A DNA stretch of 64,000 bases, from contig CAZNUV010000004.1 in the NCBI GenBank assembly GCA_964576755.1, positions 740 through 64,739 on the forward strand, in the 5' to 3' direction. A program made the translations under genes and the position numbers. The DNA is from Candidatus Woesearchaeota archaeon. GTDB lineage: Archaea > Nanobdellota > Nanobdellia > Pacearchaeales > GW2011-AR1. The notes beneath the pieces are model-generated. The model ran no database searches and was not told the DNA's origin. It saw nothing but the letters and a program-made list of their open reading frames with translations. Positions 1-64,000 of this stretch are shown here, in pieces; the first letter of the stretch is position 1; each line of letters begins with the position of its first letter.

Positions 1-224
1 CTAAGGTTTTAGGATTAATGTTTAGAAAAAACTCCTCAGGTTTACTATTTGTTTTTAAAAAAAAGAGAAAAATTGATATTCATTCTTTTTTTTGTAAACC
101 TTTTCAAGCAATTTTTCTCGACGATAAAAATCGTGTTACTAAAAAAATAACTGTTAATCATTGGAAATTGAACATTTCTGGGTGGGGGAAATATTTATTA
201 GAAGTTCCTCTTAAAAAATATTAA
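1..224 (+). CDS. DUF192-family protein, C-terminal part (5' end outside window)
   Basis: The frame is open from the window edge (..KVLGLMFRK..). The GLMFR block and the ..AIFLDD.. and ..YLLEVP.. blocks resemble conserved DUF192 segments. Confidence 0.55.
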   Translation, partial: KVLGLMFRKNSSGLLFVFKKKRKIDIHSFFCKPFQAIFLDDKNRVTKKITVNHWKLNISGWGKYLLEVPLKKY

Positions 225-346
225 AATTACTCAAAGATATTCGAGGATTACTTATAAATGACAAACTCCCCGTCGATAGATTAACGAAACATTTAAATAC
301 AAAATTGTTCTATGAAAATTATACTTCTCACAAAGGAGGTGAAAAA

Positions 347-520
347 ATGGGAAAAGTTATTGCAAAGAGCGTGGTTGACAGAAAGCCAGGATATCTTTAC
401 TATGTTGACGGAAAAGGAAATGTATGTGAAGCTAAGATGGCTCGAGGCGGCAAGAAAAAGAAAGCTGCTAAGAAAAAACCAGCTAAAAAGAAAGCTGCTA
501 AAAAAAAGAAAAAAAGATAA
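347..520 (+). CDS. Small lysine-rich protein
   Basis: ATG at 347 is preceded by AAAGGAGGTG. Product MGKVIAKSVVDRKPGYLYYVDGKGNV.. has a poly-K/A tail. The overlapping ORF at 312-530 is the same low-complexity region read in another frame. Confidence 0.55.
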   Translation: MGKVIAKSVVDRKPGYLYYVDGKGNVCEAKMARGGKKKKAAKKKPAKKKAAKKKKKR

Positions 521-644
521 ACTTGATTAATATTTATTTTTTATTTTTTTATTGATTTTATCAGATTATTAAATTTTAAAAACTCATTATTACTTGTTGT
601 TTTATTACAACAATCTTTAAATAGAATTGTATGTTTTTTACATT

Positions 645-1019
645 ATGGGCAACTTTTCAGAATCTGTAGGGGGAGGTTCTAAGGCTCTTGAAGAACTTTT
701 TGATTTAATAGAAACAATGCATCCATTTTATGGTGTTGAGCCGAGTTATATGGAAAAGATAGACATTGGTGTATTAATGGAGAGGTATGAATGGATTTTA
801 AGAGATCATATTTATTCTCTTTCTCTTAAACCTCTTGTTAATGAAAAAGATAAATTTTTATTTTTATGCGGTCTTAGTGGGTTAAATCCTAATTATAATC
901 CTGGATACACTGATGAAAGAGAAGATGGTAGTATTTATTCAGGAAGAACAACAAAAATATCTGAAAAATTAGCCCTTTTTGAATTCGAGTTCTTACATAA
1001 TTTAGGGTATATTATTTAA
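645..1019 (+). CDS. Hypothetical protein
   Basis: Track ORF 627-1019 begins at TTG. The first in-frame ATG is at 645. No recognisable motifs. Confidence 0.45.
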   Translation: MGNFSESVGGGSKALEELFDLIETMHPFYGVEPSYMEKIDIGVLMERYEWILRDHIYSLSLKPLVNEKDKFLFLCGLSGLNPNYNPGYTDEREDGSIYSGRTTKISEKLALFEFEFLHNLGYII

Positions 1020-1040
1020 ATATAAAAATTATTTATTTCT

Positions 1041-2045
1041 ATGAAAAAGTATATCTTAGGAATAGAATCAACTGCACATACATTTGGGATTGCTATTCTT
1101 GATTTTAAAGGAAAGATTCTCTGTAATCTAAGAGAAATGTATACTACTGAAACCGGAGGTATAATTCCTATGGAATCTGCAAAACATCATTTAAAGATTG
1201 CTGATGATTTACTTTCTCGTGCTCTTGACAAGGCAGAAATAAAACAGGAACAAATTTCTGTGATTGCTATTTCAAATGCTCCAGGTCTTGCTCCTTGTTT
1301 ATTAGAAGGATTAAAATTTGCAAAAAAACTTTCAAAGAAACTTAGTGTGCCCCTTGTTGGTGTTAATCATTGTATTGCTCATCTTGAGATCGGAGAAATT
1401 ACTGGGGCACGTGACCCGGTTTTACTATATGCATCTGGTGCTAATACTCAGATAATTGCATATGAAGCAGGTAAGTATCGTGTTTTTGGTGAGACTCTTG
1501 ATTTAGGTGTTGGAAATTTTATTGATACCTTTGCACGACACGCAGGAATTGGTTTTCCGGGCGGACCCAAGATTCAGAAACTTGCAGAAGAGTGTAAAAA
1601 TAAATCTGAGCTAATTGAATTACCTTACTCAATTAAGGGAATGGATGTTTCTTTTGCAGGTTTGCAGACAAAATTAAAACAAATGCTTGATTCTAAAAAG
1701 TATTCAATTGAGCAATTATCTTACTCAATGCAAGAAACTGTCTTTGCAATGCTTGTAGAGGCTTCTGAACGGGCTCTGGCCCATACAGGTAAGAAAGAAC
1801 TCTTACTTGGCGGCGGTGTTGCTTGTAATTCTCGTCTTCAGGAAATGGCTCAGATTATGTGTAAAGAGCGTGGTGTTAAGTTTTTTTGTCCACCACGACC
1901 ACTATTGGTAGATAACGCTGCTATGATTGCTTATCTTGGTTTAAAGATGTTTAAAACAGGTTTAGGGGCTAGTCCTCAGGAGCTTGATAAGGTTGATATT
2001 GCTCCTCGTGAGAGGACTGATGATGTTCTTGTCAGTTGGAAGTAG
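1041..2045 (+). CDS. kae1: tRNA N6-adenosine threonylcarbamoyltransferase Kae1
   Basis: GIESTAHTFGIAI N-terminus, NHCIAHLE metal-binding His pair, GGGVACNSRL. 334 aa with no Bud32 fusion. Confidence 0.9.
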   Translation: MKKYILGIESTAHTFGIAILDFKGKILCNLREMYTTETGGIIPMESAKHHLKIADDLLSRALDKAEIKQEQISVIAISNAPGLAPCLLEGLKFAKKLSKKLSVPLVGVNHCIAHLEIGEITGARDPVLLYASGANTQIIAYEAGKYRVFGETLDLGVGNFIDTFARHAGIGFPGGPKIQKLAEECKNKSELIELPYSIKGMDVSFAGLQTKLKQMLDSKKYSIEQLSYSMQETVFAMLVEASERALAHTGKKELLLGGGVACNSRLQEMAQIMCKERGVKFFCPPRPLLVDNAAMIAYLGLKMFKTGLGASPQELDKVDIAPRERTDDVLVSWK

Positions 2046-2082
2046 GCAATAAATATATAAGTCTTTTTTTCTTTATTGAGAT

Positions 2083-2646
2083 ATGCCATTTAAAGATCTT
2101 AATCCTATTAAAAAATGGGCTTTTGTTGGGTTGATTTTAGGAATTTTTTTCATACTTTTTAATTCATCTTATCTTATTATTGCTCGTTATTCAGAGGCTT
2201 CATATTATTCTCAAGGAGAACTTGGATTTTTTGATTTTGATTTTTCTTCTGTAACAGCTGAATTAGTCTCCTTAGTTTTAGTTACATTTATTGTAATGTT
2301 TTGTCTATGTTTTTTAATAGGTTTTATTAGATACTTTTTACTTAGAAAGAATTTTTCTGAAAAAACTAATTGGGAAATTACCTTAGGAATTTTAGGGTTT
2401 ATTTTTGGATGTGCTTTTACATTTATTATGACTTCATTTACTGCAGGTTTTTCAGTAGGTACAACCTGGTACGAGGTACTTATTGAAAGTATTCTGGAAG
2501 GAGGAATTTATGGAATTCTCCAGATTATTGTAGTTTTAGTAGCCCCTACTCTTGTCCTTGGAATTCTTGGATTGATTATTGGATCAATAGTTGATTTTGT
2601 AAAAAAGGAAAAACAAGAAAAAATTGCAAATCAAGGTTCAACTTGA
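2083..2646 (+). CDS. Polytopic membrane protein
   Basis: 187 aa with several long hydrophobic segments. Confidence 0.55.
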   Translation: MPFKDLNPIKKWAFVGLILGIFFILFNSSYLIIARYSEASYYSQGELGFFDFDFSSVTAELVSLVLVTFIVMFCLCFLIGFIRYFLLRKNFSEKTNWEITLGILGFIFGCAFTFIMTSFTAGFSVGTTWYEVLIESILEGGIYGILQIIVVLVAPTLVLGILGLIIGSIVDFVKKEKQEKIANQGST

Positions 2647-2658
2647 AAATAATTTCTT

Positions 2659-2901
2659 TTATCTTTTAGAATATTTATTATAGGCACATAGAAATACAAT
2701 TGGAATTGCAATAATTCCCATACCTATTATTCCAGATAAAGGTCTGTGCATGTCTCCACTCCTTGCAGCGTAGAGCATAGGATCAAAAGTTTTTGAAGGA
2801 ACCTCAATTGTTGCAGTTCCAAGTGCGTTTGTCATCTGCTCTGTTCTAAATTCTTGGGACATATTTGTCCTTGAAATAATTTCTAATCCCATATAAAACA
2901 C
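2659..2901 (-). CDS. Small membrane protein
   Basis: 80 aa with a C-terminal hydrophobic helix (GIIGMGIIAIPIVFLCAY). Confidence 0.4.
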   Translation of the reverse strand: MFYMGLEIISRTNMSQEFRTEQMTNALGTATIEVPSKTFDPMLYAARSGDMHRPLSGIIGMGIIAIPIVFLCAYNKYSKR

Positions 2902-3065
2902 TTATTAGAATCATTTATAAGAATTTATATAATCAACTTAATAAGAAAACTTTATAAACCCAAATCTCAAACTAATAATACCAATGACCGTACGGGAGGG
3001 CAAAATTCTTCTTTAGGTTATTAGTAGGTAAAAAATAAAACTAAATTAAATAAAACAAAAATAAA

Positions 3066-3368
3066 ATGGCAGATGTTTATAGTGTGATTGAAAAAGCAAA
3101 AAAAACTGGCAAGGTAGAACGTGGTATAAACGAAGTTACAAAAGCTGTTGAAAGAGGGACTGCAAAATTAGTTGTAGTAGCTGCAGATGTTGAACCAAAA
3201 GAATTAACACAACACATACCAATTCTTTGTCAAGAAAAAGGAATCAAATTTATTGAAGCTGATTCAAAACAAAAATTAGGTATTTCAGCTGGGATCAATG
3301 TTTCATGCTCTGGAGTGGCAGTTATTGAAGCTGGTGATGCTGAAAAAGAAATTGCAGCTTTGAAATAA
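3066..3368 (+). CDS. rpl7ae: Ribosomal protein L7Ae
   Basis: ..GINEVTKAVERGTAKLVVVAADVEP..HIPILCQEKGIKF.. is the typical L7Ae/L30e fold signature. It is first in the archaeal L7Ae-S28e-L24e cluster. Confidence 0.88.
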   Translation: MADVYSVIEKAKKTGKVERGINEVTKAVERGTAKLVVVAADVEPKELTQHIPILCQEKGIKFIEADSKQKLGISAGINVSCSGVAVIEAGDAEKEIAALK

Positions 3369-3397
3369 ATTTTAATTATCTACCATAATTAAACAAA

Positions 3398-3691
3398 ATG
3401 GCAAAACAGCAAAAAGTACAAGAAAAGAAAACTTCTGGATCAAAAGGTTCTGAAAAATTAACAGAAGGCGGAGCTGTGCCTGCAGTTGTTGAATTAATCG
3501 TTGGAAGAACAGGAACTCGTGGGGAAATAACCCAGGTTAAATGCAGGGTTCTTCAAGGAAGAAACATGGGAAAACAATTAAGAAGAAACGTTTTAGGTCC
3601 TGTTAAAAAAAGAGATATTCTGATGTTAAGAGAAACAGAAATTGAAGCTAGAAGATTAAGAGGTAAGATTTCAAAAGGAGCGTTTAGTTAA
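3398..3691 (+). CDS. rps28e: Ribosomal protein S28e (with K/G-rich N-terminal extension)
   Basis: ..[60 protein letters not shown].. matches the S28e core. Confidence 0.88.
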
Positions 3692-3692
3692 A

Positions 3693-3869
3693 ATGCCAAG
3701 ATGTACATTTTGTAAACAAGATTATGAATTTCCAAAAGGAGTAACAGTTGTCCAAAAATCTGGAGATATAAAATTCTATTGCTCTAGTAAATGCAGAAAA
3801 AATGCAGAAATGGGCCGTGATAATAGAAAAGTTAAGTGGGTTAAGAAGGTCAAGAAAGAGAAAAAATAG
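3693..3869 (+). CDS. rpl24e: Ribosomal protein L24e (not in the ORF track, 58 aa)
   Basis: Hand translation gives MPRCTFCKQDYEFPKGVTVVQKSGDIKFYCSSKCRKNAEMGRDNRKVKWVKKVKKEKK, with a C-x2-C..C-x3-C zinc knuckle. The ATG lies 2 nt after the S28e stop. Confidence 0.85.
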   Translation: MPRCTFCKQDYEFPKGVTVVQKSGDIKFYCSSKCRKNAEMGRDNRKVKWVKKVKKEKK

Positions 3870-4073
3870 GTCATTTTTACAAATTCTTCAAAACAGCAAA
3901 AATACTGTTAAATTTATCTGAAAAAATATTTTATCGACGATAAAATGGCAGAAAGCTTTATAAATGCTGTTTCTTTTTTTATTATATCAAGATAAATTAG
4001 AGACAAACTTTCTCTCTAAAATTTGATCAAATTTCAATAAAACTAAAAGAGAATTAATTGAAAATACCCAAAA

Positions 4074-5990
4074 ATGGCTGAAAAACAAACCCCAAAAACA
4101 AGTGCAAATTTAGACTATTCTGCAAAAGACATTAAAGTACTTGAGGGATTAGAGGGTGTTAGAAAAAGGCCTGCAATGTATATCGGAAGTACTGGAAAAG
4201 AAGGTTTACATCATCTGGTATATGAAGTAATGGATAATTCTGTTGATGAATGTCTTGCAGGAGTTTGTAATATGATTAATATTACTCTAAATAAAGATGG
4301 TTCTGTAACAATTGAGGATAATGGTCGTGGTATGCCTGTTGATATCCATCCAGTCTATAAAAAACCTGCAATGGAGATCATTGTAACAAGACTTCATGCT
4401 GGAGGAAAATTTGACAATAAAGCTTATGCTGTTTCTGGTGGTCTTCATGGTGTTGGTATTTCTGTAGTAGCGGCTTTATCAAAACATATGAGAGTTGAAG
4501 TGAAAAAAGATGGCCAGATTTATATGCAAGAGTATAGTATTGGAAAACCATTAGCAAAAGTAAAAACAATTGGAAAATGTGAAAAATCAATAACCGGAAC
4601 AAAAGTTATTTTTACTCCAGATGATACAATCTTCTCAACAACTAATTTTGATTTTAATACTCTTTCAGTAAGATTTAGAGAAGTCTGTTTTTTAAATGCA
4701 GGACTGAGAATATTATTCAAAGATGAAAGAACAGGAAAAAAAGAAGACTTTCATTATGCAGGCGGTTTAGTTGAATTTGTGAAATGGTTAAATAAGGCTA
4801 GAAATACGATACATAAACCTATTTATTTTAAAAAACAACATCAAGATACTGTAATAGAAGCTTCAATTCAATATACCGAAGGTTATAATGAGAATATTCA
4901 TGGTTTTGTAAATACAATTAACACAATTGAAGGCGGAACCCATGTTTCTGGTTTTAAAACAGCTTTAACAAGAGTAATAAATGATTATGCAACAAAAAAT
5001 AATATTCTAAAAAAACAGGAAAAATTACAAGGAGATGATGTTAGAGAAGGTTTAACTGCAATAATCTCTCTTAGATTGAAGGAACCTCAATTTGAAGGCC
5101 AGACAAAAACAAAACTAGGAAATTCAGAATTAAAAGGAATTGTTGATTCTATTGCAACAACTGCTCTTGCAGAATTTTTTGAGGAAAATCCCGCTATTGC
5201 AAAAAAAATTGCACAAAAATCTAGTTCTGCATTAAAAGCAAGAGAGGCTGCTAGAAAAGCAAAAGAATTAGTAAGGAGAAAAACAGCTTTTGGTGGAAGT
5301 GGGCTTCCAGGAAAACTTTCAGATTGTTCAAGTAAAAAGAAAGAAAAAACAGAATTATATATTGTTGAAGGACAATCTGCAGGAGGAACAGCTAAAGGTG
5401 CTAGAGATAAAGAATTTCAGGCAATTTTACCATTAAAGGGTAAAATTCTAAATGTAGAAAAATCTAATCCTGCTAAGGCCTTATCAAGTGAAGAAATTGC
5501 AAATCTAATCACTGCTATGGGCACTGGTGTCGGGGAAAGTTTTGATATTTCAAAATTAAGATATAACAAAATAATTATTATGACTGATGCAGACGTGGAT
5601 GGACAGCATATTAAGACTTTATTATTGACTTTGTTCTATAGATATACCCCCCAGCTTGTTGAAGCAGGAAATATTTTTGTTGCAGTTGCTCCATTGTATA
5701 AAATTAAGAAAGGTGGCAAAGACCATTATGTTTATTCTGATGAAGAATTAAAAAAGAAATTAGAAAAAGTAGGTAAGGGAGATGTTCAAAGGTTTAAAGG
5801 TCTTGGAGAAATGAATGATAGTCAGTTGTGGGATACAACAATGAATCCAAAAACAAGAATCTTAAAACAGATTACAATTGAAGATGCTGTTGAGGCTGAT
5901 GAAACTTTCTCAATTTTAATGGGAGATGCTGTTGAACCAAGAAGAAAGTTTATTGAAGAAAATTCTAAGGAGGCTGATTTAGATTTATAA
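4074..5990 (+). CDS. gyrB: DNA gyrase subunit B
   Basis: GLHHLVYEVMDNSVDE (GHKL ATPase), GGLHGVG, Toprim EGQSAGG and IMTDADVDGQHI. 638 aa. Confidence 0.95.
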   Translation: MAEKQTPKTSANLDYSAKDIKVLEGLEGVRKRPAMYIGSTGKEGLHHLVYEVMDNSVDECLAGVCNMINITLNKDGSVTIEDNGRGMPVDIHPVYKKPAMEIIVTRLHAGGKFDNKAYAVSGGLHGVGISVVAALSKHMRVEVKKDGQIYMQEYSIGKPLAKVKTIGKCEKSITGTKVIFTPDDTIFSTTNFDFNTLSVRFREVCFLNAGLRILFKDERTGKKEDFHYAGGLVEFVKWLNKARNTIHKPIYFKKQHQDTVIEASIQYTEGYNENIHGFVNTINTIEGGTHVSGFKTALTRVINDYATKNNILKKQEKLQGDDVREGLTAIISLRLKEPQFEGQTKTKLGNSELKGIVDSIATTALAEFFEENPAIAKKIAQKSSSALKAREAARKAKELVRRKTAFGGSGLPGKLSDCSSKKKEKTELYIVEGQSAGGTAKGARDKEFQAILPLKGKILNVEKSNPAKALSSEEIANLITAMGTGVGESFDISKLRYNKIIIMTDADVDGQHIKTLLLTLFYRYTPQLVEAGNIFVAVAPLYKIKKGGKDHYVYSDEELKKKLEKVGKGDVQRFKGLGEMNDSQLWDTTMNPKTRILKQITIEDAVEADETFSILMGDAVEPRRKFIEENSKEADLDL

Positions 5991-5991
5991 A

Positions 5992-6252
5992 ATGGCAAAG
6001 AAGAAAGCAGATAAAAAACCCCTAAAAAAATCCAAGGAAATAAAAGTTTTTTTTTGCCCTAGATGCAAGTCCACTAATGTAGGATTTATATTGGGCTGGA
6101 AAAATATCTTTGGAGTATTACCAAGAATGAAGTGTAAGAAATGCGGATTAGAAGAAAGAGCATTCCCAATAATGGTTGTAGATGTTGATAAATTAGATAA
6201 ACTTGATAAAAAAGTTCAAAATAAAAAAATATTAAGGAGAAAGAAAAAATGA
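5992..6252 (+). CDS. Small basic zinc-ribbon protein
   Basis: CPRCKS..(24)..CKKCG, with K-rich termini. The ATG is 1 nt after the gyrB stop. Confidence 0.55.
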   Translation: MAKKKADKKPLKKSKEIKVFFCPRCKSTNVGFILGWKNIFGVLPRMKCKKCGLEERAFPIMVVDVDKLDKLDKKVQNKKILRRKKK

Positions 6253-6533
6253 GATTTTTTTGTTCTAAAAAACAAATTCCTTCAGATTTTAAAATAAAAA
6301 GTTTAGATGATCTTGAAAAAGCCCGTATAATTCTTAGGAAACAATTTAGAAAAGGAAAAATAACCTGTATGGACTATAATAACTATTCAAGAGAGTCTCA
6401 TTCTAGCTGGAATTATTATCCTGAATCTAACCTATCTAGCGAGAGAAAAAAATTTGAAGAATGTTTTGAGACAATTATCCAAGATATTAAAAGAAATGGT
6501 TCTAAAATAAACATAAGGTTATCTTACAGATAA
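6249..6533 (+). CDS. Hypothetical protein
   Basis: 94 aa. It overlaps the upstream stop by 4 nt (ATGA), and its stop is 1 nt before the gyrA ATG. Confidence 0.45.
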
Positions 6534-6534
6534 A

Positions 6535-9042
6535 ATGACTCCAGAAGAACAAGAAAAACAAAAACAAGATCTCAACATGAAGAGAGAAGAAATGAGAAAA
6601 GAAATAGAAGCAAAACAATTAATTGATGCTGAAATATCTGGGGAAATGAGAAAAGCATACATAGACTATGCTATGTCTGTAATTGTTGCTCGTGCTCTCC
6701 CATCTGTTGAAGATGGATTAAAACCAGTTCATCGTCGTATTTTATGGGCAATGCATTTAATGGGTTTAGAAGCTGGAAAACAAACTAAAAAATCTGCAAG
6801 AATTGTAGGGGACGTTTTAGGTAAATTCCATCCGCATGGAGACACTGCTGTTTATGATGCTATGGTTAGAATGGCTCAGGATTTTTCTTTACGTTATCCT
6901 TTAGTAAAGGGCCAAGGTAATTTTGGTTCTATGGATGGTGACCCTCCTGCTGCAATGAGATATACAGAAGCAAAAATGGAAAAGATTTCTGAAGAAATCT
7001 TACAAGATATAGAGAAAAAAACAGTTAAAATGCTTCCTAATTTTGATAATAGTTTAGAAGAACCAGAAATAATGCCTGGAAAAATTCCAAATTTATTATT
7101 AAACGGAGGTTCTGGAATTGCTGTTGGAATGGCCACAAATCTTCCGCCACATAATTTAAATGATACTTGCGATGCTATTTTAGAATATGTAGATAATCCT
7201 GAAATTTCTATAGAAAAATTAATTGAAAAAATCCAGGCCCCTGATTTTCCAACAGGCGGTTCTGTGACTGGAGATATTGAACAGATTTATAAGACAGGCC
7301 GTGGTAGACTTGTTCTACGTGGGAAAACAGAGATAGAAGAAAGAAATAAAACAAGCATAATTATCACAGAAATACCTTACCAAGTTAATAAGGCTTCTCT
7401 AGTGGTTGAAATTGCAAATCTTGTTAGAGATAAAAAACTACCAGATGTTTCTGATTTAAGAGATGAGAGTGCAAAAGGAAAGGTTAGAATTGTAATTGAA
7501 TTAAGAAAGGGAGCGGATTCTAAATTTACATTAAATAGGTTGTATAAATATACAAAACTTCAGACAAGATTTGATGCAATTATGCTAGCCTTAGCGAATG
7601 GACACCCTGAATTAATGAACTTAAAAAAGATAATAAAATATTATGTTGATTATAGAAGAAAAATCATAAGGAAAAGAACTGAATTTGATTTAAACAAAGC
7701 TGAAAAAAGACTACATATTGTTCTTGGTCTTTTAATAGCACAGAAAAATATTGATGAAGTTATTAAATTAATTAAAAAATCTAAGTCAACTACAGAAGCA
7801 TCTCAAAATTTACAATCAAAATTTTCATTAAGTTTAGAACAGACAAAAGCAATTTTAGAGATAAGATTACAACAATTAACTTCTCTTGAATTTGATAAAT
7901 TAAAAAAAGAAGAAGCAGATTTGAAAAAAACAATAGACGAATTAAAGAAAATCCTTGGTGATGAAAAAGAAATATTAAAACTGATTAAGAAGGATTTAAA
8001 TGAATTAAAAAAGAATTATGGTGACAATAGAAGAACAAAGATCCTTAATAGTGTTAAAGAATTTAAAGAACAAGATTTAGTAGATAAAAAAGAAGTAGTT
8101 ATAACTATTACAGATAAGGGTTATGCTAAAAGAATTGATTTAAAACAATATAAAGAACAAAATCGGGGTGGTAGGGGGGTTATTGGAACAGAATTAGCAA
8201 CAGGAGATTTTGTTAAAGAGCTATTAACTTGTTCTACTCATGATTATCTTTTGTTTTTTACAGATAAAGGAAAGGTTCATTGGTTAAAGTCTTATGAGAT
8301 TCCTGAAATTGCAAAATATGGTAAGGGAAAAGCATTAGTTAATTTGCTCTCTTTAAAAAATGAAGTTGTTTCATCTGTCATTGCTGTAAAGAAATTTGAA
8401 GATTATTTATTAATGGCTACTAAAAGAGGTCAAATAAAAAAGATAAAACTCTCTGAATTTGATTCTCCTAGGAAAGGTGGTATAAAAGCAATGAATCTGG
8501 AAGGCAGAGATGATGTTTTAATTTCAGTTAAACCTGTAAAAGATAAACAAGAAGTTTTATTTGTTTCGAAACTTGGACAAGCCTGTAGGTTTAATTCAAA
8601 TCAAGTTAGAGCAATGGGTCGTTCAAGTTATGGCGTTGCAGGTATTAAGCTTGGTAAGAATGATGAGGTTGTTTCTTTAGAAGTTCTTCCAGAGGGAAAA
8701 GATCAAGAGGGTTTTTCAATTTTAACTATTACTAAAAATGGTTATGGAAAGAGAACTAAGATTTCTGATTATAGATTAACATCTCGGGCTAGTAAGGGTG
8801 TTATCAATATTAAAGTTTCAGATAAAACAGGAGAAGTTATCACAAGTCAATCTGTAAAAGAAGGTGATACAATTATTGTTACAACAGCAAAAGGAATAGT
8901 CATTCGAACAACTACAAAAAACATTAGAGTGATGGGTCGAGCTACTCAAGGTGTAAGAATAATCAAGCTCCAACAAGGAGACAGTGTTACAGATTTAGTT
9001 AGTGTTCCTGTTCTTGAAAATGCTTTGAATGGTTCTGAATAG
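6535..9042 (+). CDS. gyrA: DNA gyrase subunit A
   Basis: [27 protein letters not shown] (active-site Tyr) and C-terminal beta-pinwheel repeats. 835 aa. Confidence 0.95.
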
Positions 9043-9079
9043 TGGTGAGTAAAAATTAATTATTTTAAAAAGAATCCAG

Positions 9080-9607
9080 TTATAAAATATCTTTTTCAGT
9101 TATCTTTTTTTCTTCTTTTTCTGGGAAAAATGTCAGATATAGACTATGTAGTGCTGATTTTTTTGGCGTTTTGTCTTGAACTTGTTTCTTTTTATGTTTT
9201 TTTACTTCTTCTTTTTCAAATACTTTACTCCAAGAGATATTTATCATAACATCAATTATATAACCAATTAACAAATAGACGATAGAATCAATTATTAATC
9301 CTCCCCATCGGATTATTGAAATATTATCTGGGACTTCTTCTGCATCCATATTCAATTGAAAAAAAGGAACAGGCCATCCAATGTTTATTTCAAAATTTAA
9401 ATTTCCAGAAAACAGAGAATCCATGGGTATATGGGTGAAACCTAAAATTAAAACTAAAATGAAAAGAACTTCAAAAACAAACATTGTTTTCTGGGTAGGG
9501 ATAAGTTCTTTTGGAAATTTTACTTTTACTAATTTTTTTCCTAATCCTTTTTCATTAGGATTATTACTGTTGATTTGAGAATTATTATCACCTACAAATT
9601 TTTCCAT
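9080..9607 (-). CDS. Membrane protein
   Basis: 175 aa with two hydrophobic helices and a K/E-rich tail. Confidence 0.45.
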   Translation of the reverse strand: MEKFVGDNNSQINSNNPNEKGLGKKLVKVKFPKELIPTQKTMFVFEVLFILVLILGFTHIPMDSLFSGNLNFEINIGWPVPFFQLNMDAEEVPDNISIIRWGGLIIDSIVYLLIGYIIDVMINISWSKVFEKEEVKKHKKKQVQDKTPKKSALHSLYLTFFPEKEEKKITEKDIL

Positions 9608-9672
9608 AATTATCTATATTTTCAATAGTTATAAATTTTATCAATTTGAAATATAAAAAATAAATCGGCAGT

Positions 9673-10920
9673 TTAAAGAATCTCTCCAAATCCAATTAAT
9701 CTCCAGTGTCCACGAATATTTCTTGCAATCCCCAAGGTTTCTCCTTTTAATGGAACTATGGGAATTTTAAGGGCTAATTCTGCTTCATCTTTCGTTGGGT
9801 TTATCTTATGGACTTGACCGACAGTTGTTGAGGTATTTACACTTAACATTAATAATTCAGTAGTTTTAATCGGTTCTATTTTTTCATGTTTACCTGTTCC
9901 AAAAATCTCTTTGAATAATGTGAATTTTATTTGAATGTTGTCTGTTATGTCTTCTAAATTTCCTTCTGTTGAAAGGATACAACCTGAAAGAGCATCTGCT
10001 TTTGTTAAACTAGGATCTAATCCTGTTTCAATTGCAAGACTTCCGCCAGGGGTTGCTTGAGTTATAGAATATTCCCCCTTTTTCATAGATATTATTTTTG
10101 ATTTAACAGTTTTGTAGTGATACTGTTTCTGTTTTTGATAACTATACCCTGGTTTAATCTCAATTGTATCTCCAACGTTTAGTGTTCCTTGCTTTAAAGC
10201 TCCACCAAGAACACCTCCATGAAGTTTTTCAAGTTCTGTTCCTGGTCTATTTATATCAAAACTTCTTGCCACAAAAAATAGGGGTTTCTTTTTTTCATCT
10301 TTTTTTTCTACAACTATTTTACAAAGTTGTTCTAAAATATTTTCTATATTAATCCCTTGCTGTGCAGATATTGGAATTATTGGTGCATTTTCTGCGATTG
10401 TTCCTTTTACAAATTCTTGAATTTGTTTATAATTTTTTATTGCATCTTCTTTTGAAACTAAATCTATTTTATTTTGTGCAATAATTATATTCTTGATATT
10501 TTTAACCTTTAAAGCAACTAGATGTTCTTTGGTTTGGGGTTTTATTCCTTCATTCGCAGCAATAACAAGAATTGCCGCGTCCATAATTGCTGCGCCAGAA
10601 AGCATTGTTGCCATAAGCATCTCATGTCCTGGAGCATCTACAAAAGTGATATATTTTATTGGTGTACCCTTACTATTTTTGTCTACTGTTAGTTTATCTT
10701 TTTCTTGTTTGACTATGGCATCTGCATAACCAAGTTTTATTGTAATTCCTCTTTTCAATTCTTCAGAATGTGTATCTGCCCATTTTCCAGATAATTTGTA
10801 CAACAAAGTTGTCTTTCCATGATCAATATGTCCCACTATGCCGACATTTATTGTTGGTAGTTTTGAAAAATCTATTGCTTTTTGTTCTGATATTTCTTTT
10901 GCTTCATTAGTTTTTTCCAT
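9673..10920 (-). CDS. eif2g: Translation initiation factor aIF2 gamma subunit
   Basis: GIVGHIDHGKTTL, DAPGHE and QNKIDL GTPase motifs. 415 aa, with EF-Tu-like domains II/III. Confidence 0.9.
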   Translation of the reverse strand: MEKTNEAKEISEQKAIDFSKLPTINVGIVGHIDHGKTTLLYKLSGKWADTHSEELKRGITIKLGYADAIVKQEKDKLTVDKNSKGTPIKYITFVDAPGHEMLMATMLSGAAIMDAAILVIAANEGIKPQTKEHLVALKVKNIKNIIIAQNKIDLVSKEDAIKNYKQIQEFVKGTIAENAPIIPISAQQGINIENILEQLCKIVVEKKDEKKKPLFFVARSFDINRPGTELEKLHGGVLGGALKQGTLNVGDTIEIKPGYSYQKQKQYHYKTVKSKIISMKKGEYSITQATPGGSLAIETGLDPSLTKADALSGCILSTEGNLEDITDNIQIKFTLFKEIFGTGKHEKIEPIKTTELLMLSVNTSTTVGQVHKINPTKDEAELALKIPIVPLKGETLGIARNIRGHWRLIGFGEIL

Positions 10921-10989
10921 ATAATTCCATAGAATTAGTGTTTTAAAAGGTTATGTTAGATTTTTGTGATGTTGCTCCTAATTAAGATT

Positions 10990-11274
10990 TTAATTTTGTT
11001 GTTCAGTAAGTAATTTTTCTAATTTATATTTTGGGTGTGCCTTAAATAATCTATAAGAAATAAAGTGGTGTTTTCCGGTTATTATATCTCCAATCATTTC
11101 TATTGAAAATGGGATTGTTATTGGTGCTAAATAAGGAAAATAGTATGTTGCAGGGATAGAGATGGTTAGGCCCATGATTCCATATAGTCTACATCCAATC
11201 CTATATCCTCTGGTCTGCCCATCGATTTTTCTTATTTGATACTGTAGGTCTTTAATATCTTCTTCTCTTGTCAT
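10990..11274 (-). CDS. Hypothetical small membrane protein
   Basis: 94 aa with a central hydrophobic stretch. Confidence 0.4.
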   Translation of the reverse strand: MTREEDIKDLQYQIRKIDGQTRGYRIGCRLYGIMGLTISIPATYYFPYLAPITIPFSIEMIGDIITGKHHFISYRLFKAHPKYKLEKLLTEQQN

Positions 11275-11327
11275 AAAAATAATACTTAAGAAAGGGTATA
11301 TAAATTTGATGCTATTTTTATTCAGAT

Positions 11328-11969
11328 TTAATCATCGTCTTCATCTTCTGTTCCAGTTTCGCCTGTTGAAAAAAGATTCATAAACAAATCTGCAATTCTC
11401 ATTAAGAATTCAATAGCTATTATAAAGATTATATAATAGGGGATGTGGGTAATTAATGAGGGAATTTCATTTATTCCTTGTACAAATGAAGACATCTTAA
11501 AGAAATTTGGCTGAGTTAATGATAAACCTATTAATGTGAAAGGTAACATTTTTGCCAAATCTTGAGATAGCTGTTCATTAATATACGATGTGATTCTTAC
11601 TGATGCAACTAAACCTGCAGCAATTAATAATATTGTTGAAATTGGTTGGCTTTCCGCGAGTATTAATAGAAATAATGCTAAGAATGTAAACCAAAAGAAA
11701 GTGGCTATTGGAAGAATAACAATGTATTCTACAATATAAAATACTGATGCAAGAAACTTTTCAAGAAATGGACTACTAGAATAATTATATTGATTTAGAT
11801 TTAAATCTATTATATTTTTTTTAGCTAGAAATTTATAAAAATAGAAAATAAAAATAGAATAAATAACAATAAGTGCTGTAAAGAATATTAAGACGACTAG
11901 GATACTATTTCCTGAACCAATATAATTCTGAAAATTATCAAAACCTTGTAAAAACGAATCACCCCACAT
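11328..11969 (-). CDS. Polytopic membrane protein with acidic C-terminus
   Basis: 213 aa with multiple TM segments, ending ..GTEDEDDD. Confidence 0.5.
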   Translation of the reverse strand: MWGDSFLQGFDNFQNYIGSGNSILVVLIFFTALIVIYSIFIFYFYKFLAKKNIIDLNLNQYNYSSSPFLEKFLASVFYIVEYIVILPIATFFWFTFLALFLLILAESQPISTILLIAAGLVASVRITSYINEQLSQDLAKMLPFTLIGLSLTQPNFFKMSSFVQGINEIPSLITHIPYYIIFIIAIEFLMRIADLFMNLFSTGETGTEDEDDD

Positions 11970-12010
11970 AAATATAACTAGAATTTATTATTTATAAACT
12001 AATTGTTTTT

Positions 12011-12406
12011 TTACTCGCCCTTTTTTTCTTCAACCGGTTTTGGAGTTAAAAGTTCTTCAAACTTTTTATTACCTGGTTTTAAAACTTTAATATTAATCTG
12101 AACAGTATCTAAAGAAACCTCATTTCCCCTAACAGTTTTTCTCAATCTTATGCCTTTTCTTTTATTGTGCATAGCCATCCCTTTTTTAAGTAGGACTTTT
12201 TTTAATCTAGGTCCTTTAATGTCTGGGAGTCCTGGAAATCCGGCTTTATCAGAAGTTCCAGTTATTTCCAATTCATATCCATTTAAATCTTGAGAGATTT
12301 CATCCCCCTGAATTTTTTCCCCAATTATCTTTCCAATTAGGTTTTCACTTTCTTGTTCTAATTTTAAGGTTTTTCCTTTATCAGATATATTAATTTTAAA
12401 AGGCAT
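12011..12406 (-). CDS. rps6e: Ribosomal protein S6e
   Basis: MPFKINISDKGKT..GYELEITGTSDKAGFPG..KGPRLKKVLL..GIRLRKTVRGN.. matches S6e. Confidence 0.88.
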   Translation of the reverse strand: MPFKINISDKGKTLKLEQESENLIGKIIGEKIQGDEISQDLNGYELEITGTSDKAGFPGLPDIKGPRLKKVLLKKGMAMHNKRKGIRLRKTVRGNEVSLDTVQINIKVLKPGNKKFEELLTPKPVEEKKGE

Positions 12407-12490
12407 ATTAATTTGTTGTTCAGAGGGTTTTTAAAGGTTTTGAGTAATATATGCTAAGATTTATAAAACCAGTTTTTCTCTTGCAAAGTT

Positions 12491-12679
12491 ATGGAAGAAA
12501 TTTCAAAAATATCAAAGAACTATCAGAAAATGCTAGATACAGTTTATAAAACGGATATATATGGAGATCCTATTGCTAGCGAGGATCTTAGTATTATTCA
12601 TGCAGATGGAACTCGTTCTTGTTTAAATTGGGAATTGTCTGGAAAAGGTTTCCATATTGTTGATTTAGAAAATATTTAA
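12491..12679 (+). CDS. Hypothetical protein
   Basis: 62-aa ORF in an otherwise empty interval. No motifs. Confidence 0.3.
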   Translation: MEEISKISKNYQKMLDTVYKTDIYGDPIASEDLSIIHADGTRSCLNWELSGKGFHIVDLENI

Positions 12680-12717
12680 AATAAGTGTATAAGATCATAT
12701 AACCAAATTGAGATCAT

Positions 12718-13158
12718 TTATCTTCTTCTTAGAGTTTTATTAACTATAAATAACAATCCTATAACAATTATTGGCAAGGAGATTATTAAGAAAGTCATAA
12801 GACTTTTATAGGTTTCAAAGAAAAGTGTAAAACCAATTCCAAGAAGGACATATAGGCCTCCGCCAACATATTCCCATTTCCACGCTATAAATAAGATTAA
12901 TAATAAAATTCCTGTTGGGATTAAATGAATTAATAATGAAACAATTGTTTGCCAAAATGTGAAAGTTTCATAAAAAATATCTAATGCAAAAAGAGTTATA
13001 AACAGTGCATATAAAATGGCTAGAACTCTTGGAGTCCAATACATTATTCCTTTCATAGGACTAGAATTATATTCAATTTTTTTACTAGAACTTTTTACAT
13101 TCTTAATTCTTAGTTTAGAAACTTTCTTTTTCACCTTTTTTTTCTTTGCCTTGGGCAT
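12718..13158 (-). CDS. Membrane protein with K-rich N-terminus
   Basis: 146 aa with four hydrophobic segments. Confidence 0.5.
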   Translation of the reverse strand: MPKAKKKKVKKKVSKLRIKNVKSSSKKIEYNSSPMKGIMYWTPRVLAILYALFITLFALDIFYETFTFWQTIVSLLIHLIPTGILLLILFIAWKWEYVGGGLYVLLGIGFTLFFETYKSLMTFLIISLPIIVIGLLFIVNKTLRRR

Positions 13159-13203
13159 ATTTATAATAGGTATAAGATGTTTTTAAAGGTTTTGAGAAGA
13201 GTG

Positions 13204-14946
13204 TTAGACTCCCCAAGTTATATTTTGGGCACGTTTAATCTGAGAAATCTCTTGAAGGGTTTTTACTTCATCTCTAGTTAGAAGATATTTATGTTCTTTG
13301 AACTTTCTAAATTGAGATTCACTTAAATCTGAATAAAGATTTTCCCCTATTTTTAATTGCCTTTCAAAGTTTACTCCTGGGATAGATATTGCTACTTCTT
13401 TTCCAGATTCAGCTTGTTTTACAGAGGATTTATCTTCTTGAATTCCTTTTATTCTTCCTATTTTTTCATTAGATGAATTAATAACTTGTGTTTCTGGTTT
13501 TAATTTTCCTGACTCAATTTTAACCCCAAATATTGCAGGGTTTGAGTTTCTAAAAACAAAATCTAAAACATTTAATTTGAAAATAGAATTTAATTCTCCT
13601 AGTTTCTGTCTTTCAATTTCTTGTAACTTTTCTTGTTTCCATCTTTCATAGTCTTCTATAATTTTATAGACTACAGGGTTTGAGATTATTTTTATATTTT
13701 TTAATTTATGTGCTTCTTCTTCTGATTCTTCATCTAAACTAACATTAAAACCTAATATTACTTTGTCTTCTTCAGGACTTGCATTTGCCTGATACAAATC
13801 TTTTTTATTAATATCCCCAATACCTACTTTTATTACTTTAATCTGTTTTTGTTTTAATAAAAATAAAAGAGCTTCTAGACTTCCTAAAGATTCAGCTTTA
13901 ATAATTATTCCTGATTTATCTGTTTTTATTTCTTCAGATATTTCTTTTTTGAATTCTTTTTCTATTTTTTCTATTTGTGTTTGGTCTTTAACAACTTGGA
14001 AAGGCATTCCAGGCAATATTTCTTCTTTAGATGTAATCTGTATTCTTATTCCTGCAGCTGCTTGAACTGTTTTAGCAGATTGGTATCCTTTAGAAAGAGG
14101 TTTAGCTTGTTCTAAGCTTCTGATTCTAGAAAGAATCGGTTTGTCTAAACTTGCAATCACAATTTCATCTTTAATGTCTAATCCTCCATCATACAAAATA
14201 CAGTCTAAATAATTAATTGATTTTTCTTTTTTTGTTTCAATTATAACTCCTTTCCCATCTTTATTTTTTAATTCTATTCTTTGTTTTAAGAATTTTTGAC
14301 TTAATGCTACAAGCATTGCAAGTAATTCAGAAATACCTTCTCCTGTTTTTGCACTACAAGGAATTATTGCTAGATTTTTTGTAAAGTCCTCTATTTTATA
14401 GTATAATTCTGGGTTAAAACCATGGGTGTTTAGGGCTCCAACAATAGTATAATATTTTTCATCAAAATTTTCTTTAACATTTATAGCTTGATGTTCTACT
14501 GATTCATAACTTAAAAGAGATTGAGAAGTCTTCCATCCAGAGATATTATCTATTTTATTTAATGCAACAATAAATGGAGTCTTATTTGCTTTTAAGATTT
14601 GTAATACTTCTGCTGTTTGAGGTTTTATACCATCATTTATGTCTATAACGAGTATAGCAATATCTGCTAAACTTCCACCCCTTTTACGAAGATTTGTAAA
14701 TGCTGCATGTCCAGGAGTGTCTATAAATAAAAATCCGGGGATTTCAATCGGAATTTTAAACTTTTCTAAGATGTTTCCAGCTCTCTGTTGAATTGTTTCT
14801 TTTGGCATTATTGTTGAAGAAATCTTTTGAGTAATTCCTCCGGCCTCACATTCTGCAACAGAGCTACATCTAATCTTATCTAAAATACTTGTTTTTCCAT
14901 GATCTACATGGCCGGCTACTGTTATAATCGGTTGTCTGATTTTCAT
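13204..14946 (-). CDS. infB: Translation initiation factor aIF5B (IF-2)
   Basis: RQPIITVAGHVDHGKTSILDKIR, DTPGHAAF, LNKID. 580 aa. Confidence 0.92.
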   Translation of the reverse strand: MKIRQPIITVAGHVDHGKTSILDKIRCSSVAECEAGGITQKISSTIMPKETIQQRAGNILEKFKIPIEIPGFLFIDTPGHAAFTNLRKRGGSLADIAILVIDINDGIKPQTAEVLQILKANKTPFIVALNKIDNISGWKTSQSLLSYESVEHQAINVKENFDEKYYTIVGALNTHGFNPELYYKIEDFTKNLAIIPCSAKTGEGISELLAMLVALSQKFLKQRIELKNKDGKGVIIETKKEKSINYLDCILYDGGLDIKDEIVIASLDKPILSRIRSLEQAKPLSKGYQSAKTVQAAAGIRIQITSKEEILPGMPFQVVKDQTQIEKIEKEFKKEISEEIKTDKSGIIIKAESLGSLEALLFLLKQKQIKVIKVGIGDINKKDLYQANASPEEDKVILGFNVSLDEESEEEAHKLKNIKIISNPVVYKIIEDYERWKQEKLQEIERQKLGELNSIFKLNVLDFVFRNSNPAIFGVKIESGKLKPETQVINSSNEKIGRIKGIQEDKSSVKQAESGKEVAISIPGVNFERQLKIGENLYSDLSESQFRKFKEHKYLLTRDEVKTLQEISQIKRAQNITWGV

Positions 14947-15077
14947 AAATAAACCAAGAAAATACCTAATTAAAAGCTTTTGGATGAATCTTCTTAGATT
15001 ATAAAATTCAAAATATTTAAATAATCAATTTGAGTTATAATTATGTAAATTATTTTTAAATTTAAAGGAGGTATAAA

Positions 15078-15281
15078 ATGGGAAAAGGAAGTGCTGTAGA
15101 CAAATTACTTAATCTAGTTACTTGGATAACCGGAGTTCTAGTAAGTCTTGCTGTTGGTTTTGGTATGGTTAGAGGAATTTTAACTGTTCCATATGTTCAA
15201 GCAGTAGTGCCTGTTGCTGGATGGATTGTTGTTATTTTAACAATAGTTAGTGTTGTCTTAGCAATTGTGAATAGAGTTTAA
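15078..15281 (+). CDS. Small two-helix membrane protein
   Basis: 67 aa. AAAGGAGGT precedes the ATG. Confidence 0.5.
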   Translation: MGKGSAVDKLLNLVTWITGVLVSLAVGFGMVRGILTVPYVQAVVPVAGWIVVILTIVSVVLAIVNRV

Positions 15282-15396
15282 TTCTTTAATTTATCTTGAA
15301 TTTTTTTCTTTTTCTTTTTCTAAATTACTTAGCAGTTTAATCTAGGGTTTAAAATTTGATTAGTAATCTTTAAAACACTAGAAAATATATATTTTT

Positions 15397-15675
15397 ATGA
15401 AAATTGATTTAGATGATATAGAAAAGAAGTATGATTTGCAGTTAGATAAACTTGTTCAATCAATAGAAAAATTAGATAAGAAAAATCCAAAGATTTTAAT
15501 TCAATTACCGGATGGTTTTAAACTCTATGCAACTGTCATTGTAGATTATTTACAAGACAAAATATCTAATGGAGCAATATTTTCAATATGGTTAGGTTCT
15601 TGTTTTGGTGCATGTGATATTCCTTCTACAGAGGCTGATTTAATTGTTCAATTTGGTCATGCTCCTTGGGCCTAA
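15397..15675 (+). pseudogene. dph2: Truncated diphthamide synthase Dph2 (N-terminal ~92 aa only)
   Basis: ..ILIQLPDGFK..GSCFGACDI..ADLIVQFGHAPW* matches the N-terminal third of Dph2-type enzymes (about 330 aa full length). The next gene starts 55 nt later. Confidence 0.55.
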
Positions 15676-15730
15676 GATTAGTAATTAATTTCACCTTAAG
15701 TTTTATAAATATCTTTTTCTAGTAAATAAG

Positions 15731-16840
15731 ATGACATTAGGAAAAATATCTACCGTTATGTTTTTGTTATTATCTGTTTTTTTAACTGTTAATCTAGTTG
15801 GTGCTGAAGACATAGTTAATAGCAGTGTTAATCAAACAAATATTTATTATTTTTATGGAGATGGATGTACTCATTGCGCTAAGGTTGCAGAATCAGGAAT
15901 TTTAGAAAAAGTTTCAAACTTAGATGATATTAACTTGGAAAAATTTGAAATCTATCATGATGAATTGGGTAGGGAAAAATTCAATGAATATTCTTCATTG
16001 GTTGGTCTTAGGACAACTGAGAGGGGAGTGCCTTTTTTAGTAATTGATTGCGGAGTTAATTTAACCTATTTAATTGGAGATGGTCCAATTATAAATGATT
16101 TAGAATTAAAAATTCAAATTTGTGGAGAAGGTAATGGTGATGGAAATGGGAATATATCTCCTATAGATCCTTATGCTGGAAAAATAACTCTTGGAAGTTT
16201 AATTATTGCTGCTTTAGTTGATTCTGTTAATCCTTGCGCATTTGGTGTGTTGATTTTCTTAATGATTTCATTATTAAAAATTGGATCTTCTAAACGTGCT
16301 TTGCGAGCAGGTTTAATCTATACATTTGTTGTATTTCTTGTTTACTTTTTTTCAGGTTTAGGATTATTCAAAGTAATTCAATCTTTCACATCTATCACCC
16401 ATTATATCTATATTTCTGCAGGTGTTTTAGTTTTAGCATTAGGTTTGTGGCAGCTTAAAGATGTTTTTCTTCCACAGATTGGACCATCCTTACAAATTTC
16501 CCCAAGTGTAAAACCTCTGATTGAACGAATAATAAAAAAAGGGACTATTCCTGCAATGATCTTGTTAGGGATAGTTGTAAGTCTTTTTGAATTACCGTGT
16601 ACCGGGGGAATTTATATTGCAATATTAACTATGATGTCTATTAATAAGACATTTGGATTAGGATATCTTTTAATCTATAATATTATATTTATATTGCCAT
16701 TGATTATTCTTACATTTTTGATTTATCGTGGTGCAAGTCCTCAGATTTTACAGAAATGGACCTCTAGTGAAAGAAAATGGATGAAACTCGCTGCAGGAAT
16801 TGTGCTTATTGCATTGGGAGCATATATTCTATTTTTTTAA
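15731..16840 (+). CDS. Thioredoxin-like domain fused to CcdA/DsbD-type thiol-disulfide transporter
   Basis: Signal or TM segment, then YFYGDGCTHCAKV (CxxC). The membrane domain has DSVNPCAFGV and ELPCTGGIY, the two conserved Cys of the DsbD/CcdA family. Confidence 0.8.
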   Translation: MTLGKISTVMFLLLSVFLTVNLVGAEDIVNSSVNQTNIYYFYGDGCTHCAKVAESGILEKVSNLDDINLEKFEIYHDELGREKFNEYSSLVGLRTTERGVPFLVIDCGVNLTYLIGDGPIINDLELKIQICGEGNGDGNGNISPIDPYAGKITLGSLIIAALVDSVNPCAFGVLIFLMISLLKIGSSKRALRAGLIYTFVVFLVYFFSGLGLFKVIQSFTSITHYIYISAGVLVLALGLWQLKDVFLPQIGPSLQISPSVKPLIERIIKKGTIPAMILLGIVVSLFELPCTGGIYIAILTMMSINKTFGLGYLLIYNIIFILPLIILTFLIYRGASPQILQKWTSSERKWMKLAAGIVLIALGAYILFF

Positions 16841-16890
16841 TTTTATTTAATTACAATTAATCTTAAATAGGCTTATTTTATTTATTAGAT

Positions 16891-17646
16891 ATGGGTATTG
16901 TATCTTGGTTAAAAGGAATTGGAAGTAATACATTGTATTATCCAGGATGTTTGTTAAAAGGAGTGCTTAAACAAGAATTTGAAAATTATAAAGAGATTTT
17001 TAATAGGCTTGGAATTGATTTTATTCTTTTGTCTGATGATGAATTTTGTTGTGGGCTGCCTGTTTTAAATGCAGGTTATAGAAAAGATGCAAGGGATTTA
17101 GCAAAGAAGAATTTTGAATTGTTTAAAAAAAAGAATATCACTAAGATTATTACTAGTTGTCCTTCTTGTTATCATATGTTTAAAGAAATTTATCCTAAGT
17201 TGGTTCACGGGTGGGATATTGAAGTAGAACATGCTACAATTACTATTTATAATAAACTTAAACATAAAAAATTCAAATTTGATGAATTAGAAATTGTTGG
17301 TTATCATGACCCTTGTCATTTAGGGCGTTATGCTCACACTTCAGAAGAAGCAATTTATGAAGAACCTAGAAAAGTTATTTCAATTTTGGGGGGATTGATT
17401 AAAGAATTTTATTTTAATAGAGATGAATCGATTTGTTGTGGCGGAGGCGGGGGTGTTAGAGCTAATTTTAAAAATCTTGCTAAGGACATTGCAAAAAAGA
17501 AAATAGAGTTCCTTCCAGTAGATGCTGTAAAGATTATCTCTCCGTGTGGTTTGTGTTCTGCTAATTTTAAATCTGTTTCAGATAAAAGTGAGGAGTTTTC
17601 ATCTTTTGTTTTGAGAAAATTAAATGAAATAGAAGGGAAAAAATAA
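16891..17646 (+). CDS. Cysteine-rich (CCG) domain protein, GlcF/LutA/HdrD-like
   Basis: Two CCG motifs (DEFCCGLPV, ESICCGGGGG) plus CPSC and DPCH. Confidence 0.7.
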   Translation: MGIVSWLKGIGSNTLYYPGCLLKGVLKQEFENYKEIFNRLGIDFILLSDDEFCCGLPVLNAGYRKDARDLAKKNFELFKKKNITKIITSCPSCYHMFKEIYPKLVHGWDIEVEHATITIYNKLKHKKFKFDELEIVGYHDPCHLGRYAHTSEEAIYEEPRKVISILGGLIKEFYFNRDESICCGGGGGVRANFKNLAKDIAKKKIEFLPVDAVKIISPCGLCSANFKSVSDKSEEFSSFVLRKLNEIEGKK

Positions 17647-17870
17647 TGGCACCAAATTATAATTTTAATAATAACAATAATAATCCCCAGGAAGAAGGTT
17701 ATTCTCAGAACAAGACTCCAAAAATAGAAAATTCTTCAAGGGAAGGAAAAATCCCAAAAGATGTTTTAGATAATCTTGTAGATGATCTCTTAGAGGAATG
17801 GGAAGAATGTGATGATTCAATAAAAGATAAAAACCCTTTTTTAAATAAGAGGAAAAAAATTAACAATTAA
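17646..17870 (+). CDS. Hypothetical acidic, Asn-rich protein
   Basis: 74 aa. The ATG directly abuts the upstream stop (TAATG). Confidence 0.35.
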   Translation: MAPNYNFNNNNNNPQEEGYSQNKTPKIENSSREGKIPKDVLDNLVDDLLEEWEECDDSIKDKNPFLNKRKKINN

Positions 17871-17874
17871 AAAG

Positions 17875-19023
17875 ATGGCTAAAAAAACAAAATCATTAAA
17901 TATTGCTTATGAATCTGATGCAAGTCAGATTAAAGGAGATTCTTGTAGTAATGGTAATTTTGAAGTATTAATCCCTAAGAGTGTTGCAGAGATAAGTCTT
18001 GCTGTGAAATCTCATAATAATGTTGTTCCAAGGGGCGCGGGAACAGGACTGTCTGGGGGGGCTGTTCCTTCTGGTCAAGATTGTATTGTAATTGATATGT
18101 CAAAAATGAATAAAATTTTAGATTTTGATATAAAACATAAAAAGATCGTTGTTCAATCAGGAATGATCTTAGATGAACTTAATGGATTTTTAATGCAGTA
18201 TGGATTAGAATTTCCAATAAATCCTTCAAGTCATTCAGTTTGTACTATTGGTGGAATGATTGCTACTGATGCGGTGGGAAATCGTGCTGTGAAATACGGA
18301 AGAACTTCAAAATGGGTTGAGTGGATTGAGATAGTTGATAATAATGGCCAGGTTCAAAAAAAATCAAAAGTAGAGTTAAGCGATTTTGCAGGATTAGAAG
18401 GGATTACTGGAATTATTATTACTGCTTGTTTAGATTTGGTAGAATTAAAAAAAAGAACTGCAGAATTATTCTCAACAGAAAAGATTTCAGATATAATTGA
18501 CAAAACAAGAGAATTAAAAAGAAATTCTTCTGTTAGTATGATAGAATTTTTTAATAAATCGGCTGCATATATTCTTGGTTTTGGAGAAAAATATTATCTG
18601 ATGATAGAATATGAATCTGAAGAAGGGAATATTACCGGGCAAGATTATAAGAATCTTATAAATTCAAGAGATACATTTGGACCTACACTTTCTAAACACG
18701 GCCACCTATATCTTGAAGACCCACAAATTTATTTAGATAAATTTGAAATAATCATTGATTGGTTTGAGAAAAATAAAATTCCTGTTTTTGGACATTTGGG
18801 TGTTGGAATTCTTCATCCTAGGTTTACACAAGAACAAGTTCAGGCTGGAAAAATCGATGAAATGATGAAATTTATCCTGAGAAATCGTGGAAAAGTTAGT
18901 GGAGAACACGGAATTGGTTTAGGAAAGAAAAAGTTCTTAGATGTTGGAACAAAGAAACTTTATATTTCAGTCAAGAAAAGAAACGACCCAGAAAATAAAT
19001 TTAATCCCGGTAAGATAATTTAA
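17875..19023 (+). CDS. FAD-linked oxidase (GlcD / D-lactate dehydrogenase-like)
   Basis: VVPRGAGTGLSGGAVP FAD-binding PCMH motif and C-terminal ..SGEHGIGLGKK... At 382 aa it is short for the family. Confidence 0.75.
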   Translation: MAKKTKSLNIAYESDASQIKGDSCSNGNFEVLIPKSVAEISLAVKSHNNVVPRGAGTGLSGGAVPSGQDCIVIDMSKMNKILDFDIKHKKIVVQSGMILDELNGFLMQYGLEFPINPSSHSVCTIGGMIATDAVGNRAVKYGRTSKWVEWIEIVDNNGQVQKKSKVELSDFAGLEGITGIIITACLDLVELKKRTAELFSTEKISDIIDKTRELKRNSSVSMIEFFNKSAAYILGFGEKYYLMIEYESEEGNITGQDYKNLINSRDTFGPTLSKHGHLYLEDPQIYLDKFEIIIDWFEKNKIPVFGHLGVGILHPRFTQEQVQAGKIDEMMKFILRNRGKVSGEHGIGLGKKKFLDVGTKKLYISVKKRNDPENKFNPGKII

Positions 19024-19033
19024 ACTATAACAA

Positions 19034-19438
19034 ATGGTAAAAACAAAAATATCTGAGCAAGATAAGATACAGGCACATAATATTACTGAAGAGATTAAAG
19101 AGATTTTAGAACCTTGTATAAATTGCGGAATGTGTAAATCTAAATGTCCTGTTTTTAAAATTCTTAGAGAAGAGTTTTTTTCACCACGTGGGAAAGTATC
19201 TATGCTTAGTAATGAAGTAATTGAAGATGTTGTATTTCAGTGTAATCTTTGTAAAGCTTGTGAAAAAACTTGCTCCCTAGATATAAAAATTTGTGAAGCA
19301 ATCAAAAAATCTCGTGAAGTTTTGGTTTTGAAGAATAAGGGTTTAAATGAGAATAACGAGATGATTAAGAATATTAGAAAAACAGGAAATCCTTTTGGTA
19401 AAAATCCAGAAAAGGCAGAGAAATTATATTGCTGTTGA
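19034..19438 (+). CDS. 4Fe-4S dicluster domain protein (GlcF N-terminal-like)
   Basis: CINCGMCKSKCP and CNLCKACEKTC cluster motifs. Confidence 0.7.
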   Translation: MVKTKISEQDKIQAHNITEEIKEILEPCINCGMCKSKCPVFKILREEFFSPRGKVSMLSNEVIEDVVFQCNLCKACEKTCSLDIKICEAIKKSREVLVLKNKGLNENNEMIKNIRKTGNPFGKNPEKAEKLYCC

Positions 19439-19477
19439 TATTTGTTAATGAAAATCTTATAATTATTGAAGAATAAT

Positions 19478-20425
19478 TTAGTTTTGATTTTGGTTGTTTT
19501 GATTTGAAGAAGGTTGAGTTCTATTTGGCTGAGGAGGGTTTTGTTGTATTTGTTTTTGACTTTGTTGTTCTGCCTTAGCTCTTTCAAGTTCTGCCTTAGC
19601 TTGCTCAAATCTTTTTTGAGCTACAGTAATTTTATCATCTTTATTTTTAATTTCTTCTAATTCTTTTCTAGCTTGTCTCATTGATTCTTGAGCTTGTTGT
19701 AATCTTGATTCTGCATCTTTTAATTCTTCTGCTTCTGACATTTGTTTTTTGCCTTCAGTTTGTTGTTGTTTTAATTCAGATAGTTTAATTGAACTCGGTT
19801 GTTCTTTTTGTGGTGTGGTCGGCTCTACTTTTGAACTCGGTTTGAATATCTTTTTTCTCATGAATAATAATGTTAATGCTATAGCAAGAACGATTATACC
19901 AATTCCTGCATAGATAATGTTTTTTATTCCAAATTTATCTTTTGCAACAGCAAGACCTGTTATTAAAATTCCATCTTCTTTATCTGTTTTTTCAGAATCA
20001 GTTGTTGTGTCTTCTACAATAGTTACTTCCTCTGTTGTTGTTTCTGTAACTTCGGGTTCAACTACTGGTTCGGGTTCACTTTCTTCTTTAGAATTTGTTA
20101 AATCAATGGTTACTGGTTCACCAGTTATATATGGCCCATATATCTCTCGGTAAATTTCTTCCCCATTAAACAGTAACCTTAAGTCTATTTCAAATTCTTC
20201 TTCTAATGTAGATATGCCTTGTACAAGAATTCCAGTTGGTTCAGGATATTTGTGAAAACTATCAATGAAGGTTGTAGTTCCGGGTTTAATCACTCTGGCA
20301 GAAATTTTATAATCTTTGGATGAAACTTTAATAGTAATCTCTGAAGAGGCTGCACTCACAATAGAAAATAATGAGACTATGAGTAATAATATAAACACCC
20401 CATTTATAGTTGCTCTTTTTATCAT
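19478..20425 (-). CDS. Membrane-anchored protein with coiled-coil, Q-rich cytoplasmic tail
   Basis: Signal peptide, T/E-rich linker, one TM (IIYAGIGIIVLAIALTLLF), then repeated A/E/Q/K coiled-coil sequence. Confidence 0.55.
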   Translation of the reverse strand: MIKRATINGVFILLLIVSLFSIVSAASSEITIKVSSKDYKISARVIKPGTTTFIDSFHKYPEPTGILVQGISTLEEEFEIDLRLLFNGEEIYREIYGPYITGEPVTIDLTNSKEESEPEPVVEPEVTETTTEEVTIVEDTTTDSEKTDKEDGILITGLAVAKDKFGIKNIIYAGIGIIVLAIALTLLFMRKKIFKPSSKVEPTTPQKEQPSSIKLSELKQQQTEGKKQMSEAEELKDAESRLQQAQESMRQARKELEEIKNKDDKITVAQKRFEQAKAELERAKAEQQSQKQIQQNPPQPNRTQPSSNQNNQNQN

Positions 20426-20501
20426 ATTCTTTTCTAGTTTTTAGTATTTATAAATATTTTTATGTTTTTTTATAATCAATTCATCTAATTAAAAAATTAA
20501 A

Positions 20502-20581
20502 CGCCCGCACCCCGGATCGAACGGGGATGCCCAAAGGGCCCGGTTTTCTAGACCGGTGCAATACCATTATGCGATGCGGGC
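20502..20581 (-). tRNA. Class II tRNA, apparent tRNA-Ser(AGA)
   Basis: The reverse complement folds by hand. Acceptor GCCCGCA/TGCGGGC with discriminator G. Anticodon stem CCGGT/ACCGG with loop CTAGAAA. 13-nt variable arm GCCCTTTGGGCAT. T arm CCCCG-TTCGATC-CGGGG. No encoded CCA. Confidence 0.75.
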
Positions 20582-20652
20582 TTATTCATTTTAGAAAAAG
20601 TTAATTTATAAATCTTGAGGAAACTTTAGAATCTATTGTTATGGTTATGAGA

Positions 20653-20961
20653 TTAATCTAACATTTCTATTTTTATAGAAACAGTTCTTGGGATATGCAT
20701 TCTCATAATACTATGAAGGACTTTTTCATTTGCAGATAAGTCAATTACTCTTTTGTGAATTCTCATTTCATATCTATCAAAAGTAGCTGTTCCGTCTCCA
20801 CAAGGGCTTTTACGAGTTGTAATTTTAAGTTTCTTTGTTGGTAATGGAATTGGTCCTGAAATTGGTGTTCCAGCTGAACTTGAAATTTGTTTGATTATCT
20901 CCATAACTTCATTGAGTTTACCAATATCAACACTCTGTAGTTTGATTCTTACTTTTGACAT
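20653..20961 (-). CDS. rps10: Ribosomal protein S10
   Basis: MSKVRIKLQS..GPIPLPTKKLKITTRKSPCGDGTATFDRYEMRIHKRVIDL.. matches uS10. Confidence 0.9.
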   Translation of the reverse strand: MSKVRIKLQSVDIGKLNEVMEIIKQISSSAGTPISGPIPLPTKKLKITTRKSPCGDGTATFDRYEMRIHKRVIDLSANEKVLHSIMRMHIPRTVSIKIEMLD

Positions 20962-21058
20962 ACTATGAACTCACATTTTTTGTTTTTAAATGTTGTGATG
21001 CCCGGCTCTGAGAGATTTTTTTAAAAACATTTATTAATATCTGTTTATTGTGTTTTGT

Positions 21059-22255
21059 ATGAAACAAAGAGTCTTGTTAGTGTTTTTGGTATTAATACTG
21101 GTTATTATTATTTTTATTAATATATATTCTGTGAGTGCAGTTATTTCAAGAGAACCAGGTGAGAAGGTTACTAAAATTAATGTTGGAAATTCAATAAATT
21201 GTAAGGATACAGATAATGGGATTATAATTAGTAATCGTGGATTAGTAACTGATAAAAATAGTGGAGAGAAGGCATTAGACTACTGTGGAGATAATGGAAA
21301 TTTAGTCGAATTTTATTGTAAGGTAATTAATACTGATGAAAGAGCTGAAGAACCAGTGGTACCAGATAGGAAGGATAATGAATTTGATGAAAGAAAAAAA
21401 TTAGAAGAAGATAATAAAATAATGTCTACTAGTATTGTGGGAAACATTATTAGGGGACTATTTAAATTAGCACCAGAAGAACAAGTTAGTGAAGAAGGAT
21501 ATAAAACAAAAGATAATGTTGATAGTAAATATATTGGTTATTCTGAGCAGTCATGTCCTGAGGGTCAAAGATGTTTAAATGGACAATGTCAGAAAAAAGA
21601 AAGTTGCTATGCAGTTTCTATAGGTTCTAATTTTAAAAATGATTATGTTATTATTAGTAATAAAGAGGAAGATAAAAAAGAGTTGGGGGGAATGTTTGGA
21701 AAAATTTCAACTACTGGAAGAGATGCTATTTTGGGGATTTTAGACCAGTTTGAAAAAGATGATGCAAAAGGTTGGTGTCCTCCTCCAGATTCTTCAGAGG
21801 ATTTAGACTGTGTAATTGAAGAAGATCCAAATAAATTTATCACAGATAATCCCATAATGAGACCAGTTTATACTGAACCCTCTGGGGATATGGCTCGTAC
21901 AGTTCAACCAAAAACTATAACAGTTAGTGGGGAAGATACATGGACTAAAGGTATTCCAGTACCTTGGCCAGGGTATACTAAATTAAAATCATATCATGCT
22001 GCAGGAGGATTAGCTTTTTCTAAATTATGGGTTCAAGTATCTGATGAAGGTGAGAAACTGTGTAAAGATACTCCAGGAACTACTTGGAATGTACAGATTA
22101 ATGATTATTCTATTAAATTTGAAGATGCATGGTTTGGTGCTAAATGGCTCGCTAAGGCAACAGCAACAGCAACAATAAGCTGTGTTCCAATTCCAGATAA
22201 ATGGTATATAGAAGGTTCTGGTTCTCAAACAAGAACCTGTATAGAAGCTAATTAA
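21059..22255 (+). CDS. Secreted Cys-containing hypothetical protein
   Basis: Track ORF starts at GTG 21050; the first ATG is 21059. N-terminal signal or anchor (VLLVFLVLILVIIIFINIYS). Confidence 0.5.
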   Translation: MKQRVLLVFLVLILVIIIFINIYSVSAVISREPGEKVTKINVGNSINCKDTDNGIIISNRGLVTDKNSGEKALDYCGDNGNLVEFYCKVINTDERAEEPVVPDRKDNEFDERKKLEEDNKIMSTSIVGNIIRGLFKLAPEEQVSEEGYKTKDNVDSKYIGYSEQSCPEGQRCLNGQCQKKESCYAVSIGSNFKNDYVIISNKEEDKKELGGMFGKISTTGRDAILGILDQFEKDDAKGWCPPPDSSEDLDCVIEEDPNKFITDNPIMRPVYTEPSGDMARTVQPKTITVSGEDTWTKGIPVPWPGYTKLKSYHAAGGLAFSKLWVQVSDEGEKLCKDTPGTTWNVQINDYSIKFEDAWFGAKWLAKATATATISCVPIPDKWYIEGSGSQTRTCIEAN

Positions 22256-22279
22256 AATTAGTTTAACTATTTATTAAAA

Positions 22280-22777
22280 TTATCTTTTTAGACTATCTAA
22301 ACTTCTTAATTTTTCTATCCTTTTTTCTGTATCTGAAAATTCTTTATTATCAATTTCTCTTGTTGTTTCATTATCTTCAGGAGTTGTTGCGTTTAGATAA
22401 TCTGTCTTTTTTATTGTATCCCCTTTTCTTTCCAAAACAACATCTCTTGTTTTGTATTCTGAGGGATTTGGAGAGTATTGTGTACCTAAAATTATATTTG
22501 TTTTGCCGTCTTGAATAGACCTAGAAGCATGATAAGCTATATTAGATTCAACTAAAAAAATAGTATATAAATCTATATTATCTCTTTTCTCTTCATATAT
22601 CTTTAATTCTGGTTTATTAGACTCTAATTTTCCTAGGATAGAATCATCCAATGAGGAATCTTTTGGAATTTGCCTGGTAGTATTGTCTGCAATACCAGTT
22701 AAAATTCCTAGAGCTGTTAGTCCTGCTACTAAATTTCTCATTCCTTTTGATTGAGGTATTAAGCTATTTAATTTCAT
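22280..22777 (-). CDS. Hypothetical exported protein
   Basis: 165 aa with an N-terminal hydrophobic segment. Confidence 0.4.
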   Translation of the reverse strand: MKLNSLIPQSKGMRNLVAGLTALGILTGIADNTTRQIPKDSSLDDSILGKLESNKPELKIYEEKRDNIDLYTIFLVESNIAYHASRSIQDGKTNIILGTQYSPNPSEYKTRDVVLERKGDTIKKTDYLNATTPEDNETTREIDNKEFSDTEKRIEKLRSLDSLKR

Positions 22778-22848
22778 ATAAATCTTAGAAAAAACTAGTA
22801 TTTAAATCTTTCTATTTGTCCTCACTTAGAAGTGACAATTAAAATAGA

Positions 22849-23370
22849 TCACCTTCTTTTTAATCTTTTTTCAAAATTTTTAGTTCCTGGTCCAAGTTCT
22901 TGAAAAGCTGTTTCTTGGATTTTCAAATATTTCTCTAATTCTTCTTGTGCTGCAGGTTTTCCAAGAATATAACTCTCATTGAGATAACATATTTTTTTCT
23001 TACAACCATTAGCATTATCATCAATACATACTTCTATATCTTTTGGAAAGGTATAACGTGTAGAGATATTTGTCTCCATATTTCCTGTTGAAATCATTAA
23101 TCTTTGGTAATTAGTGCCATCTGAAAATTTAAAAATAACTTGTTTTAGATTATCCTGGTCAGTTAATCTTATTCCCCCTTTTCCTGAATTAAACCCGACC
23201 GAATATCCATTTTTGTTATAACCACCAGTTACATTCCATTCTATATCTGGGTTATTTAATATAGAATAAGAATTGCTTAGGATATCTTCTACATTATTAT
23301 CAATGCTTTTATTAGAACAAGCAGTTAAAACCATTGTTGCAATTATTGGTGCAAGATGTTTAAATTGCAT
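22849..23370 (-). CDS. Putative lipoprotein
   Basis: Signal ending ..VLTAC|SNK (lipobox-like). Confidence 0.45.
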   Translation of the reverse strand: MQFKHLAPIIATMVLTACSNKSIDNNVEDILSNSYSILNNPDIEWNVTGGYNKNGYSVGFNSGKGGIRLTDQDNLKQVIFKFSDGTNYQRLMISTGNMETNISTRYTFPKDIEVCIDDNANGCKKKICYLNESYILGKPAAQEELEKYLKIQETAFQELGPGTKNFEKRLKRR

Positions 23371-23461
23371 ATTTTTTTATAGAAAAAGTTATATTTAAAA
23401 TTTTATATGCCTCCAAAGTATTATCGAAACCTTTAAATATATGTAAATACTGTTAATATTG

Positions 23462-23511
23462 CCTGACTTCGGTTAGGTAGAAAAGGAGTTGACTTCGGTT
23501 TTCTTCTTTTC
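23462..23511 (+). promoter_or_regulatory. Two tandem UUCG-tetraloop hairpins in the 5' leader of the nuclease gene
   Basis: CCTGAC-TTCG-GTTAGG (23462-23477) and GAAAAGGAGTTGAC-TTCG-GTTTTCTTCTTTTC (23480-23511). Both contain TGACTTCGGTT. A TATA-like TTTAAATATA sits at 23432-23441. Confidence 0.45.
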
Positions 23512-23536
23512 TTTATACTTTCTTTATTGACTATTT

Positions 23537-24322
23537 ATGGTTGTAACTATTAAAAATATAAATCTTAGAAATTTAAAGATTAGGAAAAAAACTCTTGTAA
23601 TTTTTTTATTGATTCTTCTTTCTGGGATTCTTTTTTATGATCTTGCTAAAGATGATTTTGAAACAGGATTATTTAGAAAATATGAGAAATATGAGATTTT
23701 TGTTGTAAGAGTGATAGATGGAGATACTGTTGAGACTAATTATTCTGATTTTAAAATAATTAGGCTAAAAGGAATTAATACTCCTGAAAAAGATCAGCCA
23801 TATTTTGAACAGGCTAAATTATATTTAGAATCTTTAGTTTTAAATAAGACTACTGAGATTGAACTAACTGGAATTGATATTTATGGCAGAGAATTAGGTT
23901 ATTTATATTTAGATAGATTTTTTGTAAATAAAGCCTTACTTGAACAAGGTCTTGCTCATTTGTATATTTATGAAGGAGAAGAAGATATTTATGATTCAGA
24001 ATTAAGAAAAGCAGAACAATATGCTCGTGAACAAGAACTCGGTATTTGGAAGCACTCAAATAATTTTGCATGTATTCAACTTGTAGAATTAAAATATAAC
24101 GAAGGAGGTCAGCGGTGCACAAATAATGAAAGACTTATTCTTCAAAATATTTGTAATAAAGATATTCAGGTAACAATAAAAGATGAAAGTGCATCACATA
24201 TTTATTCTGAAACTCTCACGTCTGGTTTAAACGAGTTTCAGTATTCTTGTATTTGGAATGATGCTGGCGATAGTTTATTTATCTGGGATTCAGACGGTTT
24301 GGTTTTATTTTATAGATACTAG
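23537..24322 (+). CDS. Staphylococcal-nuclease (thermonuclease) homologue with C-terminal extra domain
   Basis: N-terminal TM, then VVRVIDGDTVET..IRLKGINTPE..IYGRELGYLY..LLEQGLAHLY. Confidence 0.75.
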   Translation: MVVTIKNINLRNLKIRKKTLVIFLLILLSGILFYDLAKDDFETGLFRKYEKYEIFVVRVIDGDTVETNYSDFKIIRLKGINTPEKDQPYFEQAKLYLESLVLNKTTEIELTGIDIYGRELGYLYLDRFFVNKALLEQGLAHLYIYEGEEDIYDSELRKAEQYAREQELGIWKHSNNFACIQLVELKYNEGGQRCTNNERLILQNICNKDIQVTIKDESASHIYSETLTSGLNEFQYSCIWNDAGDSLFIWDSDGLVLFYRY

Positions 24323-24338
24323 TTTTTATTAATAAAGT

Positions 24339-24626
24339 TTAATGAAGAGTATTATTTACATCTATTAAAAGATTTAGAAATTTTTCTATTGAATTTTTTT
24401 CAGGAGATAATTTTTTTGAGTTTAAAGCACTACAAATGGATTTAATTTCTTTATTTATTCTAAGGTTTACATGACTAATTTCAAAAACTATTTCTTCCCT
24501 ACCTAATGGGGTGTTGTATTGATTTACTATTCTTGCACAATGGTATTGGTATAATTTATCTTTTGAATTTTTTTGAGTTGCTATACAAAATTTAAAACCT
24601 CCATAGTGCTCTTTAGGTATGCTCAT
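24339..24626 (-). CDS. Hypothetical protein
   Basis: 95-aa ORF with no motifs. Confidence 0.35.
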   Translation of the reverse strand: MSIPKEHYGGFKFCIATQKNSKDKLYQYHCARIVNQYNTPLGREEIVFEISHVNLRINKEIKSICSALNSKKLSPEKNSIEKFLNLLIDVNNTLH

Positions 24627-24732
24627 ATATTTCCTTTTCTTGAAATATTTTTAAATGTTTATATGTTCTAGAAGTATATTGAATCAATTTTTTTAATTGA
24701 TAAATTTAAATATTGAAAAAATATGTAATTAA

Positions 24733-25464
24733 ATGGCGAATGAAATTTGGCTTTCAATTATTCAGGCAATAACAGAATTTTTACCTGTTTCAAGTTCTGG
24801 ACATTTAGCCTTGTTTTCTAATGTTCTTGGAAAACCAGATTTATTTTTAATAACAATTTTGCATATTGCTTCTTTATTTGCTGTTTTGATTTTTACTAGG
24901 CACGAGATTTATAAGTTAATCACATTTGAAAAAAAGTATGGGAAAATGTGGTTGTTTTTAATTATTGGAACAATCCCTGCAGCACTTTTTGGATTTTTAT
25001 TTAAAGATGCAATAGAATCTTCATTAAACTCTTTGTTATTCATTGGTATTGCATTTATTTTTACAGGGATTATTTTATTAATGACTAAATTTGTTCATAA
25101 TCATCGTGAGTTGAATATTAAAAATTCAATATTTATTGGTTTGTTTCAGGTTCTAGCTTTATTCCCAGGTGTTTCTAGAAGTGGAATGACTATTTCTGCT
25201 GGACTTTTTTCAGGAATAGATAGGCAAGAAGCTGTTAAATTTTCATTTTTGCTTTTTATTCCTTTGGCATTAGGGGCCATGGTCTTAGAATTGGGAAGTT
25301 TTTATTTCTCTTGGGTTTTGCTTTTTGCATTTACTTTATGTTTTTTGCTTAGTTGGATATTTATTTACTTACTTTATTTTGTTGTTCAAAAGAATTATTT
25401 TTGGTTGTTTAGTGTTTATGCTTTTATTCTAGGAGTTATTAGTCTTATTTTATGGTCTGGTTAG
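24733..25464 (+). CDS. uppP: Undecaprenyl-diphosphatase UppP/BacA
   Basis: ITEFLPVSSSGHL and FPGVSRSGMTI motifs. Polytopic, 243 aa. Confidence 0.85.
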   Translation: MANEIWLSIIQAITEFLPVSSSGHLALFSNVLGKPDLFLITILHIASLFAVLIFTRHEIYKLITFEKKYGKMWLFLIIGTIPAALFGFLFKDAIESSLNSLLFIGIAFIFTGIILLMTKFVHNHRELNIKNSIFIGLFQVLALFPGVSRSGMTISAGLFSGIDRQEAVKFSFLLFIPLALGAMVLELGSFYFSWVLLFAFTLCFLLSWIFIYLLYFVVQKNYFWLFSVYAFILGVISLILWSG

Positions 25465-25498
25465 TTAGAGTTTTAATAGAATTTTTAAAATTAAAAGT

Positions 25499-25553
25499 GA
25501 ACCAGCTCCGCCGCGTAGGAGCTGGTTCTATTATTCCAGCCAAGTGGAATAAT
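25499..25553. other. Two adjacent hairpins between convergent genes; the first is GC-rich
   Basis: GAACCAGCTCC-GCCGCGTA-GGAGCTGGTTC (11-bp stem, 25499-25528), then ATTATTCCA-GCCAAG-TGGAATAAT (25530-25553). Confidence 0.5.
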
Positions 25554-25659
25554 TATGATGTTTGATAATTTTTGTATAGAATTCTTGTTTAAATAGTTTT
25601 ATTTTTTCTCTTTTTTTATAATTCCATTCTTATCAATTGTTCTTTAAGAATTTATAAGG

Positions 25660-26199
25660 TTATTTTAGTCTTTTATAACCTGTCCAGATTAGAACACCCA
25701 AGGCTATAGCCAACATTATAGTTCTATAAACATCAGACATTTCACCCCAATATCTAATTGTCCCATAAATTATGAGTAAAACTCCACCACCCAGAAATCC
25801 TGTTGAAACTGATTCTACTGCAAAGATTAATGCAAGGATTATTGTAAGAATTCCTATTCCTGATGCAATAAAAAATACATTTCTATTATAAAACTCACTT
25901 TTATCTTCATATTCTTGTCTACATGTGAATTGAGAATCACACCATCCTTCTGGAATTGTTTCATTATCTATTTCTTTTGGTTGAGGTTTTCCTTCTGCTC
26001 CAACAGTGCCATATTCTGTCCATTTTCCACCAACAGATTCACATGATTGCTGTGTTTCAATATTTTGTCTATCTAGTCCAATATCACAATAATCATCCCA
26101 TTTTGGACTAGGATAAAATGTTTGTATTGCATACGCTACAAACATTACAAAGATGATAGCAATTGCAATAGCAAGAATTCCCTGTTTAATCTTTTCCAT
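25660..26199 (-). CDS. Membrane protein with Cys-containing extracytoplasmic loop
   Basis: 179 aa with an N-terminal TM and two C-terminal TMs. Confidence 0.5.
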   Translation of the reverse strand: MEKIKQGILAIAIAIIFVMFVAYAIQTFYPSPKWDDYCDIGLDRQNIETQQSCESVGGKWTEYGTVGAEGKPQPKEIDNETIPEGWCDSQFTCRQEYEDKSEFYNRNVFFIASGIGILTIILALIFAVESVSTGFLGGGVLLIIYGTIRYWGEMSDVYRTIMLAIALGVLIWTGYKRLK

Positions 26200-26242
26200 G
26201 TTTTGAAAAGGCCTTTAGAATATATAAGGTTTTGGATAGGTT

Positions 26243-27469
26243 CTATTTGGTTTGAATCAAAAAAATTTCATCGCCTTTTTTACATAATGGGAGCTTTATC
26301 CCAACTTGTTGAGATTTTTTTGCTTGTTTTAGTGGTTTCTTATTTATTTCCATGCTTTTAACACTAGTCCTTATTAACCCAGTCTGATTTCCAATAATAT
26401 AAATTTCGTCTCCAATATGTAAACCAGAATTATGAATAGAAACAATTGCAACATTTATTTTTGGAAAATATTTTTCAACACGACCAATGTATTTTTTTGA
26501 CTCTAATTGTTCTCCATTTTCTGTTGTAGAAAATCCTTTTGGTCCTGGTTTGTAAAAATAAAATCCAGAGCTAAAACCACGATTATAGACTTTTTTTAAT
26601 TGTTCTAAAGATTCAGCGATTTCTGATTTTGAAAGTTTTTTATCTAGTGCTTTTCTATACACAGAGACAACTGTTGAGACATATTCTGGGCTTCTATTTC
26701 TGCCTTCAATTTTAAAACTAGTTATTCCTGCTTTTTTTAGTTGTTCAATATATGGCAATGTACAAAGGTCTTTTGCAGACATTACTCTGTTGTTTTCTAG
26801 TTTTAGTTTGTTTCCTTCTTCATCGGTTATATTATAGGCTCTCCTGCAGGGATGAGCACATTCACCACGATTTGCACTTAGATTTTGCATGAATTGAGAT
26901 GTGAAACAACGACCAGAGATAGATACACACATTGCACCATGGATAAATGTTTCAACAGGCATTACATGAGAGATTTGTTTAATTTGTTTTAGATTAAGCT
27001 CTCTAGCTAAAATAGCACGTTCTGCTCCAAGTTTTTTATAGAATTCTGCTGTTTTTGAGTTTGATATTGATGCTTGTGTTGAAATATGAAATGGAACTTT
27101 ATGTTTTCTACATAATTCTATAACAGAAAGGTCCCAACAAATAATTGCATCAACTAGTTTTTTTTGTGCTACCCCTGCAATTATTTTATCTATTTTTTTT
27201 ATTTCATTATCATAGATTATTGTGTTTAAAGTTAAATACATTTTAACTTTTTTTGATTTTTCAGGGGATTGAGTATCACATATTTTTCGTATTTTTGGCA
27301 AATCTGAAAAAGAAAAATTCTTAGCAAAAGCTCGCATTGAAAATTCTTGTAAACCAAAGTATACTGCATCAGCACCAGCACAAATAGCAGCAATTAAGGC
27401 AGGAAAGCTTCCTGCTGGAGCTAATAATTCATATTTAGATTTTTTATTTTTTAATAAGTTTTTTATCAT
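26243..27469 (-). CDS. Peptidase U32 family protein
   Basis: ELLAPAGS..AGADAVYFG, ETFIHGAMCVSISGRCFTS and ANRGECAHPCR match U32 signature blocks. Confidence 0.8.
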   Translation of the reverse strand: MIKNLLKNKKSKYELLAPAGSFPALIAAICAGADAVYFGLQEFSMRAFAKNFSFSDLPKIRKICDTQSPEKSKKVKMYLTLNTIIYDNEIKKIDKIIAGVAQKKLVDAIICWDLSVIELCRKHKVPFHISTQASISNSKTAEFYKKLGAERAILARELNLKQIKQISHVMPVETFIHGAMCVSISGRCFTSQFMQNLSANRGECAHPCRRAYNITDEEGNKLKLENNRVMSAKDLCTLPYIEQLKKAGITSFKIEGRNRSPEYVSTVVSVYRKALDKKLSKSEIAESLEQLKKVYNRGFSSGFYFYKPGPKGFSTTENGEQLESKKYIGRVEKYFPKINVAIVSIHNSGLHIGDEIYIIGNQTGLIRTSVKSMEINKKPLKQAKKSQQVGIKLPLCKKGDEIFLIQTK

Positions 27470-27503
27470 AATCTTAAGACTTAGAATAGAGTTTTAAATT
27501 TAT

Positions 27504-27773
27504 TCATTTAGGTTTAGAAACAATCTCTTGATATAATCTTTCTGTATCTGAATATAATATTCTTTCTATTTCTTCAGGAACAATTGTTTTATCAGATATC
27601 CGTTCTTGCTTTTTTTTGATATAATTTATGATTTTTTTTCTTTTTCTAAAATGTTCCAAGGGAAACATTGAAAATCTCCAATAACTACACCCATATTCTT
27701 TTAATTCTTCGAGCCTTTGTAAAACGTCTTTTGAAGTAGACCCTATATCAATCTTTTCAATTAAAACTCCCAT
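27504..27773 (-). CDS. Hypothetical protein
   Basis: 89-aa ORF. Confidence 0.35.
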   Translation of the reverse strand: MGVLIEKIDIGSTSKDVLQRLEELKEYGCSYWRFSMFPLEHFRKRKKIINYIKKKQERISDKTIVPEEIERILYSDTERLYQEIVSKPK

Positions 27774-27876
27774 TTTGACATATTTTTAGAGTTTTTGGCC
27801 TTATAAATTTAGTTATATAAACTTTATAGTGACAACAAGGGGAAAGGTTTATAAATCTCTGAATTATATAATAAAC

Positions 27877-28197
27877 ATGGCAAATACACTAGAGCAATTT
27901 GAAAGAAATGTTCAAGCAAGTTTTGGTTATGTAAAAAAAGATTTGCTTATGGTAAATGATTCTATTGCAGATTTGCATGAAAAGATTCAGCACCTAAGTT
28001 TAAACAATGTTGCATTGCTTGAAGAAGTTAGAAGATTAAGAGAACAAGTTCAAGGTAAAAAGTCTTCTAAGAAAAAAGCAAAACCGAAAAAAGCAAAAAA
28101 GCAAAAATCTGTGAAAAAGAAGAAAACAGCAAAGAAAAAGAAAGCGGGTAAGAAAACGCCTAAGAAAGTAGTTAAAGAAACAATTACTTATTCTTAA
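27877..28197 (+). CDS. Coiled-coil protein with lysine-rich tail
   Basis: ATG at 27877 lies about 25 nt downstream of TTTATAAAT (leaderless-type spacing). The track ORF start at 27829 is less likely. Confidence 0.45.
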   Translation: MANTLEQFERNVQASFGYVKKDLLMVNDSIADLHEKIQHLSLNNVALLEEVRRLREQVQGKKSSKKKAKPKKAKKQKSVKKKKTAKKKKAGKKTPKKVVKETITYS

Positions 28198-28279
28198 AGT
28201 GAATGAAAAACCTACAGATAAAAAAGGGATTTTCTAATTTTATGGATTTAACAGATATGGGGTGTGGGAGAATTATAAA

Positions 28280-28660
28280 ATGGCATTAATGTTTGAAAAA
28301 GCAAATTATCAAGGAATTTATTTTTTAAGAGAAATTATTAAAAAAGGAACTGGACATAGTGTTTCTTCTCCAAAAAATGATTTAAAGAATCTTGCAAGAT
28401 TGGCAGTTTTACATGGTTTTAATATAGGTTCTTTAAAGGATGTAAGAACTCCTGCGCATGAAAAAGATTCTCATGGAGAAAGGTTGATCCCAGTTATTGA
28501 AAAAGAACGTAAAAACTTTTATGATTTATATTGTGAAGAACGTAAAAGACAAAATGAACTTTTTTCACAAATGACCTACCATCTTAAGCATGCTGAAGAA
28601 GGTGAGCCTATTTCTCAATCATTTAAGAAAAAGGAAAAAGACATCGGTTCATCAGAATAG
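28280..28660 (+). CDS. Hypothetical protein
   Basis: Track ORF starts at GTG 28262; the first ATG is 28280. Confidence 0.4.
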   Translation: MALMFEKANYQGIYFLREIIKKGTGHSVSSPKNDLKNLARLAVLHGFNIGSLKDVRTPAHEKDSHGERLIPVIEKERKNFYDLYCEERKRQNELFSQMTYHLKHAEEGEPISQSFKKKEKDIGSSE

Positions 28661-28721
28661 GATTAATAATATCAAAAAAGATTAAGGTTAGATTTTTAAG
28701 GTTTGATTGTGTGTATGTTTT

Positions 28722-29126
28722 ATGAGAAAGAAACCAGAAAAAGAAGGTTTTGTAGATAGACTTGCTGGCAAGATGGCTGGAGCAGAAAAACCAAAAAAAA
28801 TTAGGGGATTAGGGGGGTGGATGATTTTTCCTATATTTAATTTGTTTCTTTATGGCCTTTCATGCATTTTTCTTTTATTAGAATTTCCAATAACAAGCGT
28901 TATTGGTTTAATATTATCAATATTTGGTTTAGTATTGGTTTTTCAAAAAAGTAAAAACTTTCCTAAATTTTTCATTAGTTATTTGTGGGTTGTGCTTGGT
29001 TTAACTTTCATAGAATCACTTGTTGATGGAGATTCAACGTATATTTTTGGAATGCTTATCTTTGCAGGTGTCTGGACAAGATATATGCTTAAATCAAAGA
29101 GAGTAAAAAATACTTTTGTAAAATAG
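28722..29126 (+). CDS. Membrane protein
   Basis: Track ORF starts at TTG 28707; the first in-frame ATG is 28722. Four hydrophobic helices. Confidence 0.45.
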   Translation: MRKKPEKEGFVDRLAGKMAGAEKPKKIRGLGGWMIFPIFNLFLYGLSCIFLLLEFPITSVIGLILSIFGLVLVFQKSKNFPKFFISYLWVVLGLTFIESLVDGDSTYIFGMLIFAGVWTRYMLKSKRVKNTFVK

Positions 29127-29263
29127 TTAGATTTTAGGCAGGTAGTAAACTTTAAATAATGAAAATAATACTCATTTCTGTAGGGCAAACGGGAACTCCG
29201 TGAAAACTGGGAACTCCAGAGCTCTACACTTTTTTAACTCATAAGAAAGTTAACAAATTCAAA

Positions 29264-29335
29264 GCCTCAATAGTATAGTGGTTAGTACATGGCCCTGTCG
29301 CGGCCAAGATCCGGGTTCAATCCCCGGTTGGGGCG
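29264..29335 (+). tRNA. tRNA-Asp(GTC)
   Basis: Acceptor GCCTCAA/TTGGGGC, D arm GTAT-AGTGGTTA-GTAC, anticodon stem TGGCC/GGCCA with loop CTGTCGC, T arm CCGGG-TTCAATC-CCCGG, discriminator G. Confidence 0.9.
29325..29335 (+). repeat. att core copy A (tRNA-Asp 3' end, attL)
   Basis: CGGTTGGGGCG, identical to the copies at 56125, 61074 and 62402. Confidence 0.75.
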
Positions 29336-29346
29336 TTCCTAAAACA

Positions 29347-29369
29347 GTCGGCATTTGATGGGTGCTGGG
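29347..29369 (+). repeat. Arm site, left end of the element
   Basis: GTCGGCATTTGATGGGTGCTGGG. Its reverse complement matches 56087-56109 at 20/23 positions. Confidence 0.7.
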
Positions 29370-29424
29370 CAAATATACAGCATTTATACAATGTCCTTTT
29401 TATTTGCATATTCTTCTAAAATAA

Positions 29425-30603
29425 ATGAAAGTAGATCCATATAACCATAAAGAAAGATATCTTTTATGGAAAGAATCTGTAAAAAATGGTATTCCAGAGA
29501 TATCTAAAGAAAATTCTGACATCCTTTTAGACTATATTTTTGACATGGAGCATGGTCTAAACATTTCAAACAAAAACATAAAGGGTTCTAGAAGTTATAC
29601 TCGATTAAATAGCTTAAAACAAAGAATGATATTTATGTGCAAAAAGTTTGAAGGCATTTATGGAACAAAAGATATCACAAAAATTAAAGAAAGGGAGTTG
29701 CACACCTTTTTCACTGATATGAAAAATGGTGTTGTTAAAAGAGTTGATGGGAGAATATATCAGAATCCTGCGGATTTTGTCAGAATACTTAAAGCATTTT
29801 GGCATTGGTATCAAAAAGTTAATCGTAAAAAAGGAATTGAAATTTATGATATAACTCAAGACCTTGATACAAGTGTACAAAAGCCGGAATGGGTCTACTT
29901 AACCGAAGAACAAATATGGAAATTGTGTGAATCTGTTAATTTTAAGTATCGAGCCCTTATCACGTTTCTTTTCGATACGGGAATAAGAGCTCCAAGTGAA
30001 CTAATCAATATTAAGGTTTCCGATCTACATAATAATTGTAGAGAGCTTACTGTTAGGGATGAGGTAAGTAAGACTTTCGGTAGGAGAATAAAACTAATGC
30101 TTTCTTCAAAAATCATAAAAGAATACATCAAAGTAAATGACTTACAAGAAGATGATTATTTATTTCCTATCAAATATAGCACTGTCAATGATTATTTAAA
30201 AAAATACTGCAAAAAATTATTTGGTGACACAAAAAGTCCTGCAGGTCAAAAATATTCAGAATTTACTATGTATGATTTTAGGCACTGCTCTTGCTGTTAT
30301 TGGTTACCGAGATATAAATCTGAATCAGCATTAAAATATAGATTCGGATGGAAAAGATCAGACAAAATTCATTATTATTCGGGTATGCTAGGTATGAAAG
30401 ACACAATAAATGAAGATGACATGTTAGTCGACTTAACAAAAACTGAAATAGAAAAGAAGTTGGTTAAAAGTGAAAATGAAAAAGAAATCTTGCAGGATAG
30501 AGTAGAGATGTTAGAAAAACAGATGAATGTGATTATGCCTGAAGTTGATGAGATGAAGAATATAATTAAAGAGTTTCAGTTGCTGAAGATTGTTAGGGTA
30601 TAA
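29425..30603 (+). CDS. Tyrosine recombinase / integrase
   Basis: ..FLFDTGIRAPSELINIKVSDL.. (box I Arg), ..MYDFRHCSCCYW.. (His/Arg box) and ..SDKIHYYSGM.. (candidate catalytic Tyr). It is intact and adjacent to attL. Confidence 0.8.
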   Translation: MKVDPYNHKERYLLWKESVKNGIPEISKENSDILLDYIFDMEHGLNISNKNIKGSRSYTRLNSLKQRMIFMCKKFEGIYGTKDITKIKERELHTFFTDMKNGVVKRVDGRIYQNPADFVRILKAFWHWYQKVNRKKGIEIYDITQDLDTSVQKPEWVYLTEEQIWKLCESVNFKYRALITFLFDTGIRAPSELINIKVSDLHNNCRELTVRDEVSKTFGRRIKLMLSSKIIKEYIKVNDLQEDDYLFPIKYSTVNDYLKKYCKKLFGDTKSPAGQKYSEFTMYDFRHCSCCYWLPRYKSESALKYRFGWKRSDKIHYYSGMLGMKDTINEDDMLVDLTKTEIEKKLVKSENEKEILQDRVEMLEKQMNVIMPEVDEMKNIIKEFQLLKIVRV

Positions 30604-30660
30604 AATTTATGAAATATTAAGGGAAGAAGTTAATGTGATTGGAATAAATCTAATAAACTC

Positions 30661-30830
30661 CATTATTATTCTGAATTTTTAAGTAGGGAGAATACGATTA
30701 GCGAAGAAGATATGTTAATGAATTTAACTAAAACTCAAATTGAGAAGCAATTAGTAAAATCGGAAAATGAGAAGGATATTTTGAAAGAAAGGGTTGAGGT
30801 GCTGGAGAAGTAGATGAAAGTTATTGCTTA
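30661..30830 (+). pseudogene. Remnant of a second integrase 3' end
   Basis: Translates to EEDMLMNLTKTQIEKQLVKSENEKDILKERVEVLEK*, versus NEDDMLVDLTKTEIEKKLVKSENEKEILQDRVEMLEKQ in the intact gene (nt 30370-30540). There is no upstream ORF. Confidence 0.75.
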
Positions 30831-30925
30831 AATGATTAAATGAGGATTATGTAAGAGAAATAGCTAGATATTTCATCAAATTCTAAAATAGGGAAATTTA
30901 AAAATACTGTATTATTAGTTATCTT

Positions 30926-31759
30926 ATGATTAAAATTCCAACTTTTCTTAAATGGATTGGAGGAAAGAGGAGACTTATTTCTCAAATAGATCCGCATCTG
31001 CCAGATAAAATTGAATCATATTATGATCCCTTTTTAGGAGCAGGTTCAATGTTTTTTTATATAAAACAGAAATATCCTCTAAAAAAATGTGTTATCTCAG
31101 ATATAAATAGGGATTTAATTGATGTTTATAAATCGGTAAGGGATAATCCTAAACAATTAATGAAATTTCTTAAATTCTATGTGAAAAACAATTCAGAAAG
31201 TTTTTATTATAAAATCAGAAAAAAGTTCAATGAACATGAGATTCATGGATTAAATAGAAGTGCTGCATTCATATATATGAATAAAACTTGTTTTAATGGG
31301 GTTTTTAGAGTAAATTCTAAGGGAGAGTTTAATGTTCCTTATGGAAAAAGAAAAAATCCTGAGATTTTTAATAAGGAGACTATTTTATTTGCGAGTAAAT
31401 TGCTTCAAGGAGTGGATATTCGATGTCAAGATTATGAAAAAATAATCTCTGAAATAAAAGATAAAGATTTTCTATATTTAGATCCTTGTTACGACCCATT
31501 AAAAAGAACGAGTTTTGCAAATTATACTGAGAAAAGATTTTGTGATAAAGATAGTGAAAGATTAAGGATATTTATCTCTAAGGTAAGGAATTTTGGAGCA
31601 AGAATTTTATTAAGCAATAATTTTGTTGACTCAATAAGGAAAAGATACCCTTTAGATCAGGGCTATGATTTAAAAATAGTTTATTGTCCAAGATCAATAA
31701 ATTCAAATGCTACGGGTAGAGGGAAAATTAAAGAATATTTAATTAAGGCAGGATATTAA
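30926..31759 (+). CDS. Dam-family (D12 class, alpha) N6-adenine DNA methyltransferase
   Basis: LKWIGGKRRL, DPFLGAGS (FxGxG), and LYLDPCYDP in place of DPPY. Confidence 0.8.
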   Translation: MIKIPTFLKWIGGKRRLISQIDPHLPDKIESYYDPFLGAGSMFFYIKQKYPLKKCVISDINRDLIDVYKSVRDNPKQLMKFLKFYVKNNSESFYYKIRKKFNEHEIHGLNRSAAFIYMNKTCFNGVFRVNSKGEFNVPYGKRKNPEIFNKETILFASKLLQGVDIRCQDYEKIISEIKDKDFLYLDPCYDPLKRTSFANYTEKRFCDKDSERLRIFISKVRNFGARILLSNNFVDSIRKRYPLDQGYDLKIVYCPRSINSNATGRGKIKEYLIKAGY

Positions 31760-31760
31760 G

Positions 31761-33374
31761 ATGGAAATTAAGACATATGAGGAATCTTTAAAAAAAATAA
31801 AAGCCAAGGGCTTGAATAATGAAGAAAAGAAAGTAAACAAGTTATTTCTAGATTTTAATTTTAATTTTATCGATTGTAATTCTAAATTTTATAGGGCTGG
31901 GGAAGAAATAGGTGAAATTGATGGGATTTTTACCTTGGGTGATGATTATTTATTTTTAATTGAAGTTGGAAAAGAGAAGGGTTCAGACAGATCTGAAAAA
32001 ATAACAAAATTTTTATCTAAATGGTCTTCTGAAGAAAATCTTAATGAAATCTTAAAAAATAAGAAAATTAAAAAAGAGATTAAAATTATTAGAATCTATG
32101 TAGATTTTTATGAAAATGGCACTAAAGTTGGATTGAATAAGGCATCCCTTCAACACCTCAATGAGGAAACAAATAAAATAATTTATGGGGAAGATATTGA
32201 ATATTATATAAAATCATATGCATTAATAGGATCTTTTGCAAAAAATGAATTATTATTTGATTTAGATTTAAAACCCCTCAAAAAAAATTATGAAGATAAG
32301 GATGCTATTAGAATCCCTTTAGGTAATAAGATGGCATTTTTATTTCATGCAACGGCAGAGGAATTATTGAATACCTCTTATATCTATCGAAAGAAGGAGT
32401 CCTCTCTAGATGGGTATCAACGAATTCTAAAACCCAATAGGGTTAACAAGATAAGAGAAGCTATACAAAAAGAAAAAATCTTAGCATTTCCTAATTCAAT
32501 TATTTTAAGTAGCCGTGAAAAATTATGTGCAGGTTTTGACAAAAGTCCTGGAATTTGTAAGATAAAAATGCCTAATAGTTATCTTTCATTCAAGGTGGTT
32601 GATGGTCAACATAGGTTAATGGGTTTTTCAAAATTAGATAAAAATTTAAGGGAAGATCATCATCTCCCTGTTGTTGCTTTTGAGGATTTAAATAAAACTG
32701 ATGAGCTTCAAACATTCATAACAATTAATACTGAACAAAAGAAAATAGATCCTAATCTTTTACTTATTCTTAAGGCAGATATTGATTTAGAAGAAAAAGA
32801 TAAATTTTTTATAGAAAAACAAGCTGTATTAATTATTAAAAAATTAAATAATGATAAAAACTTTTTTTTAAAAAATAGAATTTTTTTAGGATATAATGAG
32901 ATTAAAGGTGCGAAGATCACATTAACAACACTAGTGTCTGCAATTAAGAAAAATAATCTTATCTGTGGAAAGTATCATTTACTACAAACAAATATTTCAG
33001 AAATTGATAAACCTTATCGGGAAATTAAAAAAATTTTAATTTCTGCGAGAAAAAGTTTAAGAAGTTTTTGTAATTTGAAAAAAACGAAAAAAGCTGATAG
33101 TTTCTTTCTTTCAAATAATGGATTAAGAGTTTTATTCAGGTTAATACAATTTTTCCTAAGAAATAAAAATAAGAAATATGTAAGCTCAGAAGAGAATTAC
33201 GATAGTTTTTTTAAAGATGTCTCAGAAGTTTTATCTGGAGAAGATGTTGAAGAGTTAATGAAAGACTTTGGAGAGGGAGGATTTTCTAATGCGACTTCAA
33301 AAATAATAAAGAAACTTAAGGCATCTAAAAAAGAAAAATACAAAAAATTTAAGGAAGATTTAAGAAAGTTATAG
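31761..33374 (+). CDS. DGQHR-domain (DndB/ParB-like) protein with N-terminal nuclease-like region
   Basis: ..LDGYQRIL..NSIILS.. and ..FKVVDGQHRLMGF..FITINTEQKKI... The N-terminal ..GEIDGIF..LFLIEVGKEK.. resembles a PD-(D/E)xK core. The ATG is 1 nt after the Dam stop. Confidence 0.7.
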   Translation: MEIKTYEESLKKIKAKGLNNEEKKVNKLFLDFNFNFIDCNSKFYRAGEEIGEIDGIFTLGDDYLFLIEVGKEKGSDRSEKITKFLSKWSSEENLNEILKNKKIKKEIKIIRIYVDFYENGTKVGLNKASLQHLNEETNKIIYGEDIEYYIKSYALIGSFAKNELLFDLDLKPLKKNYEDKDAIRIPLGNKMAFLFHATAEELLNTSYIYRKKESSLDGYQRILKPNRVNKIREAIQKEKILAFPNSIILSSREKLCAGFDKSPGICKIKMPNSYLSFKVVDGQHRLMGFSKLDKNLREDHHLPVVAFEDLNKTDELQTFITINTEQKKIDPNLLLILKADIDLEEKDKFFIEKQAVLIIKKLNNDKNFFLKNRIFLGYNEIKGAKITLTTLVSAIKKNNLICGKYHLLQTNISEIDKPYREIKKILISARKSLRSFCNLKKTKKADSFFLSNNGLRVLFRLIQFFLRNKNKKYVSSEENYDSFFKDVSEVLSGEDVEELMKDFGEGGFSNATSKIIKKLKASKKEKYKKFKEDLRKL

Positions 33375-33380
33375 AATACC

Positions 33381-33995
33381 TCAAATCCACTTCCCATCCA
33401 ACTCAATCCCAATCCAACCTCTATCTAACTCCTCACAAGCCTTACAAGTCGAACCACTACCTGCAAAAGGATCCAAAACAAGATCCCCTTTCTTAGAACT
33501 ATGAAGGATCATTTTCTTTAGTAAATCAATTGGCTTTTCATGGGGATGATTAGTTTTATTATGATTAATATGGCTGCAAGTTTGAACATCAGAGAAGTTT
33601 GTTAATTTATATTTTGGCCTACCTTTCTCAAGAACCAATATCAATTCGTACTGATGCCTAAAAGCCCACCCAAGTCCAAAATTATGTTTTTTCCAAACTA
33701 CCAAATGCCTAATCTTAAACTTAGTATATCTTAAGATGAATTCTGTCAAAAATGGATAATGTTTCCAGTTAGTAAACAAATAAAGCGAACTATTCAATTT
33801 CAAAACCCGATACATTTCAACCAAAGCCGAACAATTAATTAAAGGATTCTCATTGTTTTTAATTACTTTGTTGTTCCAACCATAAGCCACATTATCTCCA
33901 TAGGGAGGATCTGTAACAATCAAATCGACACATCGGCACGGCATTTTCTGCATAACCTTAATACAATCCCCATGAATTATTTTATTCAATTCCAT
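33381..33995 (-). CDS. Beta-class N4/N6 DNA methyltransferase
   Basis: DLIVTDPPYG near the N-terminus and DPFAGSGST near the C-terminus. 204 aa. Confidence 0.8.
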   Translation of the reverse strand: MELNKIIHGDCIKVMQKMPCRCVDLIVTDPPYGDNVAYGWNNKVIKNNENPLINCSALVEMYRVLKLNSSLYLFTNWKHYPFLTEFILRYTKFKIRHLVVWKKHNFGLGWAFRHQYELILVLEKGRPKYKLTNFSDVQTCSHINHNKTNHPHEKPIDLLKKMILHSSKKGDLVLDPFAGSGSTCKACEELDRGWIGIELDGKWI

Positions 33996-34182
33996 TTTTC
34001 TTCAAAAGCTTATTTAATTTTTCCTCGATAATAATTAATTGGGGCTTTAAATAAATCCTAGATAAGCAATAATTGTTGAGACTAGTATTTTCTTCTCTCG
34101 CCAATCGTTTTAATTTCTCAATCTGAGGAGTTTCTAATACAAGATGTATTTGTGCATTCTTTTTCATGTCTTCTCCTGACAA
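33982..34182 (-). CDS. Ribbon-helix-helix (CopG/Arc-like) protein
   Basis: ..IHLVLETPQIEKLKRLAREENTSLNNYCLSRI.. has a beta-alpha-alpha pattern. It overlaps the MTase start by 14 nt. The true start may be the internal ATG (MKKNAQ..). Confidence 0.5.
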   Translation of the reverse strand: MSGEDMKKNAQIHLVLETPQIEKLKRLAREENTSLNNYCLSRIYLKPQLIIIEEKLNKLLKKNGIE

Positions 34183-34381
34183 TATCTCTTAAGAGTTCAT
34201 TTAATTCCTTCAGCTTAGAGATGATCTCCTCCCCAATATCTTCTGCAATTTTTTCTTTCATAAAAAAACTATTCAAAGAGTATTTATAAAAAATCAGAGA
34301 AAAAATAGCTATTTTTTAAACTATCTTTTAGCCCTTAATTTTTCTCCGAGTTAATTTATAATAAACTAATCAACAACAATC

Positions 34382-34543
34382 ATGAAAAAAAATTGTATTC
34401 TTTGTGGTATCCCTCTTGATGAGCTTGAAGATTTATGTGAAACTTGTCTTGCTGTGATGAAAGCAAAGTACCCTGATAAAAAAGAATTTGAAAAAACCTT
34501 ACAATGGCACAAAAACCATACCAAACTAAAACAAAAACGCTGA
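34382..34543 (+). CDS. Possible small zinc-binding protein (53 aa, not in track)
   Basis: Hand translation gives MKKNCILCGIPLDELEDLCETCLAVMKAKYPDKKEFEKTLQWHKNHTKLKQKR, with a CxxC..CxxC pattern. It overlaps the next ORF by 40 nt. Confidence 0.3.
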   Translation: MKKNCILCGIPLDELEDLCETCLAVMKAKYPDKKEFEKTLQWHKNHTKLKQKR

Positions 34544-34845
34544 AAGTCCTTCCACTTGTAATCTTGCTATTGCTTGTGTTGATGCAAATTGGAATGGTTG
34601 TGGCTGCAGATGACTCTGATTTTGAAGAGATTCTAAAGCCTCTAACAACTATTTACAATCTTGTAAAATATGCAGCAACCATCATTGCAGGATTAGTAAT
34701 GCTCTTTGCAGGAGTTACATATATTTCAAGTGGTTCAGATCCGGGCAAACGAGAGAAAGCCAAGAATATGGTGATGTATGTTATCATCGGCTTAATTGTA
34801 ATCTGGGCTGCACCTTTCGTTGTAGATCTGATCTTAGGAGATTAG
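34504..34845 (+). CDS. VirB2/TrbC-like pilin candidate
   Basis: 113 aa. Basic N-terminus, signal-like helix ending ..MVVAADD, then two hydrophobic helices joined by the loop SSGSDPGKREKAKN. This is VirB2/TrbC hairpin architecture, and the gene sits upstream of VirB6- and VirB4-like genes. Confidence 0.55.
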   Translation: MAQKPYQTKTKTLKVLPLVILLLLVLMQIGMVVAADDSDFEEILKPLTTIYNLVKYAATIIAGLVMLFAGVTYISSGSDPGKREKAKNMVMYVIIGLIVIWAAPFVVDLILGD

Positions 34846-34850
34846 GTAAA

Positions 34851-35231
34851 ATGCAAATGAAAACTTTATTTATTTTTTTAATGGCAGTTGCTTTGACATT
34901 GCCCTTAGCAACTGCCTTCAATTGCACTGCTCTTGATGGCGAGAATAAGAAAGTTTGTAACTATATTGAGGGTCAACCATGGTCTCAATCTGAAAAAGAT
35001 TCTGTAATTCAAGACATGATTGATAATGGTGGAACATTAGATGGAGATTTTAATTCAATCCTTAATAAACCAGTAGAAGATACATTTCAATTAAATAAAC
35101 TTGAAGAAGTAGATTTAAAGATTAGTGATGAAAATAAAACATTTTTAATAGATTTTTCTTCAATTTCAATCTTTGGATATGTTGTTTATGCTTTTCTTAG
35201 AAAATACTATCTTCTATTAAGATTTTTATGA
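34851..35231 (+). CDS. Exported protein with C-terminal anchor
   Basis: Signal peptide (..LPLATAF|N) and a C-terminal TM. Confidence 0.45.
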   Translation: MQMKTLFIFLMAVALTLPLATAFNCTALDGENKKVCNYIEGQPWSQSEKDSVIQDMIDNGGTLDGDFNSILNKPVEDTFQLNKLEEVDLKISDENKTFLIDFSSISIFGYVVYAFLRKYYLLLRFL

Positions 35232-36055
35232 CCTCTTGCGGGATTACTAATCTTGGTTCTTGTTTAGTTGAAAAATTATTTGAGTTTATTATTTATCTTT
35301 TAAACTTACCAATTAAACCAATTTTAATTCTTATTAATAATCTGATGATTGAGCCAGTAAATATCGATATATTTGCTAGTATCTGGGCTGTAATAATCTA
35401 CATGCTTTCATTATTTTATGGAATACTTCTTTTATTTATTGGATTTAGGTTTCTAGTTTCCGGATATTCTCCAGAACAAAGGGAAAAAGCCAAGAAAAGT
35501 CTTGCAAATATTCTAATTATGATGGTTCTAATTCAAATAAGTTTTTTTCTTTATTCATTAGTTTTAGAGATAATGGCTTCAATGACTGCAGTAGTCTATA
35601 ATTCAATCCCTTCAGATTTTTTCTTAATAACTTTGGATAGTTTTAGTAATATGGGTCTAGAATTGACTTTATTACTTCCTTATGTTGCAATATTAGTAAT
35701 AACGTTGATTTTTCTTACATTAAGATATATTTGTGTAGGTGTTGGAGTTGTTTTCTTTGCTATTGGGATTTTCTTTTACTTTATTGAGCCATTGGAAGCT
35801 TATGGAAAATTAATCTTAAATTATCTGGGGGTTTTGATAGCATTGCCTTTCTTTTATTCAATTATCCTTTTAGCTTCTTCAAAGTTTTTAGAAATCGGAA
35901 TTTTTTCAAATTTGAAAATCTTAGTAATGATTGGGGGCTTTGGCCTTGTTAATTTATTTACATTATTCCTAGCTTTATTTGTAATTTTTAAAGCAGCAAA
36001 TGCAATTGCAACACCTGTAAGTCAGGTAGTAAGCATTGTGGGTGCAGGAGCTTAA
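35228..36055 (+). CDS. VirB6/TrbL-like polytopic membrane protein
   Basis: 275 aa with about 6-7 TM segments. It overlaps the upstream stop (ATGA) and is followed after 1 nt by the VirB4-like gene. Confidence 0.5.
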   Translation: MTSCGITNLGSCLVEKLFEFIIYLLNLPIKPILILINNLMIEPVNIDIFASIWAVIIYMLSLFYGILLLFIGFRFLVSGYSPEQREKAKKSLANILIMMVLIQISFFLYSLVLEIMASMTAVVYNSIPSDFFLITLDSFSNMGLELTLLLPYVAILVITLIFLTLRYICVGVGVVFFAIGIFFYFIEPLEAYGKLILNYLGVLIALPFFYSIILLASSKFLEIGIFSNLKILVMIGGFGLVNLFTLFLALFVIFKAANAIATPVSQVVSIVGAGA

Positions 36056-36056
36056 A

Positions 36057-39000
36057 ATGTATGAGATTCCTCAACAATTAGAGTATAAGGAAAAAATAGT
36101 CTTTGGATTAACATTTCCACAATTAGCTTATGCTCTTGTATTTTTCCCTTTTGTTTTCTCATTTTTGTTTAAGATTAATGCAGATATTTATGTGAGAGTT
36201 TTTCTAGCTTCAATTCCGGCATTACTAGCTTCTGGATTTATGTTTTTTGATTTAAGTGGAAAGATAAAAAGAGGATATATTTGGTTTAAACTTCGAGAAA
36301 TAAGAACTGAGAAACAAAAAAAATTAGACCTAGAAAAAAGGCAAGGAGAACTAGAAAAAAGAAGGGAAGATAAATTAGAGAATAAACAAAAACCCAAGGG
36401 GGAGAAGCCTGAAAAGAAAATTGAAAAAGAAAAGCCCGAAAGGAATGATGTTAAGAATTTTTTTAAAATAGAAAAAATAGAAAAAAATATTATTCATTAT
36501 GACAACAAAAAAATTGCTGTTCTGAGAGTTGACTCATTAAACTTTGGAATAAAGCCCTTGAAGGAGCAGGAGACAATTATGTTATCTTTCCAGAAATTCT
36601 TAAATTCAATTGATTTTCCAATTCAAATTTTAATGACTACAGAAACATTAGACTTAGAGGATTATCTTGGATGTCTTGCTAATAAGATAATTGAAGAAAG
36701 GAATCGGGAGATTTTTGATTCATATAAATCCCATATGAAAAATTTAATTGAGAAGAATAGTGCGATGAATAGGAATTTTTATATTGTTATTCCAGAAGTT
36801 AGTGATCTTGAAATTCAAATGAGATTATGTGAAGAAAGACTTCATAGCTTAAATCTTAAGACTTATCGACTAAAGAAATCAGAATTAGAGAAGATGTTTT
36901 CTAAAATTTTTGGATCAAAAAAGATGTTACCCGAATCTATAAAAAATTCTCCAGATTTTGTTGAGGTCGATGGCAAATTCCACAAAATAATTTATGCTCA
37001 TGGATACCCAAGGTCAGTTGAAAAAGGCTTTTTGGACAGATTAGTTAGTTGCTCAGGGAACTTTGATTTTTCCCTACATATAACTCCCCGTCCAATAGAA
37101 GAAACTTTAATTTTATTAAATAGAGAGTTACAAAAGCAAAGGGCGGATATTTATTCAGCAAAGATAAAGAATCAGTTTAATCCTAGTCTTGAAATAAAAT
37201 ATAAGGACACTAAAGCAGTTCTTACAAACTTACAGAAGGGAAACGAGAAACTTTTCAATATTAGCTTTTATATTAATTGTAGGGCAGATAACTTAAAGGA
37301 ACTTAAGCTTCTAGCTAGGAAAATTGAGTCCGAACTTAATTCCTTGCTTATTATTCCAAGACAGCCAAACTTTAGGATGATTCAAGGATTCAAATCCTGC
37401 TTGCCATTAGCTAAGGATTTTTTAAGGGCGACTAGAAATATTACAACTTCGGCACTGTCGGCATTTTTCCCATTTACATCTTCCTTCTTTAAGTTTGATG
37501 AAACTGGTGTGTGGTTTGGACTAAATAAAAATAATATCCCTATAATTCGAGATATTTTCAAATTATCTAACTCTAATGGGATGTGTTTGGCTAGTTCCGG
37601 GGCGGGGAAAAGTTATATGGCAAAACTTTTCATAACAAGACATTTGCTTAATGGGACAAAAGTTATTGTGATTGATCCTCAAGGCGAATATAAAAACTTA
37701 GTTGAAAAATTTAAGGGTCAAAGAATTAATCTTTCTAGAACTTCCAATACTATGATTAATCCCTTGGATTTAATGGGGCACGATTACGCTGAGAAAAGAC
37801 TTTCTCTGATGGATTTAATGCCTGTTATGTTAGGGCAATTAACCGAGCCTCAGAAGTCATTTATTGATCAGGCTTTGACCGAAGCTTATGAGAGAAAAGA
37901 GATTTATATGAATGATAAGAAGAGTTGGGCTAACGAACCGCCGATTTTAGGCGACGTGTTAAATGTTCTACAGACAATGGAGGAAACGGCTATTAATCTC
38001 GAGAAAACTACCTTACGAAGCCTAATAAACCGACTACGGCTATATGTCGATGGGGTTTTCTCTTTTTTGAATAGGCATACTAATATAGATTTTAAGAATA
38101 ATTTTGTTTGCTTTGATATTGGTAATATGCCAAGACAGGTTAAGCCGACAATTATGTTTTTGGTACTTGATTATGTTTACATGAAGATGAAAAAGGATAT
38201 CAATAGAAAACTTCTAGTTATTGATGAGGCTTGGTCTTTGCTGTCTAGAGCAGAAGAGGCATCCTATATTTTTGAGATTGTGAAGACTTGTCGTAAATTC
38301 AATATGGGACTTTTCTTAATTAATCAAGAAGTTGAAGGTATGCTTAACTCTGAGGCGGGGCGTTCAGCCCTTGCCAATTCTTCTTATACAATCTTACTTA
38401 GACAAAAACCTGCAGTAATTGATGGCATTCAGAAAGTTTTTCATTTGAGTAATGTGGAGAGAATTGCATTGCTAACTGCGGGAGTGGGTGAAGGTATACT
38501 CTTAATGGAAGATGAACATTCTGAATTGAAAATAGTTGCCTCAAAAGAAGAACATAAACAGATCACAACTAATGCGGATGAGCTTCTTGAGGCAGAACCT
38601 GAAGAAGAAGTCAAGGGCAAAAAGGTCAATGTCAAAGTTGATGAAAATGAAAGAGTTCATTTATCTAAGGACTTATCTGAAGGCGACAAAACTTATTTGA
38701 GTAGAAAAAGATTTGGAGAAGTTAAGTATAAAGGAATCGATGGAAAGTTTCACAAATATTTTGTTAAGAAATACAAGAATGAATCACCACAGCATATGAT
38801 TTGGGTTTATGAAATTTCCAATTATTTAAAGAAGTTCACAAATAAGATTGAAACTCCTAGGACTGCTAAGGCAGATATTATTTTTGAGGTTAAGGGTAAA
38901 AAATATGGGATTGAAGTGGAGACTGGGAAATTAATTAAGAAGGATAAATCTAAAATTGAAAATAAAGTTAAGTATCTTAATTCAGATTTTGATAAAAATT

Positions 39001-39110
39001 GGTTTTTCTTTGTGACTAATCTTCATCTAAAGAAAAAATATCAAAAGTTTGGTAGTGCATTTGACCATAGGGGAATAAAAAGAAAAGTTACTAATTTATT
39101 CAAAAAGTAG
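36057..39110 (+). CDS. VirB3/PrgI-like membrane domain fused to a VirB4/TrbE-family ATPase, with an extra C-terminal domain
   Basis: N-terminus ..EYKEKIVFGLTFPQLAY.. plus two TM segments (PrgI/VirB3-like). Walker A ASSGAGKSY, Walker B LLVIDEAW. About 185-aa tail with ..ADIIFEV..YGIEVETGK... Track start TTG 36036; ATG 36057 preferred. Confidence 0.8.
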   Translation: MYEIPQQLEYKEKIVFGLTFPQLAYALVFFPFVFSFLFKINADIYVRVFLASIPALLASGFMFFDLSGKIKRGYIWFKLREIRTEKQKKLDLEKRQGELEKRREDKLENKQKPKGEKPEKKIEKEKPERNDVKNFFKIEKIEKNIIHYDNKKIAVLRVDSLNFGIKPLKEQETIMLSFQKFLNSIDFPIQILMTTETLDLEDYLGCLANKIIEERNREIFDSYKSHMKNLIEKNSAMNRNFYIVIPEVSDLEIQMRLCEERLHSLNLKTYRLKKSELEKMFSKIFGSKKMLPESIKNSPDFVEVDGKFHKIIYAHGYPRSVEKGFLDRLVSCSGNFDFSLHITPRPIEETLILLNRELQKQRADIYSAKIKNQFNPSLEIKYKDTKAVLTNLQKGNEKLFNISFYINCRADNLKELKLLARKIESELNSLLIIPRQPNFRMIQGFKSCLPLAKDFLRATRNITTSALSAFFPFTSSFFKFDETGVWFGLNKNNIPIIRDIFKLSNSNGMCLASSGAGKSYMAKLFITRHLLNGTKVIVIDPQGEYKNLVEKFKGQRINLSRTSNTMINPLDLMGHDYAEKRLSLMDLMPVMLGQLTEPQKSFIDQALTEAYERKEIYMNDKKSWANEPPILGDVLNVLQTMEETAINLEKTTLRSLINRLRLYVDGVFSFLNRHTNIDFKNNFVCFDIGNMPRQVKPTIMFLVLDYVYMKMKKDINRKLLVIDEAWSLLSRAEEASYIFEIVKTCRKFNMGLFLINQEVEGMLNSEAGRSALANSSYTILLRQKPAVIDGIQKVFHLSNVERIALLTAGVGEGILLMEDEHSELKIVASKEEHKQITTNADELLEAEPEEEVKGKKVNVKVDENERVHLSKDLSEGDKTYLSRKRFGEVKYKGIDGKFHKYFVKKYKNESPQHMIWVYEISNYLKKFTNKIETPRTAKADIIFEVKGKKYGIEVETGKLIKKDKSKIENKVKYLNSDFDKNWFFFVTNLHLKKKYQKFGSAFDHRGIKRKVTNLFKK

Positions 39111-39339
39111 CTATTTTTGATACTGGCTTTTTGGGATGTAAAATTAAGGTGTTCGACGGTAGAATTTGGGTAAATTTCGGTTTTGATACCCCCCGAATAT
39201 AAGTAGGTTGATACTATATTCTATTGGGAGGATTATTATTTAAGGCGGTTAAAGGTTTATGTGAGGGTGCTAACTAAGGTACTATAAACGGCCCAAAGAT
39301 TTAAAAAGAAAGGAGTTTTTGAAGTTTTAAGGAGGTTAA

Positions 39340-40338
39340 ATGACTAAAGAAAAATTTACGGTTGTAGAATTATTTGCAGGAGCAGGGGGTCTTGCTATCG
39401 GGCTGGAAAAAGCGGGATTAAAAAATGTGTTCTTAAATGAAATAGATAAGGATTGCGTTAATACTTTGAAAAAAAATAGGCCTAAATGGAATATAGTTCA
39501 TGAAGATGTGAGAAAATTAGATTTTAAAGGAATAAAAGCAGATGTTGTAACAGGAGGATTTCCATGTCAAGCGTTTAGTTATGCTGGAAAAAGATTAGGA
39601 TTTGAAGATACTAGGGGGACATTATTCTTTGAATTTGCTAGAGCTATAAAAGAAATACAACCTAAAATATTTATTGGAGAAAATGTAGCTGGATTAGTTT
39701 CTCATGACAAAGGTCAAACATTGAAAACTATGATTAGAATTTTGGAAGAAGACTTAGATCATTATGATATTCAGTATAAAGTATTAAACGCAACAGATTA
39801 TTCTGTTCCTCAAAAGAGAAAGAGGATATTAATTGTTGGTACAAAAAAAGGATTTAAATTTGAATATCCAAAAAAACATGAGAAAGTAGTTGTTCTGAGA
39901 GAAGCTTTGAAAGATGTTCCTAAATCTGTAGGTACACAATATTCAGAAAAAAGAAAAAAGGTTTTAGATTTAGTACCTCCCGGAGGTTGTTGGATAAATC
40001 TTCCAGAAGACATTAAAAAAGAGTTTATGGGGGTTAGTTTCCATAGTGGAGGTGGAAAAAGGGGGATGGCTAGAAGAATCTCTTGGGATGAGCCTTGTTT
40101 AACTTTAACAACTTCCCCTTCACAAAAACAAACTGAACGGTGTCATCCTAAAGAAACTAGGCCTTTTACAGTAAGAGAATATGCCAGAATTCAGACATTT
40201 CCTGATGATTGGGAATTTACTGGGAGCATTTCTTCTCAATATAAACAGATTGGTAATGCGGTGCCTGTAAAATTAGCAGAAGAAGTAGGTAAAGAAATAA
40301 TCAAGACTTTAAAATCATTTAATGAAATGCATAATTAA
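39340..40338 (+). CDS. DNA (cytosine-5) methyltransferase
   Basis: ELFAGAGGL (motif I), GGFPCQAFS (motif IV), ENV (motif VI), QIGNAVP (motif X). TAAGGAGGT precedes the ATG. Confidence 0.92.
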   Translation: MTKEKFTVVELFAGAGGLAIGLEKAGLKNVFLNEIDKDCVNTLKKNRPKWNIVHEDVRKLDFKGIKADVVTGGFPCQAFSYAGKRLGFEDTRGTLFFEFARAIKEIQPKIFIGENVAGLVSHDKGQTLKTMIRILEEDLDHYDIQYKVLNATDYSVPQKRKRILIVGTKKGFKFEYPKKHEKVVVLREALKDVPKSVGTQYSEKRKKVLDLVPPGGCWINLPEDIKKEFMGVSFHSGGGKRGMARRISWDEPCLTLTTSPSQKQTERCHPKETRPFTVREYARIQTFPDDWEFTGSISSQYKQIGNAVPVKLAEEVGKEIIKTLKSFNEMHN

Positions 40339-41020
40339 AGAATTCTAAAAGTTTTGTCATTTCTATTTCATTTATAGAAAATTCAGATTTTCTTAGATCC
40401 TTTATTGCTAAAGCAAGAGCTTTCCAAGTTTTTTCTAGAGCTTTAGGATCTCCAGTAACTAATTCATATACTTTACTTCCCCAAACCTTTCTTATTCTTT
40501 CATCACTTTTTCCGCCCTTTTTCCAAATAATATCTCCAGAATCTCCGTTTTTACTAACTAAAAATGCCCAATAAGCCTTAACTTTGGGATTATTTCTTAC
40601 AGCCATTTCTAATTTATCTCGACATTTATCAGTAGAATCTGAATTCATAGTATTAAATTTATTTTTTAATTCAATAAAAATGCTTTTATCTGATTTCATG
40701 AGATCTACTTTTGAATCATCTCCAACACCTAAATCTACCCACCCATTTACTTTGCCCAACAACTTTTGATGGAATTCCCCTATTCGATTATTGATAGTTT
40801 TGTCATTTTGTCTTATTCTTTCTGAGGAGATCCATTCATCAGTTTGTAATTCTCCGTTTATTATATCAAAAATTAATTTAAAAGGATCAATAGTATTTTT
40901 CTGCAATTTTTTCATATCTATTTCTTCTGAATCTGTAGGATATGCTTCACAAACCCATTTAACACACTTTAAAAAATCTTCATCAGACACAAAGTCCACA
41001 TATTTATTTTTGTTAGCCAT
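40319..41020 (-). CDS. Type II restriction endonuclease candidate (Eco47II/Sau96I-like by recollection)
   Basis: Convergent with the m5C MTase, with a 20-nt overlap. ..KVDLMKSDKSIFIELKNKFNTMNS.. looks like a D..E-x-K core. The family name is from memory of similar sequences and was not searched. Confidence 0.55.
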   Translation of the reverse strand: MANKNKYVDFVSDEDFLKCVKWVCEAYPTDSEEIDMKKLQKNTIDPFKLIFDIINGELQTDEWISSERIRQNDKTINNRIGEFHQKLLGKVNGWVDLGVGDDSKVDLMKSDKSIFIELKNKFNTMNSDSTDKCRDKLEMAVRNNPKVKAYWAFLVSKNGDSGDIIWKKGGKSDERIRKVWGSKVYELVTGDPKALEKTWKALALAIKDLRKSEFSINEIEMTKLLEFFNYAFH

Positions 41021-41284
41021 GGGTATAATAAACTTCTATGCTTTTTAGACTTTACTGAGAGCAAATTCCCAAAAACCTAATTGTCCCTTAGCTTTAATAG
41101 GTTTAATTCGCTTAATATTACTTAAAAGAAACCTATAAGTTCCAAATTCTTCTGTTGCTAGGTGTAGATTTTTATCTTTCCTTTCTTCTTATAATTCCAA
41201 TAGTTTTGGTTTCATTAAGAATCTTATTGCCTTTATCTAAAAAGAAAAAAAAGATCCGGGTATTAAATAGGATTTAATTAATAA

Positions 41285-41677
41285 TTATTTTAATTTTTTC
41301 CTCAAATCATCTAAATCTTCATAAACAATAATCTTATCTGCACAAGCCTCTAAAAAGTTGGCTTCTGTGCCTTTTTGATGGATAATTATAATTTTCTTCT
41401 TTAATGCTTTTGCATATCCTACCTCAAAATAAACTCCATTTGCTTTTTCAGAAGCCTCAACAAGAAGAGCATCACATTTTTCTATTGTCTTGTACGCTTT
41501 TTTTACAACCTCTTTGATTGGCATTTTAATCTTACCCCAATCTTGTGTATCTCTAAAAAATATAAATGTTTTATAGCCTAAAGTTTCTTCCACAACATTA
41601 CTTAATTCTTCAAGCTTTTGTTTTAACAAAACAGGATCAGAATCCTTAAATTTATAAGCTATGTATATTTTTTTCAT
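41285..41677 (-). CDS. Nucleoside 2-deoxyribosyltransferase-like (NDT/Rcl fold) protein
   Basis: 130 aa. MKKIYIAYKF.. Rossmann-like start and ..GVYFEVGYAKALKKKIIII.., which matches the catalytic Glu / G-x-A / GK-P-h block of the family. Confidence 0.6.
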   Translation of the reverse strand: MKKIYIAYKFKDSDPVLLKQKLEELSNVVEETLGYKTFIFFRDTQDWGKIKMPIKEVVKKAYKTIEKCDALLVEASEKANGVYFEVGYAKALKKKIIIIHQKGTEANFLEACADKIIVYEDLDDLRKKLK

Positions 41678-41678
41678 T

Positions 41679-43043
41679 TTAAGCTACTTTTATTTTTCTC
41701 CTACTTCCACTAGGATAATATAGATTATAAGCTTTTCTTAGCATTTCATTTAATTGTTTTGGACTAGCCTCACAAAAAGACAAATCATTACTTATATGAT
41801 ATTTATCAAAATTCTGATTGGGAATATCTAAGGGGACTTGATCTTGCAAATGATTATATGCTTGAAGCTGTTTATCTCCATATTTTTTTCTTAAGGAATT
41901 ATACATCTTAGTTCCTGGATAAGCCTTAACTAAAACAAAACAAGCAGTATCAGTATTAAGCTCTCTTGCTAAGTTTAGTGTTTGATTCATTTCACTTAAT
42001 GTTTCAGTTGGAAATCCAAACATATAATATGCCTTTGTTCTTATCCCAACTTCCTGACAATATTGAACAGCTTTTCTTGCCTGTTCAGGAGTTGTTCCTT
42101 TTTTAATTGAATCTAAAATTCTTTGGCTTCCTGATTCAATTCCAAAAACCAATTGATAACAACCTGCTTGATTAATTTTCTGTAAAAATTCTTTTCCAAA
42201 TCTTGCAGTAATATCTGTTCTAGCTAATGCTCTCCACTTAATCCCTAAATCTCTTTTCTGCAATTCTTCAGCTAAGTGCAAGACCCTATCTTGATTATAA
42301 ATAAAATCATTATCTAAGAAATGGACAGAATTAATGCCATATTCCTGTTTTAACATTTCCATTTCATTTACAATATTTTCTATACTTCTAGTCCTAATTT
42401 TTCTGCCAGAGGTTAGTGGAGCAGAACAAAAACTACAGATATAAGGACATCCCCTTGAACCCATAATAACAGATTTTAAATTTCCATTTTCTTGATAAGG
42501 ATCTTTTACAAAAAAATATCTATTAATAAAAGGTAAAGAATCTAAATCTTCAATTTTCTCTCTTTCAGGATTATGTATAATTTTATTTCCAGAAAAGTAT
42601 GAAATTCCTTTAACCCCTAGAGGGTTAAAATTATTATTAAGAAGTTCTGTTAAAGTTAATTCCCCTTCGCCTCGGACCAAGATATCAGTCTCAGGAATTA
42701 ATTTTAAAGATTGCTCAGGATTAATTGTTGCATGAGTTCCGCCAGTAATAATTTTAGTTTTGGGACTTTTCTGCTTAATCTCTTGAACAATTTGTTTGCT
42801 TAAATTAATGGTGGGAGTTATAAGATTTATTCCAACCAAATCAGGGTTTTCAGATAATGCACTATCGACAGATTGTTCTAAGGATAATCCTTTTGCTTCA
42901 GAATCAATAAGTCTAACATTATGTCCTAAATTTTGGGCAGTTGTAGCTAAGTAACCTAACCCAATTGGGGGTGTGGTGTAGTATTCTTTCTTTGCTTTCT
43001 TTCCGTAATCTTGTAATGGTGAATTAATAAAAATTATGTCCAT
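41679..43043 (-). CDS. B12-binding-domain radical SAM enzyme (class B)
   Basis: N-terminal B12-binding-like Rossmann region (..PPIGLGYLAT..LVGINL..IITGGTHAT..) followed by GSRGCPYICSFCS (CxxxCxxC). Confidence 0.8.
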   Translation of the reverse strand: MDIIFINSPLQDYGKKAKKEYYTTPPIGLGYLATTAQNLGHNVRLIDSEAKGLSLEQSVDSALSENPDLVGINLITPTINLSKQIVQEIKQKSPKTKIITGGTHATINPEQSLKLIPETDILVRGEGELTLTELLNNNFNPLGVKGISYFSGNKIIHNPEREKIEDLDSLPFINRYFFVKDPYQENGNLKSVIMGSRGCPYICSFCSAPLTSGRKIRTRSIENIVNEMEMLKQEYGINSVHFLDNDFIYNQDRVLHLAEELQKRDLGIKWRALARTDITARFGKEFLQKINQAGCYQLVFGIESGSQRILDSIKKGTTPEQARKAVQYCQEVGIRTKAYYMFGFPTETLSEMNQTLNLARELNTDTACFVLVKAYPGTKMYNSLRKKYGDKQLQAYNHLQDQVPLDIPNQNFDKYHISNDLSFCEASPKQLNEMLRKAYNLYYPSGSRRKIKVA

Positions 43044-43059
43044 AATAACTCCAGTTACC

Positions 43060-44163
43060 TCAATTCATCTCCTTTAAATTAATAACAATACTATCAACAG
43101 TCCGCTTAGGTTTTCTATTGCCGATTATTAATCCTTGATTTTTTAGATAATTAAAATAAGTAGAAATTGTACTAAGATTAATCCCTGTTTTTTTAGAAAT
43201 ATCTAAACTGCTATTTGTTCCATTACATAATTTTAGAATTTCTAATTTAATATTGTTAAGGGGCTTAATCTGTCTTTCAAATTCTTTTTTATTTGATATA
43301 AATAAACTTCTTGTTCTTTCTTTTGAATTTTGCTTTTGAATTATCTTCTGGATCTTAGAAAAATAATCATAAAGTCCTTCACTTACCTGCCCAATAAATT
43401 TCTTTTTTGTTTTACTTAGTTTTAATGATCTTAAAACAGGACTAAAAACTTCGATTAAATCGCTAATCTCCTTATCTGAGATTTTCTTACCCGCATAATG
43501 GGACTTAACTATGTCCCTGATTTTCTCTTTAGACATTTCAATAGATGGAATCTCTTCCTTATCTGAGATTATAACTGGAACTTTTCTAACAAAGATTGGT
43601 TTAGGTGATTCATATTTAAGATAAGTTGTAGAAAGATAAGAAATTATTTCTTTCTGAAATATTCTAAATCTTTCAGAAGTTAGATAATAATTCGGAGCTG
43701 TTGGACATAATTCTGGAAATAACTCTGGCAAATTCATTGCAATAAGATAATCAGAGATAATGTAATTTATCTTAGACAGGCTAATCTGATTAAAAGGGAT
43801 ATATTCGATTTCAAAACCTTTTTTCAAATTTTCAATTTTAAATCTAGATAAAATTCTCTGTAATGTTGAAGAAAATTCTGAATTTTTTAATAGCCGGTCC
43901 ATTGCATCAGACAAATATAGGATCTTATAGTTCATATTAAGCGAGGTCATTAATTTTTCAAGAACCGCCACATTTTCCTGTAATTTCTGAATCTTGTTTT
44001 TTGTATAATCTAAACCTTTCCCAAAAACTGGATGTTCAAAAACAAAATTATCCCAAACACAAAGATAAATCTTTTTTGGGTTTTGTTTTTTCAAATAATA
44101 AATATGATTTATGTTAGTATATGAATTTGTAACAGGGCTAATATTTGTATAAATTATCTTCAT
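43060..44163 (-). CDS. Unknown N-terminal domain fused to a C-terminal winged-helix HTH
   Basis: C-terminus ..ILKLCNGTNSSLDISKKTGINLSTISTYFNYLKNQGLI.. is ArsR/MarR-like. The N-terminal 280 aa are unassigned and include ..PSIEMSKEK... Confidence 0.5.
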   Translation of the reverse strand: MKIIYTNISPVTNSYTNINHIYYLKKQNPKKIYLCVWDNFVFEHPVFGKGLDYTKNKIQKLQENVAVLEKLMTSLNMNYKILYLSDAMDRLLKNSEFSSTLQRILSRFKIENLKKGFEIEYIPFNQISLSKINYIISDYLIAMNLPELFPELCPTAPNYYLTSERFRIFQKEIISYLSTTYLKYESPKPIFVRKVPVIISDKEEIPSIEMSKEKIRDIVKSHYAGKKISDKEISDLIEVFSPVLRSLKLSKTKKKFIGQVSEGLYDYFSKIQKIIQKQNSKERTRSLFISNKKEFERQIKPLNNIKLEILKLCNGTNSSLDISKKTGINLSTISTYFNYLKNQGLIIGNRKPKRTVDSIVINLKEMN

Positions 44164-44804
44164 AAAACTCCTATGACTTCTTTAAGAGATTTAACTAAAA
44201 TTCCTTTTATTCCAACATTTTCTGCCCCAATAACTTCATAGTCATCATGAGAAACAAAGATACTCTTTTCTGCAGTGATGTTTGCTCTTCTTAATGCTTC
44301 CCGATAAATTTTGGGATGTGGTTTTCTATGTCCAACTTGATAAGAGATAATAATGGGATCAAACATGCTAAGCATTTTCTCTTGGTTTAGTTCTGTAATT
44401 AAAGAATCATGGGGGAGGTTGGAAATTATTCCTAGATTGTATTCTTCAGATAATTTGTTTAAAATTCTCTTAGAATGAGGAAACGGAGTACTATTGTGAT
44501 CATTAAATTTATAGATATCTTCTAAGTGTTGAATATCTGCTTTAATCCCTAAATTTGAAACCATTAAGCCCATTATTTGATTCATTGTCCACTCAGAATT
44601 ATCCTGATTTCTAACCTCTAAATAGGTTTCAATTGCCTTATTGTGTGCGGTTTCTAGGGCTTGTGTGCTTACTTTTCCATTGTTTAATAAGTTAATATAA
44701 GTTAATGCTAATTTGTGGGCTCTTTGAAGGGTTTCCCTATTAAAATCGTAATTGAATATCAGTCCGCCATAATCTAGGAATAAATTCCTTTTTTCTTTAG
44801 TCAT
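44160..44804 (-). CDS. HAD-superfamily (subfamily IA-like) hydrolase
   Basis: Motif I LFLDYGGLIF (D-x-G rather than D-x-D), motif II IISNL, motif III GHRKPHPKIY, motif IV VSHDDYEVIGAENVG. Confidence 0.7.
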   Translation of the reverse strand: MTKEKRNLFLDYGGLIFNYDFNRETLQRAHKLALTYINLLNNGKVSTQALETAHNKAIETYLEVRNQDNSEWTMNQIMGLMVSNLGIKADIQHLEDIYKFNDHNSTPFPHSKRILNKLSEEYNLGIISNLPHDSLITELNQEKMLSMFDPIIISYQVGHRKPHPKIYREALRRANITAEKSIFVSHDDYEVIGAENVGIKGILVKSLKEVIGVL

Positions 44805-44972
44805 TTTCTGAAATTATCAAGAACTCTTTCTCCCTTTTGGGGCTAGAAATTTAAGAAAATCAGAGTTCTTAAACTTTATTGTTTTTTGATAAATACGTGA
44901 ACCTAACTCTTATATAATTGTGAAGTTATATATTCTTAGCTCTAAGGGAAAAAGTGGTTTTAGTAAAGTACC

Positions 44973-45251
44973 ATGAAACAAACACCTATAAAAAATAGTC
45001 CTCTTCTTCCAAGAAGAATAATCAATGTAAAAGGAAAAGTCCATTATAGTGAGAGTAATCAGGCTTGGAACACTATTAAACTAAAAACAGAATTTCTTAA
45101 TGAATTTCAACAATTAAAAGAAAAAAGATCCAAGTTTTCTTATGAAATGTTATTTGGAAGAACTGAAGAAGAAATGGTTGAAGCTATAAAGAAAATTATA
45201 AAAGATAAAAATTTGATGCCGATTTTGATGTTTTTGTATAAGGATGGGTAA
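44973..45251 (+). CDS. Hypothetical protein
   Basis: 92-aa ORF just upstream of the next gene. Confidence 0.4.
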   Translation: MKQTPIKNSPLLPRRIINVKGKVHYSESNQAWNTIKLKTEFLNEFQQLKEKRSKFSYEMLFGRTEEEMVEAIKKIIKDKNLMPILMFLYKDG

Positions 45252-45281
45252 AATTTTAAACCTTAAATCTTATTGAGAGGT

Positions 45282-46001
45282 ATGGAACAAGACAAAAAGT
45301 ATAAAAAAATAACATCCGATATAAACTTTTTAATGAAAAAGTGTTATTATCTTAAGGAAAAATTCTTGGGTTGTTATATGTCAACCAAAGAAATTTTGGA
45401 AAAACAAGCTAGGGAGGATGCTATTAATCAAATTTTAAAAACTTCTTCACTTAGATTTGATGGAACTCATGAGACTGTTTTTGAATCAGGGTTTACTTCT
45501 GAAATGAATAATTCTTGTTTTTTTGAATTTGATTCATTTATGTTAGAATGTAAAAGAAGTATAGACTATATTATCAAAGCAATTAGGTTTTGGTTGGGTT
45601 TTAAAGATATTATGAAAAAAGGAAAAGGAACAGAATCTTTTTTTAAAAGTTTAAATCCAGATTTTAAAGAAAATCGTAGAGAAGATTGTATTAAAATTAT
45701 AAAAATTTATCCAGATTTTGCAAATTTTTTGTGGTATGAATGGGGACGATGGATAAAAAAATTACATAAATATCGGACAATAAGTGTTCATAATTACATC
45801 CCTAATCATGTTCATGGGAAAATCAAAGTTTTTTGGAATTCTGTAGCCCAAAAAGATTCTCCTAGTGAAGTTACTTTGGATGGAATTTTTTTGGATGGGG
45901 AAAATATTGAAGATTATGTGAAAAAAACCCTCTCAGATTTAGCCTCATTTGATGCATATGTCTATGGATTTTCTGGAAAAATAGATTCTCTCCAAACTTA
46001 G
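45282..46001 (+). CDS. Hypothetical protein with R-x4-H (HEPN-like) motif
   Basis: Track start TTG 45273; ATG 45282. Mostly helical by composition, with ..KLHKYRTISVHNY... Confidence 0.4.
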   Translation: MEQDKKYKKITSDINFLMKKCYYLKEKFLGCYMSTKEILEKQAREDAINQILKTSSLRFDGTHETVFESGFTSEMNNSCFFEFDSFMLECKRSIDYIIKAIRFWLGFKDIMKKGKGTESFFKSLNPDFKENRREDCIKIIKIYPDFANFLWYEWGRWIKKLHKYRTISVHNYIPNHVHGKIKVFWNSVAQKDSPSEVTLDGIFLDGENIEDYVKKTLSDLASFDAYVYGFSGKIDSLQT

Positions 46002-46007
46002 AAATTA

Positions 46008-46673
46008 TCACTTAGCAATTTCCACACATTCACAAGTCTTAGCCTTGCTATTGGAAGTACTACAACTTACAGTAGAGCCATCAACAACGTAATGACCATC
46101 TTGACATAACCAATCCACACCGATAGGATCGCAAACATCGTCACAATCAAAAGCACTTCCACCATTATAACACCAGTAATGTTCATCAGTATAATCTGAA
46201 TAAAGTTTAATACATCCGGTTAGTGTTAATACATCTGCAGTTAAAGAATCTCCTAAAGCAATATCTCCTTTAACTGTTAATACATCATCTATTACAGCGT
46301 CATCATCTACCTGTAGGTCGTCAGTATCAACTGTTCCAGTTATATCTGCTACAGCATTATCCTGTAATTTGAGCCATACAGAAGGACTTTGACTACCATC
46401 TAAGACCTGTAAGGCAAAAGTTGAATCATCATCTCCTTGTCCTTGTAGATATATTGTGGTCTCTGAATCTAAACTGTCCCTACCGACAGCCATTCTTCCT
46501 AGGATAATTGTATTTCCACTAGTTTCTAAATCGTTTAGATCAAGATCCCCCTCTTTCATAATTACGTTTCCTGCAAAAACAACAATTGAAAAGGTTATAA
46601 TAAAAATGATAGATAAGGTTAATAAATTAGTCTTTAGAAATTTTATAACTTTTATCCCTTTTTTCCCTTCCAT
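46008..46673 (-). CDS. Anchored/exported protein with acidic beta-rich middle and Cys-rich C-terminus
   Basis: N-terminal TM, D/T/V-rich repeats, C-terminal 8 Cys. Last gene of the surface-protein operon. Confidence 0.5.
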   Translation of the reverse strand: MEGKKGIKVIKFLKTNLLTLSIIFIITFSIVVFAGNVIMKEGDLDLNDLETSGNTIILGRMAVGRDSLDSETTIYLQGQGDDDSTFALQVLDGSQSPSVWLKLQDNAVADITGTVDTDDLQVDDDAVIDDVLTVKGDIALGDSLTADVLTLTGCIKLYSDYTDEHYWCYNGGSAFDCDDVCDPIGVDWLCQDGHYVVDGSTVSCSTSNSKAKTCECVEIAK

Positions 46674-46718
46674 TTTCTTATATTTTATATTTATCCAAAC
46701 TTATAAATTTTGTGTTTT

Positions 46719-49700
46719 TCATATGAAATACATATTTTCATATAAATATCCTGTAAAGCATATTTCTCCATCAAATCCAATATAAATCATATTTGTTCCC
46801 GTACTATTTTTAATAATAAAAGCATCTTGTGAAGGCTCACAAGTTGGATTATGTGCAGAACAATTTCCATTCTCTAAGCACATGTTTCCTTCTTCATCAA
46901 TATATGCAGTAGTATTGTCTGTTGAATTTGCAAAAATAAGTGAATTACTTGGAGCAGAACATGTTGGAGTGGAATTGCATGTGCCCCTTAATACAATGTT
47001 TCCTGAGTCCCCAAACCAAGAGACATTATCTCCTGAAGAATTTTTATGATAAAATCGGTAAATATCATCTGGATAAGGATTTACACTTATTAGGATGGAA
47101 GGAAAAGAGATGTTTATTCCACCATCTGTATCATTTACCTGAACTTCAATATAAGAATAACCATATTCATCAGGGGAAGGATTATTACATGTAAGATTAC
47201 CAGAATTTAGATAACAATCAATTAAAGAAGGGTTGCTTTGATTATTGATCTGATAAATTAAATTATTATCTGAGTCTTCAATATCTGAAGAACAAAGGCC
47301 TAAATCTATCTGAACTCCAGAACCACTAGTATCTTCCCAGATATGGGCATCTAAGCAAGAAAATATTATTGGAAGATTATTTAATACAACTACAGTATCT
47401 ATGTCTGTTGTCCATCCACTAGATAGTCTACTGTCTGAAACATTACATCTAAAATCAAAATTACCTAGGTCGTCATCAGAATAATTGGTTGTATAATTAC
47501 ACTTCCAATAACCATTAATTGTATCATAAGTTATATTTTCACATTCAATATAACCATTATTCGTTGTATTTTGATACTCTATAAGGGCATCCAATGAACT
47601 ATTAATTGTTTCATCATCCTCAACAGTACATCTTATTTCAATATCTTCTCCCCTATAAAGAGATGAAGGGTATTGTGTCAAGTTAATTACTGTTGGTACA
47701 GTATTTGGGGTACTAATGTTTAGAGTCCAGTTTGAATTAGCCCAATCTGCTTGAGATTTATCATCATAAGCTAAACAATTCCAAATAAAAGAGATATCAT
47801 CTTGGAGATTATTTATTGTAAAGTTTGCAGAGTTAGAGGTTCCAGAGATCTCTTTTGTTTGATTAGCTTGCCAAGTCCCATTTATATTTGTGTAAAGGGT
47901 TATGTTGGATAGAGCCTCTTCATCAGTCACATTACAAATAAGAGTAATATTTTTGGTAATACTTATATTATTATCTAGTGGGCTGATCAATGTTACATTT
48001 GGAGGATTATTTGTAAGATTATAATAGATCTCTACAGCTGAAAGTTTTAATTTGCCCTTAGAATCTGAATGTAATGTTAAAGAAATATTACAATAACCTT
48101 CTCCATCTGGTGTGCAGTTAACTAAAGCATCATTTAATTCTTGTGCAAAATTATCTGTAGTTTCTTCTACTCTAAAATATCTAGTATAATTCCAAACATT
48201 AACATTATTGAGGTGCATAGAGACATTTGAAGTATAATTTCTATTATCAATTTCTATTGTTTTATTTTTAGTTGATTCATAATTCCCCCCAATATCTTGA
48301 CTATAATATCTTATGTAACTCGTTCCAAAAGTTGAAATATTAACCATTGAAGAATAATTTGTTATTGGCGAACATATATTAAGAGTATCAATACAATATT
48401 TTGGATAACCTGATTTGCATCCAGATCCGTTACCATCTTCACAAGATAAGGTAACTCCCACATTATTGTAAGTTAAATTGTTAAAAGAATAGTTTTCTTC
48501 TCCAGGAGGAGATGTTGCTGTTGCAGTAGTTGTAGGGGTTATAGAATCAATCTTGTCAATGTATTGTTGCGTTGATTCATAATAAGTATCTGTTCCAGAG
48601 TAAACTCCTCTCCATCTAAAATAGGTAGTACCTTCTGCGGAAATATTAATATACTCATTAAGTCCATAATTTTCAGAAGGGGTACAACTGGAACCAGTAC
48701 AATATTGAACATATGAACAATCATTTTGACAAGAAATATAGTGTCGAATATTTTCATCAGTCCACGTATTGGAGGTATATGATCCTCCCCCAGGAGGAGA
48801 TGTTGCTACATGGGTTGTTGTGGGTGTTGGAACAGTATAGTAAATTGAGAGATAATGGATATATGATCCTTCTGAAGTATCATAAAAGTCTGTATTACAT
48901 TCATCTCCCCAGTCTTCTTCTCCAAGAATTCCCAAGATAAATTCATCATATGTGGAATCATTTAATGCTACTTGAATTTCATCTTCTGCACCAGTTATAT
49001 GAATATTGTACCATTGATCGTCATCACCCTCACTATCCCAAATAAAAGAATTATACATTTCCCCATTATCTAACCACAACCATAAATCTTCCTCTTCCTC
49101 TTCATCCTCTGGAGAAAGATCTATATTATCCTCATAGGCATCATCTTCAGTAGAACCGTAGATATCAATATATTGATAACTGCCACAATCATCCATTACA
49201 ATATTTGTAGGATACATATAGAGATAGGTGGTTCCAATTGTAGCATCGTGAGGTATTAGAGAATCTTCGATATCAAAGGTTGCCATTCCCCTTGCCTTAT
49301 AATCAGTAGAGGGTCCAACATCGCTTCCAATTTCTACAAGTTCATCTTCATCCCAAGCATATGTCCCACTAAGTCTTCTAAGGGCAGTTCCATAACCTGC
49401 ACTATTTTCATCTCCTTCTATGGAGATGGAGGGATCAATATAACTTAAGTCGTCTCCAGATATTTCAATAGAATCTTCACTGATATTAACATTAAGTTCT
49501 TGATGTTTTACTGCTCTTTTGAAATCTATTCTCTGCTCATCACATATTAATGAATCTTTTCCAGGAATACATTTCACATTTTCTGTTATGATCTCGTAAC
49601 CTATTTTTTCAAATTGATTAGCCCCTCTTAATGTGTGTTCAAAATAATAACCCCCTCTTTTCTTAATGATGTTTGTTTTAAAATTATGATAAAGCTTACT

Positions 49701-50111
49701 AAGGAGACTTTTATCTTCAAACATTTCTTTAATCCCCTCTGGATCTATGGTGTAAAATCTGAAAGTTACAGATTTGTCATTCCATTCCAAAATCATTTCG
49801 TTTTCGTCAGCATTAAATTGGGTTGTTTCTTCATAAGGCTTATAGATTCCATCTAAATTTTTCATATTAACTTCTTTTGAATATAATAAACTAATAAATT
49901 CATTTTCATTAGAGGAATATAGGTCTGTAGAAGCAGTTCTTTCAATAACTTTTAAGCTATCAAAATCAATAACTACTTGATCTTTCAAAAACTTTTCTCG
50001 ATCAGTCGTTTCAATTTCTTCTAATGTGTTTGAACTAACTATTAAAATTTGAATTATTATCAATACTAAAACTCCAAAAAGAAGAACATAATTTTTATGA
50101 AAATTAACCAT
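46719..50111 (-). CDS. Very large exported, sequon-rich surface protein (1130 aa)
   Basis: N-terminal anchor or signal, and an acidic run EDEEEEED. Two tandem ~95-aa modules (..TSPPGGGSYTSNTW.. and ..TSPPGEENYSFNNL..). An Ig-like module is shared with the upstream gene. C-terminal ~30-aa repeats (..KNSSG..V.W...GN..L.G.C). Many N-x-S/T sites. Confidence 0.7.
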   Translation of the reverse strand: MVNFHKNYVLLFGVLVLIIIQILIVSSNTLEEIETTDREKFLKDQVVIDFDSLKVIERTASTDLYSSNENEFISLLYSKEVNMKNLDGIYKPYEETTQFNADENEMILEWNDKSVTFRFYTIDPEGIKEMFEDKSLLSKLYHNFKTNIIKKRGGYYFEHTLRGANQFEKIGYEIITENVKCIPGKDSLICDEQRIDFKRAVKHQELNVNISEDSIEISGDDLSYIDPSISIEGDENSAGYGTALRRLSGTYAWDEDELVEIGSDVGPSTDYKARGMATFDIEDSLIPHDATIGTTYLYMYPTNIVMDDCGSYQYIDIYGSTEDDAYEDNIDLSPEDEEEEEDLWLWLDNGEMYNSFIWDSEGDDDQWYNIHITGAEDEIQVALNDSTYDEFILGILGEEDWGDECNTDFYDTSEGSYIHYLSIYYTVPTPTTTHVATSPPGGGSYTSNTWTDENIRHYISCQNDCSYVQYCTGSSCTPSENYGLNEYINISAEGTTYFRWRGVYSGTDTYYESTQQYIDKIDSITPTTTATATSPPGEENYSFNNLTYNNVGVTLSCEDGNGSGCKSGYPKYCIDTLNICSPITNYSSMVNISTFGTSYIRYYSQDIGGNYESTKNKTIEIDNRNYTSNVSMHLNNVNVWNYTRYFRVEETTDNFAQELNDALVNCTPDGEGYCNISLTLHSDSKGKLKLSAVEIYYNLTNNPPNVTLISPLDNNISITKNITLICNVTDEEALSNITLYTNINGTWQANQTKEISGTSNSANFTINNLQDDISFIWNCLAYDDKSQADWANSNWTLNISTPNTVPTVINLTQYPSSLYRGEDIEIRCTVEDDETINSSLDALIEYQNTTNNGYIECENITYDTINGYWKCNYTTNYSDDDLGNFDFRCNVSDSRLSSGWTTDIDTVVVLNNLPIIFSCLDAHIWEDTSGSGVQIDLGLCSSDIEDSDNNLIYQINNQSNPSLIDCYLNSGNLTCNNPSPDEYGYSYIEVQVNDTDGGINISFPSILISVNPYPDDIYRFYHKNSSGDNVSWFGDSGNIVLRGTCNSTPTCSAPSNSLIFANSTDNTTAYIDEEGNMCLENGNCSAHNPTCEPSQDAFIIKNSTGTNMIYIGFDGEICFTGYLYENMYFI

Positions 50112-50112
50112 C

Positions 50113-52632
50113 TTATAAGGGTAAACCAGTCAAATTTAATTTAGCACTTGTAACGTTAGCATTTTTTTTAATCTTTATATAAACAGTTTGATTTCCTGTT
50201 TGATTATACTCAAGTGTTTCTTCTGCATTTCCATCTGAAAAAGTATTAATTAAACCAGGAACAGTAACAGAAAAAGAAAATGGTCCATTCCAGGCCCAAC
50301 TCCAATGGGAATCATTGTCATAAACAAGATAGTTCCAAATATAATTCCCTATACTAATATTATTTATTGTTTTTGTTGTTGAATTGTTTGGTCCAGTTAT
50401 TGTTTTAGTTCCATTTGCTAAAAATGTTCCGTTTATATTACTATAAAATGTAATATTGGCTAAATTAACATTGTCTTCTGCAGTACAATTAAAAGTTATA
50501 TTTCCCGTATCGCTTACATAATTATTTGTAGGAAAAAGAAGGGTTGCATTTGGATAATCTCCACAAACATTACTTTCATCAATTATATTGTTACAGTTAT
50601 TATCTAAACCATCACAAGTTTCATTTACTGGCTCGATATAATTTCCGGTACAATTTCCCCATTGTCCTATAGTGCAGGTTTGTGTTCCTTTGATACATTC
50701 TCCAACATCGGTCCCACATTCTTGAGTTAGATTATTATCTACCTCCCCATTACAATCATCATCAATGTTATTGCAGGTCTCGTTAACCGCATTTCCAGAT
50801 GTAGAACATGCCCCCCAGCTTCCTGCAGTACAAGTTCTTATTCCTCCGGCACAAATGCCTGTTCCACAACCCTCGCTGAAATTATCTATAATCCCATCAC
50901 AGTTATCATCTTGATTATTACAAGTTTCTAAACTTGGTGAACAACAATCACCGTCAGCCATACAAACAGAACCCCCGGCAGTATCACAACAATACATATT
51001 CTCTGGATCTCTGTCCCCATATTCTTCTGCACAACATAATTCTCCAGTATCACAATGCCAACAATCGCCGTCAGAAGTATGGCAGTCATAAGGATATTCT
51101 CCCCCACACACATCACAATCTCCAGTATTTGTATCACAATAAGCTCCATCCTCATGGCAACACCATTCTGGATCCCCACTATCTGGGCAACAGATAGAAT
51201 AATCATCATCTCCTAAGGTACAATGCCAACATTGATCATTACATGCCCAAGGGTAACCTGGATCTTCACAATAAACATCTCCAGCACATTCACCATACTC
51301 ACAAATGCCAGAAGTACATTCTTGTTTTTCTATAGGGCCGGTATCATACCCACAGTATGAGGATTCTGTTCCAGGATTATAACAAGTATATTCCTTCCAG
51401 TACTGCCATACGTCTCCTCCAGAACAATAAGGGCTACCCTCCCATCCACTATCACCACAATCTCCATCTCCAGAGCAAGTTATAGCACCATAACAGTTGT
51501 TGGTTGATTCATCACATCCATATTGGCAAGTTTCTTCATAAGTATTTTGAACCCATCCAGTATTTTCTTGGTCATTAGTACAATCTCCCTCCATTGGCCA
51601 CTCACTAGAACATTTGTAAGCAGTGTACCATTTGTGCTTAAATCTATAATCTCCATTACAGTAATAAGACCAATCACTTTCCCAGTTTATATCAATACAA
51701 TCATACTGACAGGGATAATAAGCACAATAAATTGGGTAACTGGGGGTAGGCGTTGTACAAGCAATTGAGATACCAGCACCCGCACCTGCAAGACAAGTTA
51801 AACAGAAACCACAAGAGGTTGGTTCTAAAAGAGTGGTGCAGGGTCTACAGAGAGTTCCACATAGAATGGGGAGAAGGGGATCTGATGCTAAAGCATATTC
51901 TATTCCATAGACTACACATCGAATCCAGGTACAACTTCCATGACCCCATACAGAAACAATTTCATTTTTGTTTAAATTTATTGATCCTCCACTTTCATTA
52001 TCCAAATCAGATATTACAAGGATTACTTCTCCTTCTTTTTCTTCTAATTTCATTAAAAACGGTTTTATTATGTTCTCTGTTGAACTAGTAGGATCTGGAC
52101 TTACTAAAGAAATTAATTCACCATCCTTCGAAGAAAATAAAGATATAATTCCTTTTGACCCATCTTCATATTCTACTTTGATAACTTGTTCTACAGAATC
52201 ATATCCTCTTTCAGTTACATGTTCATAACCTTTTTTATAATCTCTATTTTCTCTTAAAATTTGAGAGATTTCATTCTCTCCTAATTCTTTCTGATGCAAC
52301 ATTTTTGGATAATTCATTTTTTCCAAATTGTTTGAATCCTTTATTTTCTCTTTTTTAATTTTATTGTTTATCTCTAAGGTAAATGTATTTTCTAGGCTTG
52401 GAGATACTATTGGAGGAATTTTTTCAAAAAAGAATTTATTTTTTCCTGAGAAGAAGTCTGAGTTTAATGCTCCTGAACAAGCCATTTCTTGCGATTTTTT
52501 TGCTAAAGAAGATGAAATAACATTCTCTGAATTATCTGGATTCTCTAAAACAGAAGAACTAATTGGAATAGTCAAAAATAAAAAGATTGTTAGAAAAAAG
52601 GTTATATTTTTTAAGTAAGGTCTTCTCTTCAT
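50113..52632 (-). CDS. Exported, extremely Cys-rich surface protein (839 aa)
   Basis: Signal peptide, a central region with dense Cys, three C-x3-D-x-x-C-(D/N)-x-x-(I/V)-D-(N/E) repeats, and a C-terminal Ig-like module homologous to one in the 1130-aa protein. Its stop is 1 nt from the next start. Confidence 0.7.
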   Translation of the reverse strand: MKRRPYLKNITFFLTIFLFLTIPISSSVLENPDNSENVISSSLAKKSQEMACSGALNSDFFSGKNKFFFEKIPPIVSPSLENTFTLEINNKIKKEKIKDSNNLEKMNYPKMLHQKELGENEISQILRENRDYKKGYEHVTERGYDSVEQVIKVEYEDGSKGIISLFSSKDGELISLVSPDPTSSTENIIKPFLMKLEEKEGEVILVISDLDNESGGSINLNKNEIVSVWGHGSCTWIRCVVYGIEYALASDPLLPILCGTLCRPCTTLLEPTSCGFCLTCLAGAGAGISIACTTPTPSYPIYCAYYPCQYDCIDINWESDWSYYCNGDYRFKHKWYTAYKCSSEWPMEGDCTNDQENTGWVQNTYEETCQYGCDESTNNCYGAITCSGDGDCGDSGWEGSPYCSGGDVWQYWKEYTCYNPGTESSYCGYDTGPIEKQECTSGICEYGECAGDVYCEDPGYPWACNDQCWHCTLGDDDYSICCPDSGDPEWCCHEDGAYCDTNTGDCDVCGGEYPYDCHTSDGDCWHCDTGELCCAEEYGDRDPENMYCCDTAGGSVCMADGDCCSPSLETCNNQDDNCDGIIDNFSEGCGTGICAGGIRTCTAGSWGACSTSGNAVNETCNNIDDDCNGEVDNNLTQECGTDVGECIKGTQTCTIGQWGNCTGNYIEPVNETCDGLDNNCNNIIDESNVCGDYPNATLLFPTNNYVSDTGNITFNCTAEDNVNLANITFYSNINGTFLANGTKTITGPNNSTTKTINNISIGNYIWNYLVYDNDSHWSWAWNGPFSFSVTVPGLINTFSDGNAEETLEYNQTGNQTVYIKIKKNANVTSAKLNLTGLPL

Positions 52633-52746
52633 TTTTACCTCTTTTTTAATATGAAGAGCTACATTAAAAAACTTTCTATTATTAAGAGTGTTAACAATTA
52701 ATGAATTATTCTATAAGTTTTTAAACTTTCTTTTATATAGATAATT

Positions 52747-53265
52747 ATGGTTAAGATCAGACAATTTTTACCAGGATTTCTTTTGTTGATTTTTGGAATC
52801 TTAATTTTCTTAATAGGATATTCTAGGGTGGGAACGGTTTTAATTTTATTAAGTTTTCTCATATTATTTTCAAAAATTTATGAATTAAACAAAGGAATTA
52901 AAATTTATTCTAAAAGATGGGTTGACCTATATTTTATAATAATTTTTGTGGGATTCATTCTTAGCATTCTTATTCAGCATAAATTATTTAATAGGCAAAT
53001 TTCTTTTTTAGAGATAATTCTAGGATCAATTCTTTTATTAGCGCTCTACTTGGTATCTCGATTTGCTTCCTTAAATTTAGAAAAAAAGAAACTAAAAATA
53101 ACCGCCTCTTTTTTAGGGGGATATTGTCTTATTGTTATTGGTTTAGTGTTTACTATCTTATTTTTTGTTTTTAAAAATCCTTATCTAATTTTTAATTTTA
53201 TTAGTATCTCTTTTATTATAGTGGGGGCCATTCTTATTTTTCTTAACTACCTTAGAAAGAAATAA
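52747..53265 (+). CDS. Polytopic membrane protein
   Basis: 172 aa with 5-6 TM segments. Confidence 0.5.
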   Translation: MVKIRQFLPGFLLLIFGILIFLIGYSRVGTVLILLSFLILFSKIYELNKGIKIYSKRWVDLYFIIIFVGFILSILIQHKLFNRQISFLEIILGSILLLALYLVSRFASLNLEKKKLKITASFLGGYCLIVIGLVFTILFFVFKNPYLIFNFISISFIIVGAILIFLNYLRKK

Positions 53266-53361
53266 CGTAGTTAACATAATCGGGAATACAAAACACTTAA
53301 AAAGCTCTAAATAGTACTAATTTTAAGCCCTAATGAGGAAAAGAGTTCTGATAAATTTAAG

Positions 53362-55785
53362 ATGAAAATGAAAAATAGTACGGGCCTAATGTTCCTAGGA
53401 ATCTTACTAGTTCTTTCTATCTCATTTGTTAGTGCGGGTATTTTCTTAAATAAAGACGGAACAATTGGAACTACAATCTCTGTAATCCCTGATGAAGATA
53501 ATTACTCTTTCAGAGACTACGGACTTGATGAAGATGGTAATGGATTATATGATTATCTGGTTATTGAATTTAATCTAACTGTTCCAGAGGCTGGAGAGTA
53601 TGAAACTTATGCAAGACTTGAAGATAATCTAGGTCATAGAGTCTACACTAGCGGGCATGAGGAAATTGATCTGGTTACTGGTGAAAATGTTATTTCTATT
53701 AAAATTAGTGGTATGGAAATTTATTCGGGTGGCATAAACGGAGAGTATAAACTAATAAGATTAGAAGTTGAAGGAGATGATAATAATTTTGAATTTGAAC
53801 TTTATGAAGATATTTATACAACTTCAGATTATGATTATACTGAATTTGAAAGACCTTCCTTACAGCTTACAGATTATTTTAATGAATACGTCCTAGATAA
53901 AAATAATGATGGACTGTATGATTATTTGATCATTGAAACAAAGATTAACATTACTCGAGCTTCAGAATATGAAATTGAGTGTGAGCTAGAGAATTCTGAA
54001 GGTAGATCTATCTCAGATTTTGAATATGAAGGATATTTTGAAGAAGGAATTCATACCATCAATTTCACATTTCCAGGAGAGGAAATTAATCAAAAGGGAT
54101 CTAACGGGCCTTTTATTTTGAAAGAAATACATGTAGAAAAAGAACCAGAAGATATAAGGTTTAAATATTTGAATGTGTACACTACATTAGATTATAATTA
54201 TTCTGAGTTTTCAAGTGAAGAAATAACAGAACCCATAATCTTCGAGGAAATAACAATAACTCCTGATGAAGTATATCCTGGTGAAACTGTTGAAATTGAA
54301 GTTATTGTAGAAAATAAATGGGCGGGAGATCAAGAAAAAGTCCTAATAACTGTTTTTAATGAAGCGCTAGGATTAAATCTCTCTGAAACAATTGAGCCCT
54401 TGGATGAAGGAGAGAATGAGAGAGTTTTATTTAACTTTACTATTCCTAGCGATGCTAATTCAAAAACATATCGTTTAAATTTTGAAGCATTCTGGGATTA
54501 TGATTCTGATAAAGATATTTATAATAAAGAACTAGAAGTTGAGGAAGTAGACTATCTTAAGATATTATCTGATTTAGCCGTTACAATTACTACGCCAGAG
54601 AATAATTCAACAGTAACTAAAGACTATGTTTGGTTAAGAGTTGATTCTAATGGAACTGCAATTTGTGAGTACGCTTTTGGAATGGGAATGACATTTTCTG
54701 CACCCAATTGTTCTGAAGGCGAAGCTTGTGGTCCTGGTGGTGGGGGTGGAGGGGTTTCAGTACTAAAAGAAATGGACATAACTGGAGGGTCTGAACACAT
54801 GCACCTTATTGAAGGATTAAGAAACACGATTAATAATGAAACCTATCATGAGTGGTATTCTATATATGTTTCTTGCAAAAATGAAGATGGTGAAAAAGAT
54901 TCCGCAAAAACAACCTTTTATGTTGATATAAACAATGAAATTCCTCCTGAAGTAGATATTTCTGCACGATTAGATTCTGTTGCCCGTGCTGGAGAGGATA
55001 TGGTTATTGGAGTAACAGTTAAAAATATAGGGACAAAAACAGAAGAATTTGAATTAGGGGTTGGAGGAGATTGGGAAAATTTTGCATCAGAATTTAATTA
55101 TAATGAAGATACAATTCAGTTAGATCCCTGGGAGTTTAAAGAGGTATTCTTAACTTTTAAGGTAAATGAAGATGGTGCTGGACTTCAAGAATTTTCTATT
55201 TTAATTAGCTTTAATGGAACTTTAATAGAAGAACAAAATATTCAAGTAACCATTGATCCGCCATTAGACACAACAGGCCCAGTAATAACCCTCTTAGGCC
55301 CCTCAGATGGATACACAAAGAAGACAAGAAGTTCTTCTTATGAAATTGATTTTAGATATAGTGTGTGGGATGAATCAGGGGTAGATACGTGTATTTTGTT
55401 TATTGATGGAAAGATTGAGGGATTAGAAATAGGCATTCAAAAGAGCACTGAATATGTTTTTTCAGAAGATCTTGACAGGGATGATTATGAATGGCATATA
55501 GAGTGTGTAGATTCTTATGAAAATAAGGGTGTTTCAGAAACAAGAGACTTAGAAATAAAAAAGAAATCTTCTTCAAGTAGTTCAAGTTCTAGTTCAAAAA
55601 CTAAAGATTATCCAGTAATAGTTCCTGTTGTTACAACAACTGAGCCAGATCCAGAAGTTGTTATTAATCTTAATCCCTTGCTTTCTCCTCCTTTAGAAGG
55701 AGCTATTAGTTTGAATTCTTCTGCACAAAAATCCGAAGGATTTTTTAGTGGGCTCGGCAGGTTTTGGAGAAGGTTGTTTGGTTAG
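53362..55785 (+). CDS. Exported multi-domain surface protein (807 aa) with CARDB-like modules
   Basis: Signal peptide. Internal duplication (..DGNGLYDYLVIEFNLTVPEAGEYE.. and ..NNDGLYDYLIIETKINITRASEYE..). CARDB-like ..VYPGETVEIEVIVENKW... G6 and S10 runs. Confidence 0.65.
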   Translation: MKMKNSTGLMFLGILLVLSISFVSAGIFLNKDGTIGTTISVIPDEDNYSFRDYGLDEDGNGLYDYLVIEFNLTVPEAGEYETYARLEDNLGHRVYTSGHEEIDLVTGENVISIKISGMEIYSGGINGEYKLIRLEVEGDDNNFEFELYEDIYTTSDYDYTEFERPSLQLTDYFNEYVLDKNNDGLYDYLIIETKINITRASEYEIECELENSEGRSISDFEYEGYFEEGIHTINFTFPGEEINQKGSNGPFILKEIHVEKEPEDIRFKYLNVYTTLDYNYSEFSSEEITEPIIFEEITITPDEVYPGETVEIEVIVENKWAGDQEKVLITVFNEALGLNLSETIEPLDEGENERVLFNFTIPSDANSKTYRLNFEAFWDYDSDKDIYNKELEVEEVDYLKILSDLAVTITTPENNSTVTKDYVWLRVDSNGTAICEYAFGMGMTFSAPNCSEGEACGPGGGGGGVSVLKEMDITGGSEHMHLIEGLRNTINNETYHEWYSIYVSCKNEDGEKDSAKTTFYVDINNEIPPEVDISARLDSVARAGEDMVIGVTVKNIGTKTEEFELGVGGDWENFASEFNYNEDTIQLDPWEFKEVFLTFKVNEDGAGLQEFSILISFNGTLIEEQNIQVTIDPPLDTTGPVITLLGPSDGYTKKTRSSSYEIDFRYSVWDESGVDTCILFIDGKIEGLEIGIQKSTEYVFSEDLDRDDYEWHIECVDSYENKGVSETRDLEIKKKSSSSSSSSSSKTKDYPVIVPVVTTTEPDPEVVINLNPLLSPPLEGAISLNSSAQKSEGFFSGLGRFWRRLFG

Positions 55786-55926
55786 ATTATTATATCTACT
55801 AACTAAATTTAGTTAAGGCCATTCATTACAGTCCATCTCTTCCCAATCAATATTGTTTTATGTTTCATTTTAGTTTATATAATTAACACTATAAGAGAAT
55901 ATAAAAAATTAACCTTTCCAATCTAT

Positions 55927-55984
55927 CCACTCAATCTCGACAATCCTTAAAAAGTCAAACCATCGCACACACATCGATGGGAAA
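55927..55984 (+). repeat. 58-bp repeat, copy 1 (TATA-like box plus start of a 30-codon mini-ORF)
   Basis: CCACTCAATCTCGACAATCCTTAAAAAGTCAAACCATCGCACACACATCGATGGGAAA. About 45/58 identical to 59343-59400. Confidence 0.65.
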
Positions 55985-56086
55985 TCCTGAATGGGTAACT
56001 AAACTTTTAGAATTAAAAAAGCAGGCTGAAATAGATAAGAAAGCGGAGAAATCTAATAATGATAACTAAACTAAAAGAAAAAGGAT

Positions 56087-56109
56087 CCCAGCACCCATGA
56101 AAACCCGAC
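56087..56109 (+). repeat. Arm site, right end of the element (inverted copy of 29347-29369)
   Basis: CCCAGCACCCATGAAAACCCGAC versus the reverse complement CCCAGCACCCATCAAATGCCGAC. Confidence 0.7.
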
Positions 56110-56124
56110 ACAGTCCAGTAGGTT

Positions 56125-56161
56125 CGGTTGGGGCGTACGGACAAAGTGTCCCATTTCATGG
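56125..56161 (+). repeat. att core copy B plus downstream arm
   Basis: CGGTTGGGGCG followed by TACGGACAAAGTGTCCCATTTCATGG. Flanked by CCATGAAA (56095-56102) and TTTCATGG (56154-56161). Confidence 0.75.
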
Positions 56162-56204
56162 TTTTTTTCTAAAAGTTTTTAAACTAATAATTGATTTAAT
56201 AAAT

Positions 56205-56645
56205 ATGATAAAGCCTATGAAAATCGTTAAGCCCCATTTATTAGAAATTATTAAGTTAGAAAGAACAGAACAGGGATTATTTCTTCCAAACTCTCCTAAA
56301 AAAGAAACTCTCACAATAGAATCAGCAGTAATTAATTCAGTAGAAATAAATGATATAAAAGATTATTTAGATGCAAATTATGCTAGAAGAAACTTTCCAT
56401 TTGGAATGATTTTAAATCTAAGAGGAAAGAAAATTCCATTTATTACAGAATTTAGAATACCTCATCCAGAAGATATGGTTTACTTTTTAAAATTAGCAGA
56501 ATCGAGATGGCAATTAATAAATGATGGGGATTGGAGAGGATTAAAAAAACAAAAAATAAATTTGCATTATATACCTTCTAATCAGGTTCCAACATATGTT
56601 CCTTCTAAAAATGTTTATGGAATTACTTTCTTAGATAAGCTATAG
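56205..56645 (+). CDS. Hypothetical protein
   Basis: Track ORF 56097-56645 begins inside the att repeat. The ATG at 56205 downstream of TTTTTAAAC is the more plausible start. Confidence 0.4.
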   Translation: MIKPMKIVKPHLLEIIKLERTEQGLFLPNSPKKETLTIESAVINSVEINDIKDYLDANYARRNFPFGMILNLRGKKIPFITEFRIPHPEDMVYFLKLAESRWQLINDGDWRGLKKQKINLHYIPSNQVPTYVPSKNVYGITFLDKL

Positions 56646-56695
56646 GAAACTAGTCCCTTACTTATCCCACACTTCTCCAGTTAGCGGTTAGATGT

Positions 56696-57454
56696 CTATT
56701 GCTTCTTAGCAGATTTCCACATTTCTTCAAAAAAACTTCCATAAGAATCTCTGACTTCCCTACTATCTATTACCACAATTTTAATAGGATTTGTCTTCCA
56801 AATAACAATTACAACTTTATTTCCATAAATCCATGTTGATGTCTCACTTAGATATTTCCAAGATAGATATTTTACATCTCCGACAACTATCTTCTTAGTA
56901 GGATCATTTTTACTTGGATCTGTTGAATTTAAAATTACCCTGCATTTCACCTTCATATTCTTCTTTAACTCTTGTGTCTGAACATAGTACTCCTTGCCGA
57001 AATGCCTTATCATCTCACCTCCCTGACCCATAAAAAGATACTCTTTTTTAGTTAAATAAGAATAATCATAAAGATCTTTAAAGAACGACTTAAACCCTGC
57101 ATCACCTATTAAAATTTTAATATTTGGCTTTTCCAAGTATTCTCTCATGCCTTTAATTTCCTTAATCTCTTTTAAACTCTTGTCTAGTTTATCTAGCCTC
57201 TGTTTTTCTTGTTTTATTTTTTCATTAAAAACATTCAAATCAGTTAAGCAGTAATAACCTTTTCCTTCTTTCTGTATAAAACTTAAAAATCCCTTAGCAC
57301 ATAATTTTTGAAGAGAATTGTAGACCGTTCCCCTATGAAGGGTTGTTCTTTCTATTATTTGACCAATTTTAGACTCCTTAAGTAGAAGAATCTCCTTGTA
57401 AATTTTTGCTTCTGTAGGGGTCATCCCAAAGTTAGTAAGAAGATCATTGTCCAT
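56696..57454 (-). CDS. TrmB-family transcriptional regulator
   Basis: ..FGMTPTEAKIYKEILLLKESKIGQIIERTTLHRGTVYNSLQKLCAKGFLS.. is a winged HTH of TrmB type. The internal ATG at 57454 lies about 25-30 nt from ATATATTTTTATAC and is preferred over 57505. Confidence 0.7.
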   Translation of the reverse strand: MDNDLLTNFGMTPTEAKIYKEILLLKESKIGQIIERTTLHRGTVYNSLQKLCAKGFLSFIQKEGKGYYCLTDLNVFNEKIKQEKQRLDKLDKSLKEIKEIKGMREYLEKPNIKILIGDAGFKSFFKDLYDYSYLTKKEYLFMGQGGEMIRHFGKEYYVQTQELKKNMKVKCRVILNSTDPSKNDPTKKIVVGDVKYLSWKYLSETSTWIYGNKVVIVIWKTNPIKIVVIDSREVRDSYGSFFEEMWKSAKKQ

Positions 57455-57607
57455 GATAACCCATATTTCTAGAGTATAAAAATATATCTTTTTTGTCGCC
57501 GTCATTTACGGTAGCCTTTGTTTAAATAAAAAATAATTTAATAGAATGGTATGGTAAAAATAAATACTAAGGAAAACAATTAAAATTAAATTTGGAAAAT
57601 AGAAAAA

Positions 57608-58297
57608 ATGAATCTAAAAAAACAAAATAAAGTTAAAATTGAGCTTTCTACTATAGATACTCCATTTACAAAAGATACCCAATATGATATAATCGGTTTG
57701 TTCTTAGCAATAGTTGTAGGTATAACTAGCTTTTACATTTCAAGACCAGAAGGAATTCTAGAATGGTCTCTTAAATTGTTAGAATTCTTAGGTATACTAT
57801 TTGCAGGATGGGCCATTGGATTAATGTTAAACAAGTTTGATCAAAATAGGATCAGTCAAAAAGAAAAACAGATTCTAGAAGAAAGAGCAAAATCTCATCA
57901 TTTAAGTTTAAATAAATATTTATCTAAAACATTAGAAGATATTACAAAACCAATAAGAAAGTGGGCAGATAAGAATAAAATAGAGTATAATTACTTAACA
58001 TATAGTAATTATAAACATACCTTAGATTTCCATAACTTTCCAATAGATTATATTGATTTTCAGGTTATTGATTACCATCTAGAGTTTATAATTAGGATGC
58101 ATAATTCAGAATATATTAAAAGAATATTAAAATATCTTCTTAATTCAGAGCTTAAATTAGTTCTAACTTTAGATAATTATCATTTCGGAAATCATCCTAA
58201 GGAAAAAATAGAACAAAGAGCAATTGAAAGAATAAAAAAAACACTTATAGAATCTATCCTAAACCCAAGTTATTCAATTAAAGCCCATTTATTTTAG
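57608..58297 (+). CDS. Membrane-anchored hypothetical protein
   Basis: 229 aa with two TM segments near the N-terminus. Confidence 0.4.
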   Translation: MNLKKQNKVKIELSTIDTPFTKDTQYDIIGLFLAIVVGITSFYISRPEGILEWSLKLLEFLGILFAGWAIGLMLNKFDQNRISQKEKQILEERAKSHHLSLNKYLSKTLEDITKPIRKWADKNKIEYNYLTYSNYKHTLDFHNFPIDYIDFQVIDYHLEFIIRMHNSEYIKRILKYLLNSELKLVLTLDNYHFGNHPKEKIEQRAIERIKKTLIESILNPSYSIKAHLF

Positions 58298-58373
58298 TTG
58301 CTTTTTTTAGGGGTGGACAGGTTTTTTTTCTGTAAGAGAAATATTTATAAACTAGTATATACCTAGTATATAC

Positions 58374-59150
58374 ATGGATAATCAAGAACAGATAACTAGG
58401 ATGGTCAAGTCATTTGGAAATGGAGCACATGTTTTTGTTCCGAAAGATTGGGCTGGAGAACAAATCCAAATAATAAAACCTGCAAAAAAGAGTTTAAGAG
58501 AAAGAATACTTTTAGAGTTAGACCCTTATTTAGACTCAATTGAGGGGGTTTATTTGTATGGATCTAATGCTCGAAGTGAACAAGTATTAGATTCTGACAT
58601 AGACTTATTTGTTATAACTAATAAAAAGATAAAAATTAACTCTAAGGGTTTTGAGATATTATGTTTAAAACAAGAGGATATAGAAAAAGCAGTAAAGATT
58701 GAGCCCTTGCTTATGTATTCTATTTTCTCAGAGTGCCAAACTATAATTAATTCTAAACTAATTGAAAGTATTAAGGCAAACTATGAACCTAACCTCAAAG
58801 ATTTTAAGATTTTTCTAGAAGACTCTAAAAGAATGATTAAAGTAAGTGAAGAATTTTTACAATCAGAAAACTCGGATTATGTTTCTGGAGATGCAGTAAT
58901 TTATTCAATTGTTCTTAGGCTTAGGGGGTTATTTATAATACACTCTTTATTAAAGGGGAAAAAATACTCAACTGATTTGTTCAAAAAGTGGGTTAAAAGT
59001 AATCTATCTCCAACTGATTTTGACTTAATTTATGGGGCCTATAGAAGCTCGAAGAATGAAAAAAAGTTTAAACAAAAAATAAAAGTGAAAGACCTAAGAT
59101 TATTACTAAACTTTTTAAACAAGGAGATTATAAAATTAATAGATGGTTAA
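58374..59150 (+). CDS. Nucleotidyltransferase (MNT-type) with N-terminal AbrB/DUF2080-like module
   Basis: ..KSFGNGAHVFVPKDWAGEQIQII.., then ..VYLYGSNARSEQVLDSDIDLFVI.. (the GS..DxD NTase motif). Confidence 0.7.
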   Translation: MDNQEQITRMVKSFGNGAHVFVPKDWAGEQIQIIKPAKKSLRERILLELDPYLDSIEGVYLYGSNARSEQVLDSDIDLFVITNKKIKINSKGFEILCLKQEDIEKAVKIEPLLMYSIFSECQTIINSKLIESIKANYEPNLKDFKIFLEDSKRMIKVSEEFLQSENSDYVSGDAVIYSIVLRLRGLFIIHSLLKGKKYSTDLFKKWVKSNLSPTDFDLIYGAYRSSKNEKKFKQKIKVKDLRLLLNFLNKEIIKLIDG

Positions 59151-59328
59151 AAGAGAAAAAAGACTTGAAAAGGGAATAGCATCTTTAGAAGAACAGAAAA
59201 AGATTCATGAGACAAAGAGAAAAAATGCTGAAGACCTTGGAGAAGAAGATTTAGTAAGATATTATGACAAGGAAATAAAGAAGTTTGAAAGTGAAAAGTT
59301 AAAGAAACAAGATAAACTACTCAAATAA
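59143..59328 (+). CDS. Small K/E-rich coiled-coil protein
   Basis: 61 aa. Overlaps the upstream gene by 8 nt. Confidence 0.35.
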   Translation: MVKREKRLEKGIASLEEQKKIHETKRKNAEDLGEEDLVRYYDKEIKKFESEKLKKQDKLLK

Positions 59329-59342
59329 TTTTATTTTCTTCC

Positions 59343-59400
59343 CCACCCAATCTCGACAATCCTTATAAATCCCTTTCATCGCACACAACACTGATGGAAA
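59343..59400 (+). repeat. 58-bp repeat, copy 2
   Basis: CCACCCAATCTCGACAATCCTTATAAATCCCTTTCATCGCACACAACACTGATGGAAA. Here the mini-ORF is only 8 codons. Confidence 0.65.
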
Positions 59401-59423
59401 AGGCAATTAAATTAATATGAAAA

Positions 59424-59801
59424 CTAAATAACTTTGATTAACTTTTTTATAATCTCTTTAATATAATTCTCCCTGTTTTTTAAGAATTCTAATGTTATTT
59501 GTTCTCCGTAATAAACAATGTCATTTCTTTTTACTCTCAGTTCATCAATCAGTGATACTTCTTTAGAGGTTAGAGATTTTATATTTTTTGCTGAAAATTC
59601 GATTAAGGATTTATGACTGAGTGTTTTGAAACCACTGGAATACATAAATGAAGTTAAAAGTTCTTTAATTATTTCATAATATTCTTCAAGAATTCTATAG
59701 GGCTCTTTTAATGAAGACATTGTAGAAAATCGATTTTCTGCCATCATCTTTAGGGCTTTTGCCCTTCTCTCATCCTTTGTTATTTTAAATATTTCTTCCA
59801 T
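59424..59801 (-). CDS. HEPN-domain protein (toxin-like partner of the NTase)
   Basis: 125 aa, helical, with ..ELRVKRNDIVYYG... Its ATG overlaps the stop of the upstream NTase gene by 1 nt. Confidence 0.6.
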   Translation of the reverse strand: MEEIFKITKDERRAKALKMMAENRFSTMSSLKEPYRILEEYYEIIKELLTSFMYSSGFKTLSHKSLIEFSAKNIKSLTSKEVSLIDELRVKRNDIVYYGEQITLEFLKNRENYIKEIIKKLIKVI

Positions 59802-60307
59802 TATCTTTCTCCAGATAAAATTGTACCCTGATTTACACTTTCAATTAAACTTTTATCTACTTGATCTTTAAAGATTAGATGAATCTTTCTATTTAAATAT
59901 TTTTCAAAATTCTTTGTATTAAACTTAAAAGTTTTTGAACCTATGAATAAATCTATATCAGAGGTTTCTATATCTTCTCCCTTATCATAGCTTCCAAAGA
60001 GAATTATTGATTTAGGATATTTTTCATTTAATTTTTCTATTATTTTAGAGGATTTAATTAGTATTAAATTTGCAATTTTCTTTTCAAAAATAAATTCAGG
60101 ATTCTCTCTAATGGCCTTATATCCTCTAAAGGGGTCTGATTCTACCTTTTGTATTAATCCTTCATTAATTAGGGTTTTAAGATGTTTTCTTACAGATGTT
60201 GGTGCTAGACTAATTTTCCTAGAAATCTCTTTAATAAAATGAACTTTTGTAGGTTCTATAAAAAATATTTCTGCTACTTTCCAAAGGCTACTTTTTTGTA
60301 TAATCAT
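59801..60307 (-). CDS. wHTH-nucleotidyltransferase (MNT-type antitoxin-like)
   Basis: ..ISLAPTSVRKHLKTLINEGLI.., then ..IILFGSYDKGEDIETSDIDLFIG... Confidence 0.75.
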   Translation of the reverse strand: MIIQKSSLWKVAEIFFIEPTKVHFIKEISRKISLAPTSVRKHLKTLINEGLIQKVESDPFRGYKAIRENPEFIFEKKIANLILIKSSKIIEKLNEKYPKSIILFGSYDKGEDIETSDIDLFIGSKTFKFNTKNFEKYLNRKIHLIFKDQVDKSLIESVNQGTILSGER

Positions 60308-60467
60308 ATATATTTTTGTATCCTTGGGTATATAAATGTTTCTAGTATGCCCTATGTTTCATTCTGTTACCCCTTAGTTGTCGACAAGATTTTTAAATAA
60401 AAGCCACCTAATAGAACAAAGCAAACACAAACGACATCCCTTTAGGATGCATGACTGGGGTCGTGGA

Positions 60468-60517
60468 CGGTTGGGGGCGTCCAGGACTTTTGTGGCTTTC
60501 ATGGGTGGACAGGTTTT
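60468..60517 (+). repeat. att core copy C (one extra G) plus downstream arm
   Basis: CGGTTGGGGGCG followed by TCCAGGACTTTTGTGGCTTTCATGGGTGGACAGGTTTT. The core sits in the loop of TGGACG/CGTCCA (60464-60483). Confidence 0.7.
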
Positions 60518-61084
60518 CAGATTAATTTCTAAAGATTTTTATAGTAACTTCATTTTATTTTGTTATGGGCGTAATCATTAAAACTGCAACATTGAATGAT
60601 TTAAAAAAAGTTCAAGAATTAAATCTTAAGCTCTTTGAAAAAGAGAAACAAGAATACGACCCTTTTTTAGACTTAAAAGGAGTTTTCAGTAAGAAGGGAA
60701 CAAAGTACTATAAGGATAAAATCTCTAAAGATAGCGATTGTGTTTTTGTCGCAGTTATTAATAATACCATTGTCGGTTATTTATGCGGGGGGTTAGCTAA
60801 AACAGGATCTTTCGGACGGCTGTCTAGCATTACTGTTGCGGAAATACAAACCTTTTTTGTTTTAGAAGAATTTAGGTCTTTGGGAATTGGTAAAAAGCTA
60901 TATGATGAGTTCATTAAATGGTGCAAGAAAAAAAATGTTGACAAAGCAAGAATAGATGTCCATTCCCAGAATAAATCCGCAATAAAATTTTATAAAAATA
61001 AAAACTTTAAGGATTATTATTCTACGTTAGAAATAGATTTATAGAAAATTTACAATAAACGCTCAAGGAACGTCGGTTGGGGCG
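60480..61084. mobile_element. att-bounded unit 3 (0.6 kb, single GNAT gene)
   Basis: Lies between att copies C and D. Confidence 0.5.
60565..61044 (+). CDS. GNAT-family N-acetyltransferase
   Basis: ..VGYLCGG.., and ..FFVLEEFRSLGIGKKLYDEFIKWCKKKN.. (the Q/R-x-x-G-x-G/A acetyl-CoA motif). 159 aa. Confidence 0.8.
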   Translation: MGVIIKTATLNDLKKVQELNLKLFEKEKQEYDPFLDLKGVFSKKGTKYYKDKISKDSDCVFVAVINNTIVGYLCGGLAKTGSFGRLSSITVAEIQTFFVLEEFRSLGIGKKLYDEFIKWCKKKNVDKARIDVHSQNKSAIKFYKNKNFKDYYSTLEIDL

Positions 61085-61116
61085 TACGGGACCTTTGTGA
61101 CTTTCATGGGTGGACG
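61074..61116 (+). repeat. att core copy D plus downstream arm
   Basis: CGGTTGGGGCG followed by TACGGGACCTTTGTGACTTTCATGGGTGGACG. It is enclosed by the 13-bp inverted repeat 61042-61054 / 61138-61150. Confidence 0.75.
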
Positions 61117-61185
61117 TTAGAAGTGTTAGGTATTTTGTGTAAATTTTCTAAAAAAGAATGATAGATATTTTGGAAACAAAGCGGT

Positions 61186-61692
61186 TTATTTTTCTAAAAT
61201 AGTCTCTGCTTTATTAATAAAAGAAATGGTTTTTTTTCTAAATGTTGTTATTTTTTCTTCATTAAATAAACTGTTTGTAGAATAATTTGCTTGATGCCTT
61301 TCTTGTTTTAGGTCTGTATAAAACTCTGCATCAGATTTATTTATTGATAATTCTTCAAGTGTTTCTAATTCTTCATAAGAAAAGTTAGAATAGTTTTTGA
61401 TTAGAAATAAAAGCGTAGCCAAATGATTTTTTGAGATGTACCCCTTTTTAGCTAGAAGAGCTAGGCAAGAATGATAAAGAGCATAATAAAGGCCCACAAT
61501 TGCCCAATCATTATAATTTTTATTTTTAATTAGTAGATCTACTAAATTTAGATTGTGTTTTGATTTTTCAAGATGAGCCTGAACCAATCCAGAAGAATGT
61601 TTAGACTTAATTAAGTTTCCTTTGTTCTCATGGAATTTTATCTCTTGATCTAAGAGAATTTTATTATCAAAATAATCTTTAATTTTTTTCAT
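61186..61692 (-). CDS. HEPN-domain protein
   Basis: 168 aa, helical, with ..DLKQERHQANYS... Overlaps the upstream NTase gene by 14 nt. Confidence 0.6.
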   Translation of the reverse strand: MKKIKDYFDNKILLDQEIKFHENKGNLIKSKHSSGLVQAHLEKSKHNLNLVDLLIKNKNYNDWAIVGLYYALYHSCLALLAKKGYISKNHLATLLFLIKNYSNFSYEELETLEELSINKSDAEFYTDLKQERHQANYSTNSLFNEEKITTFRKKTISFINKAETILEK

Positions 61693-62287
61693 TGTTTGTA
61701 TAGTACCTCAAGGTTCCAAATATTGGAAAACCGGTTTCTTTTGCTTGTAAAATTAAATGGTCTTTGGTTGTTTTAAAATTATCTAGGGTTACAAAGAGAA
61801 TGTTTAGTGGGTGGTTAGATTCAGAGTTTATTTTTTTTCTTAAATTTTCTATCTTTTTTTTGATTTCTTGTTCATATTGTCTTTGTAGTTCTTGATTTTC
61901 AAATTTATGCAAGACCACTAATAAATCAATGTCAGAGTCCTCTTTTTCCTGTTTTCTTGAAGAAGAACCAAAAAGAAGAACAAATTCTACCTCTGAAGGG
62001 AGATTTTTTAAGAAGTTTCTTAGGGGTGTTTTAACTTCCACATTTAAATTGTTTAATCTTTCTTTATCTAATAAACTAAAGATTAGAGGTTTGTTTATTG
62101 CTGAAATTCTGTAGTAAACATTTGAAGTTCTTTTATCTTCTTCTATTTGTTTAAATTTTAATAGTTTGTTTATGACATTTTGTATAGAACTATTGGACAA
62201 TTTAGTTAGATTTTTTATTTCTGTGAAGTATAACCATTCTTTTCCACTTTCATAGAATGCCTTGAATATCTTTTCTTTTGCTTCCAT
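61679..62287 (-). CDS. wHTH-nucleotidyltransferase (MNT-type)
   Basis: ..LSNSSIQNVINKLLKFKQI.., then ..FVLLFGSSSRKQEKEDSDIDLLVV... Confidence 0.75.
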   Translation of the reverse strand: MEAKEKIFKAFYESGKEWLYFTEIKNLTKLSNSSIQNVINKLLKFKQIEEDKRTSNVYYRISAINKPLIFSLLDKERLNNLNVEVKTPLRNFLKNLPSEVEFVLLFGSSSRKQEKEDSDIDLLVVLHKFENQELQRQYEQEIKKKIENLRKKINSESNHPLNILFVTLDNFKTTKDHLILQAKETGFPIFGTLRYYTNNEKN

Positions 62288-62319
62288 AATAAATCAATAT
62301 AACTCTTCTTTTTAAATCT

Positions 62320-62355
62320 TGCCATTTATTGGCAGAATATTGCCATTTATTGGCA
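62320..62355. promoter_or_regulatory. Two copies of the palindromic 15-mer TGCCATTTATTGGCA upstream of the NTase/HEPN operon
   Basis: Copies at 62320-62334 and 62341-62355, 21 bp centre to centre, just upstream of the TATA-like TTTAAAAA (minus strand) of the gene starting at 62287. Confidence 0.55.
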
Positions 62356-62401
62356 TTTTTAGTTTTATTGACACATTAATGATACACTCCCCTAGTCACA
62401 G

Positions 62402-62434
62402 CGGTTGGGGCGTACGGGACCTTTGTGATAGTCC
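62402..62434 (+). repeat. att core copy E plus flank
   Basis: CGGTTGGGGCG followed by TACGGGACCTTTGTGATAGTCC. Flanked by CTAGTCACA..TGTGATAG. Confidence 0.75.
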
Positions 62435-63145
62435 TCATTCTTCATATCCAATGATTGTTTGGAGAGTGGTTTTTATTAGGTCTAAATAGGCCTCTGCTTG
62501 TAATCTTAAGGTTTCTAAAGCATCTTCTCCGAGTTCTCCAAAACAAGGAGTCCAAGAAAGTTTATCTTCTGATTTTAAAGAACTGATAATTCTAAATTCA
62601 GCTGGGGCGTGTGCCTTTTCAATACGTGCAAGTCTTATAAGACTATATTTCCCAAAATCATGAATATCTCTATAAAATTCACATAAAGTTTTATTATCTC
62701 TAGTTTTTGGAGCATTTCTTGTATTTTCTTGTATTTTCTTAAGATCAATAGCGCCTCCATCTTTTTTATTTCCGTAAAAACACTGTAGCATCCTATTGGT
62801 ACTTTCTGCAAGACAATTTGCTTCAAGACAAGTTTCAGTAAATAATTTTGTTAAAAGGTGATAGTCTTTTTCAGATCTTGCAGTATGTCTTTTTGAAGTT
62901 ACTTCATTAGCAGTCTTCTCAAATTCTCTGTATTTTCTAACAATATTGTCAGTTACTTCAACAGATTTTTCTAAATGTTTTTCATATGATGGAATAATCT
63001 GTAGATGGCTCATCTTGTTTGGAAGAGAGTTATAACTAGGATTACTTCTATGATTATGAACTCTATTTGAGTATTCTCTTCTTTTGATTTCATCTGCAAG
63101 TACTTCAACTTCTTCCAGAGTCTTTTCTAAATTTATATTTGCCAT
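62435..63145 (-). CDS. Hypothetical protein
   Basis: 236-aa ORF whose stop codon abuts att copy E. Confidence 0.45.
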   Translation of the reverse strand: MANINLEKTLEEVEVLADEIKRREYSNRVHNHRSNPSYNSLPNKMSHLQIIPSYEKHLEKSVEVTDNIVRKYREFEKTANEVTSKRHTARSEKDYHLLTKLFTETCLEANCLAESTNRMLQCFYGNKKDGGAIDLKKIQENTRNAPKTRDNKTLCEFYRDIHDFGKYSLIRLARIEKAHAPAEFRIISSLKSEDKLSWTPCFGELGEDALETLRLQAEAYLDLIKTTLQTIIGYEE

Positions 63146-63322
63146 CTTATTATTTGGAATTAAAGAAACCTTTTAAATCTTTCTATTTGTTACTACTAGA
63201 AAGTGTTCATATTACTCTATTTTAAGTTCTTTATCTAATGTAGATATTCTTGAAGAAATAACAAGATTGTTCTACAGATAAACTAGAAAATTTTTATTTG
63301 ATGACACACTATTAAGACATTA

Positions 63323-63877
63323 TTATCCAACATGACTAATCACAAAAAATAAGAAAAAGAAAACAACCACATGTCTAAGCATCCTAACAATTAATGTTTC
63401 TGCAATATGTAATTTGGAATTCATTTTGAAAACCCCTGCAATTGTTGGAAGATAGGGTATCGGAGAAATAGCCATAATTATCATCATATTCCTTCCATAT
63501 TTTTTAAAGAACAATTTATATTTTTTTACATTTTCTTTAGGAAAATATTTTAAAATCTTTTCTCCAGAAAAATAACCTAAATAAAAATAAAATACATTTC
63601 CTACTAATGCCGATAAAATAAATAAAAATAAAATAAGCCAAGGATTAAAGACGCCCATTGCCAATATCGCTAAAACAGAAACACTCGGCCCTAAAAAAAG
63701 AGGCATACCTTCTAGGAGAATTACAAAAATGACCATAATAGTCAATCCCCCAAACATAACTAACTTTGTGACTTCTTTACTTAGAATTTTATAATTAATC
63801 AAACTCCAGATTAGTAATAAAAGAATAATAATATTCAGACTAAACATTAAAAACTTCACCACTCTCTTTTTAATCAT
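63323..63877 (-). CDS. DedA/VTT-domain membrane protein
   Basis: ..FYFYLGYFSGEKILKYF.. and ..AISPIPYLPTIAGVFKM.. resemble the DedA re-entrant motifs. Polytopic. Confidence 0.55.
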   Translation of the reverse strand: MIKKRVVKFLMFSLNIIILLLLIWSLINYKILSKEVTKLVMFGGLTIMVIFVILLEGMPLFLGPSVSVLAILAMGVFNPWLILFLFILSALVGNVFYFYLGYFSGEKILKYFPKENVKKYKLFFKKYGRNMMIIMAISPIPYLPTIAGVFKMNSKLHIAETLIVRMLRHVVVFFFLFFVISHVG

Positions 63878-64000
63878 TAATTAGAGAACTAATCTAATTA
63901 TTTAAATTTATTTAAATAAAATTTTCTCTTGTCATAAATATGATTACTAATATCAATAAAATACATTAAAATAATAAATAAAAAATTAAATTGTTTAATT

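What the first reader, a model, noticed from the sequence alone, without database searches (positions are those of the whole stretch)
41285..44804. Four-gene operon of HAD hydrolase, wHTH protein, B12-radical SAM enzyme and nucleoside-deoxyribosyltransferase-like protein: candidate nucleoside/nucleotide-modifying system on a mobile element
The four minus-strand genes have overlapping or 1-16-nt junctions (44163/44160, 43060/43043, 41679/41677).
- The last two are a class-B (cobalamin-domain) radical SAM enzyme (GCPYICSFCS) and a 130-aa protein with the NDT/Rcl-type block ..YFEVGYAKALKKKIIII... That family cleaves or exchanges the base on 2'-deoxyribosyl compounds.
- The first is a HAD-IA hydrolase whose motif I is D-Y-G-G. 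It lacks the second Asp used by phosphatases.
- The operon sits between an R-M system and other accessory genes.

Established precedents for the chemistry exist. OxsB is a B12-radical SAM enzyme that works with a phosphohydrolase on deoxyadenosine phosphates to make oxetanocin. Prokaryotic viperins are radical SAM enzymes that make chain-terminating nucleotides. By analogy this could produce a modified (deoxy)nucleoside for antiviral defence, for DNA hypermodification, or as a metabolite exchanged with a host. I do not recognise it as any described cluster.
Basis: partly seen in the sequence, partly recalled or inferred. Interest (0 to 1): 0.72.

Follow-up and report, generated by a model that had tools for sequence, protein, structure and literature searches.

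The report
Mobile radical-SAM nucleotide module in DPANN archaea
A conserved, undescribed five-gene module carried on mobile islands of tiny symbiotic (DPANN) archaea combines a vitamin-B12 radical enzyme, nucleotide-cutting enzymes and a DNA-binding protein built on a tRNA-synthetase fold. It most likely makes or destroys an unusual nucleotide for conflict with viruses or rival elements, but no function has been shown.

Summary
The four overlapping minus-strand genes are real, and their order is conserved well beyond chance: HAD–X–rSAM–NDT recurs in 21 of 23 informative loci from Pace-/Woese-/Nanoarchaeota.

1. The "wHTH protein" is a full TyrRS/TrpRS-like fold with degenerate HIGH/KMSKS motifs, fused to a wHTH. 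It founds a new DPANN-only family.
2. A fifth gene belongs to the unit: a ~90-aa protein at 44973-45251, joined by a strongly conserved bidirectional promoter region.
3. A sister "type B" module exists: X-like ⇄ B12-rSAM–CYTH–small protein.

Enzymes recurrently embedded in the modules all act on nucleotides: a MilB/DNPH1-like N-glycosidase, a HAD hydrolase, a CYTH triphosphatase, a Tmk-like kinase and a DHH phosphoesterase.

The window copy lies in a ~27-kb element integrated at tRNA-Asp, which also carries an integrase, a VirB2 pilin, a VirB4-like ATPase and R-M genes. Other copies sit beside R-M systems, Shedu, GmrSD, HEPN-MNT pairs and the same integrase and VirB4 families.

The rSAM is not specifically OxsB-like. 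No PADLOC system or paper matches the module.

Best reading (~0.45): an element-borne, X-regulated nucleotide-modifying conflict system, with viperin/OxsAB-like logic. The function is untested.

The parts
44973..45251 (+). Small conserved protein (92 aa), transcribed divergently from the operon. It is the fifth component of the module and has no known family.
   Evidence: A homologue is adjacent to the module in nearly all type A loci, either divergent upstream or downstream on the same strand. It is also present in all type B loci with that flank sequenced: HMM E 1.9e-35 in L036, and 69.5% identity between the window and L043. At least 125 clusters exist, and extra copies occur away from modules. 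The AF2 monomer model is poor, pLDDT 60.6.
44805..44972 (.). Conserved bidirectional promoter/operator region between the small gene and the HAD gene.
   Evidence: An alignment of 11 loci shows 32 invariant columns, including an invariant TATATA box. The direct repeat CTTCACAA...GTTCACAA brackets that box. A second TTTAAAAA-type box follows, and a conserved AAGAGTTCT lies just upstream of the HAD start. The role as an operator for X is inferred.
44160..44804 (-). HAD-IA-type hydrolase (214 aa) with atypical motif I, D-Y-G-G.
   Evidence: PF13419, E 4.6e-20. There is full-length similarity to the YjjG noncanonical pyrimidine nucleotidase model, E 1.9e-16, but far below its cut-off. Motif I is D-[YF]-[GE]-x in all 26 homologues, and motifs II (S), III (K in RKP) and IV (SHD..E) are kept. 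The nearest solved structures are uncharacterised archaeal HADs and haloacid dehalogenases.
43060..44163 (-). Protein X (367 aa): a TyrRS/TrpRS-like (class Ic aaRS) fold at residues 1-~300, fused to a C-terminal winged HTH at ~300-355.
   Evidence: The AF2 model has pLDDT 90.8. All top 50 Foldseek PDB hits are TyrRS or TrpRS, with E down to 5e-7, probability 1.0, TM 0.44-0.54 and ~310 aligned columns. No sequence-level aaRS signal was found: no Pfam hit and hhalign probability 0.2 against MjTyrRS. The wHTH matches HTH_5 and HTH_45, and CasR/Csa3 models align mainly over the wHTH. The family is small and DPANN-only: 71 clusters and 132 representatives among 1.84e9 proteins.
41679..43043 (-). 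Class B (cobalamin-binding domain) radical SAM enzyme (454 aa).
   Evidence: PF02310 plus PF04055. C199/C203/C206 are invariant. The best NCBIfam hits are HpnJ (213 bits against a cut-off of 578) and BchE (192 against 481), so it is a member of no curated family. Profile against PDB: AprD4 144 bits (core only), QCMT/MgmA 9ccb 140 bits, OxsB 94 bits, TsrM 93 bits. PADLOC PDC-M51A gives only 81 bits.
41285..41677 (-). NDT/DNPH1/MilB-superfamily protein (130 aa), a putative nucleotide N-glycosidase.
   Evidence: PF05014 scores 30.0 bits against a cut-off of 28.8. The family profile against PDB returns almost only NDT, DNPH1/Rcl and MilB/BlsM chains. The best is the 4jen CMP N-glycosidase, E 8.7e-7, and E85 aligns with the conserved Glu in the G-x-x-x-E-x-G motif of MilB and DNPH1. 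E85 is invariant in the family, along with Y8, K9, R42, D43, D69 and K78.
39340..41020 (.). Context: adjacent type II R-M pair, Dcm 39340-40338(+) and Eco47II-family REase 40319-41020(-).
   Evidence: PF00145, E 1.1e-89; PF09553, E 1.5e-53.
29264..56136 (.). Context: an integrated element of about 26.8 kb carrying the module. In order it holds tRNA-Asp (attL), Tyr integrase 29425-30603, Dam MTase, a DndB-like gene, an N6_N4 MTase, VirB2/TrbC pilin 34504-34845, VirB4/TraC-like ATPase 36036-39110, the R-M pair, the module, large surface proteins, and a direct repeat at 56126-56136.
   Evidence: tRNA. Pfam assignments. The 11-mer GGTTGGGGCGT of the tRNA 3' end recurs at 56126, 61075 and 62403, with 0 expected by chance, and the similarity extends beyond it. 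Homologous integrases and VirB4-like ATPases lie near modules elsewhere.

Best explanation
This is a self-contained accessory module carried by integrative, T4SS-like elements of DPANN archaea, and it acts on a nucleotide.

Inferred mechanism:
1. The B12-binding radical SAM enzyme modifies a nucleotide, or a nucleotide-linked substrate, by C-methylation or rearrangement.
2. A phosphohydrolase processes the substrate or product, or removes the canonical competitor. This is HAD in type A and CYTH in type B, sometimes with a Tmk-like kinase or a DHH phosphoesterase.
3. In type A, the MilB/DNPH1-like N-glycosidase does likewise.
4. Protein X is a TyrRS/TrpRS-derived ligand-binding domain fused to a wHTH. 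It senses a small molecule (an amino acid, a nucleotide or an aminoacyl-adenylate-like ligand) and controls the conserved bidirectional promoter.
5. The ~90-aa protein is an obligate partner of unknown role.

The output is used in conflict: antiviral or anti-element defence, or competition. The logic resembles viperin or OxsB/OxsA.

Shown: gene content, folds and families, conservation of the two module types, and the mobile/defence-island context.

Inferred: the nucleotide substrate, the regulatory role of X, and the conflict function.
For: Gene order and the sister module:
- HAD-X-rSAM-NDT is conserved in 21 of 23 informative loci, with rSAM identity down to 33%.
- The type B module (X divergent from rSAM-CYTH-small) is present in the 11 loci L039-L049, nine of them non-redundant. 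The small gene is missing only from L044, where the contig ends inside CYTH. A further variant is L008.

Partners of the X/rSAM/small core come from nucleotide-acting enzyme families:
- the NDT/DNPH1/MilB-like protein, with its catalytic Glu kept;
- a HAD with a YjjG-like full-length match;
- CYTH;
- a thymidylate/deoxynucleoside-kinase-like protein plus a GreA/B-C (Rnk-like) protein in L040;
- DHH/DHHA1 plus a second NDT-like protein in L021.

Parallel with viperins: they show the same partner repertoire, namely linked NMP kinases and fusions to a triphosphatase/cyclase domain (bioRxiv 10.1101/2023.09.13.557418).

X as a regulator:
- The fold is TyrRS/TrpRS-like, but HIGH and KMSKS are degenerate.
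- X carries a wHTH.
- In type B it is transcribed divergently, like a classical regulator.
- Both module types have strongly conserved intergenic regions with repeated motifs next to TATA boxes.

Context:
- Among the 105 nearest flanking genes, the commonest families are ResIII, TraG P-loop, N6_Mtase, Eco57I and N6_N4_Mtase.
- Shedu, PDDEXK, GmrSD, HEPN-MNT and DGR genes are also adjacent.
- The window copy sits in a tRNA-Asp-integrated element.
- The same integrase and VirB4 families lie near other copies.

Distribution is patchy: 24 loci among 185,579 species genomes.
Against: - No biochemical or genetic datum exists, and the substrate is not identified.
- The closest full-length solved relative of the rSAM is a protein methylase, QCMT/MgmA. 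A RiPP model, ApyD, is among the top NCBIfam hits.
- The small protein is the best conserved part (69.5% identity across module types), which would fit a protein substrate rather than a nucleotide.
- The HAD lacks the Asp+2 general acid/base typical of phosphatases.
- X could be catalytic rather than a sensor, since many polar residues are invariant.
- R-M genes are common in DPANN genomes, and no genome-wide background for the flank enrichment was computed.
- No PADLOC system matches.
Confidence: 0.45

Rival explanations
1. Protein or peptide modification. The B12-rSAM C-methylates (or otherwise modifies) the conserved ~90-aa protein, in the manner of QCMT or a RiPP pathway. X acts as a recognition or ligase partner through its wHTH (as an RRE) and its aaRS-like domain. 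The HAD, CYTH and NDT-like proteins are accessory.
For: - QCMT/MgmA (9ccb) is the best full-length solved relative, at 140 bits (identity of 9CCB from PMC12931638 and PMC11796369).
- NCBIfam hits include RiPP rSAM models: ApyD 1e-50 and rSAM_ocin_1.
- The small gene is always linked to the rSAM and X in both module types.
- Its poor monomer model would fit a partner-dependent fold.
Against: - The small protein is highly conserved along its whole length, unlike RiPP cores.
- It also occurs away from modules and in more clusters than X.
- This reading does not explain why nucleotide N-glycosidase, CYTH, Tmk-like, DHH and HAD genes are the recurrent partners.
- All rSAM family scores are far below the curated cut-offs.
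Confidence: 0.15
2. DNA or nucleotide-pool hypermodification that marks the element's or host's DNA, either as anti-restriction or as a self-mark for adjacent R-M systems. The rSAM would modify a dNMP. The kinase would pass it towards dNTP. The HAD, NDT-like and CYTH enzymes would deplete the canonical nucleotide, as in phage hypermodification pathways.
For: - The module is tightly associated with R-M genes and with integrative, T4SS-like elements.
- A DNPH1/MilB-type glycosidase and a nucleotidase-like HAD could clear canonical dNMPs.
- A Tmk-like kinase is embedded in L040.
- A DndB-like gene lies in the same element.
Against: - No relative of X was found in 2.9 million viral contigs.
- No DNA polymerase, glycosyl- or amino-acyl-transferase, or DNA transglycosylase is linked to the module.
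- The kinase is present in only one locus.
- A dedicated ligand-sensing regulator is not expected for a constitutive mark.
Confidence: 0.15
3. Biosynthesis of an aminoacyl-nucleoside or nucleotide antimetabolite of the puromycin or microcin-C type. X would be a catalytically active TyrRS-like ligase joining an amino acid to a nucleoside that has been tailored by the rSAM and dephosphorylated by the HAD.
For: - The full-length TyrRS/TrpRS-like fold includes the C-terminal helical domain.
- Many polar residues in the Rossmann part are invariant.
- A Peptidase_S51 gene and a SAM methyltransferase are inserted in L013.
- There are precedents for enzyme-plus-wHTH bifunctional proteins such as BirA and NadR (established knowledge).
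Against: - HIGH and KMSKS lack their catalytic His and Lys.
- There is no profile similarity to aaRS.
- In type B, X is separated from the operon and transcribed divergently.
- No exporter or obvious immunity gene is conserved.
Confidence: 0.1
4. Ordinary housekeeping: nucleotide salvage or house-cleaning for a host-dependent archaeon, or a fortuitous gene cluster with no common function.
For: DPANN archaea depend on salvage (established knowledge). HAD and NDT-family enzymes are classical salvage or house-cleaning enzymes.
Against: - Distribution is patchy: 24 loci in 185,579 species genomes.
- One MAG carries two diverged copies.
- The module sits in integrated elements and among R-M and defence genes.
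- The operon structure is strict, with overlapping genes, and is conserved at 33-50% identity.
- A B12-rSAM and an aaRS-like regulator are not parts of any known salvage route.
Confidence: 0.05

Closest known systems
Prokaryotic viperins (pVips) with linked nucleotide kinases or triphosphatase domains
   Same: A radical SAM enzyme sits in defence islands, and its recurrent genomic partners are nucleotide-metabolising enzymes. For viperins these are NMP kinases and fusions to a triphosphatase/cyclase domain. Here they are CYTH, a Tmk-like kinase, HAD and NDT-like proteins.
   Different: The rSAM here is class B, with an N-terminal cobalamin domain, and is unrelated to the viperin clade; no pVip model hit was obtained in PADLOC. 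It always comes with an aaRS-fold/wHTH protein and a ~90-aa protein. The product is unknown.
OxsB/OxsA (oxetanocin A biosynthesis)
   Same: A B12-binding radical SAM enzyme is paired with a phosphohydrolase, which in OxsAB acts on deoxyadenosine phosphates. Both belong to the class I domain order, B12 domain then rSAM (PMC12931638).
   Different: OxsB (744 aa, with an extra N-terminal domain and a helix bundle) scores only 94 bits against the family profile, below QCMT and AprD4. The partner here is HAD or CYTH rather than an HD-domain protein. NDT-like, X and small proteins have no counterpart in OxsAB.
MilB / BlsM CMP(hydroxymethyl-CMP) N-glycosidases and DNPH1 (Rcl)
   Same: These are the best solved relatives of the 130-aa protein (4jen, E 8.7e-7; DNPH1 E 0.005). 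The G-x-x-x-E-x-G catalytic-Glu motif is shared.
   Different: The N-terminal substrate-binding motif is Y-x-A-Y-K-[FL], which differs from the Gly-rich motif I recall for NDT/DNPH1 enzymes; I did not align that region here. The remaining genes of the mildiomycin and blasticidin pathways (CGA synthase and others) are absent.
QCMT/MgmA (MCR glutamine C-methyltransferase, PDB 9CCB)
   Same: It is the closest solved class B rSAM across both the B12 and rSAM domains: 140 bits over residues 63-382.
   Different: The TIGR04014 model scores 129 bits against a cut-off of 360. The organisms are not methanogens and have no MCR.
Ligand-sensing enzyme-fold/wHTH regulators: BirA (class II aaRS-like fold plus wHTH), NadR, Csa3 (CARF plus wHTH)
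   Same: The architecture is a nucleotide- or adenylate-binding Rossmann-type or aaRS-like domain fused to a (w)HTH, and the gene is encoded next to the operon it would regulate. CasR and Csa3 models hit the wHTH of X.
   Different: The sensor domain is a class Ic (TyrRS/TrpRS) fold, for which I know no precedent as a transcription-factor domain. Neither DNA binding nor a ligand has been tested.

Membership tests
Class B (cobalamin-binding) radical SAM enzymes | N-terminal B12-binding Rossmann domain followed by a radical SAM core with a CxxxCxxC cluster motif | tested here: met
   PF02310, E 5.4e-24 (residues 21-134), and PF04055, E 3e-25 (residues 196-359). C199, C203 and C206 are invariant in 26 homologues.
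Class B (cobalamin-binding) radical SAM enzymes | Actual cobalamin binding and use | not testable with these tools
   This needs reconstitution and spectroscopy. AprD4, one of the best matches, is reported not to need cobalamin (my own knowledge).
OxsB/OxsA-type system | An OxsB-like rSAM (closest relative is OxsB; extra N-terminal domain) together with an HD-domain phosphohydrolase partner | tested here: not met
   OxsB scores 94 bits, against 140-144 bits for QCMT and AprD4. The protein is 454 aa with no extra N-terminal domain. The partners are HAD or CYTH, not HD.
Prokaryotic viperin (pVip) defence | An rSAM of the viperin clade | tested here: not met
   The PADLOC scan returned only PDC-M51A (81 bits) and no pVip model. 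The protein also has a B12 domain, which viperins lack.
HpnJ / BchE / other curated B12-rSAM equivalogs | A score above the NCBIfam curated cut-off | tested here: not met
   HpnJ 213 bits against 577.6. BchE 191.7 against 481. ApyD 172.8 against 750. The lipid 'ladder' model 154.8 against 360.
NDT / DNPH1 / MilB superfamily (PF05014) | A Pfam match above the gathering score and a conserved catalytic Glu in the G-x-x-x-E-x-G motif | tested here: met
   30.0 bits against 28.8. A profile of 19 homologues hits MilB-type 4jen (8.7e-7), NDTs and DNPH1. E85 is invariant in the family and aligns with the conserved Glu of the same motif in MilB and DNPH1.
NDT / DNPH1 / MilB superfamily (PF05014) | N-glycosidase or transferase activity on (deoxy)nucleotides or nucleosides | not testable with these tools
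   An enzyme assay is needed. The N-terminal motif differs (Y-x-A-Y-K).
HAD phosphatases | Motif I DxD (nucleophile plus Asp+2 general acid/base), together with motifs II-IV | tested here: not met
   Motif I is D-[YF]-[GE]-x in all 26 homologues, so Asp+2 is absent. Motifs II (S), III (K) and IV (D/E) are present. The HAD fold itself is met (PF13419, 4.6e-20).
Class I aminoacyl-tRNA synthetases (TyrRS/TrpRS, class Ic) | Overall fold: Rossmann catalytic domain plus C-terminal helical domain | tested here: met
   All top 50 Foldseek PDB hits are TyrRS or TrpRS, with probability 1.0, E down to 5e-7, TM 0.44-0.54 and ~310 aligned columns. The model has pLDDT 90.8.
Class I aminoacyl-tRNA synthetases (TyrRS/TrpRS, class Ic) | HIGH and KMSKS signature motifs, and sequence-profile membership (PF00579) | tested here: not met
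   The positions read S-P-x-T-x-x-Y-T-N-x-N-H and I-P-S-x-E-M-S, with no conserved Lys (the mapping is by secondary-structure position and is inferred). There is no Pfam aaRS hit, and hhalign against MjTyrRS gives probability 0.2.
Csa3/CasR (CARF plus wHTH) regulators | An N-terminal CARF domain | tested here: not met
   The Csa3, CARF3 and one CasR model align only with residues ~296-364. The best CasR hit (PDLC01434, 23 bits) extends back to residue 194. The N-terminal region folds as TyrRS-like instead.
Known PADLOC defence systems | All components match models of one described or candidate system | tested here: not met
   HAD: none. X: wHTH only. NDT-like: ThsB at E 3e-4. rSAM: PDC-M51A at 81 bits. 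The other components of PDC-M51 could not be inspected.
Integrative (conjugative-like) element | A tRNA-adjacent tyrosine integrase, direct att repeats, and transfer genes | tested here: met
   tRNA-Asp 29264-29335 and integrase 29425-30603. The tRNA 3'-end 11-mer is repeated at 56126, 61075 and 62403, with 0 expected. VirB2 pilin and a VirB4/TraC-like ATPase are present. Actual mobility was not tested.

The most novel reading that the evidence does not exclude
A cobalamin-dependent functional analogue of viperin. A tRNA-synthetase-derived sensor (X) reads an amino-acid, tRNA or nucleotide cue of infection or element transfer. It then switches on a B12-radical SAM enzyme that converts a cellular nucleotide into a C-methylated or rearranged antimetabolite or chain terminator. 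HAD/CYTH, NDT-like and kinase partners shape or detoxify the pool. The whole system is spread among DPANN archaea by conjugative-type integrative elements.
Probability: 0.2. Interest if true: 0.85.

Novelty: new variant of a known kind. Interest (0 to 1): 0.66.

Why it matters
- DPANN archaea are ultra-small, uncultured symbionts whose immunity and mobile elements are almost unexplored.
- A conserved, element-borne module built around a class B radical SAM enzyme would add a new chemistry to nucleotide-based conflict systems. So far these are known only from viperins and from nucleotide-depleting enzymes.
- It would give enzymologists a new B12-rSAM subfamily with a small set of candidate substrates.
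- The TyrRS/TrpRS-fold-plus-wHTH family is a previously unrecognised fate of an aminoacyl-tRNA synthetase paralogue. It is a candidate ligand-sensing transcription factor, a class I counterpart of BirA.
- The linked integrase, VirB2 and VirB4 element family is itself a lead on gene transfer in DPANN archaea.

Tried and rejected
- **OxsB-like assignment: rejected.** OxsB ranks third or fourth in both single-sequence and profile searches of PDB, and no HD-domain partner is present.
- **Membership in HpnJ, BchE, the lipid-ladder family, BzaD or the PhpK family: rejected.** All scores are far below the curated cut-offs.
- **X as a Csa3/CARF regulator: rejected.** The Csa3/CARF models match only the wHTH, and one weak CasR hit starts at residue 194. 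The N-terminal region has a TyrRS-like fold.
- **Sequence-level link of X to TyrRS: none found.** There is no Pfam hit, no PDB sequence hit, and hhalign against a verified MjTyrRS sequence gives probability 0.2. The relation is at fold level only.
- **Viral origin: not supported.** No relatives of X were found in IMG/VR, and PHROG hits are generic.
- **Structure of the 92-aa protein: uninformative.** The model has pLDDT 60.6, so no fold search was attempted. Pfam gives only weak DUF7354 hits.
- **att site search:** a 25-mer of the tRNA 3' end with up to 3 mismatches found nothing. The shorter 11-mer then found three more copies.
- **Short contigs:** look-ups of P0238 and P0200 gave contigs too short to show context.
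- **Literature:** five searches for any description of such a module returned nothing relevant.
- **Composition:** the module (GC 0.292) does not differ from the window (0.302).

Full report
**1. Observation**

The four minus-strand ORFs exist exactly as described:
- HAD, 44160-44804;
- X, 43060-44163, overlapping HAD by 4 nt;
- B12-rSAM, 41679-43043, after a 16-nt gap;
- the NDT-like gene, 41285-41677, after a 1-nt gap.

The quoted motifs are all present. Pfam confirms HAD_2 (4.6e-20), B12-binding (5.4e-24) plus Radical_SAM (3e-25), and Nuc_deoxyrib_tr (30.0 bits against a cut-off of 28.8). It also finds a wHTH at residues ~300-355 of X. The adjacent genes are a Dcm methylase and an Eco47II-family endonuclease. 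The window is a ~30% GC contig, and the module's GC (0.292) matches its surroundings. The closest named relatives come from Pacearchaeota and Nanoarchaeota MAGs.

**2. The gene set is a conserved unit, and it is larger than four genes**

I looked up contigs that encode close and distant homologues of the rSAM. I also scanned one genome per species with a profile of X. Together these gave 33 loci.

A BLAST census shows HAD-X-rSAM-NDT in the same order in 21 of the 23 loci that have enough sequence downstream of X. This holds even where the rSAM is only 33-36% identical and X 45-50% identical to the window proteins. One of the 21, L021, carries a different NDT-like gene. The two exceptions, L023 and L028, carry X alone.

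A fifth gene encodes a ~85-105-aa protein (window 44973-45251, + strand). It accompanies nearly every module. It lies either divergently upstream of HAD or directly downstream of the NDT-like gene.

The 168-bp region between it and HAD is strikingly conserved across 11 loci:
- 32 invariant columns, including an invariant TATATA box;
- a direct repeat CTTCACAA...GTTCACAA bracketing that box;
- a second TTTAAAAA-type box;
- a conserved AAGAGTTCT next to the HAD start.

I read this as a bidirectional archaeal promoter with operator sites. That reading is inference.

Extra genes are inserted in some operons:
- HExxH-containing small proteins in L006 and L010;
- a 183-185-aa protein in L001, L002 and L014;
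- a HEPN protein in L007;
- a SAM methyltransferase plus Peptidase_S51 in L013;
- a second B12-rSAM in L012;
- DHH/DHHA1 plus a different NDT-like protein in L021.

**3. What the proteins are**

*Protein X.* X is not merely a wHTH protein. An AF2 model built from 30 homologues has pLDDT 90.8. Its top 50 Foldseek hits in the PDB are exclusively tyrosyl- and tryptophanyl-tRNA synthetases, with E down to 5e-7, probability 1.0, TM 0.44-0.54 and ~310 aligned columns. That span covers the whole minimal archaeal TyrRS.

The relation is at fold level only:
- There is no Pfam aaRS hit.
- There is no PDB sequence hit.
- hhalign against a verified M. jannaschii TyrRS sequence gives probability 0.2.

At the positions where HIGH and KMSKS would sit, the family has S-P-x-T-x-x-Y-T-N-x-N-H and I-P-S-x-E-M-S. 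The catalytic Lys is absent. These positions were mapped from the secondary structure, so the mapping is inferred. X is therefore a diverged pseudo-synthetase-like domain fused to a wHTH.

The family is tiny and confined to DPANN archaea: 71 clusters and 132 representatives among 1.84 billion proteins. These fall into three tiers that share the same architecture.

*The rSAM.* It is a class B enzyme with invariant C199/C203/C206, but it belongs to no curated family. HpnJ scores 213 bits against a cut-off of 578, and BchE 192 against 481. A family profile against the PDB gives AprD4 at 144 bits (core only), QCMT/MgmA (9CCB) at 140 bits, OxsB at 94 bits and TsrM at 93 bits. 9CCB was identified from PMC12931638 and PMC11796369. 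So the enzyme is not specifically OxsB-like.

*The 130-aa protein.* It is a bona fide member of the NDT/DNPH1/MilB superfamily. A 19-sequence profile hits almost only such chains. The best is the 4jen CMP N-glycosidase at 8.7e-7, and E85 aligns with the conserved Glu of the shared G-x-x-x-E-x-G motif.

*The HAD.* It keeps the nucleophile Asp and motifs II-IV. It has D-[YF]-[GE]-x in place of DxD in all 26 homologues. It shows a full-length but sub-threshold match to the YjjG noncanonical pyrimidine nucleotidase model.

*The ~90-aa protein.* It has no family and gives a poor monomer model, pLDDT 60.6.

**4. A sister module**

A tier-3 X-like protein in L036 is transcribed divergently from an operon of B12-rSAM, CYTH and a homologue of the same small protein (HMM E 1.9e-35).

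A metagenome scan with close relatives of that X found the arrangement in L039-L049. That is 11 loci, nine of them non-redundant. The small gene is missing only from L044, where the contig ends inside CYTH. L008 is a further variant: rSAM, CYTH and a convergent X-like gene.

In L040, a thymidylate/deoxynucleoside-kinase-like protein and a GreA/B-C (Rnk-like) protein are inserted between CYTH and the small gene.

Between the window (type A) and L043 (type B), identities differ sharply by component:
- small protein, 69.5%;
- rSAM, 31%;
- X, alignable by BLASTP only over the wHTH.

The type B intergenic region is also conserved and carries GTTTAAC/GTTAAAC repeats.

The invariant core is therefore X, a B12-rSAM, the small protein and a phosphohydrolase. 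Two tier-3 X-like genes (L037, L038) have no rSAM nearby. One of them lies next to a faint Tmk-like gene.

**5. Context**

In the window, the module lies in an element integrated at tRNA-Asp. In order, the element carries:
- tRNA-Asp, 29264-29335;
- a tyrosine integrase;
- a Dam methylase;
- a DndB-like gene;
- an N6_N4 methylase;
- a VirB2/TrbC pilin;
- a VirB4/TraC-like ATPase;
- the Dcm/Eco47II pair;
- the module;
- three very large surface proteins.

The 3'-terminal 11-mer of the tRNA recurs as a direct repeat at 56126, 61075 and 62403, with 0 expected in shuffles, and the similarity extends into the flanks. This suggests a ~26.8-kb element followed by small tandem islets.

Homologues of the same integrase (57-64% identity) and VirB4-like ATPase (50-60% identity) lie within 8 kb of both type A and type B modules elsewhere.

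I scanned the 105 genes nearest to 21 type A modules, three on each side. The most frequent Pfam families were ResIII (6), TraG P-loop (5), N6_Mtase (4), Eco57I (4) and N6_N4_Mtase (4). Individual loci also show GmrSD, type I and type III R-M systems, a DGR, HEPN-MNT pairs and an integrase. Type B flanks include Shedu (twice), PD-(D/E)XK nucleases, an N6_N4 methylase with ResIII, a Macro domain and RHS toxins.

I did not compute a genome-wide background. The enrichment is therefore qualitative.

Distribution is patchy: 24 loci among 185,579 species genomes. One MAG carries two diverged copies. L033 and L029 in that MAG are probably one locus split over two contigs. No relative of X occurs in IMG/VR viral contigs.

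**6. Interpretation**

Every recurrent partner of the X/rSAM/small core comes from an enzyme family known to act on nucleotides or phosphoesters: an N-glycosidase, HAD, CYTH, a Tmk-like kinase and DHH. This is the same partner repertoire reported for viperins, which show linked NMP kinases and fusions to a triphosphatase/cyclase domain (bioRxiv 10.1101/2023.09.13.557418).

The best-supported model (confidence ~0.45) combines this with the mobile, R-M-rich context. It is an element-borne system in which:
- the B12-rSAM modifies a nucleotide;
- the phosphohydrolase, glycosidase and kinase process the product or the competing canonical nucleotide;
- X acts as a ligand-sensing regulator at the conserved promoter.

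The output would serve antiviral or inter-element conflict.

The steps that are shown are gene content, folds, conservation and context. The substrate, the regulatory role of X and the biological function are inferred.

Rival readings:
- Modification of the very highly conserved small protein, in the manner of QCMT or a RiPP pathway (0.15).
- DNA or nucleotide-pool hypermodification, as a self-mark or for anti-restriction (0.15).
- Biosynthesis of an aminoacyl-nucleoside antimetabolite with a catalytically active X (0.10).
- Housekeeping salvage or a fortuitous cluster (0.05).

**7. Comparison and novelty**

The module works most like viperin-type or OxsB/OxsA-type systems, in that an rSAM is paired with nucleotide-processing partners. 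It is a member of neither. Its rSAM has a B12 domain, belongs to no viperin model, ranks OxsB below QCMT and AprD4, and has no HD partner.

No PADLOC system matches, and five full-text literature searches found no description.

I rate it a new variant of a known kind: an rSAM-centred nucleotide conflict or biosynthetic module. It contains one new protein family, the TyrRS/TrpRS-fold-plus-wHTH protein.

Interest is 0.66. It is a well-delimited, conserved, mobile and undescribed system with a short list of testable substrates, but its function is not yet demonstrated.

Noticed in passing
window 29264-62413: The tRNA-Asp 3'-end 11-mer GGTTGGGGCGT (29326) recurs as a direct repeat at 56126, 61075 and 62403, plus a near copy at ~60470, with 0 expected by chance. 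The flank similarity extends beyond it (CGGTTGGGGCGTAC...TTTCATGG). This reads as attL plus several attR-like sites: one ~26.8-kb integrated element followed by small tandem islets. The islets carry TrmB plus NTase/HEPN pairs, a 159-aa protein that looks like a GNAT acetyltransferase (not scanned), and a HEPN-MNT pair.
   Followed up: partly
window 34504-39110; L001, L004, L015, L020, L048: A DPANN T4SS-like gene set recurs next to the modules in other MAGs at 50-60% identity: a TrbC/VirB2 pilin, two small membrane-protein genes and a ~1000-aa VirB4/TraC-like ATPase. The same tyrosine integrase family also recurs, at 57-64% identity, in L018, L029, L040 and L046/47. This is a family of integrative, possibly conjugative, archaeal elements.
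   Followed up: partly
window 30926-33995: A Dam-type methylase, a 537-aa DndB-like protein (PF14072, 3.6e-11) and a truncated-looking N6_N4 methylase (204 aa) lie just after the integrase. This may be an additional DNA-modification or defence cargo.
   Followed up: no
window 46719-55785: Three very large Cys-rich predicted surface proteins (1130, 839 and 807 aa) lie inside the integrated element. Their sequences are rich in N-x-S/T motifs by eye, and there are weak MopE and CARDB hits. Parts of the 1130-aa protein recur next to modules in L004 and L043. They may be adhesins for host-cell contact or mating.
   Followed up: no
L024 3746-4024 and 2660-3832: A second copy of the ~90-aa protein (77% identical to the window's) sits divergently next to a 390-aa gene that reads by eye as a double-HTH Lrp/AsnC- or TrmB-like regulator (not scanned), about 3 kb from the module. 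The small protein therefore also pairs with HTH regulators outside the module.
   Followed up: no
L010 and L012 (genome contigs titles): Loci 93% and 73% identical in X to the window come from MAGs labelled 'Candidatus Babeliales bacterium' and 'bacterium'. The contigs are probably DPANN contigs mis-binned into bacterial MAGs.
   Followed up: no
L007 14203-16843: A diversity-generating retroelement (bAvd, a reverse transcriptase and Laminin_G_3 target proteins) lies 4 kb downstream of a type A module, with an integrase upstream.
   Followed up: no
P0436 (150 aa): One metagenomic protein joins the N-terminal ~70 residues of the small-protein family to a RusA Holliday-junction resolvase domain (PF05866, 9.6e-8). 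It could be a fusion or a gene-calling artefact. If real, it hints at a link between the small protein and DNA.
   Followed up: no

What the first reader, a model, noticed from the sequence alone, without database searches (positions are those of the whole stretch)
56087..62434. Array of tRNA-Asp 3'-end copies delimiting short integrase-less cassettes (serial integration decay series or integron-like capture array)
The tRNA 3' end CGGTTGGGGCG recurs in the same orientation at 56125, 60468 (with one extra G), 61074 and 62402.
- Copies at 56125, 61074 and 62402 continue with TACGG(G)AC. Copies at 60468 and 61074 continue into TTTGTG(G/A)CTTTCATGGGTGGAC, and 56125 has the related GTGTCCCATTTCATGG. 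This family of downstream arms also resembles the arm beside the tRNA (GTCGGCATTTGATGGGTG).
- The intervals are 4.3 kb, 0.6 kb (one GNAT gene) and 1.3 kb (one HEPN/NTase pair). None encodes a recombinase.
- Each copy lies in its own local imperfect palindrome: CCATGAAA..TTTCATGG, TGGACG..CGTCCA, a 13-bp perfect inverted repeat at 61042-61054/61138-61150, and CTAGTCACA..TGTGATAG.

I see two readings. In the first, related elements integrated repeatedly into the same tRNA and then decayed to single cargo genes. In the second, the array captures cassettes and is served in trans by the integrase at 29425. The cassette content (toxin-antitoxin pairs, an acetyltransferase) is what bacterial integron cassettes typically carry. 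Either way, single-gene units bounded by a tRNA-derived site are unusual.
Basis: partly seen in the sequence, partly recalled or inferred. Interest (0 to 1): 0.78.

Follow-up and report, generated by a model that had tools for sequence, protein, structure and literature searches.

The report
Mobile-element pile-up at archaeal tRNA-Asp
The repeated tRNA-Asp ends are real: they mark where a large family of integrase-carrying mobile elements has inserted again and again behind one tRNA gene of a tiny (DPANN) archaeon, leaving one intact 27-kb element and a row of integrase-less leftovers, which is a known kind of genomic island and not an integron.

Summary
The 11-mer CGGTTGGGGCG, the 3' end of tRNA-Asp(GTC), recurs at 56125, 61074 and 62402, and at 60468 with an extra G that is polymorphic in the population.

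- **Host:** an AT-rich DPANN-type archaeon.
- **Intact element:** tRNA core to 56125 bounds a 26.8-kb element with a tyrosine integrase, restriction-modification genes, a type IV secretion pilin and a VirB4-like ATPase.
- **Remnant units:** the stretches behind it lack an integrase. Their flanks are homologous to the left and right ends of elements at the same core in at least 11 other DPANN arrays.
- **Ancestors:** elsewhere the same HEPN/nucleotidyltransferase pair sits in a 2.7-kb element with the integrase. Integrase stumps and a 144-bp gene-less unit show deletion.
- **Decay in the window:** arms are truncated at different points, one junction has lost its core, and right arms lack the distal motif.
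- **Best reading (0.7):** serial site-specific integration followed by deletion, as in accretion of conjugative elements with cis-mobilizable remnants.
- **Not an integron:** the integrase scores 18 bits against a 265-bit cutoff, there are no attC boxes or consistent hairpins, and gene orientation is mixed.
- **Open:** mobilisation in trans of intact-armed units elsewhere.

The parts
29264..29335 (+). tRNA-Asp(GTC) gene, the integration target. Its last 11 nt (29325-29335, CGGTTGGGGCG) are the shared att core.
   Evidence: ARAGORN; Rfam tRNA at 63.8 bits; 11-mer search.
29336..29424 (+). Left arm (class L-A) of the intact element E1. It holds TTTGATGGGTG at 29354-29364 and a terminal inverted repeat at 29348-29370. 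It also holds a promoter-like CAAATATACAGCATTTATACAATG upstream of the integrase.
   Evidence: The same arm precedes the integrase in L022, L024, L049 and L054.
29425..30603 (+). Tyrosine integrase of E1 (392 aa), apparently intact.
   Evidence: Pfam PF00589 at 4.9e-11. Residues R188, K216, R286, H287, W309 and Y317/Y318 are invariant among 8 family members. 2338 homologous clusters at E<=1e-20.
29336..56124 (.). E1, a 26.8-kb integrated element resembling an integrative conjugative element. It carries the integrase, Dam, N4/N6 and C5 methyltransferases, an Eco47II endonuclease, a DndB-like protein, a type IV secretion pilin (34504-34845), a VirB4/TraG-like ATPase (36036-39110) and giant ORFs (46719-52632).
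   Evidence: Pfam. Bounded by the direct 11-mer and by the inverted repeats GTCGGCATTTGATGGGTGCTGGG / CCCAGCACCCATGAAAACCCGAC.
55927..56124 (+). Right end (class R-A) of E1. It holds a promoter-like block at 55927-55987 (TCGACAATCCTTAAAAA) and an arm at 56058-56124 with CACCCATGAAA at 56092-56102.
   Evidence: Repeat D8. blastn to L040, L058, L047, L048, L024 and others at 76-87%. Motif geometry.
56125..56135 (+). Core copy c1, the attR of E1 and the left boundary of the remnant series.
   Evidence: A same-population contig (L076) carries a different pair of arms around this same core.
56136..58297 (.). Remnant U2a. It has a degenerate left arm (TACGGACAAAGTGTCCCATTTCATGG) and three ORFs: an unknown ORF at 56205-56645, a TrmB-type HTH protein at 56696-57505(-), and an unknown ORF at 57608-58297.
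   Evidence: Weak TrmB-like relatives lie next to sites in L069 and L058.
58298..58330 (+). Relic of a class L-B left arm that has lost its core (TTTTAGGGGTGGACAGGTTTT). It is a decayed junction inside the 4.3-kb interval.
   Evidence: 2 mismatches to the 14-mer. GGGTGGACAGGTTTT is 15/15 identical to the c2 arm. The L076 allele of the c1 arm has the same TTTTAGGGGTGGACAGGTTTTT.
58331..59423 (.). Remnant U2b. It holds a nucleotidyltransferase (58374-59150), a small ORF (59143-59328) and a second copy of the right-end promoter-like block (59343-59400).
   Evidence: Pfam; repeat D8 at 82%.
59424..60467 (.). Remnant U2c. It holds a 125-aa ORF with no Pfam hit that occupies the HEPN position (59424-59801, -) and a winged-HTH nucleotidyltransferase (59801-60307, -). 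It ends in a conserved right-end block of class R-d (60353-60467).
   Evidence: Pfam. The R-d block is 78-86% identical to blocks in L015, L021, L028, L034, L035, L040, L052, L060, L062 and L067.
60468..60479 (+). Core copy c2 (CGGTTGGGGGCG). The extra G is polymorphic.
60480..60510 (+). Class L-B left arm of unit U3, truncated at about +32 of a consensus of about 70 nt.
   Evidence: 95% to L016 and L068.
60565..61044 (+). GNAT acetyltransferase, the only gene of unit U3.
   Evidence: Pfam PF00583 at 3.6e-17.
61059..61073 (+). Short right-end remnant of U3 (class R-f, CGCTCAAGGAACGT). The distal CACCCATSAAA motif is missing.
   Evidence: shared with L033, L066 and L031@13104.
61074..61084 (+). 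Core copy c3.
61085..61146 (+). Class L-B left arm of unit U4, the best preserved arm in the window.
   Evidence: 81-94% identical over 46-75 nt to arms in about 20 loci.
61186..62287 (-). HEPN (61186-61692) and winged-HTH nucleotidyltransferase (61679-62287) toxin-antitoxin-type pair, the cargo of U4.
   Evidence: Pfam. 67-79% protein identity to pairs in L028/L067/L035, where the pair sits next to an integrase inside a 2.7-kb unit, and in L021.
62381..62401 (+). Core-proximal remnant of a class R-B right arm (ACACTCCCCTAGTCACAG). The distal motif is missing.
   Evidence: compare L020 ACACTCCTCCAGCCACGG.
62402..62412 (+). Core copy c4, the last one. No further core was found in the next 7 kb.
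62413..62428 (+). The first 16 nt of an L-B arm (TACGGGACCTTTGTGA), identical to the c3 arm, after which the sequence diverges. It is a truncated arm, not the native tRNA flank.
   Evidence: Native-looking tRNA-Asp flanks elsewhere differ (L044@2334).

Best explanation
The array is an integration hot spot that has been used repeatedly.

**Target and enzyme.** A large DPANN-wide family of tyrosine integrases recombines element attachment sites with the last 11 nt of tRNA-Asp(GTC). Each integration restores the tRNA and leaves a displaced copy of the 11-mer at the far end of the element.

**What the window holds.**
- One apparently complete 26.8-kb element (E1), resembling an integrative conjugative element, lies between the tRNA and c1.
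- Behind it lie the leftovers of at least five earlier insertions: U2a, U2b, U2c, U3 and U4. There may be a sixth, marked by the truncated arm after c4.

**How single-module units arise.** The ancestors were themselves small, an integrase plus one cargo module in 2.5-3.2 kb, as seen intact in other genomes. A single deletion of the integrase therefore yields a unit with one gene or one toxin-antitoxin pair, bounded by core copies.

**What survives.** The remaining cargo is of the addiction or defence type (HEPN/nucleotidyltransferase pairs, GNAT), which resists loss. The units fit the definition of cis-mobilizable elements: integration genes lost, att sites kept.

**Likely mobility.** Because all copies share the core, the E1 integrase could still recombine the tRNA core with c1 to c4. 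That would excise E1 alone or E1 together with its neighbours. U3 and U4 are probably not excisable on their own, because their right arms lack the distal arm motif.

**Shown and inferred.** Shown here: the repeats, their homology to element ends elsewhere, the integrase family, the truncations and the intermediates. Inferred: the order of events, the reason the cargo is retained, and any present-day recombination.
For: - **Repeat and target.** The core 11-mer occurs at the tRNA end and four more times, against 0.02 expected by chance.
- **E1 boundaries.** E1 is bounded by the tRNA core and c1, with 23-nt terminal inverted repeats and an integrase directly after attL.
- **Integrase.** The catalytic-type residues are invariant.
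- **Breadth of the family.** The same core with the same arm motifs lies at fixed distances (CACCCATSAAA at -33/-34, TTTSATGGGTG at +18/+19). It occurs in 54 non-redundant sites from Pace-, Woese- and Nanoarchaeota contigs. The integrase family has 2338 clusters.
- **Homology of the window's flanks.** Each flank belongs to a recurrent end class (R-A, R-d, R-f, R-B, L-B) at 76-95% identity, while the adjacent cargo is unrelated.
- **Small autonomous relatives.**
  - L028: integrase, HEPN and nucleotidyltransferase in 2.7 kb.
  - L047: integrase and Fic in 2.46 kb.
  - L021: 3.2 kb.
- **Shared cargo.** The window's HEPN/nucleotidyltransferase pair is 67-79% identical to those of L028 and L021.
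- **Deletion intermediates elsewhere.**
  - L040: L-A arm, 35-aa integrase stump, MazE/ParE pair and R-A arm in 0.9 kb.
  - L058: 77-aa stump.
  - L015: 34-aa stump plus GNAT.
  - L024/L047: a 144-bp unit with arms only.
- **Decay series in the window.** L-B arms are cut at about +50, +32 and +16 of a consensus of about 70 nt. One junction has lost its core. The R arms of U3 and U4 lack the distal motif.
- **Integrase debris.** An integrase C-terminal fragment lies at 30640-30846.
- **Precedent.** The three-step model of integration, decay to a cis-mobilizable element, and accretion is established for bacterial elements (PMC5704250). Tandem pile-ups with remnants at tRNA genes are described for tycheposons (bioRxiv 10.1101/2020.12.28.424599).
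Against: - **Tidiness.** The units are very compact, with almost no pseudogene debris. No integrase fragment is left in 56136-62402. That is tidier than random decay usually looks.
- **Order of preservation.** The best preserved cores and arms (c2-c4) lie farthest from the tRNA, and the decayed junctions lie nearer. This contradicts a simple 'newest next to the tRNA' push model and requires integration at distal core copies as well.
- **Intact-armed units elsewhere.** Integrase-less units with both arms complete recur in other genomes (L015, L020, L029). L-B arms are 85-95% conserved next to unrelated cargo. This is also what a family mobilised in trans would show.
- **Local variation.** The c1 junction is polymorphic within the population, and the variation is confined to the arms. 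That hints at ongoing recombination rather than a dead fossil.
Confidence: 0.7

Rival explanations
1. This is a cassette platform that works like an integron. The integrase-less units are non-autonomous cassettes whose junction (right arm, tRNA-derived core, left arm) is a dedicated recombination site. Family integrases such as the one at 29425 excise them as circles and insert them, in trans, at any core copy. The array is then a store of defence and addiction genes that can be reshuffled.
For: - Units with one gene or one toxin-antitoxin pair lie between core copies in at least 11 arrays from different DPANN genomes. The cargo includes Fic, a cytidine deaminase, MazE/ParE, GNAT and HEPN/nucleotidyltransferase pairs.
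- Some integrase-less units keep both arms complete: L015, L020/L044 and L029.
- L-B arms stay 85-95% identical across genomes while the DNA about 55 nt further in drops to about 31%, close to unrelated sequence.
- All arm classes share one core and one arm motif at a fixed distance, so one integrase could plausibly serve many units.
- The arms around c1 differ between strains that are otherwise about 100% identical. A Logan contig ends exactly at the end of the c1 core.
- The cargo types match those reported for bacterial and archaeal integron cassettes (PMC9668308).
Against: - The order and content of the window's units are identical in contigs from about 10 samples.
- The right arms of U3 and U4 lack the distal arm motif, and the left arms of c2 and c4 are truncated.
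- Integrase stumps inside homologous short units show that they descend from autonomous elements.
- Genes point both ways, and by eye they have their own TATA-like promoters.
- The integrase is 25.5 kb from the short units, and its HMM score rules out IntI.
- There are no attC boxes and no consistent hairpin.
Confidence: 0.2
2. This is local duplication. The downstream copies arose by tandem duplication or unequal crossing-over of one flank next to a single old integration, so they are not independent att sites.
For: c3 and c4 share an identical 27-mer, CGGTTGGGGCGTACGGGACCTTTGTGA. It carries two private variants (G at +4 and C at +9) that are not seen in arms of other genomes.
Against: - The c2 and c3 arms are more similar to arms in other genomes (95% and 92-94%) than to each other (89% over 37 nt).
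- The four upstream flanks belong to four different conserved right-end classes.
- The intervening genes are unrelated to each other.
Confidence: 0.04
3. These are functional RNA or regulatory repeats. On this view the copies are parts of small RNA genes, tRNA halves or terminators that happen to reuse the tRNA 3' end, not recombination scars.
For: - Promoter-like blocks (TCGACAA..TTAAAAA) lie 60-190 nt upstream of c1 and c2 and point towards the core. They are conserved in other loci.
- c2 folds better than shuffles, with z = -3.2.
Against: - ARAGORN and Rfam find no tRNA or other RNA family at any copy.
- Only 11 nt of the tRNA are repeated.
- Folding is not significant at c1 or c4.
- The copies coincide with element boundaries and integrases across many genomes.
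Confidence: 0.03

Closest known systems
Accretion of integrative conjugative or mobilizable elements with cis-mobilizable remnants at a tRNA 3' end (ICESt1-type elements of Streptococcus; review PMC5704250)
   Same: - A tyrosine integrase targets the 3' end of a gene.
- The resident element decays to a unit that has lost its integration genes but keeps its att sites.
- A further element then integrates at one of the att copies and builds a tandem array.
- The whole composite may be excised through the outer sites.
   Different: - The host is a DPANN archaeon.
- The remnants are far smaller (0.6-1.3 kb, one module).
- At least five end classes share one 11-nt core.
- Mobilisation has not been shown here.
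Tycheposons of Prochlorococcus (bioRxiv 10.1101/2020.12.28.424599)
   Same: - Cargo-carrying elements with tyrosine recombinases integrate at tRNA genes.
- Successive integrations push older elements into the island.
- Fragmented integrases and partial tRNAs mark older events.
   Different: - The integrase family and the host domain are unrelated.
- The repeat here is only 11 nt of the tRNA.
- The cargo is toxin-antitoxin or defence type rather than nutrient acquisition.
- One member carries conjugation-type genes.
Archaeal integrative elements with a non-partitioning (pNOB8-type) integrase, and 'gene capture' at tRNA genes in Sulfolobales
   Same: - The integrase gene stays intact beside attL.
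- The tRNA 3' end is duplicated as a direct repeat.
- Trapped remnants are bounded by tRNA fragments.
   Different: - This is a different integrase family. There was no sequence match to any solved structure, and the score against the archaeal XerA model is only 47 bits against a 220-bit cutoff.
- The core is much shorter.
- Arrays of many very small units are the rule here.
Integrons, including those reported in Archaea (PMC9668308)
   Same: - Arrays of short units with one gene or one toxin-antitoxin pair.
- The same kinds of cargo (toxin-antitoxin systems, acetyltransferases).
- A tyrosine recombinase is present in the locus.
   Different: - There is no IntI-type integrase.
- There are no attC sites (no R/L boxes, no conserved hairpin).
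- The crossover core lies in the middle of a double-stranded-type site derived from a tRNA.
- Gene orientation is mixed, and by eye the genes appear to have their own TATA-like promoters.
- The integrase belongs to a separate 27-kb element.

Membership tests
Tandem (accretion) array of tRNA-integrated tyrosine-recombinase elements with cis-mobilizable remnants | An intact target tRNA gene whose 3' end is repeated in direct orientation at element boundaries | tested here: met
   tRNA-Asp is intact. The 11-mer is repeated four more times on the + strand.
Tandem (accretion) array of tRNA-integrated tyrosine-recombinase elements with cis-mobilizable remnants | A tyrosine integrase encoded next to one att site of an element bounded by the repeats | tested here: met
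   The integrase at 29425-30603 starts 89 nt after the tRNA. Catalytic-type residues are invariant. E1 is bounded by the tRNA core and c1, with terminal inverted repeats.
Tandem (accretion) array of tRNA-integrated tyrosine-recombinase elements with cis-mobilizable remnants | The flanks of the further repeats are homologous to the ends of integrase-bearing elements of the same family | tested here: met
   The R-A, R-d, R-f, R-B and L-B classes are shared with 40+ sites in other DPANN contigs. Integrases or their stumps lie beside them.
Tandem (accretion) array of tRNA-integrated tyrosine-recombinase elements with cis-mobilizable remnants | Remnant units have lost the integration genes but retain attL and attR (definition in PMC5704250) | tested here: inconclusive
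   There is no recombinase in 56136-62402, and cores and left arms are kept. However, the right arms of U3 and U4 lack the distal motif, and one junction has no core.
Tandem (accretion) array of tRNA-integrated tyrosine-recombinase elements with cis-mobilizable remnants | Excision or integration by recombination between the repeats | not testable with these tools
   No reads are available. Contigs from about 10 samples are colinear. Only the arms at c1 and the G-run at c2 vary.
Integron | An IntI-type integrase | tested here: not met
   TIGR02249 integron integrase scores 18.2 bits against a cutoff of 265. The XerA model scores 47 against 220.
Integron | attC sites: paired R''/R' boxes (RYYYAAC...GTTRRRY) with L boxes, folding as an imperfect hairpin | tested here: not met
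   My own scan found no such pair in 55900-62600, and none in the window with L-box complementarity. Folding z-scores are inconsistent. The IntegronFinder model itself was not available.
Integron | intI adjacent to attI and to the first cassette; cassettes co-oriented and mostly without promoters | tested here: not met
   The integrase is 25.5 kb from c1 and lies inside a complete element. GNAT is on +, and both HEPN/nucleotidyltransferase pairs are on -.
Archaeal SSV-type integrative elements | The integrase gene is split by integration, because attP lies inside the gene (established knowledge) | tested here: not met
   The integrase ORF is intact and lies wholly beside attL.
Split or fragmented tRNA genes | Copies encode a tRNA half, or a tRNA-like fold with a leader | tested here: not met
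   Only 11 nt of the tRNA are shared. ARAGORN and Rfam find nothing at the copies.

The most novel reading that the evidence does not exclude
DPANN archaea may have a cassette system that is functionally analogous to integrons but built from different parts. A dedicated family of tyrosine integrases, at least 2300 clusters strong, would use the 11-nt 3' end of tRNA-Asp as a universal crossover core. Integrase-less units down to 144 bp, each carrying matched left and right arms around that core, would be excised and re-inserted in trans. The arrays behind tRNA-Asp would then be exchangeable stores of toxin-antitoxin, Fic, GNAT and similar genes, not graveyards.
Probability: 0.2. Interest if true: 0.7.

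Novelty: new member of a known kind. Interest (0 to 1): 0.42.

Why it matters
DPANN archaea have tiny genomes and depend on hosts, and how they gain and lose genes is poorly known.

- **A possible route of gene flux.** This locus and its relatives suggest that one tRNA gene serves as a common docking site for a very large, apparently undescribed integrase family. My literature searches found no description of it. Defence and addiction modules accumulate there in short units.
- **A candidate conjugative element.** One member carries a type IV secretion pilin and a VirB4-like ATPase, which makes it a candidate conjugative element in this group.
- **Annotation.** The conserved core and arm motifs give a simple handle for delimiting mobile DNA in DPANN genomes assembled from metagenomes. 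They may also help explain why assemblies break at these sites.
- **If trans-mobilisation were shown.** It would be an independent invention of cassette shuffling.

Tried and rejected
- **IMG/VR scan.** Scanning viral contigs with the core-plus-arm pattern gave no hits.
- **Solved structures.** A sequence search of the integrase against PDB chains found nothing at E<=0.01.
- **Empty site or circular E1 junction.** I looked up contigs carrying the flanking U32 peptidase, the integrase, the TrmB-like gene and the last E1 gene.
  - All contigs are colinear with the window.
  - Many break inside the tRNA or at c1 and c2.
  - The breaks inside the tRNA are probably due to tRNA sequence shared between co-occurring species (my inference, not tested).
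  - The breaks at c2 are best explained by the G-run polymorphism, and those at c1 by the arm polymorphism.
- **attC-like boxes.** My scan found none.
- **Single-strand folding.** Folding both strands of all four sites gave no consistent structure. The 13-bp inverted repeat around c3 occurs at the frequency expected by chance.
- **tRNA halves or tRNA-like RNAs.** I considered this for the copies and for the conserved block upstream of c2. I rejected it on ARAGORN and Rfam results and by inspection.
- **A single duplicated flank.** Rejected, because the arms match other genomes better than they match each other.
- **L-B/R-B units as a dedicated integrase-less class.** Weakened, because an integrase lies about 1.1 kb inside an R-B-type right end in L026, and an integrase stump lies in the L015 unit.
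- **Further cores beyond c4.** None in the next 7 kb.

Full report
**Host and setting.** The window is about 30% G+C. It encodes archaeal translation factors (aIF2-gamma at 9673-10920, aIF2/eIF5B at 13204-14946) and gyrase. The closest relatives of its mobile-element genes come from Pacearchaeota, Woesearchaeota and Nanoarchaeota genome bins. The host is therefore a DPANN-type archaeon. Only two tRNA genes are present. One is tRNA-Asp(GTC) at 29264-29335.

**The observation.**
- The last 11 nt of that tRNA, CGGTTGGGGCG, recur exactly at 56125, 61074 and 62402 on the same strand. Shuffles give 0.02 matches.
- At 60468 the copy has one extra G. A contig of the same population from another sample has the canonical core there.
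- The intervals hold no recombinase by Pfam or by tblastn with six family integrases.
- The cargo is as described: a GNAT gene at 60565-61044, and a HEPN plus nucleotidyltransferase pair at 61186-62287.
- The palindrome claim is weaker. Folding of both strands is significant at c2, borderline at c3 and absent at c1 and c4. One 13-bp perfect inverted repeat per window is expected by chance.

**The first interval is a complete element.**
- A 392-aa tyrosine integrase starts 89 nt after the tRNA.
- The sequence after the tRNA, GTCGGCATTTGATGGGTGCTGGG, is the inverted repeat of CCCAGCACCCATGAAAACCCGAC just before c1.
- Between them lie three DNA methyltransferases, an Eco47II-type endonuclease, a DndB-like protein, a type IV secretion pilin, a 1024-aa VirB4/TraG-like ATPase and two giant ORFs.
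- So tRNA core to c1 bounds a 26.8-kb element (E1) that resembles an integrative conjugative element.

**Relatives elsewhere.** I scanned one genome per prokaryotic species, and then JGI metagenomes, for the core followed at 10-25 nt by TTTSATGGGTG. This gave 16 and 39 stretches, almost all from DPANN archaea. They yield 54 non-redundant sites.
- **Geometry.** CACCCATSAAA starts 33-34 nt upstream of GGTTGGGGCG. Its inverted partner TTTSATGGGTG starts 18-19 nt downstream.
- **Upstream flanks.** They fall into a few recurrent classes: the tRNA body itself, and right-end classes I call R-A, R-B, R-d, R-e and R-f.
- **Downstream flanks.** They fall into left-end classes L-A, L-B and L-C.
- **Integrase family.** The integrases next to these sites are 55-88% identical to the one in the window; a more distant member beside the tRNA-Asp of L044 is 37%. 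The family has 2338 clusters at E<=1e-20.
- **L-A arms.** L-A arms are followed by an integrase or by a stump of 26-77 aa in most loci where enough downstream sequence is held.

**Every flank in the window belongs to one of these classes.**
- c1 is preceded by an R-A end: 56058-56124, plus a promoter-like block at 55927-55987.
- c2 is preceded by a 115-nt R-d block (60353-60467) that is 78-86% identical to blocks in ten other loci.
- c3 is preceded by an R-f remnant.
- c4 is preceded by the core-proximal 18-20 nt of an R-B end.
- c2 and c3 are followed by L-B arms. c4 is followed by only the first 16 nt of one.
- The consensus L-B arm is about 65-70 nt. In the window it is cut at about +50 (c3), +32 (c2) and +16 (c4).
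- A further L-B relic without a core lies at 58298-58330.
- A second copy of the right-end promoter-like block lies at 59343-59400.
- The 4.3-kb interval is therefore at least three remnants, and the whole series is five or six.

**Where single-module units come from.**
- Small autonomous elements exist in other genomes:
  - L028 has core, integrase, HEPN, nucleotidyltransferase, R-d and core in 2.7 kb.
  - L047 has an integrase plus a Fic gene in 2.46 kb.
  - L021 has an integrase plus one ORF in 3.2 kb.
- The window's HEPN/nucleotidyltransferase pair is 67-79% identical at protein level to those of L028 and L021.
- Intermediates are also present:
  - L040 has an L-A arm, a 35-aa integrase stump, a MazE/ParE pair and an R-A arm in 0.9 kb.
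  - L058 has a 77-aa stump.
  - L015 has a 34-aa stump plus a GNAT-like gene between complete L-B and R-B arms.
  - L024/L047 have a 144-bp unit made only of an L-A arm and an R-B arm.
- One deletion of the integrase from such a mini-element gives what the window shows.
- Of 19 units bounded by two cores in my sample, 4 carry an intact integrase and 15 do not.
- Their cargo is Fic, MazE/ParE, a cytidine deaminase, GNAT, HEPN/nucleotidyltransferase pairs and HTH regulators.

**Best explanation.** This matches the established model for bacterial integrated elements. That model has three steps: integration, decay to a cis-mobilizable element that keeps its att sites, and integration of further elements at one of the att copies (PMC5704250). 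It also matches the pile-ups described for tycheposons. I give it 0.7.
- Retention of toxin-antitoxin-type cargo is plausibly due to their addictive nature. This is an inference.
- The E1 integrase could still recombine the tRNA core with any downstream core. This too is an inference.

**Integron test.** The integron reading fails on every point I could test.
- The integrase scores 18 bits on the integron-integrase model, whose cutoff is 265.
- No R''/R' box pairs occur in the region, and no common hairpin.
- The genes point both ways.
- The integrase is part of E1, and its end lies 25.5 kb from c1.
- The paper on archaeal integrons describes classical attC sites and does not mention tRNA-derived sites (PMC9668308).
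- Contigs of the same population from about ten samples are colinear with the window over the whole array.

**What keeps the cassette reading alive (0.2).**
- Integrase-less units with both arms complete recur elsewhere.
- L-B arms are highly conserved next to unrelated cargo. Mean pairwise identity falls from about 0.65 in the arm to 0.31 some 55 nt further in.
- The best preserved sites in the window are the distal ones, which requires integration at distal cores.
- The c1 junction is polymorphic. In contig L076, 20 of 26 differences from the window over 6.8 kb lie in 56103-56176, replacing both arms around an unchanged core.
- A Logan contig ends exactly after ...CGGTTGGGGCGT.
- I could not resolve what the alternative continuations are.

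**Novelty and interest.** The kind of structure is known. The integrase family, its tRNA-Asp specificity across DPANN archaea, the very small autonomous members and the frequency of arrays appear undescribed in the literature I could search. I rate it a new member of a known kind, of moderate interest.

Noticed in passing
window 29336-56124: A 26.8-kb integrated element in a DPANN archaeon. It carries a type IV secretion pilin (34504-34845; PF18895/TrbC) and a 1024-aa VirB4/TraG-like ATPase with a PrgI-like N-terminus (36036-39110). It also carries several restriction-modification genes, a DndB-like protein, a B12-radical SAM enzyme and two giant ORFs (46719-52632). It is a candidate conjugative element. 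A search for DPANN with VirB4 and conjugation found only a Patescibacteria paper.
   Followed up: partly
window 30640-30846: A fragment of a second integrase (C-terminal about 62-69 aa, 59-65% identical to family members) lies right after the intact integrase gene. It is probably a scar of an earlier replacement or recombination between tandem elements.
   Followed up: no
window 56103-56176 versus L076 (ENA ERZ27248895 k141_78326): Two alleles of the c1 junction exist in one population. Both arms around the unchanged core are replaced, the right one by an L-B-type arm (TCCAGGACTTTTGTGACTTTTAGGGGTGGACAGG). The flanks on both sides stay about 100% identical. The mechanism is unexplained; gene conversion, site-specific exchange or a chimeric assembly are possible.
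   Followed up: partly
window 60468-60479; L077 1-20: The extra G in core copy c2 is polymorphic. Another sample has the canonical 11-mer. Three Logan contigs start at 60476, inside this run.
   Followed up: yes
window 55927-55987, 59343-59400 and 60381-60405; L015, L021, L030, L032, L040, L048, L058, L060: A conserved archaeal-promoter-like block (TCGACAA-N3-TTAWAAA) lies near element right ends and points towards the att core. In a circular A-type element it would read across the joined ends into the integrase gene, which suggests integrase expression that depends on excision. This is untested.
   Followed up: no
L024 7609-7753 and L047 14309-14453: A 144-bp unit between two cores consists only of an L-A arm, running up to the integrase start, fused to an R-B arm. 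It is a gene-less miniature derivative.
   Followed up: partly
L015 613-1500, L025 3799-4737, L031 11438-12394, L044 4226-5152, L047 3194-4135 and 5638-6648, L051 202-1197, L058 9309-10196: Genes for Fic-type proteins of about 300 aa (Fic/DOC domain confirmed by Pfam for the L031, L051 and L058 genes; the others assigned by similar N-termini) are the most frequent cargo next to these att sites. Each is often the only gene of a unit.
   Followed up: partly
L044 2334(-) versus 5418-9928(+): In one genome a tRNA-Asp gene with its own, more distant integrase (37% identity) lies in inverted orientation about 3 kb from a 4.5-kb unit bounded by cores. Arrays are therefore not always contiguous or co-oriented with the tRNA.
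   Followed up: no
window 29277-29309, 56136-56205 and 60476-60504, in contigs L010, L011, L013, L014, L070-L074, L078, L080 and L082: Short-read assemblies of this population break repeatedly inside the tRNA and at c1 and c2. The att sites and the tRNA are therefore systematic causes of contig ends in DPANN genome bins.
   Followed up: partly
window 57608-58297: A 229-aa ORF in the first remnant has weak matches to the mobilisation accessory proteins NikA and MbpA (E 0.002-0.006, below the family cutoffs).
   Followed up: no
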